Of a stretch of 64,000 nt of DNA, positions 1-64,000 are shown piece by piece (positions within the stretch are counted from its first letter, which is position 1; each line of letters begins with the position of its first letter). The position numbers and the translations under genes are program-made. Source of the DNA: Bacteroidota bacterium. GTDB lineage: Bacteria; Bacteroidota; Bacteroidia; Bacteroidales; VadinHA17. Location: contig JANXXP010000273.1 of the NCBI GenBank assembly GCA_025350595.1, positions 1,988 through 65,987 on the forward strand. Direction: 5' to 3'. The notes beneath the pieces were generated by a model. The model had not been told where the DNA came from. It made no database searches and was given only the letters and a program-made list of their open reading frames with translations.

Positions 1-834
1 AAGAATGATAAGGCAGCTATATGGGAAGAAAGTGCAACAAAAGCAATGGAATGGGCTGAAGTTGAATATCAGAAATGGATGGCCAGCCCCGACTATGCAA
101 AAGTTACGAATCGTGCAAAAAACACAGTACCTGTTGAACGTAATCTTGCCGCAGTTGAGCTTTATCGTTTAACTAAGAATAAGAAATGGCATCAGGTTTT
201 CCTTGCCACAATTAAAGATTGTCGTACAGATGCTGAGTTTGTCTATGCAAGACTTGATAAGTCGATGGTAGATAAGAAAGTACAGAAGGCTGTTGTTGAT
301 AGCCTGATGTCTGAGGCAAACCGATTGGTAAAACTATCGGAAAACAATGCTTTTGGACTTACAACCGGAACAGCAGGAAGAGCCATAACCGGATATTCAG
401 CCACCTACACAATTCCGGCATCGACAACTCTGGCTCGAGCCCACTATCTCTCAGGTGACTCAAAGTATTTGAAAACAATCCTCCGGTCTGCTCTCTATTC
501 TGCAGGAGCAAATCCTATGAACATGTGTATGACAACCGGACTGGGTGAAAACCCTGTCAAAAATGCGCTGCATGAAGATACAAAACACACCGGACGGCCT
601 GCTCCTCTTGGGATTACAGTATTTGGTCCCTGCGAAATACCCAGCAGCGATGCAAGGGCAGGTTCAGAGCTCGAGAAAAGACTTAACACAACATGTGCTC
701 CGGGAGTTGCGAACTGGCCTTCTGCAGAAGCATATTTTGATGTGTTCTGGTTTGTGTCACAGAATGAGTATGTTATAGACCGCCCGCTTGGTCAAACAGG
801 ATATATATGGGGTTACCTTGCATCTCGTAAATAA
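1..834 (+). CDS. C-terminal part of an (alpha/alpha)6-barrel glycoside hydrolase, GH9-like (5' end lies outside the window)
   Basis: Frame 1 is open from nt 1 (KNDKAAIWEE...), so the ATG at 46 is probably internal. The block 'MTTGLGENPVKNALHEDTKH' resembles the C-terminal GH9 block (SYVvGfGxNPpxxpHHR type) and the C-terminus of the GH9 gene at 1824-4151. Assigned by eye only. Confidence 0.4.
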   Translation, partial: KNDKAAIWEESATKAMEWAEVEYQKWMASPDYAKVTNRAKNTVPVERNLAAVELYRLTKNKKWHQVFLATIKDCRTDAEFVYARLDKSMVDKKVQKAVVDSLMSEANRLVKLSENNAFGLTTGTAGRAITGYSATYTIPASTTLARAHYLSGDSKYLKTILRSALYSAGANPMNMCMTTGLGENPVKNALHEDTKHTGRPAPLGITVFGPCEIPSSDARAGSELEKRLNTTCAPGVANWPSAEAYFDVFWFVSQNEYVIDRPLGQTGYIWGYLASRK

Positions 835-887
835 TAATATACAAGACCATTTCCCGATTTCCAAAAAAGGAATAGATTGATATTCAG

Positions 888-945
888 CTCCTTCCCCCCT
901 GGGGAATGCCTGCCCCGCTTCGGCGGGGGTCGGGAAGGGGGTTTT
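888..945 (+). terminator. GC-rich nested hairpin followed by a short T-run; probable intrinsic terminator or REP-like element
   Basis: The inner stem CCCCGC (913-918) pairs with GCGGGG (923-928) around a TTCG loop. The outer stem CCTTCCC (890-896) pairs with GGGAAGG (932-938). The structure is followed by GGGTTTT and lies 50 nt after the stop at 834. Its 26-nt core recurs at 31373-31398. Confidence 0.45.
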
Positions 946-1000
946 AAGAAAAAAAAATATATTCAACATTGCCGCTAGTCATTAAACAGAATTTATTATT

Positions 1001-1798
1001 ATGAAAAAAATATTGCTTCTTTTAATAATATGCTTTCCAATGTTGGCTAAAAGCCAGCCAAAGCCGGAGAGTACCAATTCACAGAAAAAAACACTAATCT
1101 GGTCTGATGAGTTTGATAAGAATGGACTTCCCGATACAACAAAATGGAATTTCGAACTGGGAAAAGCGAGAGCTAATAATGAGCCTCAGTATCATACCAA
1201 AGATCTTAAAAACGTCAGGGTAGAGAATGGAAAACTTATCATCACTTCCCGCTTAGATCTTATTGATACTGTAAAGAAGTATACCTCTGCAAGGATTAAC
1301 ACCAAAGGAAAATTCCAATTCACTTATGGCCGGGTTGAAGTAAGGGCAAAACTTCCACAGGGAAGAGGTGTTTGGCCGGCGATATGGACCCTTGGAGTTA
1401 CAGGCAGATGGCCGGCATGTGGTGAAATAGATATAATGGAATATTGGGGCCACGATCCCAATACGGTTGCTTCAAATGTCCATACCCGCGACTACAACCA
1501 TACTAAAGGCACAGGCCGTGGCGGAAAAATAACTTATGAAAAACCTTTCGCTGATTTTCATATTTATGCTCTGGAATGGTACAAGGACAGGATGAATTTC
1601 TATATGGATGACAAAATGTTTTATTCCTGCAAGTCGAAAGGAGAAGGAATTGGCGAATGGCCCTTTGATGCCCCTCAATACCTGATACTTAATCAGGCAA
1701 TCTCGAATAACTGGAAACCAGGACAACCAGGAATTGATGATTCGATATTTCCGCAGGAATTCATTATAGACTATGTAAGAGTCTATGAAATAAAATAA
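1001..1798 (+). CDS. GH16 beta-glucanase (laminarinase/lichenase type), secreted
   Basis: It has a signal peptide (MKKILLLLIICFPMLAKSQ) and the GH16 catalytic motif ExDxxE in 'ACGEIDIMEYWG'. 'GRGVWPAIWTLG' is the typical GH16 block. Confidence 0.9.
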   Translation: MKKILLLLIICFPMLAKSQPKPESTNSQKKTLIWSDEFDKNGLPDTTKWNFELGKARANNEPQYHTKDLKNVRVENGKLIITSRLDLIDTVKKYTSARINTKGKFQFTYGRVEVRAKLPQGRGVWPAIWTLGVTGRWPACGEIDIMEYWGHDPNTVASNVHTRDYNHTKGTGRGGKITYEKPFADFHIYALEWYKDRMNFYMDDKMFYSCKSKGEGIGEWPFDAPQYLILNQAISNNWKPGQPGIDDSIFPQEFIIDYVRVYEIK

Positions 1799-1823
1799 CT
1801 CCAAACAACCTAACCACGAAATC

Positions 1824-4151
1824 ATGAAAAAATTATTTTTCTCATCAGTTGTTCTTGTCCTTTTCGTTGCTTTTGTTGCGATAAAAACAAAAGAAACGGA
1901 TTTCGGAGCTTATCTTTACAAGCATGTGCCAATGCCAATGGATACTACTAACAGCCTGCAGTATAAATGGGATAATAAAGAGATTCTCGAATCTACTCTT
2001 GTCGATGGAATGGAAACACTTGATAACTGGGAACTGACTTACGGTACTAAGGAAAATGTTGCAAAAATAAGCCTCTCAACTGAAAAAGTTTTTGAAGGAA
2101 AGTCCTCAATAAAGTTTAAATCGCCTACAAATCAGCATGTTCAACAACCTAATGGCGGCCGTTATTGGGGAAGAGAGAATCTGACACGTAAATTCAACAA
2201 ACAGAACTTCTCAAAATACAACAGGATTTCGTTCGAAATCTACCCTGATTTTAAGGGTTTCAGACAATTGTATCTAACTATTCTCCTGTTTAACGAAGGT
2301 AATGTTCCTGATCAGTACAACAAAGAGGGATGGCATACTGTGATGCTTAAAAATAATCAATGGAACAAGGTAGTTATGGAAATACCTCATCTTCCACATG
2401 ATAAGGTAACCGGAATAGGTATAAGTTACGGGCTCCAGGGAAATGAAGTCGATGCCGCTGATACCATCGTTTATTATGCTGACAATCTGAGACTGGAATC
2501 AGTAAAAGCAGACTATTTTGAAGGATGGAATACTGATGATGAAATTTCTTTTACCCATTCAGGATATAACAGTAGTGACAAAAAAACAGCATTTACCTCT
2601 TCTCTGGTTACAGGACAAAAATTCAAATTAGTTGATCTTGCAACAAATAAGAGTGTTCTGGAAAAAGATCCGCTGATCAATAACAGTAACATCGGAGCTT
2701 TCAGGGTTTTTGACTTTTCAGAAATTACGAATCCAGGTTCATATAAAATTGTTTACGGCGATAAGGAGTCAAAACCTTTTCCGATAAATAAGGATATCTG
2801 GGTACCGGTGATTGAAAAGATAACCAACTATTTTTTCGTCAATCGTTGTGGATATGCAATACCGGGAATACGTTCAATATGCCATGGCGACTGGTATACA
2901 GTATATAAGGGCGATACAATTGTTATGGCAGGAGGATGGCACGATGCAGGCGATTTATCGCAGTCATCATGGCAGACAGCTGATGCAACCGCTATATTCT
3001 TCAGACTTGCCAGAAAGTATCAGGCAACAAATGAGAAATTATCCGCCCGTTTGATCGAGGAAGCAATGTGGGGATTGGAGTGGGTTCAGAAAAATCATTT
3101 TGACGGACTGCAAAAGTTCGGATTTGTAACACACGATCATTATTCGGACGGTAAAATCGGTAATTTCGATGATACCCCAACCCAGCCTTCAACAAGAATA
3201 AATGCACTCGATAACTATTATGCAATCCTTGCTAATGCAGAAGCTGCACTGACATTGAAAAAGATAAATCCCGTATTAGCAGAAAAGTCGAAACAAATTG
3301 CGGTCGGTGACTGGAATCTTTTGCTCAAAGAAGTTGGCAGATGGAACACTGAAAGGTATTCGATGGCAATAATGACAGGTTCCAGATTATTTGAGGTAAC
3401 AGGTAATAACGACATTAAAGCCCAGATAATAGGATATGCCGATTCAATAATTACATACCAGCAGACAGTACCAATGAAGTGGAGAATTCCTCTCAATGGC
3501 TTCTTTTATATGAATAAGGGAAGTGAAGATGTTTTTGGCTATCAGCACAGTGTAACTGTTGCATCACCAATTACAGGATTGGTGGCATTATGCAAACTAT
3601 TTCCCAAAGACGAGAAGTATCCAAAATGGTTAAATTCCGTAAAACTTCAGGGAAATTATATCAAAACAATATCTCAGCTCACTGCACCTTATTATATGAT
3701 TCCTGCAAACGTTTATAGGCTTGGTACTGCTGAAGATGCACAGGTAAGACAAGGTGTTAAAATGGATGATAATCACTACCTGAGAATGTTTCCGGTATGG
3801 CAGGCTTTCAGAGGGAATGCTTCTATCATGATGTCATCAGGAATCAGTCTTGCTGCAGCAAATCAGCTTTTGAAAGATCCTGAAATGAAGAGCATCTCTC
3901 AGGCACAACTTGAATGGACAGTTGGAAAAAATCCTTTCAGCGAGAGTCTGATGTTTGGTGAAGGATACAATTTCAGTCCTCAATATGCTGCTTTTACAGG
4001 CGATGTTGTTGGTGGACTTCCTGTTGGAATGTTAACGAATGCAGAACGTGATGTTCCATACTGGAAAACCTCTGTATTACATAATTACAAGGAAATATGG
4101 GGACAACCAGGATTCCATTTCTTAGAATTATTGGATTACATATATAATTAA
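1824..4151 (+). CDS. GH9 family glycoside hydrolase with an N-terminal accessory (Ig/CBM-like) region
   Basis: The GH9 signature 'GGWHDAGD' occurs in 'IVMAGGWHDAGDLSQSS'. An N-terminal hydrophobic leader is present. The 775-aa length fits an (alpha/alpha)6 catalytic domain preceded by about 330 aa of accessory domains. Confidence 0.8.
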   Translation: MKKLFFSSVVLVLFVAFVAIKTKETDFGAYLYKHVPMPMDTTNSLQYKWDNKEILESTLVDGMETLDNWELTYGTKENVAKISLSTEKVFEGKSSIKFKSPTNQHVQQPNGGRYWGRENLTRKFNKQNFSKYNRISFEIYPDFKGFRQLYLTILLFNEGNVPDQYNKEGWHTVMLKNNQWNKVVMEIPHLPHDKVTGIGISYGLQGNEVDAADTIVYYADNLRLESVKADYFEGWNTDDEISFTHSGYNSSDKKTAFTSSLVTGQKFKLVDLATNKSVLEKDPLINNSNIGAFRVFDFSEITNPGSYKIVYGDKESKPFPINKDIWVPVIEKITNYFFVNRCGYAIPGIRSICHGDWYTVYKGDTIVMAGGWHDAGDLSQSSWQTADATAIFFRLARKYQATNEKLSARLIEEAMWGLEWVQKNHFDGLQKFGFVTHDHYSDGKIGNFDDTPTQPSTRINALDNYYAILANAEAALTLKKINPVLAEKSKQIAVGDWNLLLKEVGRWNTERYSMAIMTGSRLFEVTGNNDIKAQIIGYADSIITYQQTVPMKWRIPLNGFFYMNKGSEDVFGYQHSVTVASPITGLVALCKLFPKDEKYPKWLNSVKLQGNYIKTISQLTAPYYMIPANVYRLGTAEDAQVRQGVKMDDNHYLRMFPVWQAFRGNASIMMSSGISLAAANQLLKDPEMKSISQAQLEWTVGKNPFSESLMFGEGYNFSPQYAAFTGDVVGGLPVGMLTNAERDVPYWKTSVLHNYKEIWGQPGFHFLELLDYIYN

Positions 4152-4163
4152 AATGTAAAAACA

Positions 4164-5525
4164 ATGAAAAATCAATTAAACAATAGCAGGCGTAATGCTC
4201 TCAAAATGATGGGACTTGGCTCTGCAGCTTTATTGGCCGGAGGTTTCCGGAATACTATTTCAGCACAAACACCTGTCCAGAACAATCTGCAGAAACCACC
4301 TGTTGGATTGCCTCCGCTAAAGATTAAAAGCGTTAAAGCCATAGGTACAAAACCAGGAGGATCGAATCTGATTGTAGTAAAAGTAGAAACTTCTGAACCC
4401 GGATTATATGGATTAGGCTGCGCAACATTTACCCAGCGTGCAGAGGCTGTTGTTACAGCTATAAATAGTTATATGCCCGATTTTTGCGTTGGACGCGATG
4501 CCGATAATATAGAGGATATGTGGCAGGCTTTTCATGTTAGTTCATACTGGAGAAACGGGCCGGTATTAAACAATGCTTTAAGTGGACTTGACCAGGCTTT
4601 GTGGGATATTAAGGGCAAACGTGCAAATATGCCTGTTTACCAACTGCTGGGCGGCAAATGCCGTTTCGCTGTCGATTCATATGCAAGTGCAGGAGGCAAC
4701 ACTCCTGAGGAAGTTGCAGATGGAGTACAGAGATATATGGAACAGGGCTATCGTCATGTCAGACTTCAGCAGGGAGGCTACGGGGCACTGAATCTGGCAA
4801 CTAAACCCGACTTTAAAGATGCAGGATTTGGTATGCCAAAAGATAGTTTTATGGATGATCAGGCCTATCTGAGATCAGTACCTAAAATGTTCGACGTTGT
4901 AAGAAAAAAATGTGGCGAGGAGATTGAACTTTGTCACGATATTCATGAGAGATGTCAGCCAATGGATGTGATTAATATGTGCCGACAACTTGAACAATAC
5001 CGACCATTTTTCATCGAAGATCCGGTATCTCCTGAAAACATGAACTGGTTTGAACAGATCCGCTCCAGTACAACTGTCCCCTTCGCAATGGGTGAATTAT
5101 TCAACAATATAAATGAATTTGCCGGACCAATTTCAAAGCATCTTTTTGATTATATCCGAATTCATGTTTCACAAATCGGAGGGATAACTCCTGCCATGAA
5201 GGTGGCAAGGTTAGGTGAATGGTTTAATGTGAAAACAGTATGGCATGGACCCGGAGATGTCTCACCAGTTGGTCATGCTGCTCAGGCTCATATGGATCTG
5301 GCTTGCTGGAATTTTGGAATTCAGGAAGGTCCGGGGAATTTTTCAGACAGAATCCGTGAAGTATTCCCGGGAAGCCCGACTATGAAGAATGGCTATGTTT
5401 ATGTGAATGAGGTGCCCGGATTGGGAGTAGACATCAACGAAAAAGAGGCTGCCAAATATCCGATAACCAACAGTGCAGGAAACTGGACTGTGCGTAAACG
5501 TGACGGGACTATAATTACCCCTTAA
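4164..5525 (+). CDS. Enolase-superfamily dehydratase (mandelate racemase/muconate lactonizing family, mannonate/galactonate dehydratase-like) with a twin-arginine leader
   Basis: The Tat-type N-terminus is 'NNSRRNALKMMGLGSAALLAGG...AQ'. MR/MLE blocks are present: 'GLYGLGCATF', 'ALSGLDQALWDIKGK', 'LCHDIHE', 'FFIEDP' and 'AMGE'. Confidence 0.8.
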   Translation: MKNQLNNSRRNALKMMGLGSAALLAGGFRNTISAQTPVQNNLQKPPVGLPPLKIKSVKAIGTKPGGSNLIVVKVETSEPGLYGLGCATFTQRAEAVVTAINSYMPDFCVGRDADNIEDMWQAFHVSSYWRNGPVLNNALSGLDQALWDIKGKRANMPVYQLLGGKCRFAVDSYASAGGNTPEEVADGVQRYMEQGYRHVRLQQGGYGALNLATKPDFKDAGFGMPKDSFMDDQAYLRSVPKMFDVVRKKCGEEIELCHDIHERCQPMDVINMCRQLEQYRPFFIEDPVSPENMNWFEQIRSSTTVPFAMGELFNNINEFAGPISKHLFDYIRIHVSQIGGITPAMKVARLGEWFNVKTVWHGPGDVSPVGHAAQAHMDLACWNFGIQEGPGNFSDRIREVFPGSPTMKNGYVYVNEVPGLGVDINEKEAAKYPITNSAGNWTVRKRDGTIITP

Positions 5526-5551
5526 GATTTGATAATATTAATACTATAAAG

Positions 5552-6871
5552 ATGAAAAAGAATCATATAGCTGGCATAGCCGTAGCTTTAATGATAGCAT
5601 CAATGACCTCATGCTCACTTTTTAAAAAGAGTGATCCTTTAAATACTAGCGCAAAGGTTGAAATAAAATCTATCGACGGAAAATACCATTTTTACGTCAA
5701 CAAAAAACCTTTTGAAGCCAAAGGGGTAAATGGTTCAAGAAACCTGGCTATGTTGTATAAAGCAGGCGGAAATTCATTCCGTACTGGTGGTGGAAAAAAT
5801 GCAATACAGGCACTTGATTCTGCCAGAAAATACAACATGATGGTCGCTATGGGTTTATCTATGCGGCAGGAGTTGCAGAAGTTTGATTATAACGATACTG
5901 CTGCTGTAGGAAAGCAATTCAGGGAAATAAAAAAGGTGGTTGAGACCTACAAAAATCATCCTAACCTTTTATGCTGGCTTCCGGGTAATGAATTAAATCT
6001 TAGCCCTAACAGAGGAGTACCTGTCAATCCTAAAGTTTATGATGCATTGAAGGATGTAGTTGATTATATTCACATGACCGACCCTAATCATCCGGTATCA
6101 ACAACATTTGGCGGTGTTTCAAAAGATGCAATTAAGGTAGCTCTTGATCATTGTCCTGACCTCGATTTTATTTCTCTTCAGGTATACGGATCTCTGGGTA
6201 GAATAGCAGAAATGGTTAAGGCTGCAGAGATCACAAAGCCTTATGTCATTACTGAATTCGGAGCCGTCGGACATTGGGAAATGCCAAAGACTGAATGGGG
6301 CAGGGAGATTGAGGAACCTAGCGCCGCCAAGGCGACAGGACTTATGGCCAGAATACAAAAAGGGATAGTAGCAGATCAGTCAGGTTTATACCTGGGAGGT
6401 TACGCATTCTTATGGGGTCAGAAGCAGGAAAGAACTCCAACCTGGTATGGAATGTTTATTAAGTCGGGAGAAGCAACAGCTGCTGTTGACGAACTCACAA
6501 TGTACTGGTCAGGTAAATATCCTGAAAACAGAGCTCCTAAAGTTGATTCCTTGAAAATTGATGGCAAAAACGCTGTTGATAACATCTATCTGAAACCAGG
6601 AGCTAAAAGCCATGCTAAAGTATTCGCATCAAATCCTGAAAACAATCCTCTGAAATTTAAATGGGTAGTTCTGAAAGAGGTTGTGGAAAGAAGTCAGGGC
6701 GGCGCCAGGGAAATAGAGCCCGACAGTGTGCATATTGAAATTCTTTCAGATATAAATGGAGAATTGAAGTTTGTTTCTCCTGCTGTTAAAGGTGAATACA
6801 GATTGTTCTCATATGTCTTTGATGGTAAAAATAAGGTGGGTACAGCTAATGTTCCTTTTTATGTTAAATAG
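5552..6871 (+). CDS. Clan GH-A (TIM-barrel, GH2/GH5-like) glycosidase lipoprotein with a C-terminal beta-sandwich
   Basis: The lipoprotein leader ends in 'MTSC'. 'WLPGNELN' supplies a candidate acid/base NE and 'VITEFGA' a candidate nucleophile E, with spacing typical of clan GH-A. The exact family is not resolvable by eye. Confidence 0.55.
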   Translation: MKKNHIAGIAVALMIASMTSCSLFKKSDPLNTSAKVEIKSIDGKYHFYVNKKPFEAKGVNGSRNLAMLYKAGGNSFRTGGGKNAIQALDSARKYNMMVAMGLSMRQELQKFDYNDTAAVGKQFREIKKVVETYKNHPNLLCWLPGNELNLSPNRGVPVNPKVYDALKDVVDYIHMTDPNHPVSTTFGGVSKDAIKVALDHCPDLDFISLQVYGSLGRIAEMVKAAEITKPYVITEFGAVGHWEMPKTEWGREIEEPSAAKATGLMARIQKGIVADQSGLYLGGYAFLWGQKQERTPTWYGMFIKSGEATAAVDELTMYWSGKYPENRAPKVDSLKIDGKNAVDNIYLKPGAKSHAKVFASNPENNPLKFKWVVLKEVVERSQGGAREIEPDSVHIEILSDINGELKFVSPAVKGEYRLFSYVFDGKNKVGTANVPFYVK

Positions 6872-6877
6872 TCGGAT

Positions 6878-8818
6878 ATGAAAAAATATAGAATCCCATT
6901 CCTGTTGATCCTTTTTACTATTTGTATAGCTTTGATTAATTTCGGCTGTGCCCAAAAAACTGTAAAAATCAAATTTGATAGCACTAAAGAGGTGTCCGGA
7001 GCTAAATTTGCCATCAAAGATATTTCCCCTGGCCTTCCAAGAGACTGGGATATATACAATTATGTCGTACTTGAGTTTAAGTCATCAACTCCTCAACGAT
7101 TTCAGGTTGGATTTACCACTGAAACAGGTTATAATGAACTGAGGGTTATGAGTTACACAGCAAATGGATGGAATAAGCTTGCTATCCCCCTTAGGTTCTA
7201 CAGGGCTTTGCCTGATGCTAACAGGGATCTTGCTGCGACTTTCAACCAGCCTCGTTATACAGGCTGGATAAATCTTGGCGGAAAACGCGGCCCTCTAAGA
7301 GGTGTCGATTCAATTGGCATCAGAATGATGGTTCCTATTAATGATCCAAGTATAGAACTTCGTTCGGTAAGTCTTTCTGTCGAGGACCCTGGAGATCTAT
7401 ACATGGAGGCAACTCCACTGGTTGACGAGTTTGGACAATGGAATCTTGGCAGCTGGGATGGAAAGGTTAATACATTGGAACAACTTACCGGAGAATGGAA
7501 GAAAGAAGATGCAGAGATTATTTCGACGAAGGACTATAATTATTCTAAATTTGGCGGATATCTAAATACTAAGACTAAAAGCACCGGATTTTTCAGAACT
7601 GAGAAAATTAACGGACGCTGGTGGTTCATCGATCCTGAAGGATATCTCTTCCTCTCAGTTGGCGTTGACTGTGTTAGTCCGGGCGGCGGAGGTAACGCAG
7701 TTAATATTGACAAACGAAGGAATCTTTTTAAAGTGCTTCCACCTGAAAATTTTGGTTTTAATCCTGCCAGACCAAATTCAGCAAATTTCGGTACCTGGAA
7801 TCTGTATCGCAGATATGGAGAAGATTATCAGGTTAAATCGAGGGAGAATGTTATTAACCGTATGGATAAGTGGGGACTTAACACTATAGCCAACTGGTCA
7901 AGTGCAGATGTTATTAAGCTTAATAAGAAGGCTTTCATGATACAAATCCGGACAATTGGAGGAGATGCCGGTGTTATGGGTTTGACAGATGTTTATGCTC
8001 CCGATTTTTCTGCAAGAATGGATGCAGCATGCAAAACAGCTGTTGAGCAATACAAAGATAATCAATGGCTTATTGGCTATTTTCTGGGTAATGAGCCATC
8101 ATGGGTGGACCAGGAACCAAGGCTTTGCGATATTATTCTGGCGATGAAAGAGGATAAGCCACTTAAGAAGGAACTGCAAAAGTTCCTTGCAGCCGGGGAT
8201 ACTCCTGAGCGCAGAAAAGAATTCATCTTCAATACATTCAGGATTTTTATTGAATCAGTTAACAAATCAATAAAGCACTATGATCCTAATCACTTAAACC
8301 TTGGAATGCGGTTTGGTCATATACCCGGAGATGAAATATTGGCTATATGTAAAAGTATGTTTGATGTATTCAGTTTCAACTCGTATGATCTGAGTCCTAA
8401 CGAAGAATTAATGAATAAAATATCAACCAAAATAGATCTTCCGATGATAATTGGTGAATATCATTTTGGTACAGTCGACAGAGGTATGGCTCAATCATTA
8501 TGGCAAGTGAATTCGCAGCAGGAACGGGGGGTTGCATACAGATATTACACTGAAAGAGCATTTTCACACCCTGGTCTCATCGGCGCTGCATATTTCCAGT
8601 GGTCCGACCAGGATCTTACCGGTCGTGGCAACGATGGGGAAAACTACAATTGCGGACTGGTTGATGTAACTGACAGACCGTATAAATTTCAGGTTGAAGC
8701 CATGATGGAAACTGCTAAAAATGCATATAAAATACATCTTGGCGAAACCAAACCTTACAACCAGATGCCGGTTAAGGCACGTAGTCACCGTGCAATTCCT
8801 GATTTATGGAACAAGTAA
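6878..8818 (+). CDS. Putative clan GH-A glycoside hydrolase, lipoprotein, with an N-terminal beta-sandwich domain
   Basis: The leader ends in 'NFGC'. 'YFLGNEPSW' and 'IIGEYHFG' fit the NEP acid/base and E nucleophile pattern of a (beta/alpha)8 glycosidase. Family unknown. Confidence 0.45.
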   Translation: MKKYRIPFLLILFTICIALINFGCAQKTVKIKFDSTKEVSGAKFAIKDISPGLPRDWDIYNYVVLEFKSSTPQRFQVGFTTETGYNELRVMSYTANGWNKLAIPLRFYRALPDANRDLAATFNQPRYTGWINLGGKRGPLRGVDSIGIRMMVPINDPSIELRSVSLSVEDPGDLYMEATPLVDEFGQWNLGSWDGKVNTLEQLTGEWKKEDAEIISTKDYNYSKFGGYLNTKTKSTGFFRTEKINGRWWFIDPEGYLFLSVGVDCVSPGGGGNAVNIDKRRNLFKVLPPENFGFNPARPNSANFGTWNLYRRYGEDYQVKSRENVINRMDKWGLNTIANWSSADVIKLNKKAFMIQIRTIGGDAGVMGLTDVYAPDFSARMDAACKTAVEQYKDNQWLIGYFLGNEPSWVDQEPRLCDIILAMKEDKPLKKELQKFLAAGDTPERRKEFIFNTFRIFIESVNKSIKHYDPNHLNLGMRFGHIPGDEILAICKSMFDVFSFNSYDLSPNEELMNKISTKIDLPMIIGEYHFGTVDRGMAQSLWQVNSQQERGVAYRYYTERAFSHPGLIGAAYFQWSDQDLTGRGNDGENYNCGLVDVTDRPYKFQVEAMMETAKNAYKIHLGETKPYNQMPVKARSHRAIPDLWNK

Positions 8819-8835
8819 CTAATATTTGAAAGTCC

Positions 8836-10566
8836 ATGAATAAAAATAAATTTGATATTCTTAAGCTGAAAGGCAAATTAGGTAAAATCAGGGACTGGAT
8901 GAATGCACATCATATTCCTCCAAAACTGCTGTTTTTCCTCCTTGGAATAATTTCAACGATCTGGTTTCTGATCAGAGTCATACCAAAACCCTCACGGGCA
9001 ACTTATCCATGCATGCAGGTTGCAGCACCGTTGATGTCGGGTTTTGTTGTTTACCTGCTATCACTGGGAGGTATTACCCTGGCTTTGAAAAAAGCAGGAA
9101 AGAATCTTGCCGGTGCAAGATACATGGCGGCCGGATCTTTTATACTTGTTGCCGCTGCGGGATTGATATTTACCCTGACAAACGGAACAGAATTTTCTTT
9201 TGCAGGAATACAGGCTTTGACTAAACAGGGACCTGATGATGGCCCAAACCAACCGTTTGGAAAAGCCCAGGGAGTAAATCCTGGCAGAGTAGTTTGGATA
9301 TGGAACCCTGAGGCTACAAATGAAAACTGCACAACCAATTTTCAAACAAAAGACTGGTACTGGAAACCCGAAAATACCAATGAAAAAGTGGTTGGAAATA
9401 TGTTTCGATCAGTTCTGAATAAACTGTGTGACAAAAAAACTGCAGCTAAATCATGGGATCTTCTTTTTCATTCTTTCAACATTAAGAAAAATAAAAGTGA
9501 TAAAGGTTATACCAAAGGAGAAAAGATCTTTATTAAAATCAACCAGGGAACCTCACGATGGCTATTAAGCCAGCAGGATAAAGATAATGGGTACTACTAT
9601 CCTGAAACCCTGAAACCAGAGGAAACCAGACGAATAACGAGCCTTGCTCCCACTGAAACCGGACCGTATATTGTTCTTGAAATCCTAAGAGAACTGGTAA
9701 ACGAAATGGGTATAAGCCAGTCAGATATAGCAGTGGGCGATCCGATGACGGATATTTACGGACATAATTTCGATATCTGGGTCAAAGAATTTCCAGGTGT
9801 TTCATATGTTGATAAATTCTCTGCTTCACATGGGCGTACATTGGTTTATCCTACAACAAATGATCTTCTTTTTTATTCCGACAAAACCCAGCAGGATAAG
9901 TTATTTGATGTTATTGAGAAGGCTGATTACCTGATTAATGCGGCTAATCTGAAACCTCATTTAACAGCTGGTATTTCTTTGACTGCAAAAAACCATTTCG
10001 GATCGCAGGCAAGAGCTACAGCAATGCATCTTCATTATTCACTCCCCGGAAGAGGTAATACAGGCTATCATAAGTATCGCGTTCTTGTTGATCTGATGGG
10101 AAGCAAATACCTGGGACAAAATACTTTGCTTTACATGGTTGATGGCTTGTTTGGAGGAGGAGCAAGCGAGACTAAAGGTCCTGTAAAATATTTCATGGCA
10201 CCCTTCAATAATGACTGGTGCAACTCGATATTTTTGTCCCAGGATCAGATTGCTCTGGAATCGGTTTGCTATGATTTTCTGAGGACTGAATGGAACGGGA
10301 TTAATAAACATAATTCCGCAAACAATTCAAGTGAGAGCCATCCTAACTGGAACGGTGTTGATGACTATCTTCATCAGGCGGCGGATCCTTCAAACTGGCC
10401 TGCAGGAATTGTATATGATCCTGACAACAGCGGAAAACCTTTAGCCAGCCTCGGTGTTCATGAGCATTGGAACAATCCGGAGAAGAAACAGTATACCCGG
10501 AATTTGGGTTTGAAAAATGGAATAGAACTGGTTTCTATTCCTGATTCTCTTGTAAAATTTAACTAA
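8836..10566 (+). CDS. DUF362-family protein (paralogue A) with an N-terminal membrane anchor
   Basis: DUF362-like blocks are 'KIFIKINQG', 'ADYLINAANLKPHLTAGISLTAKNHFGS' and 'LLYMVDGLFGGG...SQDQIALESVCYDFL'. Two N-terminal hydrophobic segments flank the block 'RVIPKPSRATYPCMQVAAP', which is identical in the paralogue at 23801. Confidence 0.65.
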   Translation: MNKNKFDILKLKGKLGKIRDWMNAHHIPPKLLFFLLGIISTIWFLIRVIPKPSRATYPCMQVAAPLMSGFVVYLLSLGGITLALKKAGKNLAGARYMAAGSFILVAAAGLIFTLTNGTEFSFAGIQALTKQGPDDGPNQPFGKAQGVNPGRVVWIWNPEATNENCTTNFQTKDWYWKPENTNEKVVGNMFRSVLNKLCDKKTAAKSWDLLFHSFNIKKNKSDKGYTKGEKIFIKINQGTSRWLLSQQDKDNGYYYPETLKPEETRRITSLAPTETGPYIVLEILRELVNEMGISQSDIAVGDPMTDIYGHNFDIWVKEFPGVSYVDKFSASHGRTLVYPTTNDLLFYSDKTQQDKLFDVIEKADYLINAANLKPHLTAGISLTAKNHFGSQARATAMHLHYSLPGRGNTGYHKYRVLVDLMGSKYLGQNTLLYMVDGLFGGGASETKGPVKYFMAPFNNDWCNSIFLSQDQIALESVCYDFLRTEWNGINKHNSANNSSESHPNWNGVDDYLHQAADPSNWPAGIVYDPDNSGKPLASLGVHEHWNNPEKKQYTRNLGLKNGIELVSIPDSLVKFN

Positions 10567-10577
10567 AATATATAATT

Positions 10578-11705
10578 ATGAAAAATGCTTTGTTCTTAAT
10601 CTGTATTATTTGTTTTGTAAATCTGCTTCATGGTCAGAGTAATAACAGCAAGACCTACAAACTCCTTATCGGAACATATACCACTTCTCCAGCCAGTGAT
10701 GGTATTTATGTTTATGATTTCGACTCCGGTACAGGTGCAGTTAACCTTAAATCCAAAATATCGGGTGTTGATAATCCTTCTTATCTGGCAATCAGCCACG
10801 ACGGAAAATACGTATATGCAGTTAATGAGGTAAAAGACGGAGGTGTAAGCTCATTCCTTTTCGACAACAACTCCGGGGAACTAAAGTTTTTAAATAAAGT
10901 CAGTTCCGGTGGATCAGGTCCATGTTATGTTTCCGTTGATGATAAAAACAAATATGTGTTGGCTGGTAATTATAACAGCGGCAGTTTTGCAGCTATCCCA
11001 CTGAAAGATGACGGTTCTATAGGTAGTGATCCACAATTCATCCAACAGGAAGGAAGCAGTATAAACAAAGCTCGTCAGCAAGGCCCGCATCTGCACTGCA
11101 CTGTTCTTTCACCCGACAACAAATATTTACTCACTTCAAATCTTGGTACCGATAAAGTAGGAGTGTATAAGTTTGATGTTACCAAAGTTTCTCAACCTTT
11201 AACACCTGCAGATCCACCATTTATCTCAGTAAAAGCCGGAAACGGTCCGCGTCATCTCACATTTCATCCAAATTCAAAATTCGCTTATCTGATCAGTGAA
11301 ATGGCAGCTTCAATAACAGTATTTGATTATAAAGACGGGAAACTAACCGAAAAACAGTCTATTACTATGTTGTCTTCTGAGTTCAAAGGGAAAGTAGGAG
11401 CCGCTGATATTCATATTTCAGCCGATGGTAATTTTTTGTATGGATCAAACAGAGGTGAAGCCAATGAAGTGGTAATATATTCTATTGATAAAAAGGGAAT
11501 GTTAACATATGCAGGAAGACAATCCTGTCAGGGTAAAGGCCCCCGTAATTTCAGTATTGATCCATCTGGTAATTTTCTTCTTGTTGCCAACCAGGATAGT
11601 AATGACATAGTGTTTTTCAAACGTAATCAAAAGACCGGAATGTTGACTCCGACAGGAGATAAGATTCAGATTAGCAAGCCGGTATGTCTGAAGTTTATCA
11701 ATTAA
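10578..11705 (+). CDS. Seven-bladed beta-propeller lactonase (6-phosphogluconolactonase/YbhE family) with a signal peptide
   Basis: Family blocks include 'LIGTYT', 'NPSYLAISHDGKYVYAVNE', 'GSGPCYVSVD', 'GPHLHC', 'GNGPRHLTFHPN' and 'GPRNFSIDPSGNFLLVANQDSN'. The Sec leader is MKNALFLICIICFVNLLHGQ. Confidence 0.8.
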   Translation: MKNALFLICIICFVNLLHGQSNNSKTYKLLIGTYTTSPASDGIYVYDFDSGTGAVNLKSKISGVDNPSYLAISHDGKYVYAVNEVKDGGVSSFLFDNNSGELKFLNKVSSGGSGPCYVSVDDKNKYVLAGNYNSGSFAAIPLKDDGSIGSDPQFIQQEGSSINKARQQGPHLHCTVLSPDNKYLLTSNLGTDKVGVYKFDVTKVSQPLTPADPPFISVKAGNGPRHLTFHPNSKFAYLISEMAASITVFDYKDGKLTEKQSITMLSSEFKGKVGAADIHISADGNFLYGSNRGEANEVVIYSIDKKGMLTYAGRQSCQGKGPRNFSIDPSGNFLLVANQDSNDIVFFKRNQKTGMLTPTGDKIQISKPVCLKFIN

Positions 11706-11755
11706 AAATATTAAAATCTATCTTCTTTATTCTAACCCTTGAGAATTACCTGATC

Positions 11756-13027
11756 ATGAAACTTCAAAAAACTTTATTGACATGGCTTCTGCTTATTTCC
11801 TTCGGTGTGTTTTCGACAAAAGCAGATCCCGGAAAAAGCGTTTCTGTTTATCAGAAAAAACCAAATGATACTGAAGCATTCTTTTTTACACCGGAGAATT
11901 ATAATATCAAAGCAGATGGTAAAATGGATGTTTCTGATGCTCTTCAGAAAGCAATTAACCAGGTAAAAACTGAGAAAAGCTTTGGAATACTTTTTATTCC
12001 TGAAGGGAAATATCTGATAAGCAAAACCATTTATATACCTGGATCGATACGGGTAATTGGTTACGGTAAAAACCGTCCTGAAATTATTTTGGGCAAAAAC
12101 ACACCAGGGTTCCAGATGGCTGATACAGGCGCAAGAGCCCAGGACAAATATATGATATTCTTTTCCGGTGGTATGGCATCTGAAGGAAGACCGGCAGGCG
12201 ATGCCGGAGCTGGTACTTTCTACAGTGCACTTTCCAACATCGACTTCAGGATAGAAGATGGGAACCCGGCTGCGGTGGCCATTAGATCACATTTTGCACA
12301 GCACGGATTTATCAGCCATGTATTGTTTAATATCGGAAAAGGGAAAGCAGGTATAGGTGAAGTTGGAAATGAAATGGAGGATCTTATTTTCATGGGTGGC
12401 GACTATGGTATTATTAGTGGACAAACTTCTCCCAGCTGGCCTATTCCGGTTGTTGACACCTATTATGAAGGACAGCGCAAAGCAGCAGTCCAGTGTTTCC
12501 AGACAGGATATGTCTTTGTAAATATGCATGTAAAGAATTCACCAATTGTTGTCGAGATCAGGGAAGATCGTATTGATCGCCTCTATATGGAAAACTGTCT
12601 TTTTGATAATATAAAGGAAGCCGGTGTGGTAATAAGCAAAGAAACAGATCCACAAACACAGGTAAGCCTGCTTAATATAGATTGCAGATCTGTCCCGGTT
12701 CTGGCAAAATTCCGTCAGAGTGGTAAAAAAACAGAAACAACACTAAAGATTTATAAGGTTAAGGAATTCACTCACGGAGTGGTTATGGAGGATATGGCAG
12801 CAAATTCAGAATCTAAAACCATTAGCATTATTGAGCCACTGCAGCTCTTTCCTCTTAAACTTGAAAAAGATATTCCGGCGTTACCACAACAAACTACCTG
12901 GGTAAATATTTCAGATCTGGGTGCAGAGATGAGGGGTGGTGTATTTCCATTTGAAAACACTCTTTATGATGAAATCACTGGGAATGCTGTCCCTCAAAAG
13001 ATATTTACCTCACTGATAGTTAAATAA
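11756..13027 (+). CDS. Right-handed beta-helix (pectate-lyase-3/GH55-like) protein, apparently 3'-truncated
   Basis: I take the start as the ATG at 11756 (MKLQKTLLTWLLLISFGVFS signal), not 11684, which overlaps the upstream gene. 'DVSDALQKAINQV...GILFIPEGKYLISKTIYIP' is a Pectate_lyase_3-type opening. The protein ends about 30 aa after a second 'WVNISDLGA' opening, where a second helix domain would normally start. Confidence 0.5.
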   Translation: MKLQKTLLTWLLLISFGVFSTKADPGKSVSVYQKKPNDTEAFFFTPENYNIKADGKMDVSDALQKAINQVKTEKSFGILFIPEGKYLISKTIYIPGSIRVIGYGKNRPEIILGKNTPGFQMADTGARAQDKYMIFFSGGMASEGRPAGDAGAGTFYSALSNIDFRIEDGNPAAVAIRSHFAQHGFISHVLFNIGKGKAGIGEVGNEMEDLIFMGGDYGIISGQTSPSWPIPVVDTYYEGQRKAAVQCFQTGYVFVNMHVKNSPIVVEIREDRIDRLYMENCLFDNIKEAGVVISKETDPQTQVSLLNIDCRSVPVLAKFRQSGKKTETTLKIYKVKEFTHGVVMEDMAANSESKTISIIEPLQLFPLKLEKDIPALPQQTTWVNISDLGAEMRGGVFPFENTLYDEITGNAVPQKIFTSLIVK

Positions 13028-13051
13028 ATACTTATTGGATAGTATAGGTTT

Positions 13052-14125
13052 ATGCATAATCTCATTTTAAAATTGAAGCATGCAAAATATTTGTTCATCG
13101 CGCTGACTGTGGCGTGTCTGTCAACTGGTTGTACAAAAGATGAAAAATCTGTTATACCCACTCCATTGAAGGAAAAAGCTTCATTTCCGGTAGGTGCGGC
13201 TGTTTCAGTTGCACACTTGAAAGAGGCAGATTTCGCTGAAACCTTTAAAAACAATTTTAGCCAGCTGACTGCTGAATACGAGATGAAGATGGTTCACATA
13301 TGGTCATCACTTTCAGTATATAATTGGACAGATGTTGATTACCTGGTAAATTATGCAACACAAAATAGTTTGAAAGTTCATGGTCACACTTTATTGTGGT
13401 ATCAATCATTCCCCACCTGGTTTAAGGATGCATCCTACGACTCTCTCAACTTTGAAAATAATATAAAAACCTATATCAGGACAGTTGTCTCAAGATATAG
13501 CGGAAGAATTGTAAGCTGGGACGTAGCCAATGAAATTTTTGCCGATGATGGTTCTCTGAGAAATGACGGGATTGTGTATAAAACTTTTAAGGATCCTATT
13601 GCATTTTATGGTAGATGTTTTCAATACGCAAGGGACTCCGATCCGAACGTGAAGCTGTTTTATAATGATTATGATATAGTATTGAATCTGGCCAAAAGGA
13701 ATTCTGTAAAAGATCTGGTTGCCAGGTTTAAAAGATCGGGATACCCCATTGACGGATTAGGTGAGCAATGTCATACCTCGGTTTGGACGACCAACACTTT
13801 GCGAAGATCAGGTTTTAGTGATCTGGCAGGTACTGGATTACTTATACATATTTCAGAACTGGATGTCAGGGTAAACCAGTATAAATCTGATTCTTATGTT
13901 TTTACCGATACGGAACAACAGAAACAATATGATACCTTCAAAGACATAGTCGAAATGTTTGAAACACTGCCCCCTGGACAAAAATTTGCAATAACAACCT
14001 GGGGATTAACTGACAAATATACATGGCTGACAGCCTGGTGGCATCCCAAAGTATACCCTTTGCTTTTTGATAATAATTACAGCAAAAAGAAAGCATACTC
14101 TGGATTTCTGGAAGGATTGAAATAA
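13052..14125 (+). CDS. GH10 endo-1,4-beta-xylanase, lipoprotein
   Basis: GH10 blocks are 'HGHTLLW', 'WDVANE' (acid/base) and 'ISELDV' (nucleophile). The lipobox is 'LSTGC'. Confidence 0.9.
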   Translation: MHNLILKLKHAKYLFIALTVACLSTGCTKDEKSVIPTPLKEKASFPVGAAVSVAHLKEADFAETFKNNFSQLTAEYEMKMVHIWSSLSVYNWTDVDYLVNYATQNSLKVHGHTLLWYQSFPTWFKDASYDSLNFENNIKTYIRTVVSRYSGRIVSWDVANEIFADDGSLRNDGIVYKTFKDPIAFYGRCFQYARDSDPNVKLFYNDYDIVLNLAKRNSVKDLVARFKRSGYPIDGLGEQCHTSVWTTNTLRRSGFSDLAGTGLLIHISELDVRVNQYKSDSYVFTDTEQQKQYDTFKDIVEMFETLPPGQKFAITTWGLTDKYTWLTAWWHPKVYPLLFDNNYSKKKAYSGFLEGLK

Positions 14126-14148
14126 AGTATAACAAAATAAGCTATTGC

Positions 14149-16668
14149 ATGATGAAAACAATAAAATTCAATTTTTCCTTAATCATTCTGATTGTATTAT
14201 CTGGTCAGTTTTTTACAAGTTGTTCTTCAGTGCCTGATAAAACTCAAAGTGCTCTGGAACAAAGAATCGATACTATTATAGGAAAGATGAACATGCAGGA
14301 AAAAATTGAACAGCTCTACTACAAAACAGATGGAAATAAACGTTTGGGTATTCCTCAGTTTACAGGAAGCGATGGACCTCATGGTGTAGGTAGTAATGCA
14401 AAAGGATATTCTTCATTCCCTGTTACAATAGCAATGGCGGCAACCTGGGACCCGGCATTGATTACAAGGGTAGGCAGGGCTATTGGACTCGAACAGGCTG
14501 CACATGGTAGAGACAGGATCGCTGGTCCGACGCTTGATTTACTGATTGATCCCCGTAATGGAAGAGCACCGGAAACAATTGGAGAAGACCCGTTCCTTGG
14601 TGGCAGAATTTCTGAAGCTTTTGTTTTGGGTCAAAACACTACATCTGTTTTTGGATCAATAAAGCATTACAATTTAAACACTTATGAATTTAACCGTCGT
14701 ACCAACAACTACCTTAGCGACGAAAGAAGTCTGGTAGAATTTTGGGGTTATCATTGGAAAAGAACAATTCAGGACGGAGGTGCTATCTCAGTGATGTGCG
14801 CCTACAACTGGATTAATGGCGATAAATGTGCTGAAAATAAATTCCTGATCAAAAACCTCCTCCGCGATCATTGGGGTTTTAACTATTATACAATGTGCGA
14901 TTGGGGTGGATTCAGCGAAACAGAAAAAGCTTTGAAATCGGAACTTGACTTTTGCGAGGGCAACGACCTGTATATCAAAGAACTGCCTGCCGGAGTGAAA
15001 GATGGACGTTTCGACAGCAGCCTGGTAGAAAGAGCCACAAGAAATGTGCTCAGAACAAAAATTATTTCCGGTATGATTGATGGAGTACCTTCTATTCCAA
15101 AGACCGTTATTGACAGTAAAGAACACCGGGAACTGGTTTACGAAAGCGGATTAAAAGGGCTTATTCTTTTAAAAAATGAAAAGAACATTCTGCCACTGAA
15201 TATCGATAAAATTAAATCAATCGCAATCATTGGACCGAACGCTGCAATACTGCCACTCGATGGGAACAGCAGTTCAAAAGTTATTCCCTCATATCAGATT
15301 CCGGTAGAAAATGCAATTCGTAAAGTTTTAGGTAATGAACGCGTAAATTATGCAAAAGGATGTAATATTAATGATACCGACAAAAAACAATTCAAAGAAG
15401 CTTTAGCTGCTGCGAAAAAATCTGAATATGTAGTGTTTGTTGCCGGTTTGGATAATACACTTGAAGGAGAAGGATATTTTCTTTTCAGAGATGCCGATGA
15501 AAAAGGAGGAGATACGGTAACCCGTCCTGATAGAGCTTCCCAAACAGTATTACTTCCCGGAATGCAGAATGAATTGATAAAAGAAATTGCAAAAGTTAAT
15601 CCTAATATAATTCTGGTGGTTATATCGGGTGGGACCTGCTCTGTAACTCCTGTTATCAATAGCGTTAAAGGACTGGTATATGCTTTTTATCCCGGACAGG
15701 AAGGGGGGCGGGCCATTGCTGATGTTTTATTCGGAAACTACAATCCTTCAGGAAAGATGCCGGCTACCATGCCTAAAGACGACGGACAAATCCAGCCTAT
15801 TAGTCCGGACTTCCGTGATATGGTCACAAAAGGGGTAGGATATCGCTGGTTCGACTCTCAGAAGTTGACACCCGAATTTGCCTTTGGATCAGGATTAAGC
15901 TATACCACTTTTGAGTACAGCAATATAAAAGTAAACAATAAATCAGCCCGGGCAGGTGATTTAATTAAAGTATCTTTTAACCTATCAAATACCGGAAAAA
16001 TAGCCGGCGAAGAAGTCGCACAACTCTATCTTTCAACCGGTAAAATTATTCCATCACTTCAGATGCCTGAAAAACAGCTGCGTGGGTTCAAAAAAGTCCT
16101 GCTGAAAGCCGGTGAATCAAAATACATCACCTTCACACTCAGCCCTGAAGAGTTTTATATATACAACACAGAAAAACAATCATACCAGGTACCTGAAGGT
16201 GAATTTATTGTCAGGGTTGGCGGATCCTCAGATGCGTTACCTCTTAAAGCTGAATTTTCTCTTACTAATGCAGTGGGTAAACCCGATCTGTCAATAAAAA
16301 ACATTCGTACTATGCCGGCATATCCTAAAGAGGGAGAAGAGGTAGTTTTTATGGCTTCACTGATAAACAATGGTACTGAGTCAATAAAAAAGGGCGATAA
16401 TCTTTTGGTTCATTTTTATGTAGACGGAAAAGAGGTAGCCGACTATTACTCAAAATTGACTTCCATACCTGTAGGTGGAATGGATTTTATCTGCGCCGGG
16501 GCGCTAAATAAAAACTGGATTGCATCAAATGGGAAATTCAAAGTTACAGCCACAATTGAGGTGGCTGACGGAATGGAATTAAATTCACTAAATAATACGT
16601 GTGAAGCGGAACTGATTATCCCGAATGGAAAGGTTATTCCTGAAGAAATTGCCCATACAATTAAATAA
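14149..16668 (+). CDS. GH3 beta-glucosidase/beta-xylosidase with an extra C-terminal CARDB-like domain
   Basis: GH3 blocks are 'SDGPHG', 'KHYNLN' and 'MCDWGG' (nucleophile Asp region), followed by a fibronectin-like 'GSGLSYTTFEYSN'. The C-terminal part 'KPDLSIKNIRTMPAYPKEGEEVVFMASLINNG' looks like a CARDB domain. Confidence 0.9.
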   Translation: MMKTIKFNFSLIILIVLSGQFFTSCSSVPDKTQSALEQRIDTIIGKMNMQEKIEQLYYKTDGNKRLGIPQFTGSDGPHGVGSNAKGYSSFPVTIAMAATWDPALITRVGRAIGLEQAAHGRDRIAGPTLDLLIDPRNGRAPETIGEDPFLGGRISEAFVLGQNTTSVFGSIKHYNLNTYEFNRRTNNYLSDERSLVEFWGYHWKRTIQDGGAISVMCAYNWINGDKCAENKFLIKNLLRDHWGFNYYTMCDWGGFSETEKALKSELDFCEGNDLYIKELPAGVKDGRFDSSLVERATRNVLRTKIISGMIDGVPSIPKTVIDSKEHRELVYESGLKGLILLKNEKNILPLNIDKIKSIAIIGPNAAILPLDGNSSSKVIPSYQIPVENAIRKVLGNERVNYAKGCNINDTDKKQFKEALAAAKKSEYVVFVAGLDNTLEGEGYFLFRDADEKGGDTVTRPDRASQTVLLPGMQNELIKEIAKVNPNIILVVISGGTCSVTPVINSVKGLVYAFYPGQEGGRAIADVLFGNYNPSGKMPATMPKDDGQIQPISPDFRDMVTKGVGYRWFDSQKLTPEFAFGSGLSYTTFEYSNIKVNNKSARAGDLIKVSFNLSNTGKIAGEEVAQLYLSTGKIIPSLQMPEKQLRGFKKVLLKAGESKYITFTLSPEEFYIYNTEKQSYQVPEGEFIVRVGGSSDALPLKAEFSLTNAVGKPDLSIKNIRTMPAYPKEGEEVVFMASLINNGTESIKKGDNLLVHFYVDGKEVADYYSKLTSIPVGGMDFICAGALNKNWIASNGKFKVTATIEVADGMELNSLNNTCEAELIIPNGKVIPEEIAHTIK

Positions 16669-16684
16669 TTCTGTAAAAACACAA

Positions 16685-19012
16685 ATGAAAAAAATATCAA
16701 TATCACTTCTTATCCTGGTCCTTCTCGGAGGGGCCGATTCCTGCAATATAGAGCCTGTCTACAAAGACCCCTCTGCTCCTGTCGAGCTGCGTATAAAGGA
16801 TCTTTTGGGGCATATGATTATAAATGATAAGTTAAGACAAATTGATATCTGGCATCCTAAGATGGATCTCAGCAAACCTGAAGAATTAAAAAAAGCCATT
16901 GCCGAACTGGGAGACACGGTAAGCAACGGCATAGGCTTCCTCCAATTCCAGGTGAGAATGAATCAGGCAGATTATGCAGCAAGGTTTAATGCCATTCAAA
17001 AATATTTTGTTGAACAAACCAGGTTAGGAATTCCTGCAATTTCAAATGCTGAAGGGTGCCATGGATTTGTTGGTAATGAGAATAAACCGACTGTATTTCC
17101 CGCACCTCCGCTGCTTGGAAGCACCTGGGATCCTGAATTGATTGAAAGTGTTTATACAGCTGTAGCCAAAGAGATGCGTAGCTATGGAACCACTCATGCT
17201 GCCACTCCTGTAATAGATTTACTTCGCGATCCACGTTTTGGAAGGTCAGATGAATTTCTTGGCGAAGATCCATATCATGTGGCGCAAATGGGGGTAGCAG
17301 CTATTTTAGGATTACAGGGGCGCTCTCCAAAAATTGATGAAAACCACGTATTGGCATGTGCGAAACATTTTGGTGGTCATGGACAACCGGAAGGTGGGAC
17401 CAACCTTGCACCAGCAAATTTTTCGGAACGTGTTCTACGTGAAAATCACTTTTATCCTTTCGAAATGGCAGTTAAAAAGGCCAATGTACGCACTGTGATG
17501 GCCTCATACAACGAAATTGACGGTGTACCTAATCATGCCAATAAATGGTTGCTCACCGACATACTTCGGGGGGAATGGGGTTTTACCGGATATGTGATAT
17601 CCGACTTTGATGGAGTTAACAGAATAGTGACACGCCAGCATGCAGCACTGAATAAAGCCGAAGCAGGAAAATTTTCTATCTCAGCCGGAATGGATTTCGA
17701 GTGTCCCGAAAACTGGAATAAGTATTGCTTCAGTTATTTACCGGATCTCCTGCGTTCAGGACAGGTTAAGGAATCTGTACTCGATTCAGCTGTAGTACGG
17801 GTACTACGTAATAAATTTATTCTTGGATTATTCGAAAATCCTTATGTCAGGGTTATAACTGAAAACGAAAGCCTTGAAATGCAGAATAAACACAGACAGA
17901 TTGCACTTAAAACTGCTGAAGAGGGAATGATACTTCTCAAGAACGACAACAATACACTTCCATTCAATGAGAATAAGATTAAGAGATTAGCTGTAATTGG
18001 TCCTAACGCTGACGAGGTTCATTATGGAAATTATTCAAATGACATATCACATGGAATAAGCATTCTGGAAGGGCTTACAACATATGGAAAAGGAAAGTTC
18101 GAAGTAGTTTTCTCTGAAGGTTATAAAATTTATGAGAATGATAAGTCAATTAAACCTGAAGAAAAAACAGAAGAAGCTGAAAACCGCAGAATAAGAGAAG
18201 CTGTGGAACTTGCAAAAAAATGTGATGCGGTTTTGCTAGTTATGGGAGGGAATGAATTAACCTGCAGGGAAGAATGGGAAGGACATACCGGAGATGTTTA
18301 TGATCTTGATTTACTGGGAAGGCAGAATGATCTGGCAAAGGCGATATTTGAGATTGGAAAACAAACAGCAGTTCTACTGATAAACGGTCGTCCTCAAACA
18401 ATAAACTACCTTGCGGAAAAAGCACCAGCAATTATTGAAGGATGGTATCCGGGACAGGAACAGGGAACTGCAGTTGCGAACGTAATATTCGGAAAAGTTA
18501 ATCCAAGTGGTAAACTGGCAGTCACCTTTCCCCGACATGTTGGACAGCTTCCGGTTTATTACAACAGCAAACCTTACGTTCATGAAAGCCCATATATCAA
18601 TGGCAAGTATTCTCCATTGTACCATTTTGGATATGGGTTGAGTTATACACAATATAAATATTCCAACCTTAACCTGAGTACTAAGAAAATCAATGTTGAG
18701 GAACCGGTTAAAGTCAAGATAGATGTCACCAACGCAGGAGAAATGGATGGTGATGAAATAGTACAACTATATATTCGCGATATGGTAAGTACAGTTACAC
18801 GCCCTGTTCAGGAACTAAAGGATTTTACCCGGATCCATTTGAAAAAAGGTGAAACAAAAACAGTTGAATTCACGATCACCTCCGATAAATTGCAGTACTA
18901 TGGTCCTGATATGAAACGTATTGTTGAACCTGGTGAATTTGAAGTACAGGTAGGGAAAAGCTCAAATGACTATCTTCCTGACCGGTTTGAAGTAATAAAT
19001 AAATCTAACTAA
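16685..19012 (+). CDS. GH3 beta-glucosidase (BglX-like), secreted
   Basis: The start is taken at 16685 (MKKISISLLILVLL). GH3 blocks are 'KHFGGHGQPEGG', 'GYVISDFDG' (nucleophile) and 'GYGLSYTQYKYSN'. Confidence 0.9.
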   Translation: MKKISISLLILVLLGGADSCNIEPVYKDPSAPVELRIKDLLGHMIINDKLRQIDIWHPKMDLSKPEELKKAIAELGDTVSNGIGFLQFQVRMNQADYAARFNAIQKYFVEQTRLGIPAISNAEGCHGFVGNENKPTVFPAPPLLGSTWDPELIESVYTAVAKEMRSYGTTHAATPVIDLLRDPRFGRSDEFLGEDPYHVAQMGVAAILGLQGRSPKIDENHVLACAKHFGGHGQPEGGTNLAPANFSERVLRENHFYPFEMAVKKANVRTVMASYNEIDGVPNHANKWLLTDILRGEWGFTGYVISDFDGVNRIVTRQHAALNKAEAGKFSISAGMDFECPENWNKYCFSYLPDLLRSGQVKESVLDSAVVRVLRNKFILGLFENPYVRVITENESLEMQNKHRQIALKTAEEGMILLKNDNNTLPFNENKIKRLAVIGPNADEVHYGNYSNDISHGISILEGLTTYGKGKFEVVFSEGYKIYENDKSIKPEEKTEEAENRRIREAVELAKKCDAVLLVMGGNELTCREEWEGHTGDVYDLDLLGRQNDLAKAIFEIGKQTAVLLINGRPQTINYLAEKAPAIIEGWYPGQEQGTAVANVIFGKVNPSGKLAVTFPRHVGQLPVYYNSKPYVHESPYINGKYSPLYHFGYGLSYTQYKYSNLNLSTKKINVEEPVKVKIDVTNAGEMDGDEIVQLYIRDMVSTVTRPVQELKDFTRIHLKKGETKTVEFTITSDKLQYYGPDMKRIVEPGEFEVQVGKSSNDYLPDRFEVINKSN

Positions 19013-19030
19013 ACTAATAATATATAAGCG

Positions 19031-20545
19031 ATGAAAACAAAACAGTTACTGGAAAACAGTTTAATCTTACTTTTTTGTCTGCTTTTCCTCAATGTTGGGG
19101 CCCAGGTAAAAGTGATTAAAGCAGGATCATTTGACCAGCTTTCAGATATTGGATCTCCTAAAACTCAGGGAACAGTACAGTATAACGAAACAACACAAAC
19201 CCATCTTTTAAAAGGATCAGGTTCTAATATCTGGTTTGGGAATGACAGTTTTTCATTTCTCTCAAAAAAAATGAATGGTGATTTCATCATACAGACACAA
19301 ATATTATTTATCGGTAAAGGCCATGAACTACATCGCAAAACAGGCCTGATGATAAGAAAATCAACGGACTCAAATTCTCCTGTTGTTGCCTGCAGCGTAC
19401 ATGGCGATGGACTCACTTCTCTTCAATACCGTATTGCACCCGGAGATACTATGAAAGAAGTAAAATTCACTATTTCAGGTCCCAGTGTACTTCAACTTGA
19501 AAAGAAAGGTAATACCTATACTATGTCGGTTGCTCATTCAGGTGAGGTATTCCAGGTGCAAAAACTGGAAAACATGGACCTTGGTGCCGATTTACTTGCC
19601 GGACTATTTATCTGTTCACATAATAATGATTATACGGAAGAAGTGGAATTCACTAATACCAGAATTTTTAACTCTGCTCCTGACAATCTGGTCCAATACA
19701 AAACATATCTTGGGAGTCTGCTTGAAACAATGGATATTTCCACAGGGCACCGACAGGTTTTAGCAAGTGATAAAGGTTCGTGGCAGGCTCCAAACTGGAC
19801 TCCCGATGGTAAGACATTAATATATAACACCAGTGGTAAGTTGTTCAAATTTGATTTAGCTAGCCATGAATCGGTTGTTTTGAACACCGATTTTGCAACC
19901 AATAATAATAACGATCATGTTCTTACATTCGACGGCAAGCAATTGGGGATAAGTAACTCGAATGCCGAAACAAAAGGTCAGTCGTCAGTTTATACAGTAC
20001 CCGTAACAGGCGGCGTTCCCAAACGGATAACTGATAATAGTCCCTCCTATTTTCACGGCTGGTCTCCAGATAACCAGTTCTTACTCTTCACCGGACAGCG
20101 TAACGGCGATTTCGATATTTACAAAATCTCGAAGAACGGAGGTGCCGAAATCAGATTGACTGATACCAAAGGGCTTGATGATGGTTCAGAGTATTCTCCT
20201 GATGGAAAGTATATTTATTTCTGTTCAACCCGAACAGGAAAAATGCAGGTATGGAGAATGGAAGCTGACGGGAAAAACCAGGTTCAACTAACATTCGATG
20301 AATTGAATAACTGGTTTCCTCATGTATCCCCCGACAATAAATGGCTGGTATTTATCTCCTTTCCTAAAGAAGTACCTGCAGACAGCCATCCATTCTATCA
20401 AAGGGTGTATCTGCGTTTGATGTCTGTCAATGGAGGCGAAGTCAAAGTAATTGGGTATCTGTATGGTGGTCAGGGAACAATGAATGTCCCAAGCTGGTCG
20501 CCCGACAGCAAAAAAATTGCATTTGTGAGTAATGGTATTTTTTAA
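19031..20545 (+). CDS. TolB-like/PD40 beta-propeller protein with an N-terminal concanavalin-like (DUF1349-type) domain, secreted
   Basis: It has a signal peptide. The C-terminal half carries repeated 'WSPD(G/N)K...' PD40 motifs (WTPDGKTL, WSPDNQFL, YSPDGKYI, VSPDNKWL, WSPDSKKI). Confidence 0.7.
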   Translation: MKTKQLLENSLILLFCLLFLNVGAQVKVIKAGSFDQLSDIGSPKTQGTVQYNETTQTHLLKGSGSNIWFGNDSFSFLSKKMNGDFIIQTQILFIGKGHELHRKTGLMIRKSTDSNSPVVACSVHGDGLTSLQYRIAPGDTMKEVKFTISGPSVLQLEKKGNTYTMSVAHSGEVFQVQKLENMDLGADLLAGLFICSHNNDYTEEVEFTNTRIFNSAPDNLVQYKTYLGSLLETMDISTGHRQVLASDKGSWQAPNWTPDGKTLIYNTSGKLFKFDLASHESVVLNTDFATNNNNDHVLTFDGKQLGISNSNAETKGQSSVYTVPVTGGVPKRITDNSPSYFHGWSPDNQFLLFTGQRNGDFDIYKISKNGGAEIRLTDTKGLDDGSEYSPDGKYIYFCSTRTGKMQVWRMEADGKNQVQLTFDELNNWFPHVSPDNKWLVFISFPKEVPADSHPFYQRVYLRLMSVNGGEVKVIGYLYGGQGTMNVPSWSPDSKKIAFVSNGIF

Positions 20546-20555
20546 TAAAAACCAC

Positions 20556-21737
20556 ATGAGACCAAATCCTATAATAGTTATTCTTTTAATAATTGTTTTC
20601 TTAGCGCAGCATGCTAAAGCACAACAGAATACCGGATTCCGGCAGGAAAAAGTATTTTATCCTCAGGTGAATGAAAACAACACGGTGACATTCAAACTTA
20701 ATGCACCACTTGCTCAACAGGTGATATTATCAGGCGACTGGGAAGCCGACAAAGGTAAAGGTGAAATGCAAAAGGATAGTAACGGATTATGGAGTTTTAC
20801 TACAGTTCCTCTTCCTTCAGATATTTATAATTACAGATTTATTGTCGATGGGGTACAAATTTTAGATCCTAATAATTCGTTCCAGACCAGGGATGTAGGT
20901 ACACTCTTTAGTATATTCATTATTAATAAAGGGAAGGGAGATTATTACAGTGTAAATGATGTTCCTCATGGTAATGTTATCCGTACCTGGTACCACTCAA
21001 ATTTTTTCAAATCAGACAGGCGAATGGTAATCTATACCCCGGCCGGATATGAAGGGAGTAAAAAGAAGTATCCTGTACTTTATTTACTTCATGGCAGCGG
21101 AGGTGATGAGGAAGCCTGGATTAATTCAGGAAGTGTCATACGTATTATGGATAATCTTATTGCAGAAGGGAAAGCTGAACCAATGATAGTTGTTATGCCG
21201 AATGGAAATCCGTCTAAACAGGCAGCTCCCGGAGAAACTAAGGATAATTTAAACTATCGTCCAGCCATGAGCAATACCTTTCCAGGTTATAAAGATGGTA
21301 CTTACGAAGATTCGTTCAAAGAAATAATTGAATTCACCGATTCCCACTATAGCACAATTCCTCAGAAGACAAAAAGGGCTGTTGCCGGATTATCAATGGG
21401 TGGATTTCACTCATTGTATATTTCAGCCAATCTTCCCGATTTGTTCAGTTATGTTGGCTTATTCTCACCAGGGCTCAATTATAATGGTATTAATATTAAT
21501 ACTCATGCCTATAGTAACCTGGATGAAAAGCTTTTAAGTCTTAAGAAAAGCGGAGTCAAGCTTTACTGGATTGGCGTCGGAAAAGAAGATGGCTTATTAG
21601 GAGCCATTACAACTTATAGGAATAAGCTCGACAGTTTAAAATTTCCTTATACTTATAAAGAATCAACACGTGGTCATTTATGGACTAACTGGAGAAGCTA
21701 TTTACTGGAATTTGCGCCGCAACTATTTAAAAATTAA
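20556..21737 (+). CDS. Esterase (CE1/enterochelin-esterase-like 'putative esterase' family) with an N-terminal Ig-like/CBM48-like domain
   Basis: The start is taken at 20556, after the upstream stop. 'YPVLYLLHGSGGDE' is the oxyanion region and 'AVAGLSMGG' the GxSxG nucleophile. A signal peptide is present. Confidence 0.8.
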   Translation: MRPNPIIVILLIIVFLAQHAKAQQNTGFRQEKVFYPQVNENNTVTFKLNAPLAQQVILSGDWEADKGKGEMQKDSNGLWSFTTVPLPSDIYNYRFIVDGVQILDPNNSFQTRDVGTLFSIFIINKGKGDYYSVNDVPHGNVIRTWYHSNFFKSDRRMVIYTPAGYEGSKKKYPVLYLLHGSGGDEEAWINSGSVIRIMDNLIAEGKAEPMIVVMPNGNPSKQAAPGETKDNLNYRPAMSNTFPGYKDGTYEDSFKEIIEFTDSHYSTIPQKTKRAVAGLSMGGFHSLYISANLPDLFSYVGLFSPGLNYNGININTHAYSNLDEKLLSLKKSGVKLYWIGVGKEDGLLGAITTYRNKLDSLKFPYTYKESTRGHLWTNWRSYLLEFAPQLFKN

Positions 21738-21740
21738 ATT

Positions 21741-22715
21741 ATGAAAAATTACATGACTGTCAGAAAGACTGGAAAGAACTTATTGTTATTGACAATAGCA
21801 ACATGCTTTTTACTCATCATCAATGAGAATAAATCATTTGCGCAAAACCAGGTAAAAAAGGTTCCTGAATCACACATTAAACTAGCATTGAATGCTTTCT
21901 GTTTCAACGATTTACTTCTGACTAAAGGAACTCCTGAAAAGCCAGCTTTTACCTTATTTGATCTTCTCGATTGGTGCGCTGTGCAGAACATTGAAGCAAT
22001 TGATATAACCGGTTATTATATCCCCACTTATCCGGAAGTGCCATCGGATGAATATATATATGCACTGAAAAGTAAAGCCTTCAAACTGGGTATCGAAATT
22101 AGCGGTACAGGCATTCGTAATAATTTTGCGTCACCCGATCCGGCTGTTAGAAAAGCTGATGTTGAAATGGCTAAAAAATGGATCATTGTTGCAGAAAAAT
22201 TAGGTGCACCTGTTATCAGGCTATTTGCAGGAGCCATTCCAAAAGGATATGAAAACAAGTGGGATGAAGTTGCCGGATGGATGATTGAATGTTTCAAAGA
22301 GTGTGCAGCTTTCGGTGAGCAACATGGTGTTATCATTGGCATTCAGAATCATGGAGACATGCTTCAGACTGCAGAACAATGTATTAAAGTTGTAAAAGCG
22401 GTAAATTCCAAATGGGCCGGAATTATTCTTGATACGGGTAATTTTAAAGTTTCTGATCCTTATTCTGACATCGAAACTATTATTCCATATTCAGTAAACT
22501 GGCAGATGAAGGAAAGCGTTTTTGGGAACACAAGCGAAGTAAAAACCGATTATACAAGGGTAATGAAAATAATAAAAAAGAGTGGCTACCGCGGATATAT
22601 CCCTATTGAAACATTGAAACTTGTAGGCAAGGTCAAACCTTATGACCCATTTGTACTTGTGCCTCAGATGATGAAAGAATTGCATGCTTCTCAGGAAATG
22701 GTTTATAATAATTAA
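21741..22715 (+). CDS. Xylose-isomerase-like TIM-barrel protein (sugar phosphate isomerase/epimerase family) with a Sec leader
   Basis: Family pattern: 'GAPVIRLFAG', 'GVIIGIQNHG' and 'GIILDTGNF'. The N-terminus is 'KNLLLLTIATCFLLIINENKSFAQ'. Confidence 0.75.
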   Translation: MKNYMTVRKTGKNLLLLTIATCFLLIINENKSFAQNQVKKVPESHIKLALNAFCFNDLLLTKGTPEKPAFTLFDLLDWCAVQNIEAIDITGYYIPTYPEVPSDEYIYALKSKAFKLGIEISGTGIRNNFASPDPAVRKADVEMAKKWIIVAEKLGAPVIRLFAGAIPKGYENKWDEVAGWMIECFKECAAFGEQHGVIIGIQNHGDMLQTAEQCIKVVKAVNSKWAGIILDTGNFKVSDPYSDIETIIPYSVNWQMKESVFGNTSEVKTDYTRVMKIIKKSGYRGYIPIETLKLVGKVKPYDPFVLVPQMMKELHASQEMVYNN

Positions 22716-22738
22716 TAAACCCAATCTGTTTTAAAATT

Positions 22739-23011
22739 ATGAAAAGATTCTCGGATTCAACAGCAAAAGAAAAGAGCACTGATTCATCTAACCGGAGGGA
22801 TTTCATAAAGAAGGCTTCAATTGGTGGTTTAGGTGATGGAATTGGCCTGGCTCTTGATTGCGGTCCGGGTATGTTACTTTCAGACGCCATAAGACTTGCC
22901 AATCTCCTCGAGCCTTTTAACCTGATGTGGTGTGAGGATATGCTTACTGGGGACTATACACTATATGGTAATGAACCAAAACCCTTTACAAAAGATGTGC
23001 TTTTTCATTAA
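22739..23011 (+). pseudogene. Remnant of a third Tat-targeted enolase-superfamily gene
   Basis: The twin-arginine leader 'SNRRDFIKKASIGGLG' is joined directly to 'LALDCGPGMLLSDAIRLANLLEPFNLMWCEDML'. That segment aligns with the mid-barrel 'LCADHFGHFDVNNAIRFGKAMDKYRLAWLEDMV' of 26371-27861. The ORF ends after 90 aa, against 450-500 aa for the intact paralogues. Confidence 0.6.
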
Positions 23012-23032
23012 TATCAAATATAATTTAACAAT

Positions 23033-23734
23033 ATGAAAACTAGAAATATTTTTTCAGTACTGCCGATGATGATAATATTTTCCGGAATCGGAATATTTGA
23101 AAGTTGCCAGTCTGGTAAAATTGCTTACAAGGGAACACCTTTCAACGATTCAGTTTACAAATCCGGACCACAAATCATTCCCGGCAAATTGCAGTGCGAA
23201 TATTATGATTTTGGAGGTGAAGGAGTTGCTTATCATGATAGCGACTCAATCAACTCAGGGAGTGGAAAGCTGAATCCTGCTGATGGTTCTTATCTGAATG
23301 AATTCAGGATCAAAGAAGCTGTTGACATTTCATACACAAAATTCAGGGATCCTGCCATAGATAACAATCCCTATAATTTGGTAGGACCTGAAAAAGATCA
23401 GTTTTACGTCGGATGGACAGCTCCGGGAGAATGGACCAAGTATACAGTAAATGTTAAAGAAACAGGAACTTACCAGCTTGGAATAATGTACACATCAAAC
23501 CAGAACGGGAAAATTTCCATTTCAGTTAATGATCTTGATAAAACAGGCCCTCTGCCTGTTTCCTCAACATTTGTCGCTGCAGACAGTATTGCATGGAGGC
23601 AATGGCATCACTGGAACTACATAAATAAACTTGCAAAAATTGAGCTTCAAAAAGGTATCCAGACCATTACTATTCATACAGTTGAGATTGGCCAGATGAA
23701 CTACGATTTTATTAATTTTGAATTAAATAAATAG
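23033..23734 (+). CDS. CBM6/CBM35-like carbohydrate-binding lipoprotein
   Basis: The lipobox is 'FESC'. 'IIPGKLQCEYYDFGGEGVAYHDSD', '...YVGWTAPGEWTKYTVNV' and '...GTYQLGIMYTS' match the CBM6-type pattern. Confidence 0.7.
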   Translation: MKTRNIFSVLPMMIIFSGIGIFESCQSGKIAYKGTPFNDSVYKSGPQIIPGKLQCEYYDFGGEGVAYHDSDSINSGSGKLNPADGSYLNEFRIKEAVDISYTKFRDPAIDNNPYNLVGPEKDQFYVGWTAPGEWTKYTVNVKETGTYQLGIMYTSNQNGKISISVNDLDKTGPLPVSSTFVAADSIAWRQWHHWNYINKLAKIELQKGIQTITIHTVEIGQMNYDFINFELNK

Positions 23735-23800
23735 TATATTGGCATTGTAGAAATAAGCAAAATTCAACCCATTTTCATAACCCAATTAAGATCAAACAAG

Positions 23801-25381
23801 ATGATAAAAGAAGAAAGATTTCGGAAACTCCCGACCTGGTTACAAAAAACAATGTTGTTTTTAACTAAAATCAAAGTTCCTGCAAAAGTAATATTCATAG
23901 TGATTTCAGTATTGGCAACAATCTGGTTTCTATTCAGGGTTATTCCAAAACCTTCAAGAGCAACCTATCCCTGTATGCAGGTGGCAGCCCCAATTATGTC
24001 AGGTTTTGTTATCTGGCTGATCTCCATCACAAGCGCCACTTTTGCTTTCAAAAAAGCTAAACATAAATTTTCCCAGGCCAGGTATATTGCTGCAATTGCG
24101 TTCTTACTGCTTGGAATTTCAGCCACTTATGTGTTTATGACGCAAGCATCTACAGATACGAAAGCGGCCAGTCTCGACATTTGGTATAAACCAAATATTC
24201 CGCTTGGAGTGGCCAAAGGAGAATTTCCTGGCAGAGTTGCATGGGGACATAACTCTGCAATTGCTTCATGGGATGGAACAACCGGATTCTGGTGGGAGGA
24301 TCGCTTTAATAATCAGCCGGAAACTGATAAGCTTCTCACTGTAACATTGAAAACTCTTACAGGCCTTAAAAATGAAAAAAAATCATGGAATGCATTGTTT
24401 GTATTTTTCAACAAGTCAAAACATAATGTTGATGCCGGATATAAGCCCGGACAAAAAATTGCAATCAAAGTTAATCTGAACAATACCTATTCTCACGAAA
24501 GCAATAATGAAATCAATGCCAACCCTCATCTGATTTTATCTTTGTTAAAGAGTCTGGTAAATGAAGCAGGTGTTTCCCAGGAAAACATTACTGTTGGAGA
24601 CCCAAGTCGTTTTATGACCAATAATGTATATGACAAGCTTCATTCGGCTTATCCCAATGTTCATTACATTGATCATAATGGCGGAGACGGACGTGAAAAA
24701 GCTTCTTTTGTTGAAAATGCAATTCCTTACTCTGTAGATAATGGGAAGGTAGCAACAGGATTGGCAGCCAGTTTCGTTAATGCTGATTATATAATTGATA
24801 TGGCATTAATGAAAGGGCACGTTGGTCAGGGAGTAACTCTTTGTGCCAAGAATTTTTTCGGTTGTACAAGCATCGAGGATGACTGGCACAAAAATGCACA
24901 TTCAAGCGGTTTCAGCCAGAATAAAAAAGGATTGCATACCTACTCTGTTTATGCTGACTATATGGGGCATAAAGATCTGGGTGGCAAAACTATGCTGTTT
25001 TTAATCGATGGCATTTACAGTAATAAATTTGTCGATAAAGTACCAGCTTATAAATGGGCTCTACCTCCTTTTAACAATAACTGGCCTGGAAGTCTTTTTG
25101 CTTCTCAGGATGGCGTTGCGATTGATGCCGTAGTACTTGACTTTGTTCTTGCAGAATGGCCCGATGCACCGGACCTGATGTACAGCGATTTTTCTGTTAA
25201 CGAGAGTGCTCTGGCTGATAACCCTCCATCAGGAACAGTTTATGATCCTGAACGTGATGGGACAAAACTGGCAAGTCTTGGCGTTTCAGAACATTGGAAC
25301 AACTCTTTAGAAAAGAAGTACAGCCGAAACCTGAAAACAGGAAAAGGCATCGAACTTATATATTCAAGGGTTACAAAATAA
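23801..25381 (+). CDS. DUF362-family protein (paralogue B) with an N-terminal membrane anchor
   Basis: It has the same architecture as 8836-10566. The motif 'FRVIPKPSRATYPCMQVAAP' is identical, and 'KIAIKVNLN', 'ADYIIDMALMKGHVGQGVTLCAKNFFG', 'LFLIDGIYS', 'SQDGVAIDAVVLDFV' and the C-terminal 'LASLGVSEHWNN' correspond. Confidence 0.65.
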   Translation: MIKEERFRKLPTWLQKTMLFLTKIKVPAKVIFIVISVLATIWFLFRVIPKPSRATYPCMQVAAPIMSGFVIWLISITSATFAFKKAKHKFSQARYIAAIAFLLLGISATYVFMTQASTDTKAASLDIWYKPNIPLGVAKGEFPGRVAWGHNSAIASWDGTTGFWWEDRFNNQPETDKLLTVTLKTLTGLKNEKKSWNALFVFFNKSKHNVDAGYKPGQKIAIKVNLNNTYSHESNNEINANPHLILSLLKSLVNEAGVSQENITVGDPSRFMTNNVYDKLHSAYPNVHYIDHNGGDGREKASFVENAIPYSVDNGKVATGLAASFVNADYIIDMALMKGHVGQGVTLCAKNFFGCTSIEDDWHKNAHSSGFSQNKKGLHTYSVYADYMGHKDLGGKTMLFLIDGIYSNKFVDKVPAYKWALPPFNNNWPGSLFASQDGVAIDAVVLDFVLAEWPDAPDLMYSDFSVNESALADNPPSGTVYDPERDGTKLASLGVSEHWNNSLEKKYSRNLKTGKGIELIYSRVTK

Positions 25382-25428
25382 ATAATACATAAAAAAACTT
25401 AACTAATTCTAACCAAAAACCTTATACT

Positions 25429-26361
25429 ATGAGCAAAAGAATACTTTTAATTTCAGCCTTTATTTTGGGATACTTTTTTACATATGCTCAAAATGTTGGA
25501 TCCTCACCGGAATATATTAAAGCACTTACTTCTGAATGGAAAGGCGAGCGTTTTGCCGATGGAAGACCAAAGGTTTCCGATGCAATACTTGACAGATTGA
25601 AAAAAATTTCAATTGAAGAGGCCTGGGGAGTTTTAAGGAACAAAGGGTTTCAAAATCAATTTGAAGGTGACTGGACAATAATTAATCCTGATGAAGCAAT
25701 GACAGGCCGTGTGGTAACAGCTCAGTATATGCCCCTAAGACCTGATCTTGAGAAACAGGTTAAGGAACAGGGTAAAATTGAGAACAGAGCTCAGAAGGGT
25801 GGAACTAACTCATGGCCAATTGATATTTTGACCACAGGTGATGTATATGTTGCTGATGCTTATGGCAAAATAGCTGATGGTACATTAATCGGCGACAACC
25901 TTGGAAACTCAATCTATGCCAAGTCGCAAAGAGGTGTCGTTTTCTATGGTTCGGTGAGAGATCAGGAAGGCCTTTCTGAAATCAAAGGATTCAACGGATG
26001 GATTAAGGGAGCAGATCCTTCATACATACAGCAAATGATGCTGACTTCCATAAACGCACCAATTAGGGTTGGACGCGCAACAGTATTACCTGGTGATATT
26101 GTTCTTGCGAAAAAATATGGAGTCATCTTTATCCCTGCTTATCTTGTCGAAGACCTCGTATTGACTTCCGAAGTTACAGCCCTTCGCGATGAATTTGGAC
26201 ATCAGCGTCTGCGTGAAAAGAAATATCTCGCAGGACAGATTGATAGTCAATGGACTGAAGAAATCAAAAAAGACTTTCTTGACTGGCTGAATAAATATCC
26301 CGGCAAACTTCCTATGACAAAGACAGAACTGGATAATTATCTTAAAGACAGAAATTATTAA
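25429..26361 (+). CDS. RraA-like (class II aldolase / dimethylmenaquinone-methyltransferase fold) protein with a Sec leader
   Basis: The RraA pattern is 'GDVYVADAYGKIADGTLIGDNLGNSIYAKSQRGVVFYGSVRD'. The leader is MSKRILLISAFILGYFFTYAQ. At 310 aa it is longer than a canonical RraA. Confidence 0.7.
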   Translation: MSKRILLISAFILGYFFTYAQNVGSSPEYIKALTSEWKGERFADGRPKVSDAILDRLKKISIEEAWGVLRNKGFQNQFEGDWTIINPDEAMTGRVVTAQYMPLRPDLEKQVKEQGKIENRAQKGGTNSWPIDILTTGDVYVADAYGKIADGTLIGDNLGNSIYAKSQRGVVFYGSVRDQEGLSEIKGFNGWIKGADPSYIQQMMLTSINAPIRVGRATVLPGDIVLAKKYGVIFIPAYLVEDLVLTSEVTALRDEFGHQRLREKKYLAGQIDSQWTEEIKKDFLDWLNKYPGKLPMTKTELDNYLKDRNY

Positions 26362-26370
26362 TCTACAATC

Positions 26371-27861
26371 ATGAAAAGTATATTACAACAGATTGCCGAT
26401 AAAAGCAGACAGAAAGAAAAAGCCGAAGCTGACGCTATCAAAGCAGAACTTGCCAATCCTTCTACACCAAATGATCGTCGTAATTTTCTCAAAAAAGCTG
26501 CTCTTGGAGGCATAGCCCTTGGAGGAATGATGAGATTCTCTATCGAAGATACAATTGCTCAAACAACCTCTAACTTTCAACGCTCCTCAGCACCCTCAGA
26601 ACTGAAGATTACAGATATGCGTATTGCAGTTACCGGCAATGTTGGCCGCACAACAATTATCCGTATAGACACAAATCAGGGTATTTATGGCTTAGGTGAA
26701 GTAAGAGATGGCGCAGACGAGCGTTATGCTCTTATGCTTAAAAGTCGCATTTTAGGATTGAACCCCTGCAACGTTGAGATGCTTTTTAAAATAATAAAGC
26801 AATTCGGATATCATGGTCGTCAGGGTGGTGGAGTGTGTGCTGTTGAAATGGCTTTGTGGGACCTTTGCGGAAAAGCTTATGGTGTTCCGGCATGGCAGCT
26901 TCTCGGGGGTCGGTATCGCGATAAAATCAGACTTTATGCAGACACACCTGGTGCAAGAGATCCTCAGGCATTTGCCCTTACAATGAAGAAGAGAGTTGAA
27001 GAACAGGGATTTACCTGGCTAAAAATGGACCTTGGTATTCATGTTGTTGCCAATATTCCGGATGCACTTGTTAACACCAAAATCTGGGACGGTGCAACAG
27101 GCCAGTATGATCTTAAAGAATATATGGGTTATGGAAATACCTTACACCCTTTTACCCAGGTTCAGATCACCGATAAAGGGTTGGCAGGATTAACGGAATA
27201 TGTTGAAGATGTCAGAAATGCAGTTGGGTATGAAATACCTCTCTGTGCTGATCACTTCGGCCATTTTGATGTAAACAACGCGATCCGCTTTGGGAAAGCT
27301 ATGGATAAATACAGACTTGCATGGCTCGAAGACATGGTTCCATGGTTCTACACTGACCAGAACAAAATGTTATCTGATGCTCTTGAAACACCTATCGCAA
27401 CAGGCGAAGACATCTATATGCTTAAAGGAGGTTTTAAACCTTTATTAGACGCTCGTGCTGTTGACATAATACAACCAGACCTAGGTACGTCAGGCGGTCT
27501 TCTGGAAACAAAAAGAATCGGGGATTATGCTGAGGAATGTGCTGTATCAATGGCAATGCACATGGCTGGATCTCCTGTATGTTTTATGGCAAACGTTCAT
27601 TGCGCAGCTGCAACTCAGAACTTCCTGGCGCTCGAACATCACAGTGTTGATTCTCCATGGTGGGGTAATATGGTCAGGATGACTGGCAGCAAACCAATGA
27701 TTACAAAAGGTTTCGCAAACGTCCCTCTCGATTCTCCGGGATTGGGAATTGAACTCAATGATGAAGAGGTTAAAAAACATCTGAATCCTAAGGCAAAAGG
27801 TTACTTTGAGCCAACTCCTGAGTGGGATGAAAAACGTTCACACGACAGGCTCTGGAGCTAA
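26371..27861 (+). CDS. Enolase-superfamily dehydratase (MR/MLE family) with a twin-arginine leader
   Basis: 'NDRRNFLKKAALGGIALGG' is a Tat motif. MR/MLE blocks are 'GIYGLGEV', 'AVEMALWDLCGKAYGVPAWQLLGG', 'LCADHFGH', 'LAWLEDM', 'IATGEDI' and 'DIIQPD'. Confidence 0.8.
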   Translation: MKSILQQIADKSRQKEKAEADAIKAELANPSTPNDRRNFLKKAALGGIALGGMMRFSIEDTIAQTTSNFQRSSAPSELKITDMRIAVTGNVGRTTIIRIDTNQGIYGLGEVRDGADERYALMLKSRILGLNPCNVEMLFKIIKQFGYHGRQGGGVCAVEMALWDLCGKAYGVPAWQLLGGRYRDKIRLYADTPGARDPQAFALTMKKRVEEQGFTWLKMDLGIHVVANIPDALVNTKIWDGATGQYDLKEYMGYGNTLHPFTQVQITDKGLAGLTEYVEDVRNAVGYEIPLCADHFGHFDVNNAIRFGKAMDKYRLAWLEDMVPWFYTDQNKMLSDALETPIATGEDIYMLKGGFKPLLDARAVDIIQPDLGTSGGLLETKRIGDYAEECAVSMAMHMAGSPVCFMANVHCAAATQNFLALEHHSVDSPWWGNMVRMTGSKPMITKGFANVPLDSPGLGIELNDEEVKKHLNPKAKGYFEPTPEWDEKRSHDRLWS

Positions 27862-27898
27862 AAATGAAGTTAAAATAAAATTATTACAGACATAAATA

Positions 27899-29155
27899 AT
27901 GGGAAACCAGCTTTCAATGAAACGTTGGTATCGATTGATACCTATAGCGTTTATTACCTATAGTCTTGCTTATCTCGATCGTGCTAATTTCGGATTCGCC
28001 GCAGCAGGTGGAATGGCAAAAGATCTGAATATTACTGCAGCAATGTCTTCCCTGCTTGGCTCTCTTTTCTTTCTTGGCTATTTCTTCTTTCAAATCCCCG
28101 GGGCTGTCTATGCATCAAAAAAAAGTGCCAAAAAACTAATATTCTGGTCACTGATTCTTTGGGGCGTACTTGCAATGGCAACAGGGATGATAAGAAATGT
28201 TTCTGCTTTGATTGTAATAAGATTTTTGCTGGGTGTTGTTGAAAGCGCCGTCATGCCTTCAATGTTAGTTTTTTTAAGCATGTGGTTTACAAAATCTGAA
28301 CGTTCAAGGGCTAATACTTTTCTGATTCTTGGCAATCCGGTTACAATATTATGGATGTCTGTTTTATCCGGATATTTAATACATTCTGTTGGCTGGCGCT
28401 GGATGTTTATACTGGAAGGTCTGCCAGCAATAGTCTGGGCATTTTTATGGTGGAAACTCGTAGTTGACAGGCCATCAGACGCCAAATGGCTGACAGATGA
28501 TGAAAAGAATGATCTGCAGACACAACTGGATAAAGAGCAACTGGATATTAAACCAGTTAAGAATTACTCAGTAGCATTCAGGTCAAGGATTGTCATTCTG
28601 CTTTGTTTTCAGTACGCTTTATGGTGCATTGGCGTATATGGTTTTGTAATGTGGCTGCCATCTATTATTAATGCAGCTCCTGACTCAAACATTGTAAAAA
28701 CCGGATGGCTGGCATCAGTACCATATCTATTAGCTATCATTGGCATGCTAACAGCATCATATTACTCAGATAAAACATTAAAGAGAAAATCGTTTATCTG
28801 GCCATTTCTTCTGATCGGCTCTTTAGCCTTTTATGGTTCCTACCTGATTGGCACTACCAACTTCTGGCTGTCATATACACTTCTGGTTATTGCAGGCGGA
28901 GCTATGTACGCACCTTATGGACCATTCTTCGCAGTTATTACTGAAGTTTTGCCGCGTAATGTATCTGCTGGTGCTATCGCACTGATCAATAGTCTCGGTG
29001 CTTTGGGATCTTTTGTTGGTGCTTATATTGTGGGTTATTTAAATGGAACTACAGGCGGATTTGGTGCTTCTTATATCTTCATGGCCGGCTCTCTCTTTGT
29101 TTCAGCTATATTGACTATGATTGCAATAAAAAGTAGTAAGGTAAAGCAGGTTTAA
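27899..29155 (+). CDS. MFS transporter, anion:cation symporter (hexuronate/aldonate/phthalate permease-like) family
   Basis: About 12 hydrophobic segments are visible. The N-terminal 'YSLAYLDRANFGFAA' and the loop 'LGVVESAVMPSMLVFLSMWFTKSERSRA' are typical of the ACS family. Confidence 0.85.
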   Translation: MGNQLSMKRWYRLIPIAFITYSLAYLDRANFGFAAAGGMAKDLNITAAMSSLLGSLFFLGYFFFQIPGAVYASKKSAKKLIFWSLILWGVLAMATGMIRNVSALIVIRFLLGVVESAVMPSMLVFLSMWFTKSERSRANTFLILGNPVTILWMSVLSGYLIHSVGWRWMFILEGLPAIVWAFLWWKLVVDRPSDAKWLTDDEKNDLQTQLDKEQLDIKPVKNYSVAFRSRIVILLCFQYALWCIGVYGFVMWLPSIINAAPDSNIVKTGWLASVPYLLAIIGMLTASYYSDKTLKRKSFIWPFLLIGSLAFYGSYLIGTTNFWLSYTLLVIAGGAMYAPYGPFFAVITEVLPRNVSAGAIALINSLGALGSFVGAYIVGYLNGTTGGFGASYIFMAGSLFVSAILTMIAIKSSKVKQV

Positions 29156-29176
29156 ATTGCTCCTAATTCCAAAGAG

Positions 29177-30115
29177 ATGATAACAATAAATAAGTTTGAC
29201 GTCCAAAAACTCAAAGGGAAATTGGGTAAAATAAGAGACTGGATGAGAATTCATCATCTTCCTCCATTTCTTCTTTTTTTTACTCTGGGTATAATCTCGA
29301 CAATCTGGTTTGCAGAATTTCCCGGAGTTGTTTATACTGATAAATTTTCTTCAAAACATGGAAGGACACTTATTCATCCAACGTCAAAAGAGCTACTCTT
29401 TTATTCAGACAAGAGTCAGAATGACAAACTCTATGACATTATGGAAAATGCAGATTACCTGATAAATACTGCAATGTTTAAACCGCACGTATCGGCTGGA
29501 ATCTCATTAACTGCCAAAAATCATTTTGGTTCACAAGCCAGGGAAACTGCAGGGCATCTGCATTATGCTCTTATCAATCCCAGGTTTGGAGTCCCGTCAA
29601 ATGGAGGTTACCATCAATACCGTGTTCTTGTTGACCTCATGGGTTGTAAATACCTCGGGCAGAACACCGTTCTTTACCTTGTTGATGGATTATTTGGCGG
29701 AGGAGGAACAGAAACGTCTCCGCCTGTAAAATATTTTATGGTGCCTTTCAATAGCGACTATTGCAACTCAATATTTGTTTCTCAGGATCAGGTCGCTCTT
29801 GAATCAGTGTGTTTCGATTTTCTTAGAACCGAATGGAACGGAATAAATAAGCACGATCCTATAAACAATAAACCGGAAAATGGTCCGAATATGAATGGAG
29901 TGGATGATTATCTTCATCAGGCTGCTGATGCAGCTAACTGGCCTGCCGGAATAGTCTACGATCCTGACAACAGCGGCAAACCTTTACCATCACTGGGCAC
30001 TCACGAGCACTGGAATAATGCTGAAAAGAAGCTGTATTCGCGAAATCTTGGTTTTGACAAAGGCATTGAACTGGTCTCAATTCCTGACACACTTGTAAAA
30101 AATAAATTGAAATAG
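29177..30115 (+). CDS. DUF362-family protein (paralogue C) carrying a roughly 270-codon in-frame internal deletion
   Basis: Residues 1-45 align with residues 1-45 of paralogue A ('KLKGKLGKIRDWM..HH.PP.LLFF.LGIISTIWF'). Residue 46 onward ('AEFPGVVYTDKFSSKHGRTL') aligns with paralogue A from about residue 317 ('KEFPGVSYVDKFSASHGRTL'). The PKPSRATYPCMQ motif and the N-terminal half of the domain are absent. Confidence 0.7.
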   Translation: MITINKFDVQKLKGKLGKIRDWMRIHHLPPFLLFFTLGIISTIWFAEFPGVVYTDKFSSKHGRTLIHPTSKELLFYSDKSQNDKLYDIMENADYLINTAMFKPHVSAGISLTAKNHFGSQARETAGHLHYALINPRFGVPSNGGYHQYRVLVDLMGCKYLGQNTVLYLVDGLFGGGGTETSPPVKYFMVPFNSDYCNSIFVSQDQVALESVCFDFLRTEWNGINKHDPINNKPENGPNMNGVDDYLHQAADAANWPAGIVYDPDNSGKPLPSLGTHEHWNNAEKKLYSRNLGFDKGIELVSIPDTLVKNKLK

Positions 30116-30143
30116 ATTGATAAACAACTTCAAATAATCTTAT

Positions 30144-31280
30144 ATGAAAGACAACCGCAGAGATTTTCTCAAAAAAGGAGCATCACTTGCAGCAGCAATA
30201 TCTGTTGGTGGCATAGCATCTGCAATTTCTTCCCCGGCAGTATCTGATAAAAAAGCTGCCAAAACGAAACCATATGTAAAGGATGCAGGGATAAAATTTG
30301 CTTTCCTTATGGGGCCTACTTCACCAAAAGTTCCTTTTGCACGGCAAATGGGAGTACTTCATGCAGTATCAGGAGTAGAAAGATTGCAGGGAGCAAAGGC
30401 ATGGGATCCGGCTGCTATAACTGCAACTAAGGAGATCTGGGCTAAAGAAGGAATAAAATGGACTGTGGTTGAAGGACCACCATCATTGGGAACCCTGACT
30501 AAACTCGGATTGGAAGGAAAGGATGAAGAGATTTCAAACTTCATTACATTTATGAAAAATCTTAAGCAATACGGAGATGTGGATGTTATCTGCTACAACT
30601 GGATGCCTGTCATTAGCTGGGCCCGTACCAAAATGGACAACCCAGGTCGTGGGGGAGCGCTTGTTACTGCTTTTGATTATGAAGATATGAAAGGAAAGCC
30701 TTTGACACAATATGGTGAAATTTCAAAAGAACTTCTCTGGAAAAACCTTGAATATTTTCTTAAAGCAGTTGTTCCTGAAGCAGAGAAAATCGGAATGAAC
30801 CTGTCTCTACATCCGGATGATCCTCAAGTTGATAGTATTCAGGGGATTTCACGTATCCTGAATTCAGTATCTAACTTCGACCGGATGCTTGATATTTATC
30901 CAAGCAAATACAACGGATTAACAATGTGCCAGGGGAACTTTTCATTAATGGGGGCAGATATCCCGGCACTGGTGAGACGATGGGGTAAAAGAGGAGTAAT
31001 TAACTTTGTTCATTTCAGAAGTGTACAGGATCTTAGCGGTGTGATACCAAGCACTAAATTCACAGAGTGTTTCCACGATGAAGGCCAGATTAACATGTAC
31101 GAAGCTATGAAAGCCTATTATGATATAGGATTCAATGGTCCTCTCAGACCCGACCATGTGCCTACTATGTTTGGAGAAACAAACGAACGACCAGGTTATA
31201 TGACTCTGGGTAACCTATACGCAACAGGATACATCAGGGGTCTTGCAGAATCTGTTGCAAAAGAAAGAAGCAAATCCTAA
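30144..31280 (+). CDS. uxuA: Mannonate dehydratase (UxuA) family protein with a twin-arginine leader
   Basis: UxuA blocks are 'ICYNWMPVISWARTKMD', 'LSLHPDDPQ', 'TMCQGNF', 'VHFRSV', 'MYEAMKAY' and 'LRPDHVP...RPGY'. The N-terminus 'MKDNRRDFLKKGASLAAAISVGG' is Tat-like. The canonical N-terminal WRW(Y/F)GP block is not evident. Confidence 0.75.
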   Translation: MKDNRRDFLKKGASLAAAISVGGIASAISSPAVSDKKAAKTKPYVKDAGIKFAFLMGPTSPKVPFARQMGVLHAVSGVERLQGAKAWDPAAITATKEIWAKEGIKWTVVEGPPSLGTLTKLGLEGKDEEISNFITFMKNLKQYGDVDVICYNWMPVISWARTKMDNPGRGGALVTAFDYEDMKGKPLTQYGEISKELLWKNLEYFLKAVVPEAEKIGMNLSLHPDDPQVDSIQGISRILNSVSNFDRMLDIYPSKYNGLTMCQGNFSLMGADIPALVRRWGKRGVINFVHFRSVQDLSGVIPSTKFTECFHDEGQINMYEAMKAYYDIGFNGPLRPDHVPTMFGETNERPGYMTLGNLYATGYIRGLAESVAKERSKS

Positions 31281-31372
31281 AATACTTTTTAATCGCAGAC
31301 AACCGCTGTTAATTCATTTTAGTGCCAGGTTACCCCTATCGGGGGGCTGTTGAAAATGTCGAAATCCATTAA

Positions 31373-31398
31373 AATGCCTGCCCCGCTTCGGCGGGGGT
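31373..31398. repeat. 26-nt GC-rich hairpin repeat, identical to 905-930, between convergent genes
   Basis: 'AATGCCTGCCCCGCTTCGGCGGGGGT' occurs exactly at 905-930 and at 31373-31398. It contains the CCCCGC-TTCG-GCGGGG stem-loop. A second small hairpin, CCCCTATCGGGG, lies at about 31333-31344. Confidence 0.85.
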
Positions 31399-31431
31399 TG
31401 GCTTAGGGGCCTTTCGGTTTAATAAATGAAT

Positions 31432-32727
31432 TTATTTCAGATAATCAGAAATAAACTGCTCTCTTGGTTTATGGAAGTCATCTTCCCATATCTTTGACAG
31501 AGCTCCTTCCGGCTGGTGATGAGGGCGGTAAGGAACTGCGTAAATTATCTTTTTTCCTTTTGCCTGATTAACAACACTATACACCGAAGTAGAAGGACAG
31601 GTCTGATCAATTAACCCTATTTCTACAAAAATAGTTGCTTTGGAGCCCTTCAATATATTAGCGGCATCAAAGTAAGGAAGCGCCTTTTGCATGGCTTCTT
31701 TTGAAGCATCAGACTCATATGGCTGAGGCCAGCCACCCTTTCTGCTTACCAGTGGTCCAAACCAGTCGCACATTGCAGGTACTATTGCAACAACAGCACT
31801 TACCCTGCGATCGAGTCCGGCAGCAACCAAAGCCTGTCCCCCACCCTGACTTTCGCCGATCACAAGAATTCTTTTACCATCCCATTCAGGCTGTCGTGTC
31901 AGAAATTCAATTGTCCGTAATAGCCGCAGATACATTCCCCTGAAATATACTTCATCCCGGCTGGTGACCCCTTTTAGCCAATAGCCTTTGAGCTCACCAT
32001 TCTCCAGATCAGCATAATAACTTTCGGGTTGTCCGTTTAACATACCATGTGCATTCAGATCGAAACAGAGTGTACCTTTTTTCGCATAGTTCATCGCATT
32101 TCCTGGTTCTGAACGGCACCACGAACCTTTTACTCCGGCTGCATGAACAAGCAACACGATCGGAAGAGATTTCGGGGCTGCCTTTTCCGGTTTAGCGAAA
32201 TAACCGCGTACTGGCTTTGGTCCAATACAGTTTAGCTCAATGTTGACACAACTATATCCGGCTTCAATTTTTGGATCATCAACCGGCGTAGTTTTTACAT
32301 CTAATGGCAATGCCTTCAGACTTTTTTTCTGCATATCCCAATAAGCATTGAAGTCACCGGGGATTTTAGCTCCTGGCTTTAGATGCTCAGGATCAACAAT
32401 TGCACCTAATGATGCGGTTTCTGATTTCGATTTTACTTCAGCAATTATTGAACATGATTCTTCAAATGAATCCTCAAATAGAGTTAAATTATCACTGGCA
32501 ATGATAAAGGATTTTTTCTGAAGTACCTGATTATTGTTCTTCAGGACTCTGATGCTTATGGAATCGCCTTTATGACTGCCAACATCAGCCATCATAGTAA
32601 TTTTCTCTCCTTTTTTGTAAATGCCTGATGTGTTAGTTTGTTTCAGAATAATCTCCTGACTCAGTGCAATAACCGAAAAGAAGATCAGAAATAAGTAAGC
32701 ACAAGAAACAGCTGCAATTCTTTTCAT
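31432..32727 (-). CDS. CE7 acetyl-xylan esterase / cephalosporin-C deacetylase family, secreted, with an N-terminal beta-sandwich extension
   Basis: 'ILVIGESQGGGQAL' carries the GxSQG nucleophile. 'VLLVHAAG' and 'YAVPYRPHH' are consistent with the AXE1 fold. A signal peptide is present. Confidence 0.85.
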   Translation of the reverse strand: MKRIAAVSCAYLFLIFFSVIALSQEIILKQTNTSGIYKKGEKITMMADVGSHKGDSISIRVLKNNNQVLQKKSFIIASDNLTLFEDSFEESCSIIAEVKSKSETASLGAIVDPEHLKPGAKIPGDFNAYWDMQKKSLKALPLDVKTTPVDDPKIEAGYSCVNIELNCIGPKPVRGYFAKPEKAAPKSLPIVLLVHAAGVKGSWCRSEPGNAMNYAKKGTLCFDLNAHGMLNGQPESYYADLENGELKGYWLKGVTSRDEVYFRGMYLRLLRTIEFLTRQPEWDGKRILVIGESQGGGQALVAAGLDRRVSAVVAIVPAMCDWFGPLVSRKGGWPQPYESDASKEAMQKALPYFDAANILKGSKATIFVEIGLIDQTCPSTSVYSVVNQAKGKKIIYAVPYRPHHQPEGALSKIWEDDFHKPREQFISDYLK

Positions 32728-32752
32728 TTTATGATTTTTAATCTATTAGTAT

Positions 32753-33389
32753 TTATTTCTTATTCAACCAGTTAAGCCAAAGCTTCAGACTACCAGCCCA
32801 GTAGGCAATATGGTCATTCCCGATTCCCAGACCAAACCCGTGCTTCCCTTCAGAAAGTATGTGCAATTCAGCCGGGACATTATTTGCTCTCAGAGCTTTA
32901 TACATTAGGAGAGTATTTTCAACCGGGACATCTTTATCGTCGTCTGCATGAACAAAAAATGCAGGAGGGGTATCCTTTGTTACCTGTAATTCATTTGAAT
33001 AATGATTCAGAAGATTCTTATCAGGATTCTTCCCGAGCAAAGCATCGCGGGAGCCGGTACTTTAAAACAATCCCGGCAACACCTATTGAATTCAAATATC
33101 TGGCTATATCTGTGCCTTCCAGATCATAAGCCAGAATCCAGTACCCGCCTCCCGGACATATTAATACAGCTTGTCCGGTTGCAAACTTTTTTGTTGGCAG
33201 ATAAACCGAAATATCAGGATTCTGTACATCAGAAATAGCGATAATATCGGATTTGTCTATCTTCTCAGATGAACCTGTATTTTTTGAATTTGGAATAGTC
33301 CCGTTATAGATAGGCAAAACATAATTCTGGGCCGAAATAAGGAATAAATTAAAAACAGGGAGAACAAAAAGAATGAGTAATTTTTTCAT
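32753..33389 (-). pseudogene. Alpha/beta-hydrolase (BD-FAE-type carbohydrate esterase) disrupted by an internal deletion with a frameshift
   Basis: The N-terminal ORF (33389->33021) ends '...LICPGGGYWILAY...GIVLKYRLPRCFAREES*'. The C-terminal frame (33040->32753) opens '...STGSRDALLGKNPDK...FFVHADDDKDV...GKHGFG'. The two frames overlap by 20 nt. No GxSxG nucleophile segment is present in either part. Confidence 0.7.
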
Positions 33390-33478
33390 AAAAAATTTTT
33401 ATGGATTATTAATTTAAAGTTAACAAATATAATAATCAGATTCAAAGGGCCAATGTAGGTTTTTAAGCATCAAATAAA

Positions 33479-33486
33479 TATATTTG
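33479..33486 (+). promoter_or_regulatory. Candidate Bacteroidota -7 promoter box (TAnnTTTG) upstream of kdgK
   Basis: TATATTTG lies at 33479-33486, 37 nt upstream of the ATG at 33523, in the divergent intergenic region. Confidence 0.3.
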
Positions 33487-33522
33487 TCTTAAACAATACC
33501 AATTATATCAAAACAAAAATAT

Positions 33523-34560
33523 ATGAATTCCAGAATAGTAACATTTGGAGAAATAATGTTAAGACTTGTTCCACCAGGATTTGAACGTTTTAGTCAGGCG
33601 AGGCAATTCAATGCTTCGTATGGAGGTGGAGAAGCTAATGTGGCCGTTTCACTTGCCAACTTCGGACTGAAAGTCGATTATGTAACACGTATTCCGAAAA
33701 ATGATATTTCAGAAGCCTGCCTTATGGATCTGAGAAGATATAATGTGGGTACTGATAAAATAATCTTTGGCGGAGACAGGATGGGCATCTATTTCCTTGA
33801 AAACGGAGCAGTTGCACGTGCAAGTAAAGTAATTTATGATCGTTCAAATTCAGCAATTGCGGAGATTCAGCCAGGAATGATTAATTGGGATTCAGTCTTT
33901 GAAGGAGTCTCCTGGTTTCATTGGACAGGAATTACTCCTGCAATATCAGAAGGGGCCGCTCTCGTATGTAAGGAGGCTATCGAAACAGCAAATAAGAAGG
34001 GAATTACTGTCTCTACTGATCTGAATTTCAGAAAAAACCTTTGGAAATGGGGTAAAAAGGCATCTGAAGTTATGCCTGATCTCGTTGCCGGTTGTGATAT
34101 AATCCTTGGCAATGAGGAAGATGCAGCAATGGTATTTGGTATTCATCCAGCCGGAACCGATGTTACCAGCGGACATGTTGAAGCAGCTGCCTATGAATCT
34201 GTTTGCCGCCAGTTGATGGTAAAGTTTCCACGAGCCAAAAAGGTAATTGTTACACTACGCGGATCTGTTAATGCAAATCACAATACCTGGTCGGGGGTTC
34301 TTTTTGATGGAAAGAAACTATACCAGGCTCCTACCTACGATATAACCCATATTGTTGACAGAGTTGGTGGAGGTGACAGTTTTATGGGAGGACTCATCTA
34401 TGGTTTGATTACCTTTACTGGAAATGATCAGCGGGCTCTTGACTTCGCAGTTGCGGCTTCATGTCTAAAGCATACTATCATTGGAGACTTTAACCTGGTA
34501 ACTGTTAAGGAAGTAGAAACTCTCATGGGAGGAGATGGCTCAGGAAGAGTATCTCGGTAA
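33523..34560 (+). CDS. kdgK: 2-dehydro-3-deoxygluconokinase (PfkB family)
   Basis: The opening 'IVTFGEIMLRL' and the blocks 'GGGEANVAVSLANFG' and 'DRVGGGDSFMGGLIYG' match KdgK-type PfkB kinases. The gene is adjacent to eda. Confidence 0.85.
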   Translation: MNSRIVTFGEIMLRLVPPGFERFSQARQFNASYGGGEANVAVSLANFGLKVDYVTRIPKNDISEACLMDLRRYNVGTDKIIFGGDRMGIYFLENGAVARASKVIYDRSNSAIAEIQPGMINWDSVFEGVSWFHWTGITPAISEGAALVCKEAIETANKKGITVSTDLNFRKNLWKWGKKASEVMPDLVAGCDIILGNEEDAAMVFGIHPAGTDVTSGHVEAAAYESVCRQLMVKFPRAKKVIVTLRGSVNANHNTWSGVLFDGKKLYQAPTYDITHIVDRVGGGDSFMGGLIYGLITFTGNDQRALDFAVAASCLKHTIIGDFNLVTVKEVETLMGGDGSGRVSR

Positions 34561-34623
34561 TTTATCCCAAATGTGTATTAAATAAATTACAGGAAAATAA
34601 ACTAACTAGAAAAGAATCAAAAT

Positions 34624-35313
34624 ATGGCAAGGTTTTCCAGAATTCAAGTTGCAACCAAAATGGCTGAAACCGGTATGGTTCCCGTTTTTTTTCATAAAGA
34701 TTTTGAAACATGTAAAAATGTTGTCACTGCCTGTTACAAAGGAGGAGTTAAAGTGTTTGAATTTACAAACCGGGGAGATTTTGCTCATGAGACTTTTGCA
34801 GCTCTTAATAAATGGGCAGAGGTTGAATGTCCTGATCTGATTCTTGGAGCCGGCTCTGTACTGGATGCTGCGACAGCAGCTCTTTATATTCAACTGGGAT
34901 CAAACTTCATCGTTTCCCCTATACTAAATGAAGAGATAGCTCCGGTTGTAAACCGCAGAAAGATCCTATGGTCTCCCGGCTGTGGTTCTGTTACCGAAAT
35001 ATCAAATGCAGAATCACTGGGAGTTGAAATAGTTAAAATATTCCCGGGATCGCAGGTTGGCGGACCAAAATTTGTTGCAGCAGTAAGAGGCCCTATGCCA
35101 TGGACAAACATAATGCCAACAGGAGGCGTTGAACCGTCAGAAGCAAACCTGACAGAGTGGTTCAAAGCAGGAGTTACCTGCGTTGGAATGGGGTCACAAC
35201 TACTCTCATCAGAAATCATTAAAAACAAAGATTATGCAAAACTTGAAGAGGAGGTTCGGAAAGCACTTGCTATTATTCTGAAACTAAAGGAACTCTATCC
35301 TGTGAAATTATAA
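34624..35313 (+). CDS. eda: KDPG / 4-hydroxy-2-oxoglutarate aldolase
   Basis: 'GGVKVFEFTNRGDFA', 'VEIVKIFPG' and 'IMPTGGV' are the Bacteroidota Eda pattern. The 229-aa size fits. Confidence 0.85.
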   Translation: MARFSRIQVATKMAETGMVPVFFHKDFETCKNVVTACYKGGVKVFEFTNRGDFAHETFAALNKWAEVECPDLILGAGSVLDAATAALYIQLGSNFIVSPILNEEIAPVVNRRKILWSPGCGSVTEISNAESLGVEIVKIFPGSQVGGPKFVAAVRGPMPWTNIMPTGGVEPSEANLTEWFKAGVTCVGMGSQLLSSEIIKNKDYAKLEEEVRKALAIILKLKELYPVKL

Positions 35314-35357
35314 TCTCATTAATTGGCTTAAAATACAAACCTTTAAAAAAGGATATT

Positions 35358-35813
35358 ATGATATTCGATACAATAACAAACAGATCAACATACGCCGGCA
35401 TATCCCCAAGGATAAAAACAGCTCTTGAATATCTGGCAAAAACAGATTTTTCAAAAATGGAGGATGGAAGACATGATCTGGATGGGAACAATTTGTTTGC
35501 TCTGTTGCAGAGATACGATTCAATCCCAAAAGAACAGGGGAAATGGGAATATCACAGGAAATACATCGATATTCAATATATCGTTGAAGGAGTTGAACAA
35601 ATTGGTTTTCAGGATATTGGCAAGATGACAGATACAGTAGAATACAATCCTGATAAAGACATAGCTTTCCAAAGCGGTGAAGGGAATTATGTGACCGTAA
35701 ACAAAAATTCCTTTTGCATTTTCTTTCCTCAGGATTCGCATAAGCCTAAAATAGCAGTCAGCAATGAATCTGCTAAAGTTGTGAAAGTCGTGATCAAAAT
35801 AAAAGCAGATTAG
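35358..35813 (+). CDS. YhcH/YjgK/YiaL (DUF386) family cupin-like protein
   Basis: At 151 aa, it shows the family pattern 'HRKYIDIQYIVEGVEQIG' and '...FFPQDSHKP'. Confidence 0.75.
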   Translation: MIFDTITNRSTYAGISPRIKTALEYLAKTDFSKMEDGRHDLDGNNLFALLQRYDSIPKEQGKWEYHRKYIDIQYIVEGVEQIGFQDIGKMTDTVEYNPDKDIAFQSGEGNYVTVNKNSFCIFFPQDSHKPKIAVSNESAKVVKVVIKIKAD

Positions 35814-35858
35814 ATAACTACATTATTTGAATCGATTCTTTATTTAAAAGAAATATTT

Positions 35859-37179
<1,321 letters not shown>

Positions 37180-37214
37180 TGAAGAAATAGAAATCATTGA
37201 TATAAAAATAATAG

Positions 37215-38117
37215 ATGGCAAGAATAATAGTTATCGGCAGCTCAAATACCGACATGGTGATTAAGTCAAAAAAACTCCCGGCACCGGGCGAGACTCTTTT
37301 AGGAGGTACTTTTCTGATGAACCCGGGAGGAAAAGGGGCAAATCAGGCTGTGGCTGCAGCCAGGCTTGGCGGTAATGTGATTTTTGTTACCAAGACAGGC
37401 AATGATATGTTCGGAGCCGAAGCTGTGCAGTTATTTGGAAAAGAAGGAATTATAACAAAATATATCATAAAGGATACTAAGAATCCTTCGGGTGTTGCCT
37501 TAATCAACGTTGATGAAAACGGAGAAAACAGCATAGTCGTAGCTTCAGGGTCGAATGGAACTTTAGATGCTTATGATATTAATGATGAAGTTTTTAAAAC
37601 TGAAAAATCTGATATTTTCTTAATGCAGCTTGAAATACCAGTCAGCACCGTCGAATTTGTTGCAGAAAAAGCATCTGGAAAAGGAAACAGAGTAATTCTT
37701 AATCCAGCTCCTGCCTGTAGGCTTTCTGATGATCTGCTCAGCTGTCTTTATCTTATTACACCTAATGAAACAGAGGCTGAATTGCTTACCGGAATTAAAG
37801 TTACCGATGCTGCCTCAGCAGCCAAAGCCGCTCAGAATCTCTGCGAAAAAGGAGTCCTGAATGTAATAATAACTATGGGTGGATCAGGTGCATTTATCCT
37901 CTCAGGTTCATTGTCGAAAATTGTTCCTGTAGTTCCTGTAAAAGCTATTGATACAACAGCTGCAGGAGATGTATTCAACGGAGCATTGGTTGTTGCATTA
38001 TCGGAAGGAAAAGGGATCGAAGAGGCAGTAGTTTTTGCCAATAATGCTGCCTCAATTTCCGTGACACGAATGGGAGCTCAGGCTTCTGCCCCTTACAGAA
38101 CTGAAATAAACCTTTAA
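37215..38117 (+). CDS. rbsK: Ribokinase
   Basis: '[12 protein letters not shown]', '[15 protein letters not shown]', '[10 protein letters not shown]' and '[13 protein letters not shown]' are canonical ribokinase motifs. Confidence 0.9.
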
Positions 38118-38240
38118 TGCTCCCTGCCCCCCTAAAGGGCATAGCCATTAACCTAAGAGTAGGATGAAAATAAAGAGATTAAAAAAGTTTCCCCCCACCA
38201 GGGCGTGGCAGGCTCTCATTTTGAAGGAGGGGAAATTATT

Positions 38241-39275
38241 ATGAACAAACAAAACTTCCATACTACAATACATCCACTTATGAAACAACTACTTTTATTT
38301 CTAATCTCCATTTCTCTTGCATTCTCAGGCTGCGCAAATAAGAATGGCATCAAGTCAGCCATCCCTGTAAAAATAATATTCGATTCCGATCTGGGACCAG
38401 ATTATGATGATGTAGGTGCTTTAGCATTTTTGCATGCAATGGCCGACAGCGGGAAAGTTGAAATTCTTGCTACTGTCGCTTCTAACAAACATGAACTTGT
38501 TGCTCCTGCAATCGAGGTTATTAATACATATTTCTCGCGTCCCGGATTACCGCTGGGAGCTCCTAAAACAAACGGAGTTAATCTTGGATCATCTCAACAT
38601 TGGGCTGATTCAATAGTGGCAAAATATCCTCATACAGTGAATTCAACCAATGATGTCAGAGACGCTGTCGAGGTATACCGAAAAATTCTCAGTACCCAAC
38701 CCGATAATGGTGTTACAATTGTAACTGTCGGTTTTTTGACAAATCTCAATAATCTGCTTCACTCACAACCTGATAACATATCTCCTTTAAACGGATCAGA
38801 ATTGGTAGCAAAAAAAGTAAAAATGCTTGTTTCGATGGCAGGAAAATTTCCGGAAGGAAAAGAATTCAATGTTTTCATGGATTCAACCGCCTCAGCATAT
38901 GTCTATAATAACTGGCCGGGACAGGTAATATTTTCAGGATTCGAGATTGGATGGGAAATACGAACTGGATTAAGACTAATAAAATCGGATATTAAAAACA
39001 GTCCTGTGAAAGATGTATTCAGAATAAGCATTCCTCTCTCAGCTGAAGATAAAGACGGCAGAATGAGCTGGGATGAAACTGCTGTGCTCATCGGAGTATA
39101 TGGGACAGAAGGGTTTTTCGATACAGTAAGGGGCAATATTATTGTAAACCCGGATGGAAGCAATAAGTGGGAAAACGATTCGAACGGAAAACAAGTTTAT
39201 GTGAAACAAAAAATGTCTGTTAAGGATATGTCCACATTCATCGAAAACCGTATGATGCATATCCCAATTCATTAG
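38241..39275 (+). CDS. Inosine/uridine-preferring nucleoside hydrolase family lipoprotein
   Basis: The start is taken at the ATG at 38241 rather than the GTG at 38205. The lipobox is 'AFSGC'. 'IIFDSDLGPDYDDVGALAFLHA' is the IUNH N-terminal Asp cluster. Confidence 0.75.
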   Translation: MNKQNFHTTIHPLMKQLLLFLISISLAFSGCANKNGIKSAIPVKIIFDSDLGPDYDDVGALAFLHAMADSGKVEILATVASNKHELVAPAIEVINTYFSRPGLPLGAPKTNGVNLGSSQHWADSIVAKYPHTVNSTNDVRDAVEVYRKILSTQPDNGVTIVTVGFLTNLNNLLHSQPDNISPLNGSELVAKKVKMLVSMAGKFPEGKEFNVFMDSTASAYVYNNWPGQVIFSGFEIGWEIRTGLRLIKSDIKNSPVKDVFRISIPLSAEDKDGRMSWDETAVLIGVYGTEGFFDTVRGNIIVNPDGSNKWENDSNGKQVYVKQKMSVKDMSTFIENRMMHIPIH

Positions 39276-39345
39276 AAAAAAATCGAAATCCATTAACCGC
39301 AAAGGGCAGTAAGCTTTTCGCAAAGGTCTCAAAGTGTGAGCTTGA

Positions 39346-40680
39346 TCACATCAGGTCTTTTTCGAAAGCTTCTTTATTGAATTTGAAATTATTATCAAGA
39401 AACTTCATTATCTCCTGGGTATCTGAATAAGCATTACCTAAACATGTTGAAGCCCCGGGAGAAGGTGTAATATTGAAGATAATTTTATCACCTGATAACT
39501 TGGCTTCACCCATTTCAAGCTTTCGTGTAGTGTTATTCACAATTTGAGGACGCGTACCGCCTATTCCTTTTGCATAATGCAGTTCGTTTAATTTCAATGA
39601 TGGGATTATTTTTCTGACTTCCTTAATAAATAGCCTCTTCCCGATGACAGGCAAATCATAAAGAAAATTTAAAAAAATGTAATTAAAAAGGACCTTATCA
39701 AATATGATTTTAAACAGACTAATGATTGGATTCAGACCTATTCCAAAGGTTTTCCAGTATTCCGTAAAGGTAGACATGTTGTGTCTTTCCAACTGAAAAA
39801 TAGGTTTTGCAGTAGGCCCAAATCTGGTCACATTCTCGCTATGAACCTCAGGATCACCATGAATAGCTGCAAAGGGTAGTTTTGGTTGTTGAATTGTATA
39901 TACTTTCCCGTTAAGTACTTTTGGAGCAGTATAAAAACTCCCTGCCATTGACAATACAGCTAAGTTCTTTCCATATCCAAGAGACTTGGCTATCATAAGA
40001 CTATGACCACCTGCGGCAATGATAACCACTGAAGCCCTGAATACCCCCTTATCAGTTAAAACTTCATAAGCGTCATCATTTTTCGAGATTTTCAAAAGTC
40101 TGGTATTAAGATGAATACCTGATTCAGGATTGAGCCGAAGTGAATTATCAATAAATGAATGGCAAAGTTTTTTAAAATCCACAGTATATCCATCTTCTGT
40201 TTCAAGGGCGAGAATTTCCTGACCCGGATCTCTTCCCTCTAATACTCTTGGTTCAATTTTTCCAATTTCTTCTCTGCCTATCATTTTTAATTTTGGAAAT
40301 AATTCACTGAAAGGAGGATATCTTTTTTTTAGTTCGTGAACCTGATTTGTACCAACAGCAAGAACCATTTTTGAATACTTGCTGAATATCTTTTTCCCTT
40401 CAGAAGGATCTTTAATATTCTCAAGATACTTCATAACCATATCGGCCATTCGCTTAACACTCCTGGCTTTTTCAATAGAGTAGTTAGTCTCTATGTCTCC
40501 AAAATGGAGCGTCTGGCTGTTATTATAGGATGCGGAGTTAACTAATCCAAAATCAGAATACTTCTCAATAAGACCCACGTTTTTGACATCGGTATATTTA
40601 CTTAAAGTGTAGAGTAATGCAGTTCCTACTACCCCTCCACCAACAATAAGTACGTCATATTTTACAATTTCGTCACTCAT
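39346..40680 (-). CDS. FAD-dependent oxidoreductase, malate:quinone-oxidoreductase-like
   Basis: The dinucleotide fold is 'YDVLIVGGGVVGTAL'. 'NNSQTLHFGDIETNYS' resembles the Mqo block 'NNAGTGH..LCELNYT'. Its start overlaps the gltA stop by 4 nt (ATGA). Function is inferred from context. Confidence 0.5.
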   Translation of the reverse strand: MSDEIVKYDVLIVGGGVVGTALLYTLSKYTDVKNVGLIEKYSDFGLVNSASYNNSQTLHFGDIETNYSIEKARSVKRMADMVMKYLENIKDPSEGKKIFSKYSKMVLAVGTNQVHELKKRYPPFSELFPKLKMIGREEIGKIEPRVLEGRDPGQEILALETEDGYTVDFKKLCHSFIDNSLRLNPESGIHLNTRLLKISKNDDAYEVLTDKGVFRASVVIIAAGGHSLMIAKSLGYGKNLAVLSMAGSFYTAPKVLNGKVYTIQQPKLPFAAIHGDPEVHSENVTRFGPTAKPIFQLERHNMSTFTEYWKTFGIGLNPIISLFKIIFDKVLFNYIFLNFLYDLPVIGKRLFIKEVRKIIPSLKLNELHYAKGIGGTRPQIVNNTTRKLEMGEAKLSGDKIIFNITPSPGASTCLGNAYSDTQEIMKFLDNNFKFNKEAFEKDLM

Positions 40681-42044
40681 TTTAAATCCCTCTCATTCAT
40701 TGGTATATACTTGTGTTCGCCATAAACATTCTTGAATGCCGGACGGATTATTCTTTTTGCTGCGAATGTAAGCTCCTCATTCCTGTGAGCACACCATCCT
40801 GAAACTCTTCCTATTGCAAACAAAGGAGTATAAAGTTCCTTGGAAATATCCAGACAGGCATAAACAAAACCGGAATAGAAGTCAACATTTATGCAGACTA
40901 CTTTTGTAGACTTTTCTCCTTTAAATACTCTGAATACCTCGGGAGTGAGCCTCTCAACCAATGAATACAGTTCAAATTCCTCAAGTCTTCCTTTTTCAAT
41001 TGCAAGTTCCCTGGCTTTTGCTTTAAGGATTGCAGCCCGGGGATCAGAAATTGTATATACCGCGTGTCCGATTCCGTATATTTTCCCTGAGTTATCATTC
41101 GCTTTTTTATTCAGTATCTTAAGCAGGTGTTCCGTGACCTCTGTTTCACTGGTCCAGTTCTTGACATGGATTTTCATATCTTCCATCATTTCAAGAACCC
41201 TTACGTTGGCCCCTCCATGCAATGGTCCTTTTAATGAACCAATGGCAGATGTAACTGAAGAGTAAAGATCCGTTTCAGATGAACTTGTCACCCTCATGGT
41301 AAAAGTGGAATTATTACCACCACCATGTTCAGCATGGAGCACCAGAATAAGATCGAGCAGATCAGCTTCCAGTTTTGAATATCCATGGCAATCGCCTTTG
41401 ATAAGATAAAGAAAATTCTCTGCTGTAGTCAGATTAGGCTGCGGATGCCTGATTGAAAGAGTTTTACCCTTATAAAGATGTCTTAACGCCTGATATGAAT
41501 AAGCAACAATTGTTGGGAATTTTGCAATCATACTTAACGACTGCCTGATCATGTTATTGAGAGCAATGCTGTCAGGGTTTTCATCAAGGGTATATAAACC
41601 AAGTACCGAGCGTGCAAGAATATTAAGGACGTCTTTACCTTTCATCGATAATATCATGTCCTTAACAAAATCATCAGGTAATGAACGTAATCCAGCCAGA
41701 TGTTCTGAAAACTCCGCTAATTCTTCCTTATTTGGCAAATATCCGGCTAACAGTAGAAATACTGTTTCATCAAATCCGTGACGATCTTCTTTCTGGAATC
41801 CCTGAGTAATATCATCAATATCAATTCCACGGTATAATAGTCGTCCCGGAACAGCTACTACCTTACCATCAATCTTCTGATAACCTACAACATTTCCAAC
41901 ATTGGTTAATCCGACAAGCACCCCTGTTCCATCCTGATTCCTTAAACCACGTTTTACCTCGAACTCATCAAATAATTTATTATCTATCTGGCAGGACTTC
42001 CTGACCGATGTCTCTAATTTTGAAAAGAAATTAGTGTCACTCAT
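40677..42044 (-). CDS. gltA: Citrate synthase
   Basis: 'LVLHAEHGGGNNSTF', 'GPLHGGAN', 'IYGIGHAVY' and 'NVDFYSG' are citrate synthase signatures. Confidence 0.9.
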   Translation of the reverse strand: MSDTNFFSKLETSVRKSCQIDNKLFDEFEVKRGLRNQDGTGVLVGLTNVGNVVGYQKIDGKVVAVPGRLLYRGIDIDDITQGFQKEDRHGFDETVFLLLAGYLPNKEELAEFSEHLAGLRSLPDDFVKDMILSMKGKDVLNILARSVLGLYTLDENPDSIALNNMIRQSLSMIAKFPTIVAYSYQALRHLYKGKTLSIRHPQPNLTTAENFLYLIKGDCHGYSKLEADLLDLILVLHAEHGGGNNSTFTMRVTSSSETDLYSSVTSAIGSLKGPLHGGANVRVLEMMEDMKIHVKNWTSETEVTEHLLKILNKKANDNSGKIYGIGHAVYTISDPRAAILKAKARELAIEKGRLEEFELYSLVERLTPEVFRVFKGEKSTKVVCINVDFYSGFVYACLDISKELYTPLFAIGRVSGWCAHRNEELTFAAKRIIRPAFKNVYGEHKYIPMNERDLK

Positions 42045-42077
42045 ATCAATAAGTTTATGTAGTTATATAGTTTTTTA

Positions 42078-43346
42078 TTATTTTAAATTAGAGATTATTG
42101 CATCAGCAAATTCGGATGTTTTAACGAGAGTTGCATTCTCCATAAGCCTGTGAAAATCATAGGTGACTTTTTTCTTCTGAATAGTGAGTTCCAATCCTTT
42201 ATAGATGCTTTCTGTCACTTCAGTCCAACCAATGTAATCAAACAACAGTGCACCTGACAGGATTACTGAGCCAGGATTCACTTTATCAAGATCAGCATAC
42301 TTGGGAGCTGTACCATGTGTTGCCTCAAATATAGCATGTCCGGTTTCGAAATTTATATTTGCACCCGGAGCAATTCCTATACCGCCAACAATTGCAGCAA
42401 GAGCATCAGAAATATAATCTCCATTCAGGTTTAGTGTGGCTATAACAGAATATTCAGCCGGACGAGTCAGAATTTGCTGAAGGAATGCGTCAGCGATAAC
42501 ATCCTTAATAATAACTTTCCCTGATTTCTCCGCCTCCTTAAGAGCTTTATCGGCAATTTCAGACCCCTGCTTATCTGCAATTCTTTTATGCTCCAACCAG
42601 GTAAAAACATTATTTGCGAATTCTCTTTCAGCCAGTGCATAACCCCATTTCATAAAAGAACCTTCGGTAAACTTCATTATGTTTCCTTTATGTACCAGGG
42701 TTACAGATGGCAATTTCTTTTCGATGGCATACTTAACAGCCTGCCGAACAAGCCGTTCAGTACCTTCTACTGAAACAGGTTTAATGCCAATTGAAGAAGT
42801 GTTTGGGAATCGTATTGATTTCACCCCCATTTCATCAATAAAAAATCTTCTTACTTTTTCGGTTTCAGGTTTTCCGTTCATGAATTCAATTCCTGCATAG
42901 ATATCTTCAGTATTTTCTCTGAAAATATGCATATCGACTGTTTCAGGGTGTTTAACAGGACTTGGAACTCCGCTGAAATACCTTACAGGTCTGTAGCAGG
43001 TATATAGATCCAGTATTTGACGAAGTGCAACGTTTAAAGAACGCATCCCTTCACCAATCGGGGTAGTAAGTGGTCCTTTAATTCCGACAAGATATTCCCT
43101 GAAGCTTGTAAGCGTATCTTCCGGCATCCAGTTGCCGGTTAGTTTAAATGCTTTTTCTCCGGCAAGAACCTCTTTCCATGCTACTTTTCTTTTACCTTTA
43201 TAAGCTTTTTCAACTGCTGCATCAAAAACACGGACCGATGCTTTCCATATATCAGGTCCTGTTCCATCTCCTTCAATGAAAGGAATAATAGGACTCTCAG
43301 GAACAATTAATTTACCGTTTGCTAATTTGATTTTTTCGGGGGTCAT
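42078..43346 (-). CDS. icd: NADP-dependent isocitrate dehydrogenase (homodimeric prokaryotic type)
   Basis: '[15 protein letters not shown]', '[20 protein letters not shown]', '[26 protein letters not shown]' and '[12 protein letters not shown]' match Icd. Confidence 0.95.
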
Positions 43347-43357
43347 ACTATATTTTT

Positions 43358-45619
43358 TTATTTTGTTTTTCTTATTACATTTAATGCGCTTCCTGATTTA
43401 AACCATTCAATCTGAGCTTCATTATAAGAATGTCGGGCACTAATATTTTCGGTCTTGCCATTTGAATGTTTTAATACCAGAGATATTTGTTTTCCGGGTT
43501 TCAGGTCATTTAATCCAACTATATCAATTTTGTCATTTTCTCTTATTTTGCTGTAGTCTTCTTTATCTGAGAATGTCAAAGTTAAAATTCCCTGTTTTTT
43601 TAAATTGGTTTCATGGATCCTTGCAAAAGACCTAACAATTACTGCTTTTACATTAAGATAACGTGGTTCCATGGCAGCGTGTTCGCGAGATGATCCTTCC
43701 CCGAAATTCTCTTCTCCTACGACTATCGATCCCAGGCCAGCTGCCTTATAAGCCCTGGCAACAGAAGGAACCGCTTCGTACTGACCTGTAATTTGATTAT
43801 AAATAGAATTGGTTTTATCATTAAAAAAATTCACCGCTCCAATCATGTAATTATTTGAAATATTTTCAAGATGGCCACGGTATTTTAACCAGAATCCTGC
43901 CATTGAAATATGATCTGTTGTACATTTTCCTTTCGCTTTGATAAGCAATGGAAGATCATAAAAATCCTGCCCATTCCATTCTTTGAAAGGAGACAAAGAT
44001 TGAAGTCTTTCGGAATCAGATAGAATTACAATCTCGTTCAAGCTTCCTGATTTCTCAGGTTTCTGATATCCATTATCAATATTTCCAAACCCTTTTTGTG
44101 GTAATTCTTCTCCAACTGGTTCAGCCAGTTTAACAGTTTTACCTTCGGAATTTACCAGGGTATCTGTAATTGGATTAAATGTAAGTTTGCCTGAAATCGC
44201 AATTGCTGTAACTATTTCCGGAGAAGCTACAAAAGCAAACGTGTTAGGGTTACCGTCGGTACGCTTTGCAAAGTTCCGGTTAAATGAGTGAATTACAGTA
44301 TTGACCGGACTCTTATCAGAGCCTTTTCGATCCCATTGTCCAATACAGGGTCCGCATGCATTTGCAAAAACCTCTCCTCCAATTTTTTCAAAGAGATCAA
44401 GATAGCCATCGCGTTCTGCAATAAATCGAATTTGCTCAGATCCCGGAGTAATTTTAAACTCCGATATGGCTGTCAATTTTAAGCTTAGCGCATTTTTTGC
44501 TACTGATGCTGCACGTGATATGTCCTCATATGATGAATTTGTGCAGGATCCGATAAGTCCAACTTCAACCTTTTCAGGCCAGTCGTTTCTTACCAGGGCA
44601 ATTTTCATCTGCGAAATAGGAGTAGCAAGATCAGGAGTGAAAGGACCATTTATATATGGTTCAAGTTCTGTCAGGTTTATTTCAACAAACTGGTCATAGT
44701 ATTTCGATGGATCATCGGCTATTTCGCTATCTGAAGTAAGGTGCTTCCTGTTCAATCCGGCTAAATCAGCAATATCCTTTCTTCCTGTTGCGATTAGATA
44801 TCTTGACATCGCATCATCATAAGCAAAAATTGAGCATGTAGCTCCTATTTCAGCACCCATATTACATATTGTAGCTTTTCCTGTGCAAGAAAGTGATTCA
44901 GCGCCTGAACCAAAATATTCAACAACACTTCCGGTACCACCGCTAACGGAAAGCAATCCTGCAACTTTTAGTATTATATCTTTTGGAGAAGCCCATCCAT
45001 TTAGCTTTCCTGTTAACTTAATTCCAATAATTCTGGGAAGTTTCAGTTCCCAGGCCATCCCTGTCATCACATCAACAGCATCAGCTCCTCCTACTCCTAT
45101 CGCAATCATTCCAAGTCCACCGGCATTTGGAGTATGCGAATCAGTTCCTATCATCATGCCACCAGGAAATGCATAATTTTCAAGGACTATCTGGTGTATA
45201 ATGCCGGCTCCGGGTTTCCAGAAACCAATATCATATTTATTACACACTGAACTTAAAAAATCATAAACTTCCTTGTTGGTATAAACGGCCGATTTCATAT
45301 CTGCCGCTGCGCCTGATTTTGCCATAATAAGATGATCGCAGTGCACAGATGCCGGAACAGCGGTTTGGTCTTTCCCTGCCATCATGAACTGTAACAGGGC
45401 CATTTGTGCGGTTGCATCCTGCATAGCAACCCTATTGGGAGCAAAATCAACATAATCGACTCCCCGTTTAAAGGATCCCTTCTGAGATTTATCAAAAAGA
45501 TGGCTGTAGAGAATTTTTTCACTCAATGTAAGAGGTCGATTTAGTTGCTTCCTTATTTCAGAAATTCTGGAAGGCAACTCTTTGTAAAAACCACTTATCA
45601 TGTTAAAATCAAATATCAT
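43358..45619 (-). CDS. acn: Aconitate hydratase (about 750 aa, mitochondrial-type as in Bacteroides)
   Basis: '[11 protein letters not shown]', '[14 protein letters not shown]', '[10 protein letters not shown]', '[11 protein letters not shown]', 'NRNFAKR' and '[10 protein letters not shown]' are aconitase Fe-S and substrate motifs. Confidence 0.95.
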
Positions 45620-45638
45620 CTTACTTATTTTTAAATGA

Positions 45639-46886
45639 TTACAATCTCACGTTCCCGTCTCCTTCAACTATCCATTTATATGTTGTCAACGCCTCCAGAG
45701 CCATGGGTCCTCTTGCATGTAGTTTTTGAGTTGAAATGCCGATTTCAGCACCGAGTCCAAATTGAGCCCCATCTGTAAATGCAGTTGAAGCATTTGAATA
45801 TACTGAGGCGGCATCCACTAACTTATAAAACATCTTTATCCGTGAAATGTCCTCAGAAATTATAGCCTCACTATGCTTCGAACCAAATTCACTTATGTGT
45901 AACAATGCTTCATCAAAATAGTTCACTGTTTTTACTGACATTTTATAAGAAAGAAATTCCGTGCCAAATGAATCGTTAGTTGCTTTCTGAAGCAGTTCAG
46001 AAGGGTATTTCCCTTCTAAAGCCTTGTATGCTTTTTCATCCGCATAAATCAACACCTCTGAATCCGAGCAAAGGCCGACCAGGTAATCAATATCCTTTAA
46101 CCTGCTTTCATGAATTATAAGACAATCGAGTGCGTTACATACGCTTACTCTTCGGGTTTTTGCATTGAATATGATATTCCTACCTTTCTCCTTATCTCCG
46201 AACTCGTCAAAATATGTATGACAAATACCTGCTCCGGTCTCAATAACAGGAATGTTCGCATTTTCTCTGACAAAATCAATCAGGCTTCGACTTCCTCGTG
46301 GTATAACCAGATCCACATATTGACGGGCGTTTAATAACTGCATGGTTTCATCCCTGCCTGCAGGTAATAAAGTTACCACATTCTGATCGATACCGTTATT
46401 CTTAAATACTGTCTTTAAAAGTTCAACAATAGCTTTGTTTGAGTTAATTGCATCACTTCCTCCCTTAAGAATACAGGCGTTTCCCGATTTCAAACATAAC
46501 GAAGAAACGTCAAAAGTGACATTTGGCCTTGCTTCGTATATAACACCAATAACACCAAAAGGTACAGAAATTCTGGAAATCCTTAACCCATTTGGAATTA
46601 TGTTTTGTATCAATACACGATTCAGAGGATCAGCCATTTCCGCGACATTTCGTATATCGGCTGCTATGCCTTTGATTCTATCCGCAGTTAACACCAAACG
46701 ATCATAGGAAGGATCTGAATCATCCATTAAAAGCAGATCCTTAGAATTTTCTGCAACGATGAAGTCAATATTTTCAATGGCAGCTTCAGCCACCATTAAA
46801 AGAGTTGTATTAATGATATCCGGATCTAAAACACTTAAATTCCGGCTTGCCTTAACTGCATCTTTGAATAATGGTTCGCAATCCAT
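45639..46886 (-). CDS. proA: Glutamate-5-semialdehyde dehydrogenase
   Basis: The start is taken at the ATG at 46886 ([11 protein letters not shown]...), 1 nt after the proB stop, not the overlapping 46979. '[14 protein letters not shown]', 'ILKGGS' and '[12 protein letters not shown]' are ProA motifs. Confidence 0.9.
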
Positions 46887-46887
46887 T

Positions 46888-48003
46888 CTATAATTGTTTT
46901 GTATTATTCCTGTCATAAAGGACCATAAAATTATAATGCATAAATGGTTTCCTGATTTTCTCTCCAATGCTCTGTTCAACCTTTATTGATTCAAACTTAG
47001 CTCTTCCCAGACCAATATTATTCCCTTCTTCGTCAACTATTCTTACAATATCACCACTTTTAAAGAATCCTTCAACCCGGGAGATCCCTATCATGAGCAG
47101 ACTTGTCGCCCTCTCCCCGTAAAGCGCCTCCTTAGCTCCATTATTAATTATTACCGCGCCTTTTGCGAATGTATCAGAATGTGAAAGCCATTTTTTAACT
47201 CCTGTTGCACGTTTACTGCTTGCAACAAAATGAGTATATGGAATTTCCTTTCTTCTGACAATATCAGTGATTATTGCATCTCTTATACCGTTTGCAATAA
47301 AAACATCGATTCCCTGTGATGCCAGTTTCCTGGCAATTGAACATTTTGTCATCATTCCACCTCTACCGAATCCGGATTTTCCGACCGATATATATTTTCC
47401 AAGGTCTTCTGAATCTGTGTCAATTCGTGTAATAAGCTTTGTTCCTTCATGTCCGGGAATCCCATCGTAAACTCCATCAACATTCGAAAGAATAATAAGC
47501 GATTCAAAATCCATCATAGATGAGATAAGGCCTGATAATTCATCATTATCAGTAAACATCAGTTCATTAATTGAAACTGAATCATTCTCATTTACGATTG
47601 GTAAAACCTTGTTATCGAGCATCGCTGTAATGCAATTTTTCATATTCAGATAATGCCTTCTGTCTCTGAAACTCTCTTTGGTGGCTAGTAACTGTCCGGC
47701 CTGAATTCCATACTTACCAAACAGAAACTGATAACTTGCCATAAGTTTTACCTGTCCAATAGCTGCCCATATCTGTTTTGCTGCAACTATGTCTGTTTTT
47801 TTAGAAGGAGTTACTTCGCTCCGGCCTGCAGCAACCGCACCTGATGAAATTAATACTACTTCAATACCTTGTTTTGAAAGAATCGCTACGTCTTCAACTA
47901 TACGTAAAATTCTTTCGTCGTTAAGGGATCCGTCACTTTGAGTAATTACATTACTTCCAACTTTGATTACAACCCGGTTAAATTTTGGTTCAGCGTTTTT
48001 CAA
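46888..48003 (-). CDS. proB: Glutamate 5-kinase with a C-terminal PUA domain
   Basis: '[12 protein letters not shown]', 'ISSGAVAAG', 'FTDNDELS' and 'GGMMTK' match ProB. The C-terminal '[17 protein letters not shown]' is PUA-like. Confidence 0.9.
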
Positions 48004-48041
48004 TTTATTACTATTTATGCCATTAATTGTATAATTTGCTG

Positions 48042-48049
48042 CAAATTTA
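48042..48049 (-). promoter_or_regulatory. Candidate Bacteroidota -7 box (TAAATTTG on the minus strand) upstream of proB
   Basis: The plus strand reads CAAATTTA at 48042-48049, which is TAAATTTG on the minus strand, about 40 nt upstream of the proB ATG (48003). Confidence 0.3.
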
Positions 48050-48216
48050 ACAGATTTTGTTATTATATTATAGCTAAATTGTATAACAGAACGAAAATAT
48101 AAATACTCAAATCAATCCTAAAAATGACTAATTGAGTAATTGTATTTCGACGGACAAGTTATGGGGATATTAAGCAGAAATTAAAAATATGACAATTATC
48201 ATATATTTGAGAGCAA

Positions 48217-49806
48217 CTATCCCATCCAAGGCCTCTGACGAACTTTAGCCTTTTCAATCGCATTAAGTGCGATATTAGCATCTTCTACTATCTGAAAATC
48301 GTACATTCCCATACAGACAAAGTCAGCGCCATTGGTAAATGCATATTTGAGTCCCTCTTCGGGCATGATTGCCCCTGCGGCCAGAACCTTGAACGCAATC
48401 CATGGTTCCTTCAAAGTGCCCATATACCTGATAGTCTCTTCCGGATCAAAATCGAAGTAGTTATCTTTCCATTCCTGGTCGGATTTAGCTGACCAATAAT
48501 TGTGGCTATGACAGGTTTTTACCCAAAAATCAGGTTTCAGTCCATGTTCAACACATACTTTAATCGCTTCAATCCTATGCGCTCCAATACCTGCAGGTTT
48601 TCCGTTTTGCCTAATCTGTTCAAGACCTTTACGTATAAGTTCCATCCTTTCAGTAAGAGTTCTTTTCTTAGGGTCATCCCATTCAGGATTAGCCCAGCGA
48701 TCAGTAATTTCTCCCTGACAATAAAGAGCATCCCAATCGGCCATAAGTGAAAGCTCAATTCCTTTCTGAAAATCGAGATTTGTTCCGCAATCGGAAATGA
48801 ACTTAATCTTACCTTTAAATTCATGTTTATACTTCTGAAAAATCCTCCCCATCTGAGGATTTGAAATAATTGCATTCATTCCGCATTTTTCACCTAAGGC
48901 CAGAGTTTGCATTACCTTCTCATCGGTATGGTATGTCTTAACCAGTTTTGAAACATATATGAGGTCGCGGGCATGTGCCCAACCGCCAATCAGGTTACCT
49001 CCCATAATCAGACGGCTGAGTTCGAACTCCGCAGGTTGACCATTTTTGCCAGTATGTCTGATAATCCCTTTGGGTATCTGTCCCTTCAGATCCTTTAGAG
49101 ATGAATAGCTGAACTTTAGTAAGGTAGCACTGGAGTTGGCATCAATCCCCTCAACCTTAAGTAATTTCTCCTCAAAGCTATCCCATTTTCTCTTCCGGTA
49201 TAATGCATAGGCGAAAACTCCCAGTGCCGGAAAAGATATCAGGTCTCTTATTGCTTCACGTCTCCCCACTCCCTTTTTGGTATCAGCAGGAAGATCAGCC
49301 ACAGGTTTCCGTGCCTTTTCATCTTTCCACCTCGCATAGAGGCGGTCGAAACTAAAATGGAATTCCGATGAAATAAATATAAAAGCAAGCAAAACAAAAA
49401 ATTCGATAAGTGTTTTATTCACCCACAGGTAACTACCCTCAACAGGAACACCAACCGTGAAACCGGATATTGGAGGGTACGCCACAAAATAAAAAAGAAG
49501 CATTATAGCCCCACCTGCACTGGCCCATCGTGTGAATAATCCAAGAATAAGACCCAGACCGACAAAGATCATTCCCCAAATATTCAGAAAATCGATAAAA
49601 GAAGTTAGCCCTGCGCTTCCAGCCATTGCATGGAAAAGCGGCGCAAAAATCCATCTCGATCCTGCCAGATATGGCGCGGAACTCCAGTTCCTGATAATGA
49701 TTTTTGTTATCCCTTCATATAAAAAATGCCAGCCAATTGCAATCCTTATGATTGTAAAAAGGTACGGGATTATTAGGTTAAAGTCGACTTTTGATTTAGT
49801 TTTCAT
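48217..49806 (-). CDS. DoxX-family membrane domain fused to an uncharacterised soluble domain of about 330 aa
   Basis: The start is taken at 49806 (MKTKSKVDF...). The N-terminal 170 aa has four hydrophobic helices with the DoxX-like 'RIAIGWHFLYEGITK'. The C-terminal part ('GGNLIGGWAHARDL...KVLAAGAI...FVCMGMYDF') matches no family I recognise. Confidence 0.55.
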   Translation of the reverse strand: MKTKSKVDFNLIIPYLFTIIRIAIGWHFLYEGITKIIIRNWSSAPYLAGSRWIFAPLFHAMAGSAGLTSFIDFLNIWGMIFVGLGLILGLFTRWASAGGAIMLLFYFVAYPPISGFTVGVPVEGSYLWVNKTLIEFFVLLAFIFISSEFHFSFDRLYARWKDEKARKPVADLPADTKKGVGRREAIRDLISFPALGVFAYALYRKRKWDSFEEKLLKVEGIDANSSATLLKFSYSSLKDLKGQIPKGIIRHTGKNGQPAEFELSRLIMGGNLIGGWAHARDLIYVSKLVKTYHTDEKVMQTLALGEKCGMNAIISNPQMGRIFQKYKHEFKGKIKFISDCGTNLDFQKGIELSLMADWDALYCQGEITDRWANPEWDDPKKRTLTERMELIRKGLEQIRQNGKPAGIGAHRIEAIKVCVEHGLKPDFWVKTCHSHNYWSAKSDQEWKDNYFDFDPEETIRYMGTLKEPWIAFKVLAAGAIMPEEGLKYAFTNGADFVCMGMYDFQIVEDANIALNAIEKAKVRQRPWMG

Positions 49807-49891
49807 AAGATCATTTTGAGTTATTTTGGGACCTCTAAGAAACACTAAGATAATCACAAATAACTATTTTGTAACTTGTCCGCTTAAAAAA

Positions 49892-51295
49892 ATGCAATAT
49901 ATGAAGAAACAGGTTGGAATCATTCCGGGGAAATTAATTTTCGGACTACTCATGATCTTCATTTTTAATAGTTGTGCTGTAGTAAAGACCCCGTACTTTA
50001 AAACAGGCTATTATCAAAAGACAGTTTCACGTCTTGACAGCTTAAAATCGTGCCTTATTTCTGTAAATGATTCCATCTTTGCTGGTTTTGCACGCGTAAG
50101 TATCACTCCTTCACTTAATAATATTACAGAAAACCCTGCAAATGGGCAATTCGATAAAGTCCCGTTGGGCGGTTTCGGAAAACGAAGAGGGAAACCCGCA
50201 ACCGGAGTTCATGATAGCATTTTTGTAAAGGCAATTGCACTCAGGTCAGGTAAGCAAACCATCGTTCTGGTAAGTGCTGATATTCTAATTATGCCACCCA
50301 ACATAATCGATTCGGTGACATCGGTATTATTAAAAGAGGGACTAAAGCGAAATCAGCTTTTCTTTTCAGCCACACACACGCATTCAGGTATCGGGGGATG
50401 GGGATATGGTTTAATGGCAAAAGTATTTGCAGGAAAAGAAAATACAGGTTTGGAGAAATGGCTGATAAATCAGATAAAAAAGGCTGCACTTGAAGCAGTA
50501 TCTGATCTTCATCCCGCTATGCTGGGATCAGGAAGTTTCAATGCCTCCGCATATACCAGGAATAGACTTACCGGCAACCCAATGCAGAAAAATAACGATT
50601 TCAATTTCCTGATACTGGAACAAACAGGGCGGAAAAAAGCGATAATTGGTTCTTTTTCAGCTCATGCTACAACCCTTGACAGTGATAATATGCTGTTAAC
50701 AGCAGACTATCCGGGATATTGGGAGAGAAAGATTGAAAATAAGGACGCTGATCTGGCAATGTTTTGCAGCGGGTCAGTTGCGAATCAGAGCCCGGTGGGC
50801 GAAGGAAACAATTTCGATAGCGCCAAAAATATTGGTGAAGCTCTGGCTGATAGTCTGTCAGCCCATTTAAAAGAAATTAAAATGAACAGGAAAATGACAA
50901 TTTCCTCATTGTCATTGAAAATGCTTTTGCCGGAGTATCATATTCGGTTGTCAGAAAACAGAAATCTCACAACAAGCTTAAGCAAAAGATTAATGCCCTT
51001 ACCTGAAAATGTGTATTTGCAGGCTCTGAGAATTAATAATTTGATCTGGTTCTTCACGCCAGGCGATTTTAGCGGAGAATCAGCTGTTCTAATCAAGACA
51101 CTGATGGCTGCAAAAGGATATGAGGCGATGATTTCGAGTTTTAATGGCAGTTATGTCGGCTACATTCTGCTCGGAAAGTATTTCTATCTCGATAATTACG
51201 AATCGAAAGTCATGGGATGGTTTGGACCCACTATGGGAGACTATACAAATGACCTAATTGAGCAGATGGGTGATGCAATAATCTTAAAAAAATAA
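49892..51295 (+). CDS. Neutral/alkaline ceramidase-like hydrolase, lipoprotein
   Basis: The start is at 49892 or 49901. The leader ends 'IFNSC'. 'AGFARVSITPSLN...VPLGGFGKRRGKPATGVHDSIFVKAIAL...VLVSADIL' matches the N-terminal ceramidase-family pattern. Confidence 0.55.
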   Translation: MQYMKKQVGIIPGKLIFGLLMIFIFNSCAVVKTPYFKTGYYQKTVSRLDSLKSCLISVNDSIFAGFARVSITPSLNNITENPANGQFDKVPLGGFGKRRGKPATGVHDSIFVKAIALRSGKQTIVLVSADILIMPPNIIDSVTSVLLKEGLKRNQLFFSATHTHSGIGGWGYGLMAKVFAGKENTGLEKWLINQIKKAALEAVSDLHPAMLGSGSFNASAYTRNRLTGNPMQKNNDFNFLILEQTGRKKAIIGSFSAHATTLDSDNMLLTADYPGYWERKIENKDADLAMFCSGSVANQSPVGEGNNFDSAKNIGEALADSLSAHLKEIKMNRKMTISSLSLKMLLPEYHIRLSENRNLTTSLSKRLMPLPENVYLQALRINNLIWFFTPGDFSGESAVLIKTLMAAKGYEAMISSFNGSYVGYILLGKYFYLDNYESKVMGWFGPTMGDYTNDLIEQMGDAIILKK

Positions 51296-51316
51296 TATTG
51301 ATTAATATCAGTTAAA

Positions 51317-51681
51317 TTACTGCAAATAGGGCCCGTTATCGTTCCACTTAACTTCAATTTTTGAGATATACCAGGTTTTCCCGTTATCATTGTTTCCCTG
51401 ATAAAATAAATAAGTCCCCCCATCCTCATCCTTAAATAGATGTGGGTGACCCGATTCACTTAAGTTCCATGTTCCGGGATATTCAGGTTTCAGAATAGGA
51501 GCATCAGTCAGTTGAGTCCATTGATCCCGACCAAAATCTGTACTTGATGGAGCTGATGCAACTCCCTGCATCTGAATCTTATAAGCAGTGTCGCGTGTCG
51601 CAAAGAACAGAACGAATTAGCCTGATCATTTATCACCAGGGCGCATGGAGCAGCATTTTTAAACATGAGCATAATTCCATA
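51317..51681 (-). pseudogene. Frameshifted C-terminal remnant of a beta-propeller glycosidase-like gene (GH43/GH130-type fold)
   Basis: Frame A reads '*FVLFFATRDTAYKIQMQGVASAPS...GTYLFYQGNNDNGKTWYISKIEVKWNDNGPYLQ*'. Upstream, a different frame reads 'YGIMLMFKNAAPCALVINDQAN'. About 120 aa are present in total, with no N-terminal part or signal peptide. Confidence 0.45.
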
Positions 51682-51769
51682 CTTTACGGAATTCAAATTT
51701 ATTAATTGATTGCAACAAATTGCTACTTTCAATTTTAAAACTTATATTTCACGACAAAATTTTGCACGA

Positions 51770-53047
51770 ATGATGAAATATATCATTTTTCTGTTAATCC
51801 TGATCTCAGGAACCTTTGCAAATGGGCAACAAAATAACTGGACGCATTTCAGGGGGAATCACCTGAAGGGAACTTCGAGACAAACAGGAGTCCCCGTTTC
51901 GTGGAATGATTCAGTTAATGTTAAATGGAAATCAATAATTAAAGGAAAAGGATGGTCTTCCCCTGTGGTTTATGGAGATCAGATATGGCTTACAACTGCA
52001 ACTGAAAACGGAAAGCAGATGTTTGGCATATGTCTTGACTCAAAAACCGGCAAAGAAATCTTTAATATAAAACTTTTTGAACCTGAAACTATCCTTCCGA
52101 AACACGAAATAAACTCCTATGCTTCACCTACACCTTGCGTTGAACTAGGATTCGTATATTTTCATTTTGGAAGCTATGGAACAGCTTGTGTAAGAACTAA
52201 CGATGGTTCAATTGCATGGAAACGTACAGACCTGAAATGCGAACATGCACAGGGACCAGGGGCATCGCCTATCCTATACAGAAATCTTTTAATACTTCAT
52301 TTGGAAGGCACTGATAAGCAATACATTGTAGCACTTAACAAAAGAACCGGTAAAACGGTTTGGTTGAAAGATCGTCCGAAAGAGTTGTATGCTAAGCTTA
52401 AACCTATAGGAAGAAAAGCCTACATAACCCCGATTATAGTCAATGTAAAAGGTAAAGATCTCATGATCTCAAACGGATCTGCAGTATGTATTGCCTATGA
52501 ACCTGAAACAGGTAATGAAGTATGGAGAGTAGTTCAGGGGGAGGATTCAACAATTTCGATGCCATTTTTTGAAGAGGGGGTTGTATTTTTCTATACAAGC
52601 TATGTCACGCCTGAGGTTGGAGAAAAATATTGTGAGCTATTAGCTGTCGATCCAAGTGATTCAGGCGATGTTACAAAGACAAATGTGCTCTGGCGGTTCA
52701 GCTCTCCAATTCTGCAGTTACTGACACCGGTGGTAAGAGATGGCCTCATCTACACGATCGACACGATGAGCAATCTGTTTTGTATTGACTCAAAAACTGG
52801 TAAAACAGTATATACAAGCAGGTTAACCGGAAAGTTTAACTCATCGCCGATATATGTAGGAGGAAATGTTTATTTTACATCCACTACAGGGGAAACAATT
52901 GTTATAAAAGCCGGAAGAAAACTTGAAATCATCAGCAGGAATAAATTAAAAGGGGATGTATTTGCTACGCCCGCTATTACAAATAATTCAATTATAATGC
53001 GGGTGGGTTCATATCTCTATTGTTTAAGTAATAAACAGAATAATTAA
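51770..53047 (+). CDS. PQQ-like (BamB-type) beta-propeller repeat protein, secreted
   Basis: The start is taken at 51770 (MMKYIIFLLILISG). 'NWTHFRGNHLKGTS', '...WSSPVVYGDQIWLTTA' and repeated 'TGK.VW' blades are typical of PQQ_2/PQQ_3 repeat proteins. Confidence 0.7.
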   Translation: MMKYIIFLLILISGTFANGQQNNWTHFRGNHLKGTSRQTGVPVSWNDSVNVKWKSIIKGKGWSSPVVYGDQIWLTTATENGKQMFGICLDSKTGKEIFNIKLFEPETILPKHEINSYASPTPCVELGFVYFHFGSYGTACVRTNDGSIAWKRTDLKCEHAQGPGASPILYRNLLILHLEGTDKQYIVALNKRTGKTVWLKDRPKELYAKLKPIGRKAYITPIIVNVKGKDLMISNGSAVCIAYEPETGNEVWRVVQGEDSTISMPFFEEGVVFFYTSYVTPEVGEKYCELLAVDPSDSGDVTKTNVLWRFSSPILQLLTPVVRDGLIYTIDTMSNLFCIDSKTGKTVYTSRLTGKFNSSPIYVGGNVYFTSTTGETIVIKAGRKLEIISRNKLKGDVFATPAITNNSIIMRVGSYLYCLSNKQNN

Positions 53048-53052
53048 AAATA

Positions 53053-54042
53053 TCAGACAAGTTGATATTTTGTCAGATACGAATTCAGGAAGTCCACATC
53101 CTTTCTTAGCTTTCTTACTATTATATCCTGCTGCTGAATAAGCGTTAGTTTTTCTTCTCCGCTTTCGAGCAAAGGGTATTCTATGTGTATAGTTATAGGT
53201 CCTGTAATATTCAATTCCTTTACTGTTTTGAAGAAGAGATCCCAGTTCACCATTCCCTCTCCCATCGGTACAGTAACAGCCTGAGGTTTTCCATTAATTG
53301 TCTTCCAGGTAAAATCCTTAATAGCGAGTGTTTTTATATGACTGGCAATAAGCCGCATACCAAGCATCCATGTATCGGTTCCTTCAACCATTGCATGGCG
53401 CACATCATACTGACTGCCAATCAGTTCTGGAGGAAAATCACGAAGCAGCTCATTCAAATCCCAGACGGGTCCTCCAATCCGTGCACCAGCGTGATTCTGA
53501 TAACCGCCATGAATTCTATACTTTCTGTTGAGTTCTGCAATTTCCTTAAGATTTTTTCTGTATTTCTGAATGGACTCCGGTATTCCGAGCTTCAGATCAT
53601 AATCAAACCAGTTGAATCTGTAGTATTTTATCCCTGAAGCTGAAGCCGTTTTTAATACTCTTTCAGTTAATGGATCAGATATAGAGGAAATTACAGTAAC
53701 CATCATATCAGTTACCAGTCCGAATTTTTTCGCTTCGGCAACCCTTTCCGGCAACTCTTTTTCAACTACAGCCGGTTCTACTCTTCCACCCGGACGAACA
53801 ACAAGGTCGATTCCACCAATACCCGATTTCACAATACATTCGCACATGAAACCGAAATCATAGCTGTCGAGCGGTTTTGAAAATAACCTGACCGGAAACT
53901 TGTTTCCTGCTACCTGCAGTTTAGACATTGAATTTGATTTAACAGCTTCACCAAATGAAGACGCACCAAGAGTTACTCCTACTGCGACCAGACCAGTATT
54001 GGTGATAAATTTGCGGCGTGTTGTTTTGTGTCTACTATTCAT
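53053..54042 (-). CDS. Xylose-isomerase-like TIM-barrel protein with a twin-arginine leader
   Basis: 'TTRRKFITNTGLVAVGVTLGAS' is a Tat motif. 'HGGYQNHAG', 'YDVRHA' and 'PITIHIEYP' fit the AP_endonuc_2 pattern. Confidence 0.75.
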   Translation of the reverse strand: MNSRHKTTRRKFITNTGLVAVGVTLGASSFGEAVKSNSMSKLQVAGNKFPVRLFSKPLDSYDFGFMCECIVKSGIGGIDLVVRPGGRVEPAVVEKELPERVAEAKKFGLVTDMMVTVISSISDPLTERVLKTASASGIKYYRFNWFDYDLKLGIPESIQKYRKNLKEIAELNRKYRIHGGYQNHAGARIGGPVWDLNELLRDFPPELIGSQYDVRHAMVEGTDTWMLGMRLIASHIKTLAIKDFTWKTINGKPQAVTVPMGEGMVNWDLFFKTVKELNITGPITIHIEYPLLESGEEKLTLIQQQDIIVRKLRKDVDFLNSYLTKYQLV

Positions 54043-54839
54043 GACATTTGGTATTTTAATTTAATTATGTCTTGCTTAAAATTATTTTTTTCTTCATTCC
54101 AGAAGGGTGGTTCTATATTGGTTCCTCTTACCGTACAGTCGTAGCAACCTTTCAAAAATGTAAGGATTTTATACCCCGGAGGAGGATCTGAACGATCGAT
54201 GATTATCCATACCAGCACACCAAGGTTTGGAGGGACTTCATTTCCACCAATAGCTTTATGCTCGCAATCGGAATAAAGATTAATTATACCTCTGAAGTAG
54301 TCATTAATGAAAATTCTTTTAGTATTAACAGCAGAAACACTGAAATATCCTAAAACTTTTTCACCGGGATCCTCAATGCAACCAATATTACTTGGAATTG
54401 AAGCCGGAGTCAAATCGTACAGGCTTCCAACATGTTGAATTACATTCTGAAGTTTTTCCGAGTAACCATATTCCTCTTCGCTGACTGAGTACTGCTTAAC
54501 CAATATGCTGTATTTTTTTGTTAGCCGGCCCACCGATCCGCAAAATGAAGCGTCAGGAATATATGTTCCCGCATCAGTCTCAGTAAACTTAAAACTATTC
54601 CCAAAATCATCTGAAACAGTTATGCTGCATTCTGATAATGTTTTAGTACCACTTTTCCCGCCTAATGGGGAAGACAGTGACAGTTTTACCGAATTCTGCC
54701 CAGGCTGATCAGTAATAATACCATCCACGACAAGCAGGTTTTGATCCTCCCCAACTTCAGGTATAAACTGGGCTATAAAACCATCAACAAGAATTAAAAG
54801 TGCTAACAGCAGAACCTGATACCCGGGTTTTAACAACAT
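54039..54839 (-). CDS. DUF4249-family protein with an in-frame internal deletion of about 113 aa and a lost lipobox cysteine
   Basis: It aligns end to end with 57118-58257, except that 'SVGR|LTKKYSILVKQYS' joins what are 'AIGR|SYTLHIK...(113 aa)...DR|LSQKYSILVNQYS' in the full copy. The leader reads 'ILVDGFIAQF' against 'LLSGCITQF'. Confidence 0.65.
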   Translation of the reverse strand: MLLKPGYQVLLLALLILVDGFIAQFIPEVGEDQNLLVVDGIITDQPGQNSVKLSLSSPLGGKSGTKTLSECSITVSDDFGNSFKFTETDAGTYIPDASFCGSVGRLTKKYSILVKQYSVSEEEYGYSEKLQNVIQHVGSLYDLTPASIPSNIGCIEDPGEKVLGYFSVSAVNTKRIFINDYFRGIINLYSDCEHKAIGGNEVPPNLGVLVWIIIDRSDPPPGYKILTFLKGCYDCTVRGTNIEPPFWNEEKNNFKQDIIKLKYQMS

Positions 54840-54905
54840 AGGTTTTTAAATAACGAGATGAATTACGGTGAAAAAAGGATCTTACAAAATCTTTCGTATA
54901 TAATT

Positions 54906-57083
54906 CTACTTTACCTTGAAAGTTCTATTAATTGAGAAAGGGGTGCCTGCAGGGGTGATCCCCTGAATATTTATCAGGTAATCAGCAGTATTGTCAGAAC
55001 TCCAAAACTCTATACCGGCTTTTCCCTCTTTATCAGTTTTGACAGACGGATTCCAGTAAAGTGTGTTTCTGAAATCAGGAATACGGCTTTTTTTCATTTC
55101 TGGTAATGAGTAATCAGGGGATCTGAAATAATTCAGAGGATCGATCACTCTGTACGGAATACGCATAGCATAATTTGGAAGGATAACTGAACTGTAATTG
55201 CCTGCTTTTGTAATAACATTTACTAATCCGTAAAACAAGTAATCGCCAACAAAATATTTCTGTTTATAAGCATCAATCTCTTCGACTATCTCCGGATCGA
55301 GATTGGCGATAATTGATGCATCATTAATAACAACTCCATCAACCATCAAGACAGGAGGTTTTTCCAGGAACCTTTTATCAACCGGATCCAGAATTGTGAC
55401 CTCATAAGTTGCTTTTTTTGCCTTTAGAGAAACTCCTGGCATAAGTTCGAAGAAAACCTCCTGCATCACAGGCAGTTTTATATAATCAGCCATTTTGAGT
55501 TCCACATCAGGTTTCCCGTAGAATCTTTTTGGTCGTATTTGAGGCATTGAGCGATTTACAGGATCACCAACGGAGGACCATTCATAGATTTTTCTTACCT
55601 GGTAGTTTATACTCAATATTGAGACATATGATGGTATTTGTTTATCAGAAGTATCAATCATTACTTTCGTCTTTTGATACTGATCAGAAAATGATGACTC
55701 AATAATAATTTTACTGTTTTTACTGATATCATCCGGTTGGATAACTAAATCCTTAAGCCCATCGTCAATGTGAACCCTGAAGCTGAAATTACCTTTATCG
55801 TCTGTTCTGGCATATTGAAATGTAGCCTGTTTTCCGGGTATGGATAGCAGAATATACTCACCGGATGGTGACGGTCTCTGATCGAGGTTATACATCTTTC
55901 CAAAAATGTATTGATCTTTTGTCTCAAACTGATATTTGAAAACAGGCAACTCATTAGCTAAAATCGGTCTCCACTTAATCCAGTTGCTTTTCACGTTTAA
56001 AAGCAGACTATCCATAATTTCTGCAGGAAGCTCACTTATTTTTTTGCCGTTAAGTGTTTTCCAGGAAAAAGTTCCGAATTCTGATCCAAATATAAGATAA
56101 TCATTTAGGTCAATTATCTCCGTGCGGGATAATACCGGTGCAACAGAAACACTGAGGTTTGTCGCAAATAATTCATCAGAGAATTCCTTTCCAATATCAA
56201 TCCCAACGGAAATCTTACTCCTCACATTACAACTGTCGGGGGCTGTAATTGAAATGGGGTTTCCTTTTATGGGAGTGTAAATATATCTTTCATAAATTGG
56301 CTGACCTACTAAATCAAATGCAGTTATTTGATTTATTCCTTCAGTAAGCATTTTTTTTGGAATAAGAATTTTTGTGTTTTCAGCAGCAATACTTTCAGAA
56401 TTGATATAGTCTATTTTTCCATGAGTTTGTATAAACAGATAAAAACGGTTGCTGTTCTGAGAGCGGAAATTTTCATCAGCAGATACTGATATTTCCAAGT
56501 TCCCGGGTATCAGATTATTTACATTTATTTTACATCCGGGATAACCGAACCCTGTGCCCGAATCATTGCCACTAACACCACTTAAATTATTATCAAGATT
56601 TATCTTTCGTTTAAATGTCTTCTTATTAAATGCATTATAAACCTTGATCTCTTTTGTAAAGCAGTTATAGGGAAGAAAATTCTTCATCCAGCCTGTATAC
56701 GCCCTGATTGTATAATCCCCAGAGCTTAGGGTGTCGGGGAGAGTTATTTGTCCTGGTCCAAACCCTTTATCAATAAAAATTCTTTCCTGAATCACAGGTC
56801 TGTTTTCAAAATTCAATAGTTCAAAATATACTATCCTGCTTTTTAATGAAGGTTTAAAAGTTTGCCTGTCAGTCAGATATATATTAAACCATAAATCTTC
56901 TCCGGCAAGATACTCTTCCCTGTCAGAGTGAATAAATATTTCTTCTCTTGGAACCGCCCTGGAATACCTCAGAAATTTTTGAGTCAGATAATCCGTCATA
57001 TTCTTCTGTACCTGACCATTTGCATATTGCAAAAACATAAGAAATATAAGCAGGATAAAGGCTGGTTTAATTTTATTTGTCAT
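54906..57083 (-). CDS. Secreted MG2 (alpha-2-macroglobulin-like) domain protein with a Plug-like C-terminal region
   Basis: It has a signal peptide. 'IFIHSDREEYLAGEDLWFNIYL' is MG2-like, and 'VLMVDGVVINDASIIANLDPEIVEEIDAY' is TonB-plug-like. No beta-barrel-length region follows. The family call is tentative. Confidence 0.45.
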   Translation of the reverse strand: MTNKIKPAFILLIFLMFLQYANGQVQKNMTDYLTQKFLRYSRAVPREEIFIHSDREEYLAGEDLWFNIYLTDRQTFKPSLKSRIVYFELLNFENRPVIQERIFIDKGFGPGQITLPDTLSSGDYTIRAYTGWMKNFLPYNCFTKEIKVYNAFNKKTFKRKINLDNNLSGVSGNDSGTGFGYPGCKINVNNLIPGNLEISVSADENFRSQNSNRFYLFIQTHGKIDYINSESIAAENTKILIPKKMLTEGINQITAFDLVGQPIYERYIYTPIKGNPISITAPDSCNVRSKISVGIDIGKEFSDELFATNLSVSVAPVLSRTEIIDLNDYLIFGSEFGTFSWKTLNGKKISELPAEIMDSLLLNVKSNWIKWRPILANELPVFKYQFETKDQYIFGKMYNLDQRPSPSGEYILLSIPGKQATFQYARTDDKGNFSFRVHIDDGLKDLVIQPDDISKNSKIIIESSFSDQYQKTKVMIDTSDKQIPSYVSILSINYQVRKIYEWSSVGDPVNRSMPQIRPKRFYGKPDVELKMADYIKLPVMQEVFFELMPGVSLKAKKATYEVTILDPVDKRFLEKPPVLMVDGVVINDASIIANLDPEIVEEIDAYKQKYFVGDYLFYGLVNVITKAGNYSSVILPNYAMRIPYRVIDPLNYFRSPDYSLPEMKKSRIPDFRNTLYWNPSVKTDKEGKAGIEFWSSDNTADYLINIQGITPAGTPFSINRTFKVK

Positions 57084-57117
57084 TTATTTTTCTATGATCT
57101 TTAGTTCGTTATTTGCA

Positions 57118-58257
57118 CTATTCCCAGAATAAAGGTTTTATGTTCGTGCCTCTCACCGTACAATCGTAGCATCCTTTTGAATATGTATATACCTGATATT
57201 GGGGTGGTGGAATTGGGTGATCAATTATTACCCACGCAGATATATTCAGACTTGGGACCGGAGTCCCATTGAAAACAGTATCAGCAATACAGTTGGTATA
57301 CAGGTTCACTAATCCGATGAAATTATCCTTTATAAATATCCTTTTTGAAGTTGCGGCTGAGACACTGAAAAAACCAAGAACCTTTTCATTCGGATTGTCT
57401 GAGCACAAAACATTGCTCTGAATTGCAGAAGGAATAATATCATAAAGGCCGCCTACCTGCTTGGACATGGTTTGTAACTTTTCCCAGTAAAGGAATTCTT
57501 CCTCGTTTAATGAGTATTGATTCACTAATATACTGTATTTTTGGCTTAGCCTGTCTGAATTATTCGATATGAAGCTGACAGGAAAACGGAGAATCCGGTC
57601 TTCACCAAGAACAGTTGTATTTTTAATATTTATCATATCCGAACTGGCAGAAATCCAGCAAATGGGGTTTGGAACGGTATATGGAAGATGGAATTCCCAG
57701 GTCTCAGAGAACTCCCATCGGTAGAACTTGCAAATATTTGTTGCATCGTGCGTATTTAGATAGATCTGACATCCTTCAGTAGAAGGGTTAAACATATCCT
57801 TTTCAGTGATTGTCTTTTTTTCATAATAAACACTATCAATCTGAGGAACAGGTTTCATCTCCATCGCTGATGACTCATAATTAAGATTACCGGCTGCAGC
57901 GCTGGTCTTTATATGCAAAGTGTAGGATCTTCCGATTGCACCCTGAAATATTTTAGGGTCAGTCTTATATGTTCCTGATACGGTCTCTTTCAGGCTATAA
58001 CTTGTTCTAAGATCGTCAGAAATACTAACTATAGATCCCTTCAGAGGTCTCGCAGTACCTTTTGACCCCAGAGGAAGCGACATTGACAGTTTAATAACAT
58101 ATGCCTCTGGCTGGTCTGTTACTAATCCCTCCACAACAAGTATTTCCTTATCTTCTGTTACCTGAGGAATAAACTGTGTAATACAACCACTCAACAGAAG
58201 TAAAAACGAAATAAGGAATATATAGGTTAAATGTTTCATATCGTAATTAAAAATCAA
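57118..58257 (-). CDS. DUF4249-family lipoprotein (partner of the upstream TonB-dependent receptor)
   Basis: The lipobox is 'LLSGC'. The C-terminal 'KGCYDCTVRGTN' and its position immediately after a SusC-like receptor (11-nt overlap) are typical of DUF4249. Confidence 0.7.
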   Translation of the reverse strand: MIFNYDMKHLTYIFLISFLLLLSGCITQFIPQVTEDKEILVVEGLVTDQPEAYVIKLSMSLPLGSKGTARPLKGSIVSISDDLRTSYSLKETVSGTYKTDPKIFQGAIGRSYTLHIKTSAAAGNLNYESSAMEMKPVPQIDSVYYEKKTITEKDMFNPSTEGCQIYLNTHDATNICKFYRWEFSETWEFHLPYTVPNPICWISASSDMINIKNTTVLGEDRILRFPVSFISNNSDRLSQKYSILVNQYSLNEEEFLYWEKLQTMSKQVGGLYDIIPSAIQSNVLCSDNPNEKVLGFFSVSAATSKRIFIKDNFIGLVNLYTNCIADTVFNGTPVPSLNISAWVIIDHPIPPPQYQVYTYSKGCYDCTVRGTNIKPLFWE

Positions 58258-60979
58258 AATTGAAGGTTATGGAAGGTATTGCCCTTCCAAAGACTGATAA
58301 TTTGTAGCCCTTAACTAGTTCACCTTCCTTTTTAAAATATATCGAGTAAACATTCTGCCTTCCAAGTACATTATAAATTGAGAATATCCAGTTAGGGTGT
58401 GCAATTCTGTGCGATTTAAGGTTCCCGCTTACTTTAAAAGAAAGATCAAGTCTTGAATAATCGGGTATTCTGTATTCATTTCTGTCAGAATAATGAACGA
58501 GTATCTTATCACCTATATGATAAGTAGCTACAGGATAGGTTATTGGACGGCCTGTACTCCAGGTGTAGTTAGAAGAAAAGCTAAAGCGTCGTGAGAAAAG
58601 ATAATTAAAAGTAACAACCAGATCATTCGGTTTATCGAAATTAGCAGGGAACCATTTGCCTGAATTTATAATTTCCTCACTGAAAGTGCCCAGACTTTTT
58701 ATAAAGGTCCTTGCATAGGTATATCCTAAACTATAGCGGATTTTCCCTTCTGTCTTTTTTAGAACCAGTTCCAGACCATATGCTTTGCCCTTCACATTAA
58801 CGATGTCTTTCTCAATGTTTTCATCCATAATCAGCCTGGTACCTCCCTTGAAATCAACCATGTTCTTTATTTCCTTATAATATAACTCAGCAGATGTTTC
58901 ATAACTGCCTTTAAAAAGCATCTTATAAAATCCTAGCGCAACCTGATCACCGATCTGAGGTTTAATATAATAATCGCTTAATTTCCAGGTATCTGTAGGG
59001 GAAATTGATGTTGAGTTTGACAAAAGATGCAGATATTGCCTTGTCCTGTTATAATTGATCTTAAAGGAACTCTTTTCACTTAATCTGAAATTCAATGACA
59101 TTCTGAATTCGGGTCCGGCATACCTGCTTGTCGTCTGTCCAGCTTTGAAGTTGAGTGTATCTGTTATTGTGGATGGGCTTTTTGAATACTCAGGATTATA
59201 AACCATTACCGAAGCAGGGCCAAAAGAGTAATATGACGACATCCGCATTCCAATGTTAGCCGACATGAAACTTGTAAATGTAAACTTATCATCTATGTAT
59301 AAAGATCCTTCCCAGGCCCTTTCCTTTGCGATATTATGTGAAATTATCAGAGAAGAATCGCTCGCTGGTTGATAGCTTCCGGGTTCAATCACATACTTTG
59401 TCAGATCAAGACCAAAATTTATCTCATTTCTACCCAGAAACCAGTTGAAATCTGCTTTATAAGAAGTGCTGTTTACTCTGTGAGTCAGAGCAAATGCTTC
59501 TGTGGGAATATTCTGACTCGAGATATCATAATTATACTCACTATTGTTAACCGAAAGCGAAGAGAAGAACCTGCTGTTGAAAAAATGTCTCCATTTCAGA
59601 GCAAAAATGTTATTGTTATAGCTGTAAACAGAGTCTGAGTTGAACCTGAAAGCATCATGACTGAAATATGATGAAAATTCTATCTTATTATTCTTGTTAA
59701 GGTCGTATGTTATCTTCCCGTTAAGATCATAAAATGAGGCTCTGCTGTTATGAAGAGCGGGGTTATCTATCAAACCAAAAATCCAGTTTGAGTATGTTGT
59801 CCTGGCAGTCAGGATATAGGTAAGAGTATCTTTAATAATTGGTCCTTCTATCATAACATGCGTAGTGATTGGACTAATGCCCGCACTACCCACGAATTCT
59901 TTTTTATTCCCGTCTGTTGATCCGATATCAAGAACTGAGGATATCCTGCCGCCATAACGACTTGGGATTCCACCTTTATATAATGTTACATCTTTAATAA
60001 TATCTGAATTTACTGCAGAGAAGAACCCAAAAAAATGAGAAGAATTGTATATTGGCGCTCCATATAAAAGAATAAGATTCTGATCTGCAGAGCCTCCCCT
60101 GACATTGAAACCGGCAGACCCCTCTCCTACCGATTGTACACCAGGGATCAACAAAACGCTTTTTATTATATCTGATTCCCCCAGAGATGTCGGTAATAAT
60201 TTAAAAGATGTAATATTTATCTTTTCAGCTCCAACCTCAAAACGCTGGAGTGTAACACTTTTCTGAGCTGATACTACAGTTTCTTTCAGAGGAATAAGCA
60301 TGCTGTTCATCTCCACATTCATCTCACCGGCGCTGTTAAGGTTGAGGTTTATCATTTTTTCCCTTAATCCGATAAATGATAACTGAACCAGATAGATACC
60401 GCGGGGTAAAGTGAGAGTATAAAAGCCAAACTCATTTGAGATTGTTCCAACTGAAAGTTTTTTAATAAATACTGTAACACCGGCTATCGGATCTTTTGTA
60501 TCATGGTTGGTTATATATCCTGATAAAACTACATTTCCGGCTTTACTTCTTTCTGCCGGATTACCTATTTCAATCATTGTATTTCCAGACATCTGCTGGT
60601 TTTCTGCTGAAGTTGAGTAATCAGTCGGAGGTATGAATTTTGTGTCTTTTTCTGCAGGCTTGTCTGCTACTTTCAGGGCATAATTATTAGTGATTATTAT
60701 CTTTCCTGAACCATCTATGTAAAAATAAAGTGATGTCCCTTTTAAAATATTTTCCAAAACACATGATAAAGAAGTACATCCAGAGTAATCGGCCAACCTA
60801 AGGTTACTCACCCACTCTTCTTTATAAAAGAACCTAACCGGAAGAAGACTTTCAGCCTTTGTCACGAACTCATTAAATGTAAGATCCTTATAATCCCATG
60901 ATATCTTATATTTATCCTGTGCCCCAAGAGACAAGGAAAAGGTTAAGGCTATGGCCAGGATTAAGATTTTTATTTTCAT
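58247..60979 (-). CDS. TonB-dependent receptor, SusC/RagA-like, with STN-like and carboxypeptidase-regulatory-like N-terminal domains
   Basis: The domain order is signal peptide, then an STN-like 'LTFNEFVTKAESLLPVRFFY...ILKGTSLYFYIDG', then a CarboxypepD_reg-like 'VLSGYITNHDTKDPIAGVTVFIK...GFYTL', then a plug 'PGVQSVGEGSAGFNVRGGSADQNLILLYGAPIYN'. A long barrel follows, ending in the terminal 'TFNFDF'. Confidence 0.85.
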   Translation of the reverse strand: MKIKILILAIALTFSLSLGAQDKYKISWDYKDLTFNEFVTKAESLLPVRFFYKEEWVSNLRLADYSGCTSLSCVLENILKGTSLYFYIDGSGKIIITNNYALKVADKPAEKDTKFIPPTDYSTSAENQQMSGNTMIEIGNPAERSKAGNVVLSGYITNHDTKDPIAGVTVFIKKLSVGTISNEFGFYTLTLPRGIYLVQLSFIGLREKMINLNLNSAGEMNVEMNSMLIPLKETVVSAQKSVTLQRFEVGAEKINITSFKLLPTSLGESDIIKSVLLIPGVQSVGEGSAGFNVRGGSADQNLILLYGAPIYNSSHFFGFFSAVNSDIIKDVTLYKGGIPSRYGGRISSVLDIGSTDGNKKEFVGSAGISPITTHVMIEGPIIKDTLTYILTARTTYSNWIFGLIDNPALHNSRASFYDLNGKITYDLNKNNKIEFSSYFSHDAFRFNSDSVYSYNNNIFALKWRHFFNSRFFSSLSVNNSEYNYDISSQNIPTEAFALTHRVNSTSYKADFNWFLGRNEINFGLDLTKYVIEPGSYQPASDSSLIISHNIAKERAWEGSLYIDDKFTFTSFMSANIGMRMSSYYSFGPASVMVYNPEYSKSPSTITDTLNFKAGQTTSRYAGPEFRMSLNFRLSEKSSFKINYNRTRQYLHLLSNSTSISPTDTWKLSDYYIKPQIGDQVALGFYKMLFKGSYETSAELYYKEIKNMVDFKGGTRLIMDENIEKDIVNVKGKAYGLELVLKKTEGKIRYSLGYTYARTFIKSLGTFSEEIINSGKWFPANFDKPNDLVVTFNYLFSRRFSFSSNYTWSTGRPITYPVATYHIGDKILVHYSDRNEYRIPDYSRLDLSFKVSGNLKSHRIAHPNWIFSIYNVLGRQNVYSIYFKKEGELVKGYKLSVFGRAIPSITFNFDF

Positions 60980-60989
60980 GAAAAACAGA

Positions 60990-61706
60990 CTATTTGCTTA
61001 AACTATCATAGAACCTGAGTATCGGGACAAGACTTTCAGGTCTTTTCTTTGAGACCTTTAACTTATTTTTCTTGATATAACTTTTCAGTTGGTCCTTATT
61101 TGCAGAAAGTATTCTGAGCAGGTCACCTTTACCTGCGACAGAATAAATGATATTGTTATTCTCGAAATATATCCGGTGAGTCTGATAAAACATATCCCAC
61201 TTTCTATCAACTGCAAGTAACTCAATCTGTTTCTTATACTTGACATAAAGAGCACAGTTGCCTTTATAAAGCACATTAAAATAGCCTTTATAGGACTTTA
61301 GAGTATCCTCCTGGATTTTGGCAAATCTGTTTGTTCTGTTTTGATAGTCGAGAGTAAAACTATCTACCCTTTCTTTGTTAAGTTGAAGAACTACACCAAG
61401 ATTTGAGAGAGTCAAAACCTCATCATTATAAATATCATATTTCAGACTGATATTCTTAAATATTTCACCATTAATAGTCAATGAACCTTTCAGATAATCT
61501 TTAGTATAGAGGAACTGATCCTCCTTTACATTATAGTATAGATTTTTCCATAATCTACCATTATAAAGAACCTGATTCTCTTTCAGCGTATCTTGCTTAT
61601 TTTCAATTATTTTAGTGTAATGAGAGTCGTAAGAAATTATTGCAGAAAGGGCTGATCTCGAAAAAAATAATAAAAAACAAAAAAACAAAAAACTATATCT
61701 TTTCAT
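60990..61706 (-). CDS. Secreted hypothetical protein, first gene of the TonB-receptor operon
   Basis: The ORF is 238 aa with a signal peptide (FLFFCFLLFFSRSALSA). It lies 10 nt upstream of the receptor gene. No family recognised. Confidence 0.5.
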   Translation of the reverse strand: MKRYSFLFFCFLLFFSRSALSAIISYDSHYTKIIENKQDTLKENQVLYNGRLWKNLYYNVKEDQFLYTKDYLKGSLTINGEIFKNISLKYDIYNDEVLTLSNLGVVLQLNKERVDSFTLDYQNRTNRFAKIQEDTLKSYKGYFNVLYKGNCALYVKYKKQIELLAVDRKWDMFYQTHRIYFENNNIIYSVAGKGDLLRILSANKDQLKSYIKKNKLKVSKKRPESLVPILRFYDSLSK

Positions 61707-63101
61707 TTAGCGCACAAAACTTAATTTAAACACATAAGCGAGCTGGTTGTCATCAGGTGTAAGAACAGGACGAACAATTATCAGGTTTCCTCCGGAGACT
61801 TTAAAGTAAACAGGTCTATCGGAACCCAGAAGCTGAATTTTCACTCTGGAGGAAGGGTTTATTCCATTCAGAACAATATCTCCCTTTGGCCAGTCAAGGC
61901 TGATAACATAAATATCCTTATCCTTTTGTGTGAAAAAGACACTTTTATTTGTTTCCGGATTTATTGCCTCATCTTTTTTAGTCTTTATAAATGAACGGGT
62001 TCCATAAATTGCCTCTCCATTGGTTTTAAGCCACTTACCCATTTCAAGAAGCCTTTGCTGCATAATGACAGGAATTGTTCCATCAGAAGCAGGACCGATA
62101 TCCAGCAAAAGATTTCCTCCGGCAGATACTGTTGAAACCAAAAGCTTTATTAGTTGCTTTCCTGTTGAATAGTTGCTCAGATCTTCAGTTCTGTTATATC
62201 CAAAAGATGTTCCGATGCCCCGGCACTCTTCCCATGGATGTGGAACTGTATTATCGATTCCTTCCTTATCACCGATAAGACCATATTCTGTTGTATAAAT
62301 CCCTCCATGCTTACTTCTGGTTTCACTTCCCCACCTGTCGTTCACTACAATATTTTGTTTTACCGGAGAATCATTATAAAGCCATGCCAGAAATTCTTCA
62401 CTCTTCCAGTCTTTACTCGGTTTATCCCATTCGCCATCTGTCCATAAAATATCAGGGGTATAAAGGGTTACCAGGTCTTTCATCTGAGGGATCATGTGAT
62501 TATCAACATAGCTGTTTAAATCACTTTTATATATAGGGTTGAACCATTCGTACAGCGAGTAGTAAAATCCCATATGAAGACCCTGCTTTTTAACAGCTGT
62601 TGTTAGCTCGCCGCAAAGGTCACGGTGAGGACCTACATCCATACTATTCCAGTTCCAGCTTTGAGCACTGGGCCACAGGGTAAACCCCTCGTGATGTTTT
62701 GATGTAAGAACTATATATTTAGCTCCCGATTCTTTAAATACTGAAGCCCATTGATCAGGATTAAAAAGCTCTGCCTTGAACATCGGTGCAAAATCCTGGT
62801 ATTTGAAGTTTGGACCGTAAGTCTTTAAATGGTAATCCTTAAAATATTTCTGTACCTTACCGGGATTGACCAGTTTGCTCCAGTACCACTCTGCATACTT
62901 ATCGTATACACCAATGCTGTCTCCGGTTGGTCCCCAAGCAGGAACAGAATATACACCCCAATGAATAAAAATCCCGAACTTAGAGTCTTCAAACCACCCC
63001 GGAACCGGTCTTTTATCCAATGATTCCCAGTTTGGCTTATAGTTCTGGCCATTAACATTTAGCGCCAGAAGCAAAAAAAGAAATAAAATTAAATTTTTCA
63101 T
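61707..63101 (-). CDS. GH29 alpha-L-fucosidase, secreted
   Basis: 'FGIFIHWGVYSVPAW', 'GAKYIVLTSKHHEGFTLWPS' and 'PDILWTDGEW' are GH29 signatures. Confidence 0.9.
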   Translation of the reverse strand: MKNLILFLFLLLALNVNGQNYKPNWESLDKRPVPGWFEDSKFGIFIHWGVYSVPAWGPTGDSIGVYDKYAEWYWSKLVNPGKVQKYFKDYHLKTYGPNFKYQDFAPMFKAELFNPDQWASVFKESGAKYIVLTSKHHEGFTLWPSAQSWNWNSMDVGPHRDLCGELTTAVKKQGLHMGFYYSLYEWFNPIYKSDLNSYVDNHMIPQMKDLVTLYTPDILWTDGEWDKPSKDWKSEEFLAWLYNDSPVKQNIVVNDRWGSETRSKHGGIYTTEYGLIGDKEGIDNTVPHPWEECRGIGTSFGYNRTEDLSNYSTGKQLIKLLVSTVSAGGNLLLDIGPASDGTIPVIMQQRLLEMGKWLKTNGEAIYGTRSFIKTKKDEAINPETNKSVFFTQKDKDIYVISLDWPKGDIVLNGINPSSRVKIQLLGSDRPVYFKVSGGNLIIVRPVLTPDDNQLAYVFKLSFVR

Positions 63102-63611
63102 TTATTTTTTATCATACACGAGTGTTGCTGTTCTATCTCCCATTGATGAAGTTGATTGAGAATTTAGGGAAAGTGATTTATCGGCATCGTTAAGAGAGTA
63201 AATTTCTGTTGTTTTAATCTCCATCTTATCCCCATTCATTTCAAGAACCATTACCGATGCAACTGTCAGAGATTTCTTATCGGCCGACCAGGTTGCAATT
63301 GATTTCTTTGAAGTGTTGAATACAGGATTTACAGATTCTTTGCCATCGAGAGAATAAGTTTCAGTTGATTTCCTCTCGGTACCATCCTGTCCTGTGAATG
63401 ATTTTTCAACCGTAAAACTATTTTCAATCTGAGTGATAGTAAGCTTTTGTGAAATCATCCTGAATCCTGCTTCCCCCAGTTTGCTTTTCGATTCATTATA
63501 CGACCATGAGCCTGAGAAATTTGTAGTCTGAGCATAAGTTGCTGCGGACAATAAAAGACTTAATACCATAAAAAGTACGCTTTTCAGATAAATCATTCTT
63601 GTGTTTTTCAT
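63102..63611 (-). CDS. Secreted hypothetical protein (small beta-rich, lipocalin-like guess)
   Basis: The ORF is 169 aa with a signal peptide (VLFMVLSLLLSAATYAQ). Its stop directly abuts the GH29 start (63101/63102). No family recognised. Confidence 0.45.
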   Translation of the reverse strand: MKNTRMIYLKSVLFMVLSLLLSAATYAQTTNFSGSWSYNESKSKLGEAGFRMISQKLTITQIENSFTVEKSFTGQDGTERKSTETYSLDGKESVNPVFNTSKKSIATWSADKKSLTVASVMVLEMNGDKMEIKTTEIYSLNDADKSLSLNSQSTSSMGDRTATLVYDKK

Positions 63612-63810
63612 AGGTACAAGATTAAAAAGGTTAAGAAAATTGCAGAGTCGAAGATACGGGTATTTATTCTATGCTGTTACGTATAAAGAAGAGAATTTTT
63701 TATGTTATTTAATATATTGAAAAGGCCCAAACGCGTAAAGGCGCAAAGGCACAACGGCTAAAAGACGGTAAACCATTGAATTTGTTTTTTTCCTCTGCGA
63801 AAAGTGAATA

Positions 63811-63999
63811 TTATTCTTTTGGTGAATATTCGAAGGGAAGAAGGTCAGCAATCCGTTGTCGTGCCATTTCTCCTTCCCAGCTTATTCCCGTAGCTTCGAA
63901 ATAGCCATTTGCATCAAAAACTATATCATCTTTTAGAAAAACGATAAAACTTGTTGGCTGTTTAGTATAATATGATATTCCAAGACCCCCATGATATTT
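63811..63999 (-). CDS. 3' end of an unidentified gene (5' part lies outside the window)
   Basis: The minus-strand frame is open from the window edge: 'KYHGGLGISYYTKQPTSFIVFLKDDIVFDANGYFEATGISWEGEMARQRIADLLPFEYSPKE*'. Only 62 codons are visible. Confidence 0.3.
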   Translation of the reverse strand, partial: KYHGGLGISYYTKQPTSFIVFLKDDIVFDANGYFEATGISWEGEMARQRIADLLPFEYSPKE

Positions 64000-64000
64000 A

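Follow-up and report, generated by a model that had tools for sequence, protein, structure and literature searches.

Predicted export of LarA-like DUF362 proteins by a conserved three-helix leader in a Bacteroidota genome

DUF362 (PF04015/COG2006) is a large protein family without an assigned function, and some of its cytoplasmic members carry a nested 4Fe-4S ferredoxin domain (PMC7955657). It belongs to the same Pfam clan, CL0471, as the DUF2088 domain of LarA (PMC11770544). The LarA superfamily (DUF2088/COG3875; PDB 5HUQ, 6D6Z/7S91, 9Q3J/K and 4NAR), which includes GntE, consists of cytoplasmic nickel-pincer-nucleotide racemases and epimerases of 2-hydroxy acids. LarA homologues that act as D-gluconate 2-epimerases were first predicted from gene context (PMC7583248, PMC11770544), and every relative of the fold that has been characterised is a redox-neutral isomerase (PMC7583248). 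DUF362 has also been recorded next to carbohydrate-binding and cellulosome modules, in DUF362-CBM9-dockerin proteins of beaver and moose gut metagenomes for which the architecture only was listed (PMC5742341). Our literature search on DUF362/PF04015/COG2006, on a nickel-pincer cofactor in the periplasm and on Tat-exported mannonate dehydratase found no functional study. Two further systems invite comparison at the N-terminus. In the membrane-bound PQQ glucose dehydrogenase (Gcd) and other anchored periplasmic sugar dehydrogenases, an N-terminal multi-helix segment precedes a periplasmic sugar-acting domain, with a lactone/aldonate route downstream. In extended export signals, such as those of the Tat pathway and the ESPR of autotransporters, a conserved N-terminal element stands ahead of a signal-peptide-like helix.

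We analysed three DUF362 genes in a window of 64,000 nucleotides (the whole stretch of DNA studied) from a Bacteroidota bacterium. They are open reading frames on the forward strand: gene A (8836..10566; 576 aa), gene B (23801..25381; 526 aa) and gene C (29177..30115; 312 aa). With the PF04015 gathering score of 24 bits as the cut-off for DUF362 membership, an HMM comparison placed all three in the family, at 36.3, 61.8 and 38.9 bits, respectively. The match of B spans the full model, and those of A and C cover its C-terminal 60% only. The earlier note had assigned the genes to DUF362 from conserved blocks and had called A and B only moderately similar; both statements hold, as the two proteins are 39% identical overall and the alignment confirms conservation of the KxHxxxGxxLxAKNxFG block and of the C-terminal EHWNN...GIEL block. 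Homologues of A number more than 3,600, and the best 120 all share at least 69% identity with it. No NCBIfam model (2026) matches A, B or C. None of them has a Fer4 family or a DUF2088/LarA_N domain (PF09861, COG3875) at E <= 0.1, a T9SS sorting domain (PF18962) or a carbohydrate-binding module of its own, and the A/B alignment contains no cysteine conserved between the two catalytic domains. Compared with other DUF362 proteins, the subfamily to which A and B belong lacks an Fe-S domain, is predicted to be extracytoplasmic, conserves the EHWNN...GIEL extension and has about 100 extra residues between its N-terminal leader and the Pfam domain.

This leader occupies residues 1-114 of A (8836..9177), as delimited by hydropathy and charge calculation and with its helices present in the models, and residues 1-113 of B (23801..24139), where it ends in ...YVFMTQASTDTKAAS ahead of a conserved LDIWYKPN. 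Hydropathy located three hydrophobic segments within the first 115 residues, not the two helices described earlier. In A, a basic tail (net charge +6) is followed by TM1 (residues 31-46), an invariant turn, TM2 (62-84), the basic loop KKAGKNLAGARY (+4) and TM3 (97-114). Some members conserve the motif CP[KR][ST]G[KR] in the cytoplasmic tail. TM3 is a hydrophobic helix that resembles a signal peptide, with the basic loop ahead of it and MTQA/S or KAAS behind it. A B orthologue (L027) has a plain signal peptide that aligns with this helix and ends in ASHA/QTSEKKLEIWYKPN at the homologous position. From this likeness the module appears to behave as an export leader. In rare relatives it is replaced by other signals, a Sec signal peptide in L027 and the Tat signal KRRNFVKKAGALGAAA in L121, so that the enzyme may not retain the leader permanently in the membrane. 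The leader is not represented by any model in Pfam-A (2025) or NCBIfam (2026). Because leader pLDDT is 50-60 in both AlphaFold2 models, we do not judge from them whether the turn touches the catalytic domain.

The leader recalls Gcd by analogy, in that N-terminal helices precede a periplasmic sugar-acting domain linked to a lactone/aldonate route. The fold of A and B is nevertheless unrelated to that of Gcd and has no PQQ propeller, and their leader is short, has a signal-peptide-like end and gives way to a Sec or Tat signal in rare relatives. It also recalls extended export signals, and L121 has a true Tat signal at this place. Unlike those signals, it adds two membrane helices and an invariant Cys-containing turn, and A, B and C lack a twin-arginine motif: none of them matches TIGR01409, whereas the neighbouring MR_MLE and UxuA proteins exceed its cut-off. 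We know of no described export signal with such a layout of two extra helices and a Cys-containing turn. In our experience, few N-terminal elements that lack a described role are as conserved as this leader.

The peptide RVIPKPSRATYPCMQVAAP, cysteine included, is identical in A (residues 47-65; 8974..9030) and B (residues 46-64; 23936..23992), as had been noticed. Nineteen identities in a row have a probability of about 2e-8 under a uniform model of 39% identity. Since the segment lies between hydrophobic helices and both genes reside in one locus, it could be taken for a mere generic signal anchor, or for a trace of recent gene conversion linking the two genes, with no wider meaning. We regard this explanation as refuted. 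By our own count from the alignment, 12 of the 19 codons differ between A and B, all synonymously, which rules out recent conversion and points to purifying selection on the peptide. A generic anchor is ruled out by a census of the family: a leader profile search returned 989 clusters (at 50% identity) with the leader N-terminal in every case, and 146 of the 150 cluster representatives listed keep the motif, as do 150 of 162 loci. The motif occurs in Bacteroidota, Ignavibacteriota, Planctomycetota, Bacillota, Acidobacteriota and Elusimicrobiota. Eleven residues (R47, V48, P50, K51, P52, R54, A55, Y57, P58, C59 and M60 in A numbering) are invariant in 41 sequences. The strongly constrained module proposed by the earlier note is therefore borne out.

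Relatives that carry the leader are often fused to other modules. Among 50 long leader members sampled, 47 have DUF362, 37 a T9SS sorting domain and 10 CBM9, and a Clostridium member combines the leader with CBM6/35 and a dockerin. By our count, 26 of the 120 closest homologues of A are fused to a Reg_prop two-component-regulator propeller. The T9SS, CBM9, CBM6/35 and dockerin fusions suggest that the catalytic domain works outside the cytoplasm, in contrast to the cytoplasmic LarA proteins. Together with a conserved CBM6 partner of B (see below), they also lend weight to a carbohydrate-active enzyme, a role put forward only as speculation before. The gut metagenome proteins of PMC5742341 share the combination of DUF362 with CBM9 and dockerin; the leader, the LarA-type residues and the gene links to dehydratases or CBM6 form no part of that description, and A, B and C themselves have no CBM.

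The near-invariant module had been ascribed to all three copies. It is present in A and B and absent from C in this genome. C retains the tail and TM1, up to ...STIWF, and continues directly with the C-terminal half of the domain; missing are the motif, TM2, TM3 and the N-terminal domain half. The syntenic position of a sister genome (L083; DNA about 99% identical) encodes a 582-aa protein with which C shares 98% identity; relative to it, C has lost 810 bp in frame between two copies of ATCTGGTTT. The sister genome still contains the 810 bp flanked by these repeats, and the window retains a sole copy of the 9-bp direct repeat at the junction (29303..29311). C is a recent, strain-specific truncation of a full-length gene, the deletion derivative of a third, A-like paralogue.

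Next, we considered the catalytic domain. The AlphaFold2 model of B has domain pLDDT mostly above 90, with low confidence in the loop that holds the last His. In Foldseek, its best matches were the LarA-family structures 7s91, 6d6z and 9q3j/k (probability 0.90-0.99 over about 350-365 aligned columns), and LarA-family structures were the sole significant ones (7s91 and 6d6z at E <= 0.001). The model of A is poor (mean pLDDT 60) and serves as a weak replicate only; its best five matches all belong to the LarA family, with a best probability of 0.97 and none reaching E <= 0.001. TM-scores against the LarA family were low (0.2-0.35), and neither model gave similarity to a glycoside hydrolase (GH), polysaccharide lyase (PL) or carbohydrate esterase (CE) above noise. 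On these models, the catalytic domain has the LarA two-domain fold. A direct sequence link to solved structures was dropped, because searching PDB sequences with the family profile yielded nothing beyond noise, and no LarA at E <= 1.

A putative active-site segment is found in A as KPHLTAGISLTAKNHFG...HLH (9952..10050; K373, H375, K385 and H400, invariant in 41 sequences) and in B as KGHVGQGVTLCAKNFFG...H..H (24812..24910; K338, H340, K350 and H367, invariant in the alignment). Its K-x-H, K-N and downstream His are invariant in 40-41 sequences and at least 90% conserved in 50 diverse representatives, and the domain keeps an invariant His-x9-Lys-x15-17-His spacing. Two hhalign runs placed this His/Lys/His in one register on LarA H174/K184/H200, with weak E-values of 0.095 and 0.35, and we treat the mapping as inference on that account. 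The H174 counterparts would be the invariant H375 (A) and H340 (B), and those of K184 and H200 would be K385 and H400 (A) and K350 and H367 (B). In LarA, we take His174 and His108 to be catalytic, Lys184 to bear the cofactor, His200 to bind nickel and Arg75 to bind phosphate. No equivalent of H108 was identified in A or B, nor one of R75, whose candidate position is unconserved between them (GDPSR in B, GDPMTD in A).

The surroundings of the genes point to two distinct contexts. All features given with coordinates are on the forward strand. A ManD-like enolase-superfamily dehydratase with a twin-arginine signal (NSRRNALKMMGLG) is encoded at 4164..5525, and an exported 7-bladed lactonase (10578..11705; PF10282, E = 6e-118) with an N-terminal signal-like sequence lies directly 3' of A. 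C stands in a cassette (25429..31280) with an RraA-like aldolase (Sec), an enolase-superfamily dehydratase (Tat), an MFS transporter and a UxuA mannonate dehydratase (Tat), and the same cassette surrounds an intact A-type gene in two other loci (L083 and L086). Downstream of the A-C genes, a PfkB-family sugar kinase, KDG-kinase-like by context, and a KDPG/KHG aldolase (33523..35313) are likely the cytoplasmic sink of the pathway. The dehydratases neighbouring A and C thus carry Tat signals, and their association with this clade recurs: MR_MLE and/or UxuA lie within 8 kb in 8 of 9 A-clade loci versus 3 of 96 loci elsewhere (p = 5e-9). MR_MLE is the commonest family among A-clade neighbours (11 of 77 ORFs), followed by UxuA, RraA-like proteins and lactonases, the last of which recur beside A-type genes and, in both the window and L121, directly adjoin the DUF362 gene.

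The link to exported dehydratases noted earlier accordingly stands for the clade of A and C and does not extend to that of B. A first screen of 82 mostly B-type loci gave the CBM6 partner only, and the dehydratase linkage emerged only once A-type loci were sampled. In the window, this partner is a CBM6 lipoprotein-like gene upstream of B (23033..23734; PF03422 match). It is present in 13 of 25 B-clade loci versus 3 of 80 others (p = 1.4e-7), and in most of the 17 loci carrying it, it lies about 30 nt 5' of the B orthologue. Beyond the A and B clades, neighbours are heterogeneous and no operon is conserved across the wider family. Genes for GH, PL and CE enzymes surround leader-DUF362 genes in the window and in L001, L002 and L052. 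One B orthologue is preceded by a PF28584 'GH_cat' protein, to which the 646-aa protein upstream of A shows no homology.

As a whole, these observations are best explained if A and B, like the intact ancestor of C, are exported LarA-type isomerases or oxidoreductases acting on sugars or aldonates, a reading to which we assign a probability of roughly 0.4. Its parts differ in strength. It is highly probable that A and B are exported LarA-fold DUF362 proteins with a dedicated conserved leader, and probable that the substrate is a carbohydrate or sugar acid; a specific epimerase step is somewhat unlikely. In the proposed mechanism, a leader of about 115 residues (basic cytoplasmic tail, TM1, the turn RVIPKPSRAxYPC at the predicted outer membrane face, TM2, basic loop and a Sec-signal-like third helix) would place the catalytic domain outside the cytoplasm, where signal peptidase would probably free it. 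We would guess that the turn serves recognition or maturation within a specialised type of export leader. Given the His/Lys/His placed on LarA sites by the weak alignment, the domain would perform LarA-type chemistry, the reversible removal of a hydride from a hydroxyl-bearing carbon of sugars or sugar acids. In the A/C clade, the enzyme would act within a periplasmic route converting lactone via aldonate into 2-keto-3-deoxy-aldonate, formed by the lactonase, the Tat-exported ManD-like and UxuA dehydratases, the RraA-like aldolase and the MFS transporter, and ending in the cytoplasm with a KDG-type kinase and KDPG aldolase. Its most likely role there would be that of an aldonate epimerase or isomerase supplying the dehydratases, comparable to GntE (gluconate/mannonate), and A-clade genes share with GntE their proximity to mannonate dehydratase genes. 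B's clade would act with the CBM6 lipoprotein on a glycan-derived substrate.

Several points weigh against this scheme and open the way to others. LarA chemistry depends on a cofactor of cytoplasmic origin, the nickel-pincer nucleotide, and a Sec-type leader exports unfolded protein; moreover, no larB, larC or larE was found in the 64-kb window or among the commonest neighbour families sampled. The fusions to CBMs, dockerin and T9SS domains suggest a polymer or oligosaccharide substrate at the surface, a poor fit for a free-aldonate epimerase. As no aldose dehydrogenase was recognised in the window or among the 25 commonest neighbour families of other A-clade loci, the missing step could equally be an oxidation. 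DUF362 would then oxidise the reducing-end C1 of mono- or oligosaccharides to a lactone for the lactonase and dehydratases, and the electrons would pass to the membrane leader or to an external acceptor. A-clade loci supply the lactonase (adjoining DUF362 where described above), dehydratases, aldolase and transporter that such a step would feed. CBM9, a reducing-end-binding module, is fused in a fifth of the long relatives sampled, L121 has a Tat signal typical of cofactor-bearing enzymes, and the nested Fe-S domains of other DUF362 proteins hint at redox chemistry. We nevertheless consider net oxidation unlikely. A, B and C have no redox cofactor motif, Fe-S domain or conserved catalytic-domain Cys; no electron acceptor is evident, since the leader has a single Cys and seems replaceable by ordinary signal peptides; and many host lineages appear to be anaerobes. 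The isomerases that make up the characterised relatives of the fold speak against it as well. A racemase/epimerase fold favours isomerase-type chemistry at least as much as the net sugar oxidation suggested in the earlier note.

The CBM, dockerin and sorting-domain fusions, the CBM6 partner of the B clade and the surrounding GH, PL and CE genes would also suit a new hydrolytic, lytic or esterase-type enzyme on plant polysaccharides, using its conserved His, Lys, Asp, Ser or a simple metal without hydride chemistry. Sec-type export favours such a cofactor-free or simple-metal enzyme. This is rather unlikely in our view, because LarA-family structures alone stood out in Foldseek and the tight link of the A clade to aldonate dehydratases and lactonases would be left unexplained. 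Still less likely is a role in binding or sensing without catalysis, in which the leader would hold the protein at the membrane and the domain would bind sugar acids or oligosaccharides and signal or pass them to partners. The Reg_prop fusions and the tail motif of some members are consistent with it, whereas the invariance of active-site-like residues across phyla, the membrane release implied by T9SS and dockerin fusions and the ability of cleavable signal peptides to stand in for the leader make it very improbable.

Extending the LarA-type reading, one may picture the first extracytoplasmic LarA branch: secreted or periplasmic enzymes across phyla that use a tethered hydride-shuttling cofactor, the nickel-pincer nucleotide or an equivalent, to epimerise or oxidise sugars, aldonates or glycan chain ends. 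They would form a new class of carbohydrate-active enzymes, with an undescribed three-helix leader whose RVIPKPSRAxYPC turn serves export or cofactor handling. This full picture is improbable as it stands. Cumulatively, the analysis delimits about 1,000 sequence clusters as an exported subfamily associated with the breakdown of plant glycans in several phyla, Bacteroidota, Planctomycetota and Bacillota among them. It gives DUF362 a structural parent in LarA, candidate catalytic residues and two gene-context clues (dehydratases with lactonases, and a CBM6 partner), which together make function directly testable. The locus also suggests a periplasmic aldonate pathway of Tat-exported dehydratases, apparently unreported in the literature searched. 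The leader-DUF362 proteins are good candidates for a new family of sugar- or sugar-acid-modifying enzymes; if they do prove to be extracellular epimerases or oxidoreductases, polysaccharide utilisation would gain a new class of enzyme and LarA-type chemistry a wider known reach.

The three + strand open reading frames singled out in the earlier note, A (8836-10566, 576 aa), B (23801-25381, 526 aa) and C (29177-30115, 312 aa), are real members of the DUF362 family: their coordinates hold, and they score 36.3, 61.8 and 38.9 bits against a Pfam gathering score of 24 bits. The 19-residue stretch RVIPKPSRATYPCMQVAAP (residues 47-65 of A, nt 8974-9030; residues 46-64 of B, nt 23936-23992; both + strand) is exactly identical in A and B, as had been claimed, against 39% identity overall. 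In a DNA-level alignment 12 of the 19 motif codons differ, every difference being synonymous. This rules out gene conversion as the source of the identity, indicating that selection at the peptide level maintains it.

The motif had been ascribed to all three copies. It is absent from C, in which the tail and helix 1, as far as ...STIWF, run directly into the C-terminal half of the domain. The cluster of C at at least 90% identity contains proteins of 580-582 aa, and in a syntenic sister genome (GCA_025355365.1, locus L083), with DNA about 99% identical to the window, the position of C is occupied by a full 582-aa gene, RVLPKPSRASYPC included. Compared with that gene, C has lost 810 bp, in frame, between the two copies of the 9-bp direct repeat ATCTGGTTT (junction at 29303-29311), so the ancestral locus had three full paralogues, of which the window genome keeps two and a remnant. 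Either the deletion is a genuine feature of the strain, or the metagenome assembly captured a population variant.

Hydropathy reveals three hydrophobic segments in A and B, all within the first 115 residues (hereafter the leader) and none further on. The charges of the leader (+6 in the tail, +4 or +5 in the loop joining helices 2 and 3, neutral or acidic past helix 3) predict a tail-in, turn-out, loop-in, domain-out topology. When 1.84 billion representative proteins were screened with a profile built on A and B residues 1-125, 989 clusters matched at E <= 1e-3, of which 738 passed E <= 1e-10, each time at the N-terminus and in proteins as long as 1,432 aa. The carriers belong to Bacteroidota, Ignavibacteriota, Planctomycetota, Elusimicrobiota, Acidobacteriota and Bacillota. 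The core of the Cys-containing turn, P[KR]PxRxxYPC, occurs in 146 of the 150 representatives listed, and a looser P.P.R..YPC in 150 of 162 genomic loci (close variants in 5 others); no model in Pfam-A or NCBIfam covers this region. A further conserved element, CP[KR][ST]G[KR][IVF], lies in the cytoplasmic tail of some leader-bearing DUF362 proteins (L060 9713-12247, L048, L050, L058, L069, L147, L157, L158 and L052 11618-13798), and its cysteine is absent from A and B; the tail of L152 has a looser variant, CSRTGRV, and that of Clostridium yunnanense repeats the element four times (KRCPKTGRIINSS).

Among 50 long leader-bearing representatives, DUF362 was found in 47, a T9SS C-terminal sorting domain in 37 and CBM9 in 10, the other fusions being Ig-like domains, a Reg_prop propeller and dockerin; the C. 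yunnanense member joins the module and DUF362 to CBM6/35 and dockerin. With such architectures the DUF362 domain must sit outside the cytoplasm, and the T9SS and cellulosome types imply that those members are freed from the membrane. DUF362-CBM9-dockerin architectures have already been listed (PMC5742341). With a basic loop on its N-terminal side and MTQA/S or KAAS on its C-terminal side, helix 3 resembles a Sec signal peptide, and natural variants favour this reading. In an Ignavibacteriota orthologue 68% identical to B (L027) the corresponding place is taken by a plain signal peptide alone, with the ending ASHA/QTSEKKLEIWYKPN, and in L121, an A-type relative, a twin-arginine signal, KRRNFVKKAGALGAAA, replaces the leader. 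Judged from these sequences, the module behaves as an export leader. Of A's 120 closest homologues, 26 have a length of about 906 aa and a C-terminal Reg_prop propeller, which is otherwise typical of two-component regulators. Two B-type genes (L025, L055) have their reading frame interrupted by a stop or frameshift ahead of the catalytic domain and may be either pseudogenes or products of faulty assembly.

AlphaFold2 modelled B with confidence across most of residues 130-526, and the only significant matches of this model in a search of PDB structures were to the family of the lactate racemase LarA (probability up to 0.99), among them malate racemase Mar2 and LarA-like nickel-pincer enzymes. 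The top five matches of the poorer A model were all LarA family. These results agree with the placement of DUF362 and LarA's DUF2088 in one Pfam clan (PMC11770544); A, B and C are relatives of LarA and lie outside DUF2088/COG3875. The family invariably has K-x-H, G, K-N and a His further downstream, positions that reach at least 90% conservation across 50 diverse representatives. Two profile alignments with LarA sequences from PDB entries, both weak (E 0.1-0.35), gave the same register, ADYLIN..K.H...G..L.AKN over EADLLI....SH..AG.SGGRK of LarA. H375, K385 and H400 of A (H340, K350 and H367 of B) would then correspond to LarA H174, one of two catalytic bases, K184, which tethers the nickel-pincer cofactor, and H200, which binds nickel (PMC11770544). 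Since the alignments are weak and equivalents of LarA R75 and H108 are not evident, we infer this correspondence tentatively.

The window is a plant-glycan array (GH9, GH16, GH10, two GH3, esterases and CBM6) that also encodes an exported lactonase, an exported RraA-like aldolase with a Sec-type signal (25429-26361), an MFS transporter and, further downstream, a PfkB-family kinase and KDPG aldolase. Three sugar-acid dehydratases (a ManD-like enolase, a second enolase-superfamily protein and UxuA; 4164-5525, 26371-27861 and 30144-31280) have Tat signals and on that basis appear periplasmic; our literature search found no report of exported sugar-acid dehydratases. Directly upstream of A, 6878-8818 encodes a 646-aa lipoprotein-like protein with no Pfam or NCBIfam match, whose motifs GNEPSW and IGEYHFG resemble a TIM-barrel glycosidase. 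It has no relationship to the PF28584 protein upstream of a B orthologue, and the short E. coli and Shigella fragments in its 90% cluster look like a clustering artefact. As listed, the adjacent GH3 frames (14149-16668 and 16625-19012) share 44 nt, and the true start of the second is probably a start codon further downstream. Xylose-isomerase-like TIM-barrel proteins, a family that takes part in oxidative glycoside-cleavage routes elsewhere, are encoded at 21741-22715 (with an N-terminal signal-like sequence) and 53053-54042; 5 of the 25 close B-type loci have a homologue of the former nearby.

A link of the DUF362 genes to exported dehydratases had been proposed, and it stands for one clade. 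For loci flanked by at least 6 kb, enolase-superfamily and/or UxuA genes lie within 8 kb in 8 of 9 A-type loci (at least 63% identity to A) versus 3 of 96 in all other groups (p = 5e-9). The 77 neighbouring frames of these nine loci include 11 enolase-superfamily, 3 UxuA, 3 RraA-like and 3 lactonase genes. One A-type locus has a tandem run of six enolase genes, and another repeats the RraA/enolase/MFS/DUF362/UxuA cassette of the window. The Tat-signal relative L121 lies between gluconolactonase and KDPG aldolase genes in a SusD locus. B-type genes are instead preceded, mostly by about 30 nt, by a gene for a 233-aa CBM6 lipoprotein (13 of the 25 close B-type loci have it, compared with 3 of 80 others; p = 1.4e-7). 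Loci beyond these types have mixed, often carbohydrate-related, neighbours. These neighbourhoods show clade-specific links, to a periplasmic lactone/aldonate/2-keto-3-deoxy-aldonate route or to carbohydrate-binding partners. In L085 (1102-7886) the six tandem enolase genes, some with Tat signals and some without, may point to export as hetero-oligomers.

We conclude, with a probability of roughly 0.9, that A/B-type proteins form a LarA-fold subfamily of DUF362 that is exported and has its own dedicated leader. LarA-type hydride chemistry would act on a sugar or sugar acid. For the A clade, our preferred though tentative specific step is aldonate epimerization or isomerization, mirroring the LarA homologue GntE (gluconate <-> mannonate), whose role was also predicted from its gene neighbourhood (PMC7583248). 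The chief alternative, the sugar-oxidising step suggested in the earlier note, would account for the dehydrogenase missing from the loci and fits the lactonases adjoining A-type genes and the CBM9 fusions of relatives; the proteins are without any acceptor or redox motif, however, and we consider it unlikely. As to the cofactor, Sec-type export argues against a nickel-pincer nucleotide loaded in the cytoplasm, whereas the lone Tat variant (L121) argues for it.

The literature search found no functional study of the DUF362 family, nor any earlier description of the leader, the LarA-type residues, the dehydratase linkage or the CBM6 linkage. Two tandem leader-DUF362 genes occur in the cultured gut Bacteroides B. 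stercorirosoris DSM 26884 (L052 9926-13798) and B. cutis (L049), in an array with a chondroitinase-B-like lyase, GH28-like genes, an alpha-galactosidase and two GH97. Genetic work on the family should be tractable in these strains.

Follow-up and report, generated by a model that had tools for sequence, protein, structure and literature searches.

A candidate module of exported sugar-acid enzymes in a Bacteroidota genome region

Gene content of the locus

The window, by which we mean the whole 64,000-nucleotide stretch of DNA that was analysed, carries the following genes, which we refer to below by their first coordinate:

4164..5525, + strand: enolase-superfamily dehydratase of the ManD subgroup, with a Tat leader (Pfam MR_MLE_N and MR_MLE_C, NCBIfam)
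8836..10566, + strand: second full-length membrane-anchored DUF362 protein (Pfam, family alignment)
10578..11705, + strand: lactonase, a seven-bladed beta-propeller with a Sec signal peptide (Pfam, NCBIfam, N-terminus)
21741..22715, + strand: AP_endonuc_2 TIM barrel, xylose-isomerase-like, with a Sec-type signal peptide (Pfam, N-terminus)
22739..23011, + strand: gene remnant in which a Tat leader, NRRDFIKK, is joined to about 28 enolase-like residues (TIGR01409, 18 bits; BLAST)
23033..23734, + strand: CBM6-containing lipoprotein or secreted protein (Pfam)
23801..25381, + strand: DUF362 protein whose N-terminal part has three transmembrane helices (Pfam, family alignment, AF2 model, Foldseek)
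25429..26361, + strand: RraA-like protein whose fold is that of class II pyruvate aldolases or decarboxylases, with a Sec signal peptide (Pfam, PDB matches)
26371..27861, + strand: enolase-superfamily acid-sugar-dehydratase-like protein with a long Tat leader (Pfam MR_MLE_N and MR_MLE_C, NCBIfam)
27899..29155, + strand: ACS-type MFS organic-anion importer (Pfam MFS_1, NCBIfam)
29177..30115, + strand: DUF362 paralogue, related to the 8836 type, with an internal deletion (Pfam DUF362, comparison with the intact counterpart)
30144..31280, + strand: UxuA-family dehydratase with the Tat leader NRRDFLKK (Pfam UxuA, NCBIfam)
33523..34560, + strand: KDG/KDGal-type PfkB kinase (KdgK), leaderless (cytoplasmic)
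34624..35313, + strand: Eda, KDPG/KHG aldolase, leaderless (cytoplasmic)
35358..35813, + strand: DUF386 protein, YhcH/NanQ-like, which stays beside KdgK-Eda in relatives

N-terminal export leaders are borne by eight proteins, namely 4164, 26371, 22739, 30144 and 53053 (Tat) and 21741, 25429 and 10578 (Sec). Pfam and NCBIfam return the families that an earlier, sequence-only reading of this DNA had named. That reading had also treated the leader-bearing enzymes as one interleaved set, which holds for the members of the cluster but not for 53053, an AP_endonuc_2 protein (Pfam) that lies 20 kb off and is not part of it. As anticipated, the carrier is of the ACS type, with the D-galactonate transporter as its nearest NCBIfam subfamily, and the cytoplasmic KdgK-like kinase and Eda lie near the module, Eda scoring 361 bits where the cut-off is 275. 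The BLAST match of the 22739 remnant covers enolase residues 301-328 only.

Family searches verified the CAZymes of the cluster as GH9, GH16, GH10 and GH3 enzymes and esterases, and a GH55-like beta-helix protein is among the glycosidase-type neighbours of the module. SusC/SusD genes are absent from the window part of the cluster and present in relatives. We found no recognisable sugar oxidase or oxidoreductase in the window cluster and no Gfo/Idh/MocA gene in the window. Gene remnants and rearrangement are evident in this region.

Pfam assigns 23801, 8836 and 29177 to DUF362. Of the three membrane-anchored DUF362 proteins counted earlier, two are full-length (23801 and 8836), whereas 29177, which has an intact counterpart in the related locus L090, is internally deleted and probably non-functional. 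The catalytic-type domain of 23801 would face the periplasm. For its AF2 model (pLDDT 65), Foldseek ranks the LarA-like structure 9Q3K first (E = 0.02), a weak match that hints at a distantly LarA-like fold. DUF362 and the LarA N-terminal domain belong to a common Pfam clan (PMC11770544), and a gluconate/mannonate epimerase would suit the place beside UxuA; in contrast to LarA-like enzymes, however, the DUF362 proteins here are membrane-anchored and probably periplasm-facing.

Conservation of the export leaders

Three proteins, 22739, 26371 and 30144, exceed the cut-off of TIGR01409, the NCBIfam Tat model. In 4164 (SRRNALK) and 53053 (TRRKFIT), the leader combines twin arginines with a core of mild hydrophobicity and gives no TIGR01409 match, and 21741, 25429 and 10578 have n-, h- and c-regions of the classical kind. 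Cleavage exposes a Gln in most Bacteroidetes signal peptidase I substrates (the Q-rule; PMC5837995), and the predicted cleavage sites here do likewise, that of 21741 falling between SFA and Q.

The two Tat leaders below the TIGR01409 threshold would fit leaders that are non-functional, either mis-called starts or relic motifs, on enzymes that are cytoplasmic as usual. We consider this extremely unlikely in view of the orthologues, several hundred in number, more than 95% of which retain the motif. The twin arginines of the UxuA protein are present in 118 of 120 protein clusters and in 46/47 and 40/40 metagenome orthologues, and those of the 26371-type enolase in 67/68 and 36/36 orthologues; the 4164-type enolase has its Tat leader in 5/6 and 10/10. 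A hydrophobic N-terminus is found in all 53 of 53 RraA-like orthologues, and leaders are retained in the orthologues of 21741 (L026 and L046) and of 10578 (L088, L119 and L120). Since they are conserved across orthologues, the leaders are not there by chance.

The pattern of variation also argues against non-functional leaders. The RraA-like signal peptide drifts in sequence, with about 50% variable positions versus 9% in the mature part, while the cleavage site and the mature start, QNVGSSPEYI, are fixed. Codon position 3 is the most variable in both leaders tested, and such codon-position patterns mark the leaders as translated sequence on which selection acts. ManD models begin only at residue 53 of 4164 and residue 79 of 26371, the latter having a conserved 33-aa pre-segment followed by DRRNFLKK. 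Same-family relatives at ≤40% identity lack the extension entirely. Judged by the retained motif, the third-position variation and the fixed RraA-like mature start, the leaders are not start-codon artefacts, and orthologue conservation and N-terminal features uphold the earlier assignment of Tat and Sec leaders to all eight proteins. Given leaders that are real and conserved, an extracytoplasmic site is the natural reading, and the proteins would be localised outside the cytoplasm. A T9SS sorting domain in one further relative points the same way, as do DUF362 variants that carry a Reg_prop propeller of the periplasmic type.

Catalytic motifs and enzyme identity

The UxuA protein retains the full mannonate-dehydratase motif set (HPDDP, TMCxG, VHFRS and RPDH). 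Likewise, the enolases retain the Asp/Glu/Glu metal ligands and the His-Asp dyad, and the closest solved structures to 4164 are the ManD-family dehydratases 3TW9, 4IHC and 3T6C. The RraA-like protein matches 5X15 and 3NOJ in the PDB and keeps its VRD motif. Every enzyme falls below the NCBIfam equivalog cut-offs, with acid-sugar dehydratases as the best family matches. The 26371-type enolase is missing the canonical D-x-H acid histidine and may therefore be no simple dehydratase.

This altered acid-catalyst position would also suit a non-hydrolytic trimming of oxidised glycans by exported dehydratase-type enzymes. The substrates would be oligosaccharides with an aldonate reducing end, such as those produced by C1-oxidising LPMOs or other oxidases; abstraction of the alpha-proton would be followed by expulsion of a 3-O-glycosyl group (or a 4-O-glycosyl group after dehydration) instead of water, giving a KDG-like acid and a shortened glycan, and stabilisation of the 2-oxo-acid enolate for the second elimination would fall to the RraA-like protein. 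In keeping with this, beta-glucanases and xylanases surround the module (GH16, GH3, GH9, GH10 and the GH55-like protein), the cluster encodes an exported lactonase, and the module of relatives lies behind SusC/SusD, importers of oligomers. CBM9 modules bind reducing ends. DUF362-CBM9-dockerin fusions, which are on record (PMC5742341), agree with trimming as well. However, the case for it comes from chemical reasoning alone, and minimal loci that lack a glycosidase suit small acids equally well or better, which leaves trimming quite improbable in our judgement.

Gene neighbourhoods in relatives

Co-occurrence across genomes, which the sequence-only reading had put forward as a check, is seen for the RraA-like and Tat-enolase genes: across diverse Bacteroidota, 76 of 80 genome loci have the two side by side. 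The 26371-type enolase thus has the RraA-like protein as its obligate partner. A BASS carrier is encoded in 42 of these 80 RraA-like loci, and SusC and SusD in 26 and 24, respectively; the pair often lies directly after SusC/SusD and ahead of an organic-anion transporter (BASS or ACS-MFS). The 45 Tat-UxuA loci contain RraA (29), SusC/SusD (20), a PQQ-cytochrome c dehydrogenase (13) and Tat-GFO (6). The layout recurs in hundreds of genomes.

Just 7/80 RraA loci and 5/45 UxuA loci have KdgK within 10 kb, and a KDG connection is therefore no general feature. L094, a near relative, reads RraA, enolase, DUF362, UxuA, transporter, KdgK and Eda, in a contiguous module on one strand with KdgK-Eda-DUF386 directly behind the transporter. 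L090, whose UxuA is 96% identical, has the module directly after SusC-SusD. The L088 operon consists of exported enzymes and a carrier and nothing else (Tat-AKR, Tat-ManD-like, lactonase, RraA, Tat-enolase and BASS transporter).

The neighbours of the core module differ widely, being GH28/GH2/AXE1, sulfatase, RidA/SelA/amidohydrolase or no CAZyme, and many related loci are minimal, with sigma, anti-sigma, SusC, SusD, RraA, enolase and carrier but no glycosidase. Such variety, the rearrangement and remnants in the window region, and the resemblance of the BASS carriers to PanS, a ketopantoate/pantoate carrier, would be expected if the module processed acids unrelated to the cluster's glycans, with the glycosidase neighbours incidental. 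Examples would be neighbour-made gluconate, ketogluconate or aldarates, amino-sugar acids, and non-carbohydrate hydroxy or oxo acids. We think this unlikely, given that in the window, L090, L094 and L081 the module runs in the same direction as the CAZyme genes and KdgK/Eda and is separated from them by short gaps, and that the best family matches are acid-sugar dehydratases.

A proposed periplasmic route for sugar acids

With modest confidence, we favour the interpretation that this region contains one instance of a module, widespread in Bacteroidota, by which sugar acids are processed outside the cytoplasm. Acid-sugar dehydratases of three kinds (the UxuA type, the ManD type and a GalD-like enolase) would be exported folded by Tat, the RraA-like aldolase-fold protein, the lactonase and the TIM-barrel enzyme would be exported by Sec, and the DUF362 proteins would be anchored in the inner membrane with a domain towards the periplasm. 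There, sugar lactones would be opened to aldonates and the aldonates dehydrated to 2-keto-3-deoxy acids. The ACS-type MFS carrier, or a BASS carrier in relatives, would take up the keto-deoxy acid, and cytoplasmic KdgK and Eda would convert it to pyruvate and glyceraldehyde-3-phosphate, possibly helped by the anomerase-like DUF386 protein. A catabolic route that is usually intracellular would run in the periplasm.

Family membership, leader conservation, intact motifs and the conserved order of the genes are observed, whereas we infer where the proteins reside, which way the pathway runs and what its substrate and product are; KDG would be the imported species judging from neighbouring genes only. 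The pathway proposed earlier fits as to export, dehydration outside the cytoplasm and the uptake/KdgK/Eda link, but its oxidation step has no recognisable enzyme in the window. The acid could come from an oxidase encoded elsewhere or from sugars oxidised beforehand in the environment. The exported lactonase and oxidoreductases of related operons (PQQ-cytochrome c dehydrogenase, Tat-GFO and Tat-AKR) fit the pathway proposed earlier. The sequence-only reading knew of no described pathway of this kind, and literature searches likewise found no published description of such an exported sugar-acid route.

The strict pairing of the RraA-like protein and the enolase is left unexplained by the proposed scheme. 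If the RraA-like protein were an aldolase splitting the keto-deoxy acid in the periplasm, that branch would need no KdgK/Eda. The advantage of dehydration ahead of uptake is not evident.

Comparison with known systems

The order of chemistry is that of the semi-phosphorylative Entner-Doudoroff/DeLey-Doudoroff routes (gluconate or galactonate dehydratase, KDG/KDGal kinase, KDPG/KDPGal aldolase and a DgoT-type carrier) together with the UxuA hexuronate step, and enolase-superfamily and UxuA dehydratases, a PfkB KDG kinase, Eda and an ACS-type MFS carrier are common to both. In those routes, however, the acid is imported first and all enzymes are cytoplasmic, whereas here the Tat leaders of the dehydratases are conserved, and it is the product, not the substrate, that the carrier would transport.

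Pseudomonas and Gluconobacter oxidise glucose directly in the periplasm by means of a PQQ glucose dehydrogenase and a gluconate dehydrogenase, and Zymomonas mobilis has a Tat-exported NADP-bound glucose-fructose oxidoreductase and a gluconolactonase. These systems resemble the proposed route in placing oxidation and lactone opening in the periplasm and feeding the acid into an ED-type pathway, and loci related to the window encode PQQ-cytochrome c dehydrogenases, Tat-GFO, Tat-AKR and an exported lactonase. The known systems, in contrast, end at gluconate or ketogluconate outside the cytoplasm and have no known SusC/SusD link, and we know of none that exports the dehydratase and aldolase-fold steps.

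The carrageenan PUL of Zobellia galactanivorans encodes DauA-DauD, including the enolase-superfamily DauB, a kinase and an aldolase (PMC5698469). As here, a sugar-acid route lies inside a polysaccharide utilisation cluster. The Dau enzymes, which we take to work in the cytoplasm on imported monosaccharide, differ in having no Tat/Sec leaders, RraA-like partner, DUF362 or UxuA.

Bacteroides and Alistipes have a periplasmic 3-keto-glycoside pathway in which Tat-exported Gfo/Idh/MocA proteins and xylose-isomerase-like TIM barrels carry out oxidation, elimination, hydration and reduction. That pathway sends "cytoplasmic-type" families to the periplasm of Bacteroidota, where they act on sugars non-hydrolytically, as those of the present module would, and both have leader-bearing TIM barrels. 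The proteins could even belong to such a route, with UxuA, itself of the TIM-barrel fold, as one of its lyase or hydratase steps, given the two exported AP_endonuc_2 TIM barrels, the weak AP_endonuc_2 match that UxuA matches also show, and the Tat-GFO genes near some UxuA genes. We regard this as very improbable, since the oxidoreductase (Gfo/Idh/MocA) of that route is absent from the window, UxuA has its full motif set, and enolase-superfamily/RraA-like chemistry requires a carboxylate or 2-oxo acid rather than a 3-keto glycoside. That pathway oxidises glycosides at C3, whereas the module would abstract the alpha-proton of a carboxylate.

Gene content and layout of the cluster

Genes of the window were assigned by Pfam and NCBIfam scans. 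Over window positions 1-39300 they form a nearly unidirectional run, in which gaps of only 3-66 bp separate the genes between 20532 and 31280. The G+C content of the window is approximately 39%.

Genes of the cluster by start position in the window (Pfam and NCBIfam assignments)
46 and 1824, GH9
1001 and 35859, GH16
4164 and 26371 (+), enolase-superfamily proteins
8836, 23801 and 29177 (+), DUF362 proteins
10578 (+), seven-bladed lactonase
11684, GH55-like beta-helix protein
13052, GH10
14149 and 16625, GH3
20532 and 31432, esterases
21741 (+), xylose-isomerase-like TIM barrel
22739 (+), enolase remnant
23033 (+), CBM6 protein
25429 (+), RraA-like protein
27899 (+), ACS-type MFS carrier
30144 (+), UxuA homologue
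33523 (+), KDG-type kinase (KdgK), leaderless
34624 (+), Eda, leaderless
35358-35813 (+), YhcH/NanQ-like DUF386 protein, leaderless
37215, ribokinase, leaderless

Central metabolism takes over past 39.3 kb, and for this reason the TIM barrel with a Tat leader at 53053, which the sequence-only reading had grouped with the leader-bearing enzymes of the cluster, falls beyond the end of the cluster. It is one of three neighbouring genes in 48217-54042, the other two encoding a secreted BamB/PQQ_2-type propeller and a membrane protein that has a DoxX domain and is much extended at its C-terminus.

No SusC/SusD homologue was found within window 1-39300, which therefore does not contain the adjacent pair by which a PUL is recognized; since the window begins inside a GH9 gene, such a pair may lie upstream. 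The window copy of the module is partly decayed. The gene at 29177-30115 is a DUF362 gene with an internal deletion of ~270 residues, and 22739-23011 consists of a Tat leader joined to a 28-residue enolase fragment. In the near relative L090, a locus whose UxuA and KdgK are 96% and 97% identical to those of the window, the genes are intact and stand in another order (SusC, SusD, enolase, RraA, enolase, RraA, intact DUF362, UxuA, enolase, MFS), indicating recent rearrangement around these two places in the window.

For 16625-19012 and 11684-13027, the true start probably lies downstream of the mechanically called one. Their signal peptides start at internal Met residues (MKKISISLL... and MKLQKTLL..., respectively), and use of the internal starts would also abolish the apparent overlaps with 14149-16668 and 10578-11705. 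A promoter and terminator scan of the window, using a consensus that is not the Bacteroidota one, gave counts that were not above those of shuffled sequences.

Export leaders

The sequence-only reading held that the sugar-acid enzymes of this cluster carry Tat or Sec leaders, an observation confirmed by signal models, signal-peptide regions, and conservation among orthologues. The proteins at 22739, 26371, and 30144 exceed the cut-off of the NCBIfam Tat-signal model TIGR01409, and 4164 and 53053 are assigned to Tat by motif alone (twin arginines, then a mildly hydrophobic stretch). The proteins at 21741, 25429, and 10578 begin with classical signal peptides having n-, h-, and c-regions and Gln at +1. 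Matches to the NCBIfam ManD models begin at residue 53 in 4164 and at residue 79 in 26371, which indicates that the N-termini of these two proteins are additions to the catalytic domain. Predicted cleavage exposes a glutamine in 21741, 25429, 10578, 4164, and 26371; the exposure of Gln at signal peptidase I cleavage sites is known in Bacteroidetes as the Q-rule (PMC5837995).

Leader conservation was scored as the presence of a twin-arginine motif or a hydrophobic N-terminus. Orthologues elsewhere might have lacked leaders, as the sequence-only reading had allowed, and they were found to keep them. The UxuA leader is present in 118 of the top 120 protein clusters (73-95% identity) and, for two UxuA paralogue types, in 46/47 and 40/40 of the orthologues from metagenomes. 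The leader of the 26371-type enolase is kept in 67 of 68 genome orthologues and in all 36 metagenome orthologues, that of the 4164-type enolase in 5/6 and 10/10 orthologues, and a hydrophobic N-terminus was found in each of 53 RraA-like orthologues. The first 20 residues of the RraA-like protein drift (~50% non-majority), the mature part is ~91% invariant, and the mature start QNVGSSPEYI is found in every orthologue compared; at the level of sequence, this is the pattern of a textbook secreted protein.

Leaders of this kind could be artifacts of mis-called starts. Third codon positions are the most variable in the enolase and RraA leaders (0.46-0.47 versus 0.13-0.20 at second positions), indicating that these leaders are translated in this frame. 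When 50%-identity representatives were searched exhaustively, RR leaders were seen on the full-length relatives that share more than ~44% identity with 26371, and relatives at 40% identity or less mostly begin directly at the catalytic domain. Together with the conservation of the leaders and the fixed mature start, the codon pattern and the leaderless distant relatives rule out mis-called starts.

In one enolase-superfamily relative, P0411, an RR leader occurs together with a sorting domain for type IX secretion (TIGR04183, 31 bits; cut-off, 23), implying that this member of the family is secreted or displayed at the cell surface. Ahead of its twin-arginine motif, the 26371 enolase has a charged, helix-like stretch of ~33 amino acids (MKSILQQIADK..EKAEAEAIKAEIANPST; window 26371-26475). 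This stretch is kept in more than 60 orthologues, is absent from some paralogues (L088:8123, L090:11162), and might be recognized by a Tat chaperone or proofreading factor.

Catalytic features of the leader-bearing enzymes

The Pfam and NCBIfam checks agree with the enolase-superfamily, UxuA, and RraA-like families named in the sequence-only reading, with all scores below the cut-offs of the equivalogs (NCBIfam models for one specific activity, each with its own cut-off). The 4164 protein has both MR_MLE domains (N and C, Pfam), the Asp/Glu/Glu ligands, and the D-x-H acid, and the subgroup test assigns it to the ManD subgroup. It keeps the motifs HDIHER, IEDP, and GELF and matches the ManD-family dehydratases 3TW9, 4IHC, and 3T6C with E = 1e-135 to 1e-137; its score for equivalog NF043051 is 387 (cut-off, 550). 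In 26371, compared with the GalD-like acid-sugar dehydratases, the metal ligands (D, E, E), PDL, MH, and the His-Asp dyad are kept. Phe or Tyr stands in place of the D-x-H histidine, with invariant His residues at +1 and +4. The altered histidine suggests that the reaction of 26371, which scores below every NCBIfam equivalog cut-off, may differ from simple dehydration.

The UxuA homologue at 30144 matches PF03786 with 257 bits (cut-off, 23.7) and exceeds the cut-off of subfamily model NF003027 (235 versus 191), with a score of 158 for equivalog TIGR00695 (cut-off, 199.55). Its HPDDP, TMCxG, VHFRS, and RPDH motifs align with Streptococcus suis ManD (3BAN). Judged by such motifs, the UxuA homologue looks active, as do 4164, 26371, and the RraA-like protein. 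The possibility that these are non-catalytic binding proteins was rejected because the catalytic motifs are conserved.

The RraA-like protein at 25429 scores 61 bits against PF03737 (cut-off, 24.5). Its VRD motif, containing the Arg-Asp pair that binds pyruvate and metal, aligns with that of the HMG/CHA aldolase 3NOJ, and its scores for the aldolase equivalogs are far below cut-off (49.6 versus 179). If it is a periplasmic aldolase, then pyruvate would be formed and KdgK/Eda bypassed.

Gene neighborhoods

Close relatives of the RraA-like protein occur in at least 498 genomes in a scan of one genome per species, with hosts that include Bacteroidales, Prolixibacteraceae, Draconibacterium, Mariniphaga, Cytophagales, Chryseolinea, Algoriphagus, and Rikenellaceae. 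We retrieved 80 loci and counted features within 10 kb. On the co-occurrence of enolase, RraA-like, DUF362, and MFS genes raised in the sequence-only reading, the counts are as follows: the RraA-like gene is followed at once, on the same strand, by a 26371-type enolase in 76 of 80 loci (median gap, 68 bp), and DUF362 and ACS-MFS genes are nearby in 10/80 and 5/80. Also present are BASS-family carriers (42/80), SusC and SusD (26 and 24 of 80), FecR anti-sigma factors (15/80), KdgK (7/80), and UxuA (4/80). The BASS carriers, which usually come after the RraA-enolase pair, resemble 2-oxo/2-hydroxy-acid carriers such as PanS. A second, paralogous RraA-enolase pair is present in 14-15 of the 80 loci. 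Every enolase paralogue is paired with its own RraA, and all have leaders, suggesting that the two proteins are a functional couple.

In some loci the RraA-enolase pair is followed by genes for RidA, a SelA-like PLP enzyme, and an amidohydrolase (L008/L016:12488-15467; L019; L032). The leaders of the first two contain an RR motif, and that of the amidohydrolase is of Sec type. This set may be an exported amino-sugar-acid branch.

Neighborhoods of Tat-UxuA were counted over 45 metagenome loci, each of at least 8 kb.

Features near Tat-UxuA genes (number of 45 loci)
RraA-like, 29
26371-type enolase, 22
SusC/SusD, 20
PQQ-cytochrome c dehydrogenase, 13
unnamed 324-aa secreted protein, 10
ManD type, 9
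DUF362, 8
ACS-MFS, 7
Tat-GFO, 6
KdgK, 5

The module stands directly after SusC-SusD in L090 and in many further loci. In Adhaeribacter radiodurans, genes for an ECF sigma factor, FecR, SusC, SusD, and three Tat-UxuA paralogues are flanked by two PQQ-cytochrome c dehydrogenases. The order in locus L088 is Tat-AKR, Tat-ManD-like, lactonase, unknown, RraA, Tat-enolase, BASS. Locus L094 carries RraA, enolase, DUF362, UxuA, BASS, KdgK, Eda, DUF386, and ribokinase on one strand, and its downstream genes are the same as those of window 33523-39275.

The DUF386 gene (35358-35813) directly follows KdgK-Eda in the window and likewise in L094 and L095; its product may be an anomerase for a cyclic 2-keto-3-deoxy acid. 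The ~324-aa secreted family, which has no Pfam or NCBIfam match and is absent from the window, recurs between RraA-like and PQQ-cytochrome c dehydrogenase genes in the UxuA loci in which it occurs (for example, L088:6094-7068, L001:17379-18365 (-), and L047:12398-13372).

A candidate periplasmic sugar-acid pathway

The simplest account of these data is a periplasmic sugar-acid module that is widespread in Bacteroidota, and on balance we lean slightly toward it. Lactones would be opened in the periplasm, aldonate-type acids dehydrated outside the cytoplasm, and the resulting 2-keto-3-deoxy acid taken in by an organic-anion carrier, with KdgK and Eda completing its breakdown. We hold the predicted export of the proteins with much higher confidence than this model. 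The sequence-only reading had placed a step of sugar oxidation ahead of these; the comparative data add weight to its pathway, but no sugar oxidase was recognized in the window with PQQ-cytochrome c, Tat-GFO, Tat-AKR, or cytoplasmic GFO queries. The acid may come from the action of an enzyme encoded elsewhere, or it may be environmental, for instance gluconate made by other microbes or the products of LPMOs. The 445-aa PQQ_2 propeller at 51710 was considered as a quinoprotein dehydrogenase and rejected, being BamB-like and outside the cluster. Nothing pointed to a defense or mobile-element explanation.

A fuller reading is possible, though we would sooner bet against it as a whole than for it. 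SusC/SusD-linked loci would encode an entire periplasmic pathway of PQQ/GFO/AKR oxidoreductases, lactonase, UxuA/ManD/GalD-like dehydratases, and the RraA-like partner, joined in some loci by the RidA, SelA-like, and amidohydrolase enzymes; RraA and enolase would form a new two-component enzyme, and DUF362, anchored in the membrane, would modify aldonates or reducing ends. In a stronger form, the RraA-enolase pair would strip oligosaccharides of their oxidized reducing ends, not by hydrolysis but by elimination.

Relation to known systems

The chemistry of the proposed module is that of the semi-phosphorylative ED, DeLey-Doudoroff, and UxuA routes, which are cytoplasmic, whereas the dehydratases here have Tat leaders. 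Periplasmic glucose oxidation in Pseudomonas, Gluconobacter, and Zymomonas ends at the acid; the proposed module would go on to periplasmic dehydration. The 3-keto-glycoside route of Bacteroides likewise exports 'cytoplasmic' folds, but its chemistry is different. The Dau enzymes of Zobellia are presumably cytoplasmic. They make up a sugar-acid route that lies within a PUL and includes an enolase-superfamily enzyme (PMC5698469).

The sequence-only reading knew of no described pathway of this kind, and in the literature searched we likewise came across no account of UxuA, enolase-superfamily, or RraA-like proteins being exported. The source databases name these proteins only 'mannonate dehydratase', 'RraA family protein', or 'DUF362'. 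What is new is the predicted placement of familiar enzymes in an unexpected compartment, linked to SusC/SusD and with an undescribed obligate gene pair. To our knowledge, models of glycan use in Bacteroidota assign only glycosidases, lyases, esterases, and sulfatases to the periplasm and place monosaccharide catabolism in the cytoplasm. If the proposed module is correct, dehydratase and aldolase-type chemistry would join the periplasmic toolkit, and it would define loci overlooked by CAZyme-based PUL prediction, many with SusC/SusD and without a CAZyme. For Bacteroidota of soil, sediment, and wetlands, the module would suggest a class of nutrients in sugar acids or oxidized oligosaccharides, which could stem from LPMOs or from periplasmic oxidation by neighboring microbes. 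New natural Tat substrates would be gained from the enolase superfamily and the UxuA, RidA, SelA-like, and AKR families. DUF362, the unnamed 324-aa family, and the RraA-like clade, which is highly conserved and occurs in at least 498 species genomes, would gain their first functional contexts.

DUF362 proteins

A PDB sequence search with DUF362 gave no match, its AF2 model is mediocre (pLDDT 65), and the top Foldseek match of that model, the LarA-like 9Q3K, is weak (E = 0.02); on these grounds we assign no function to DUF362. It belongs to the same Pfam clan as the LarA-type 2-hydroxy-acid epimerases, which include enzymes that convert gluconate and mannonate into each other (PMC11770544), and DUF362-CBM9-dockerin fusions are on record (PMC5742341).

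Between the first two transmembrane helices, the DUF362 proteins share the invariant sequence RVIPKPSRA[TG]YPCM[QR], found in the window in 8836-10566 and 23801-25381. Longer variants (916-951 aa; L071:1968-4823, L011:14927-17677) carry in addition a Reg_prop beta-propeller at the C-terminus, a domain type known from periplasmic sensor domains.
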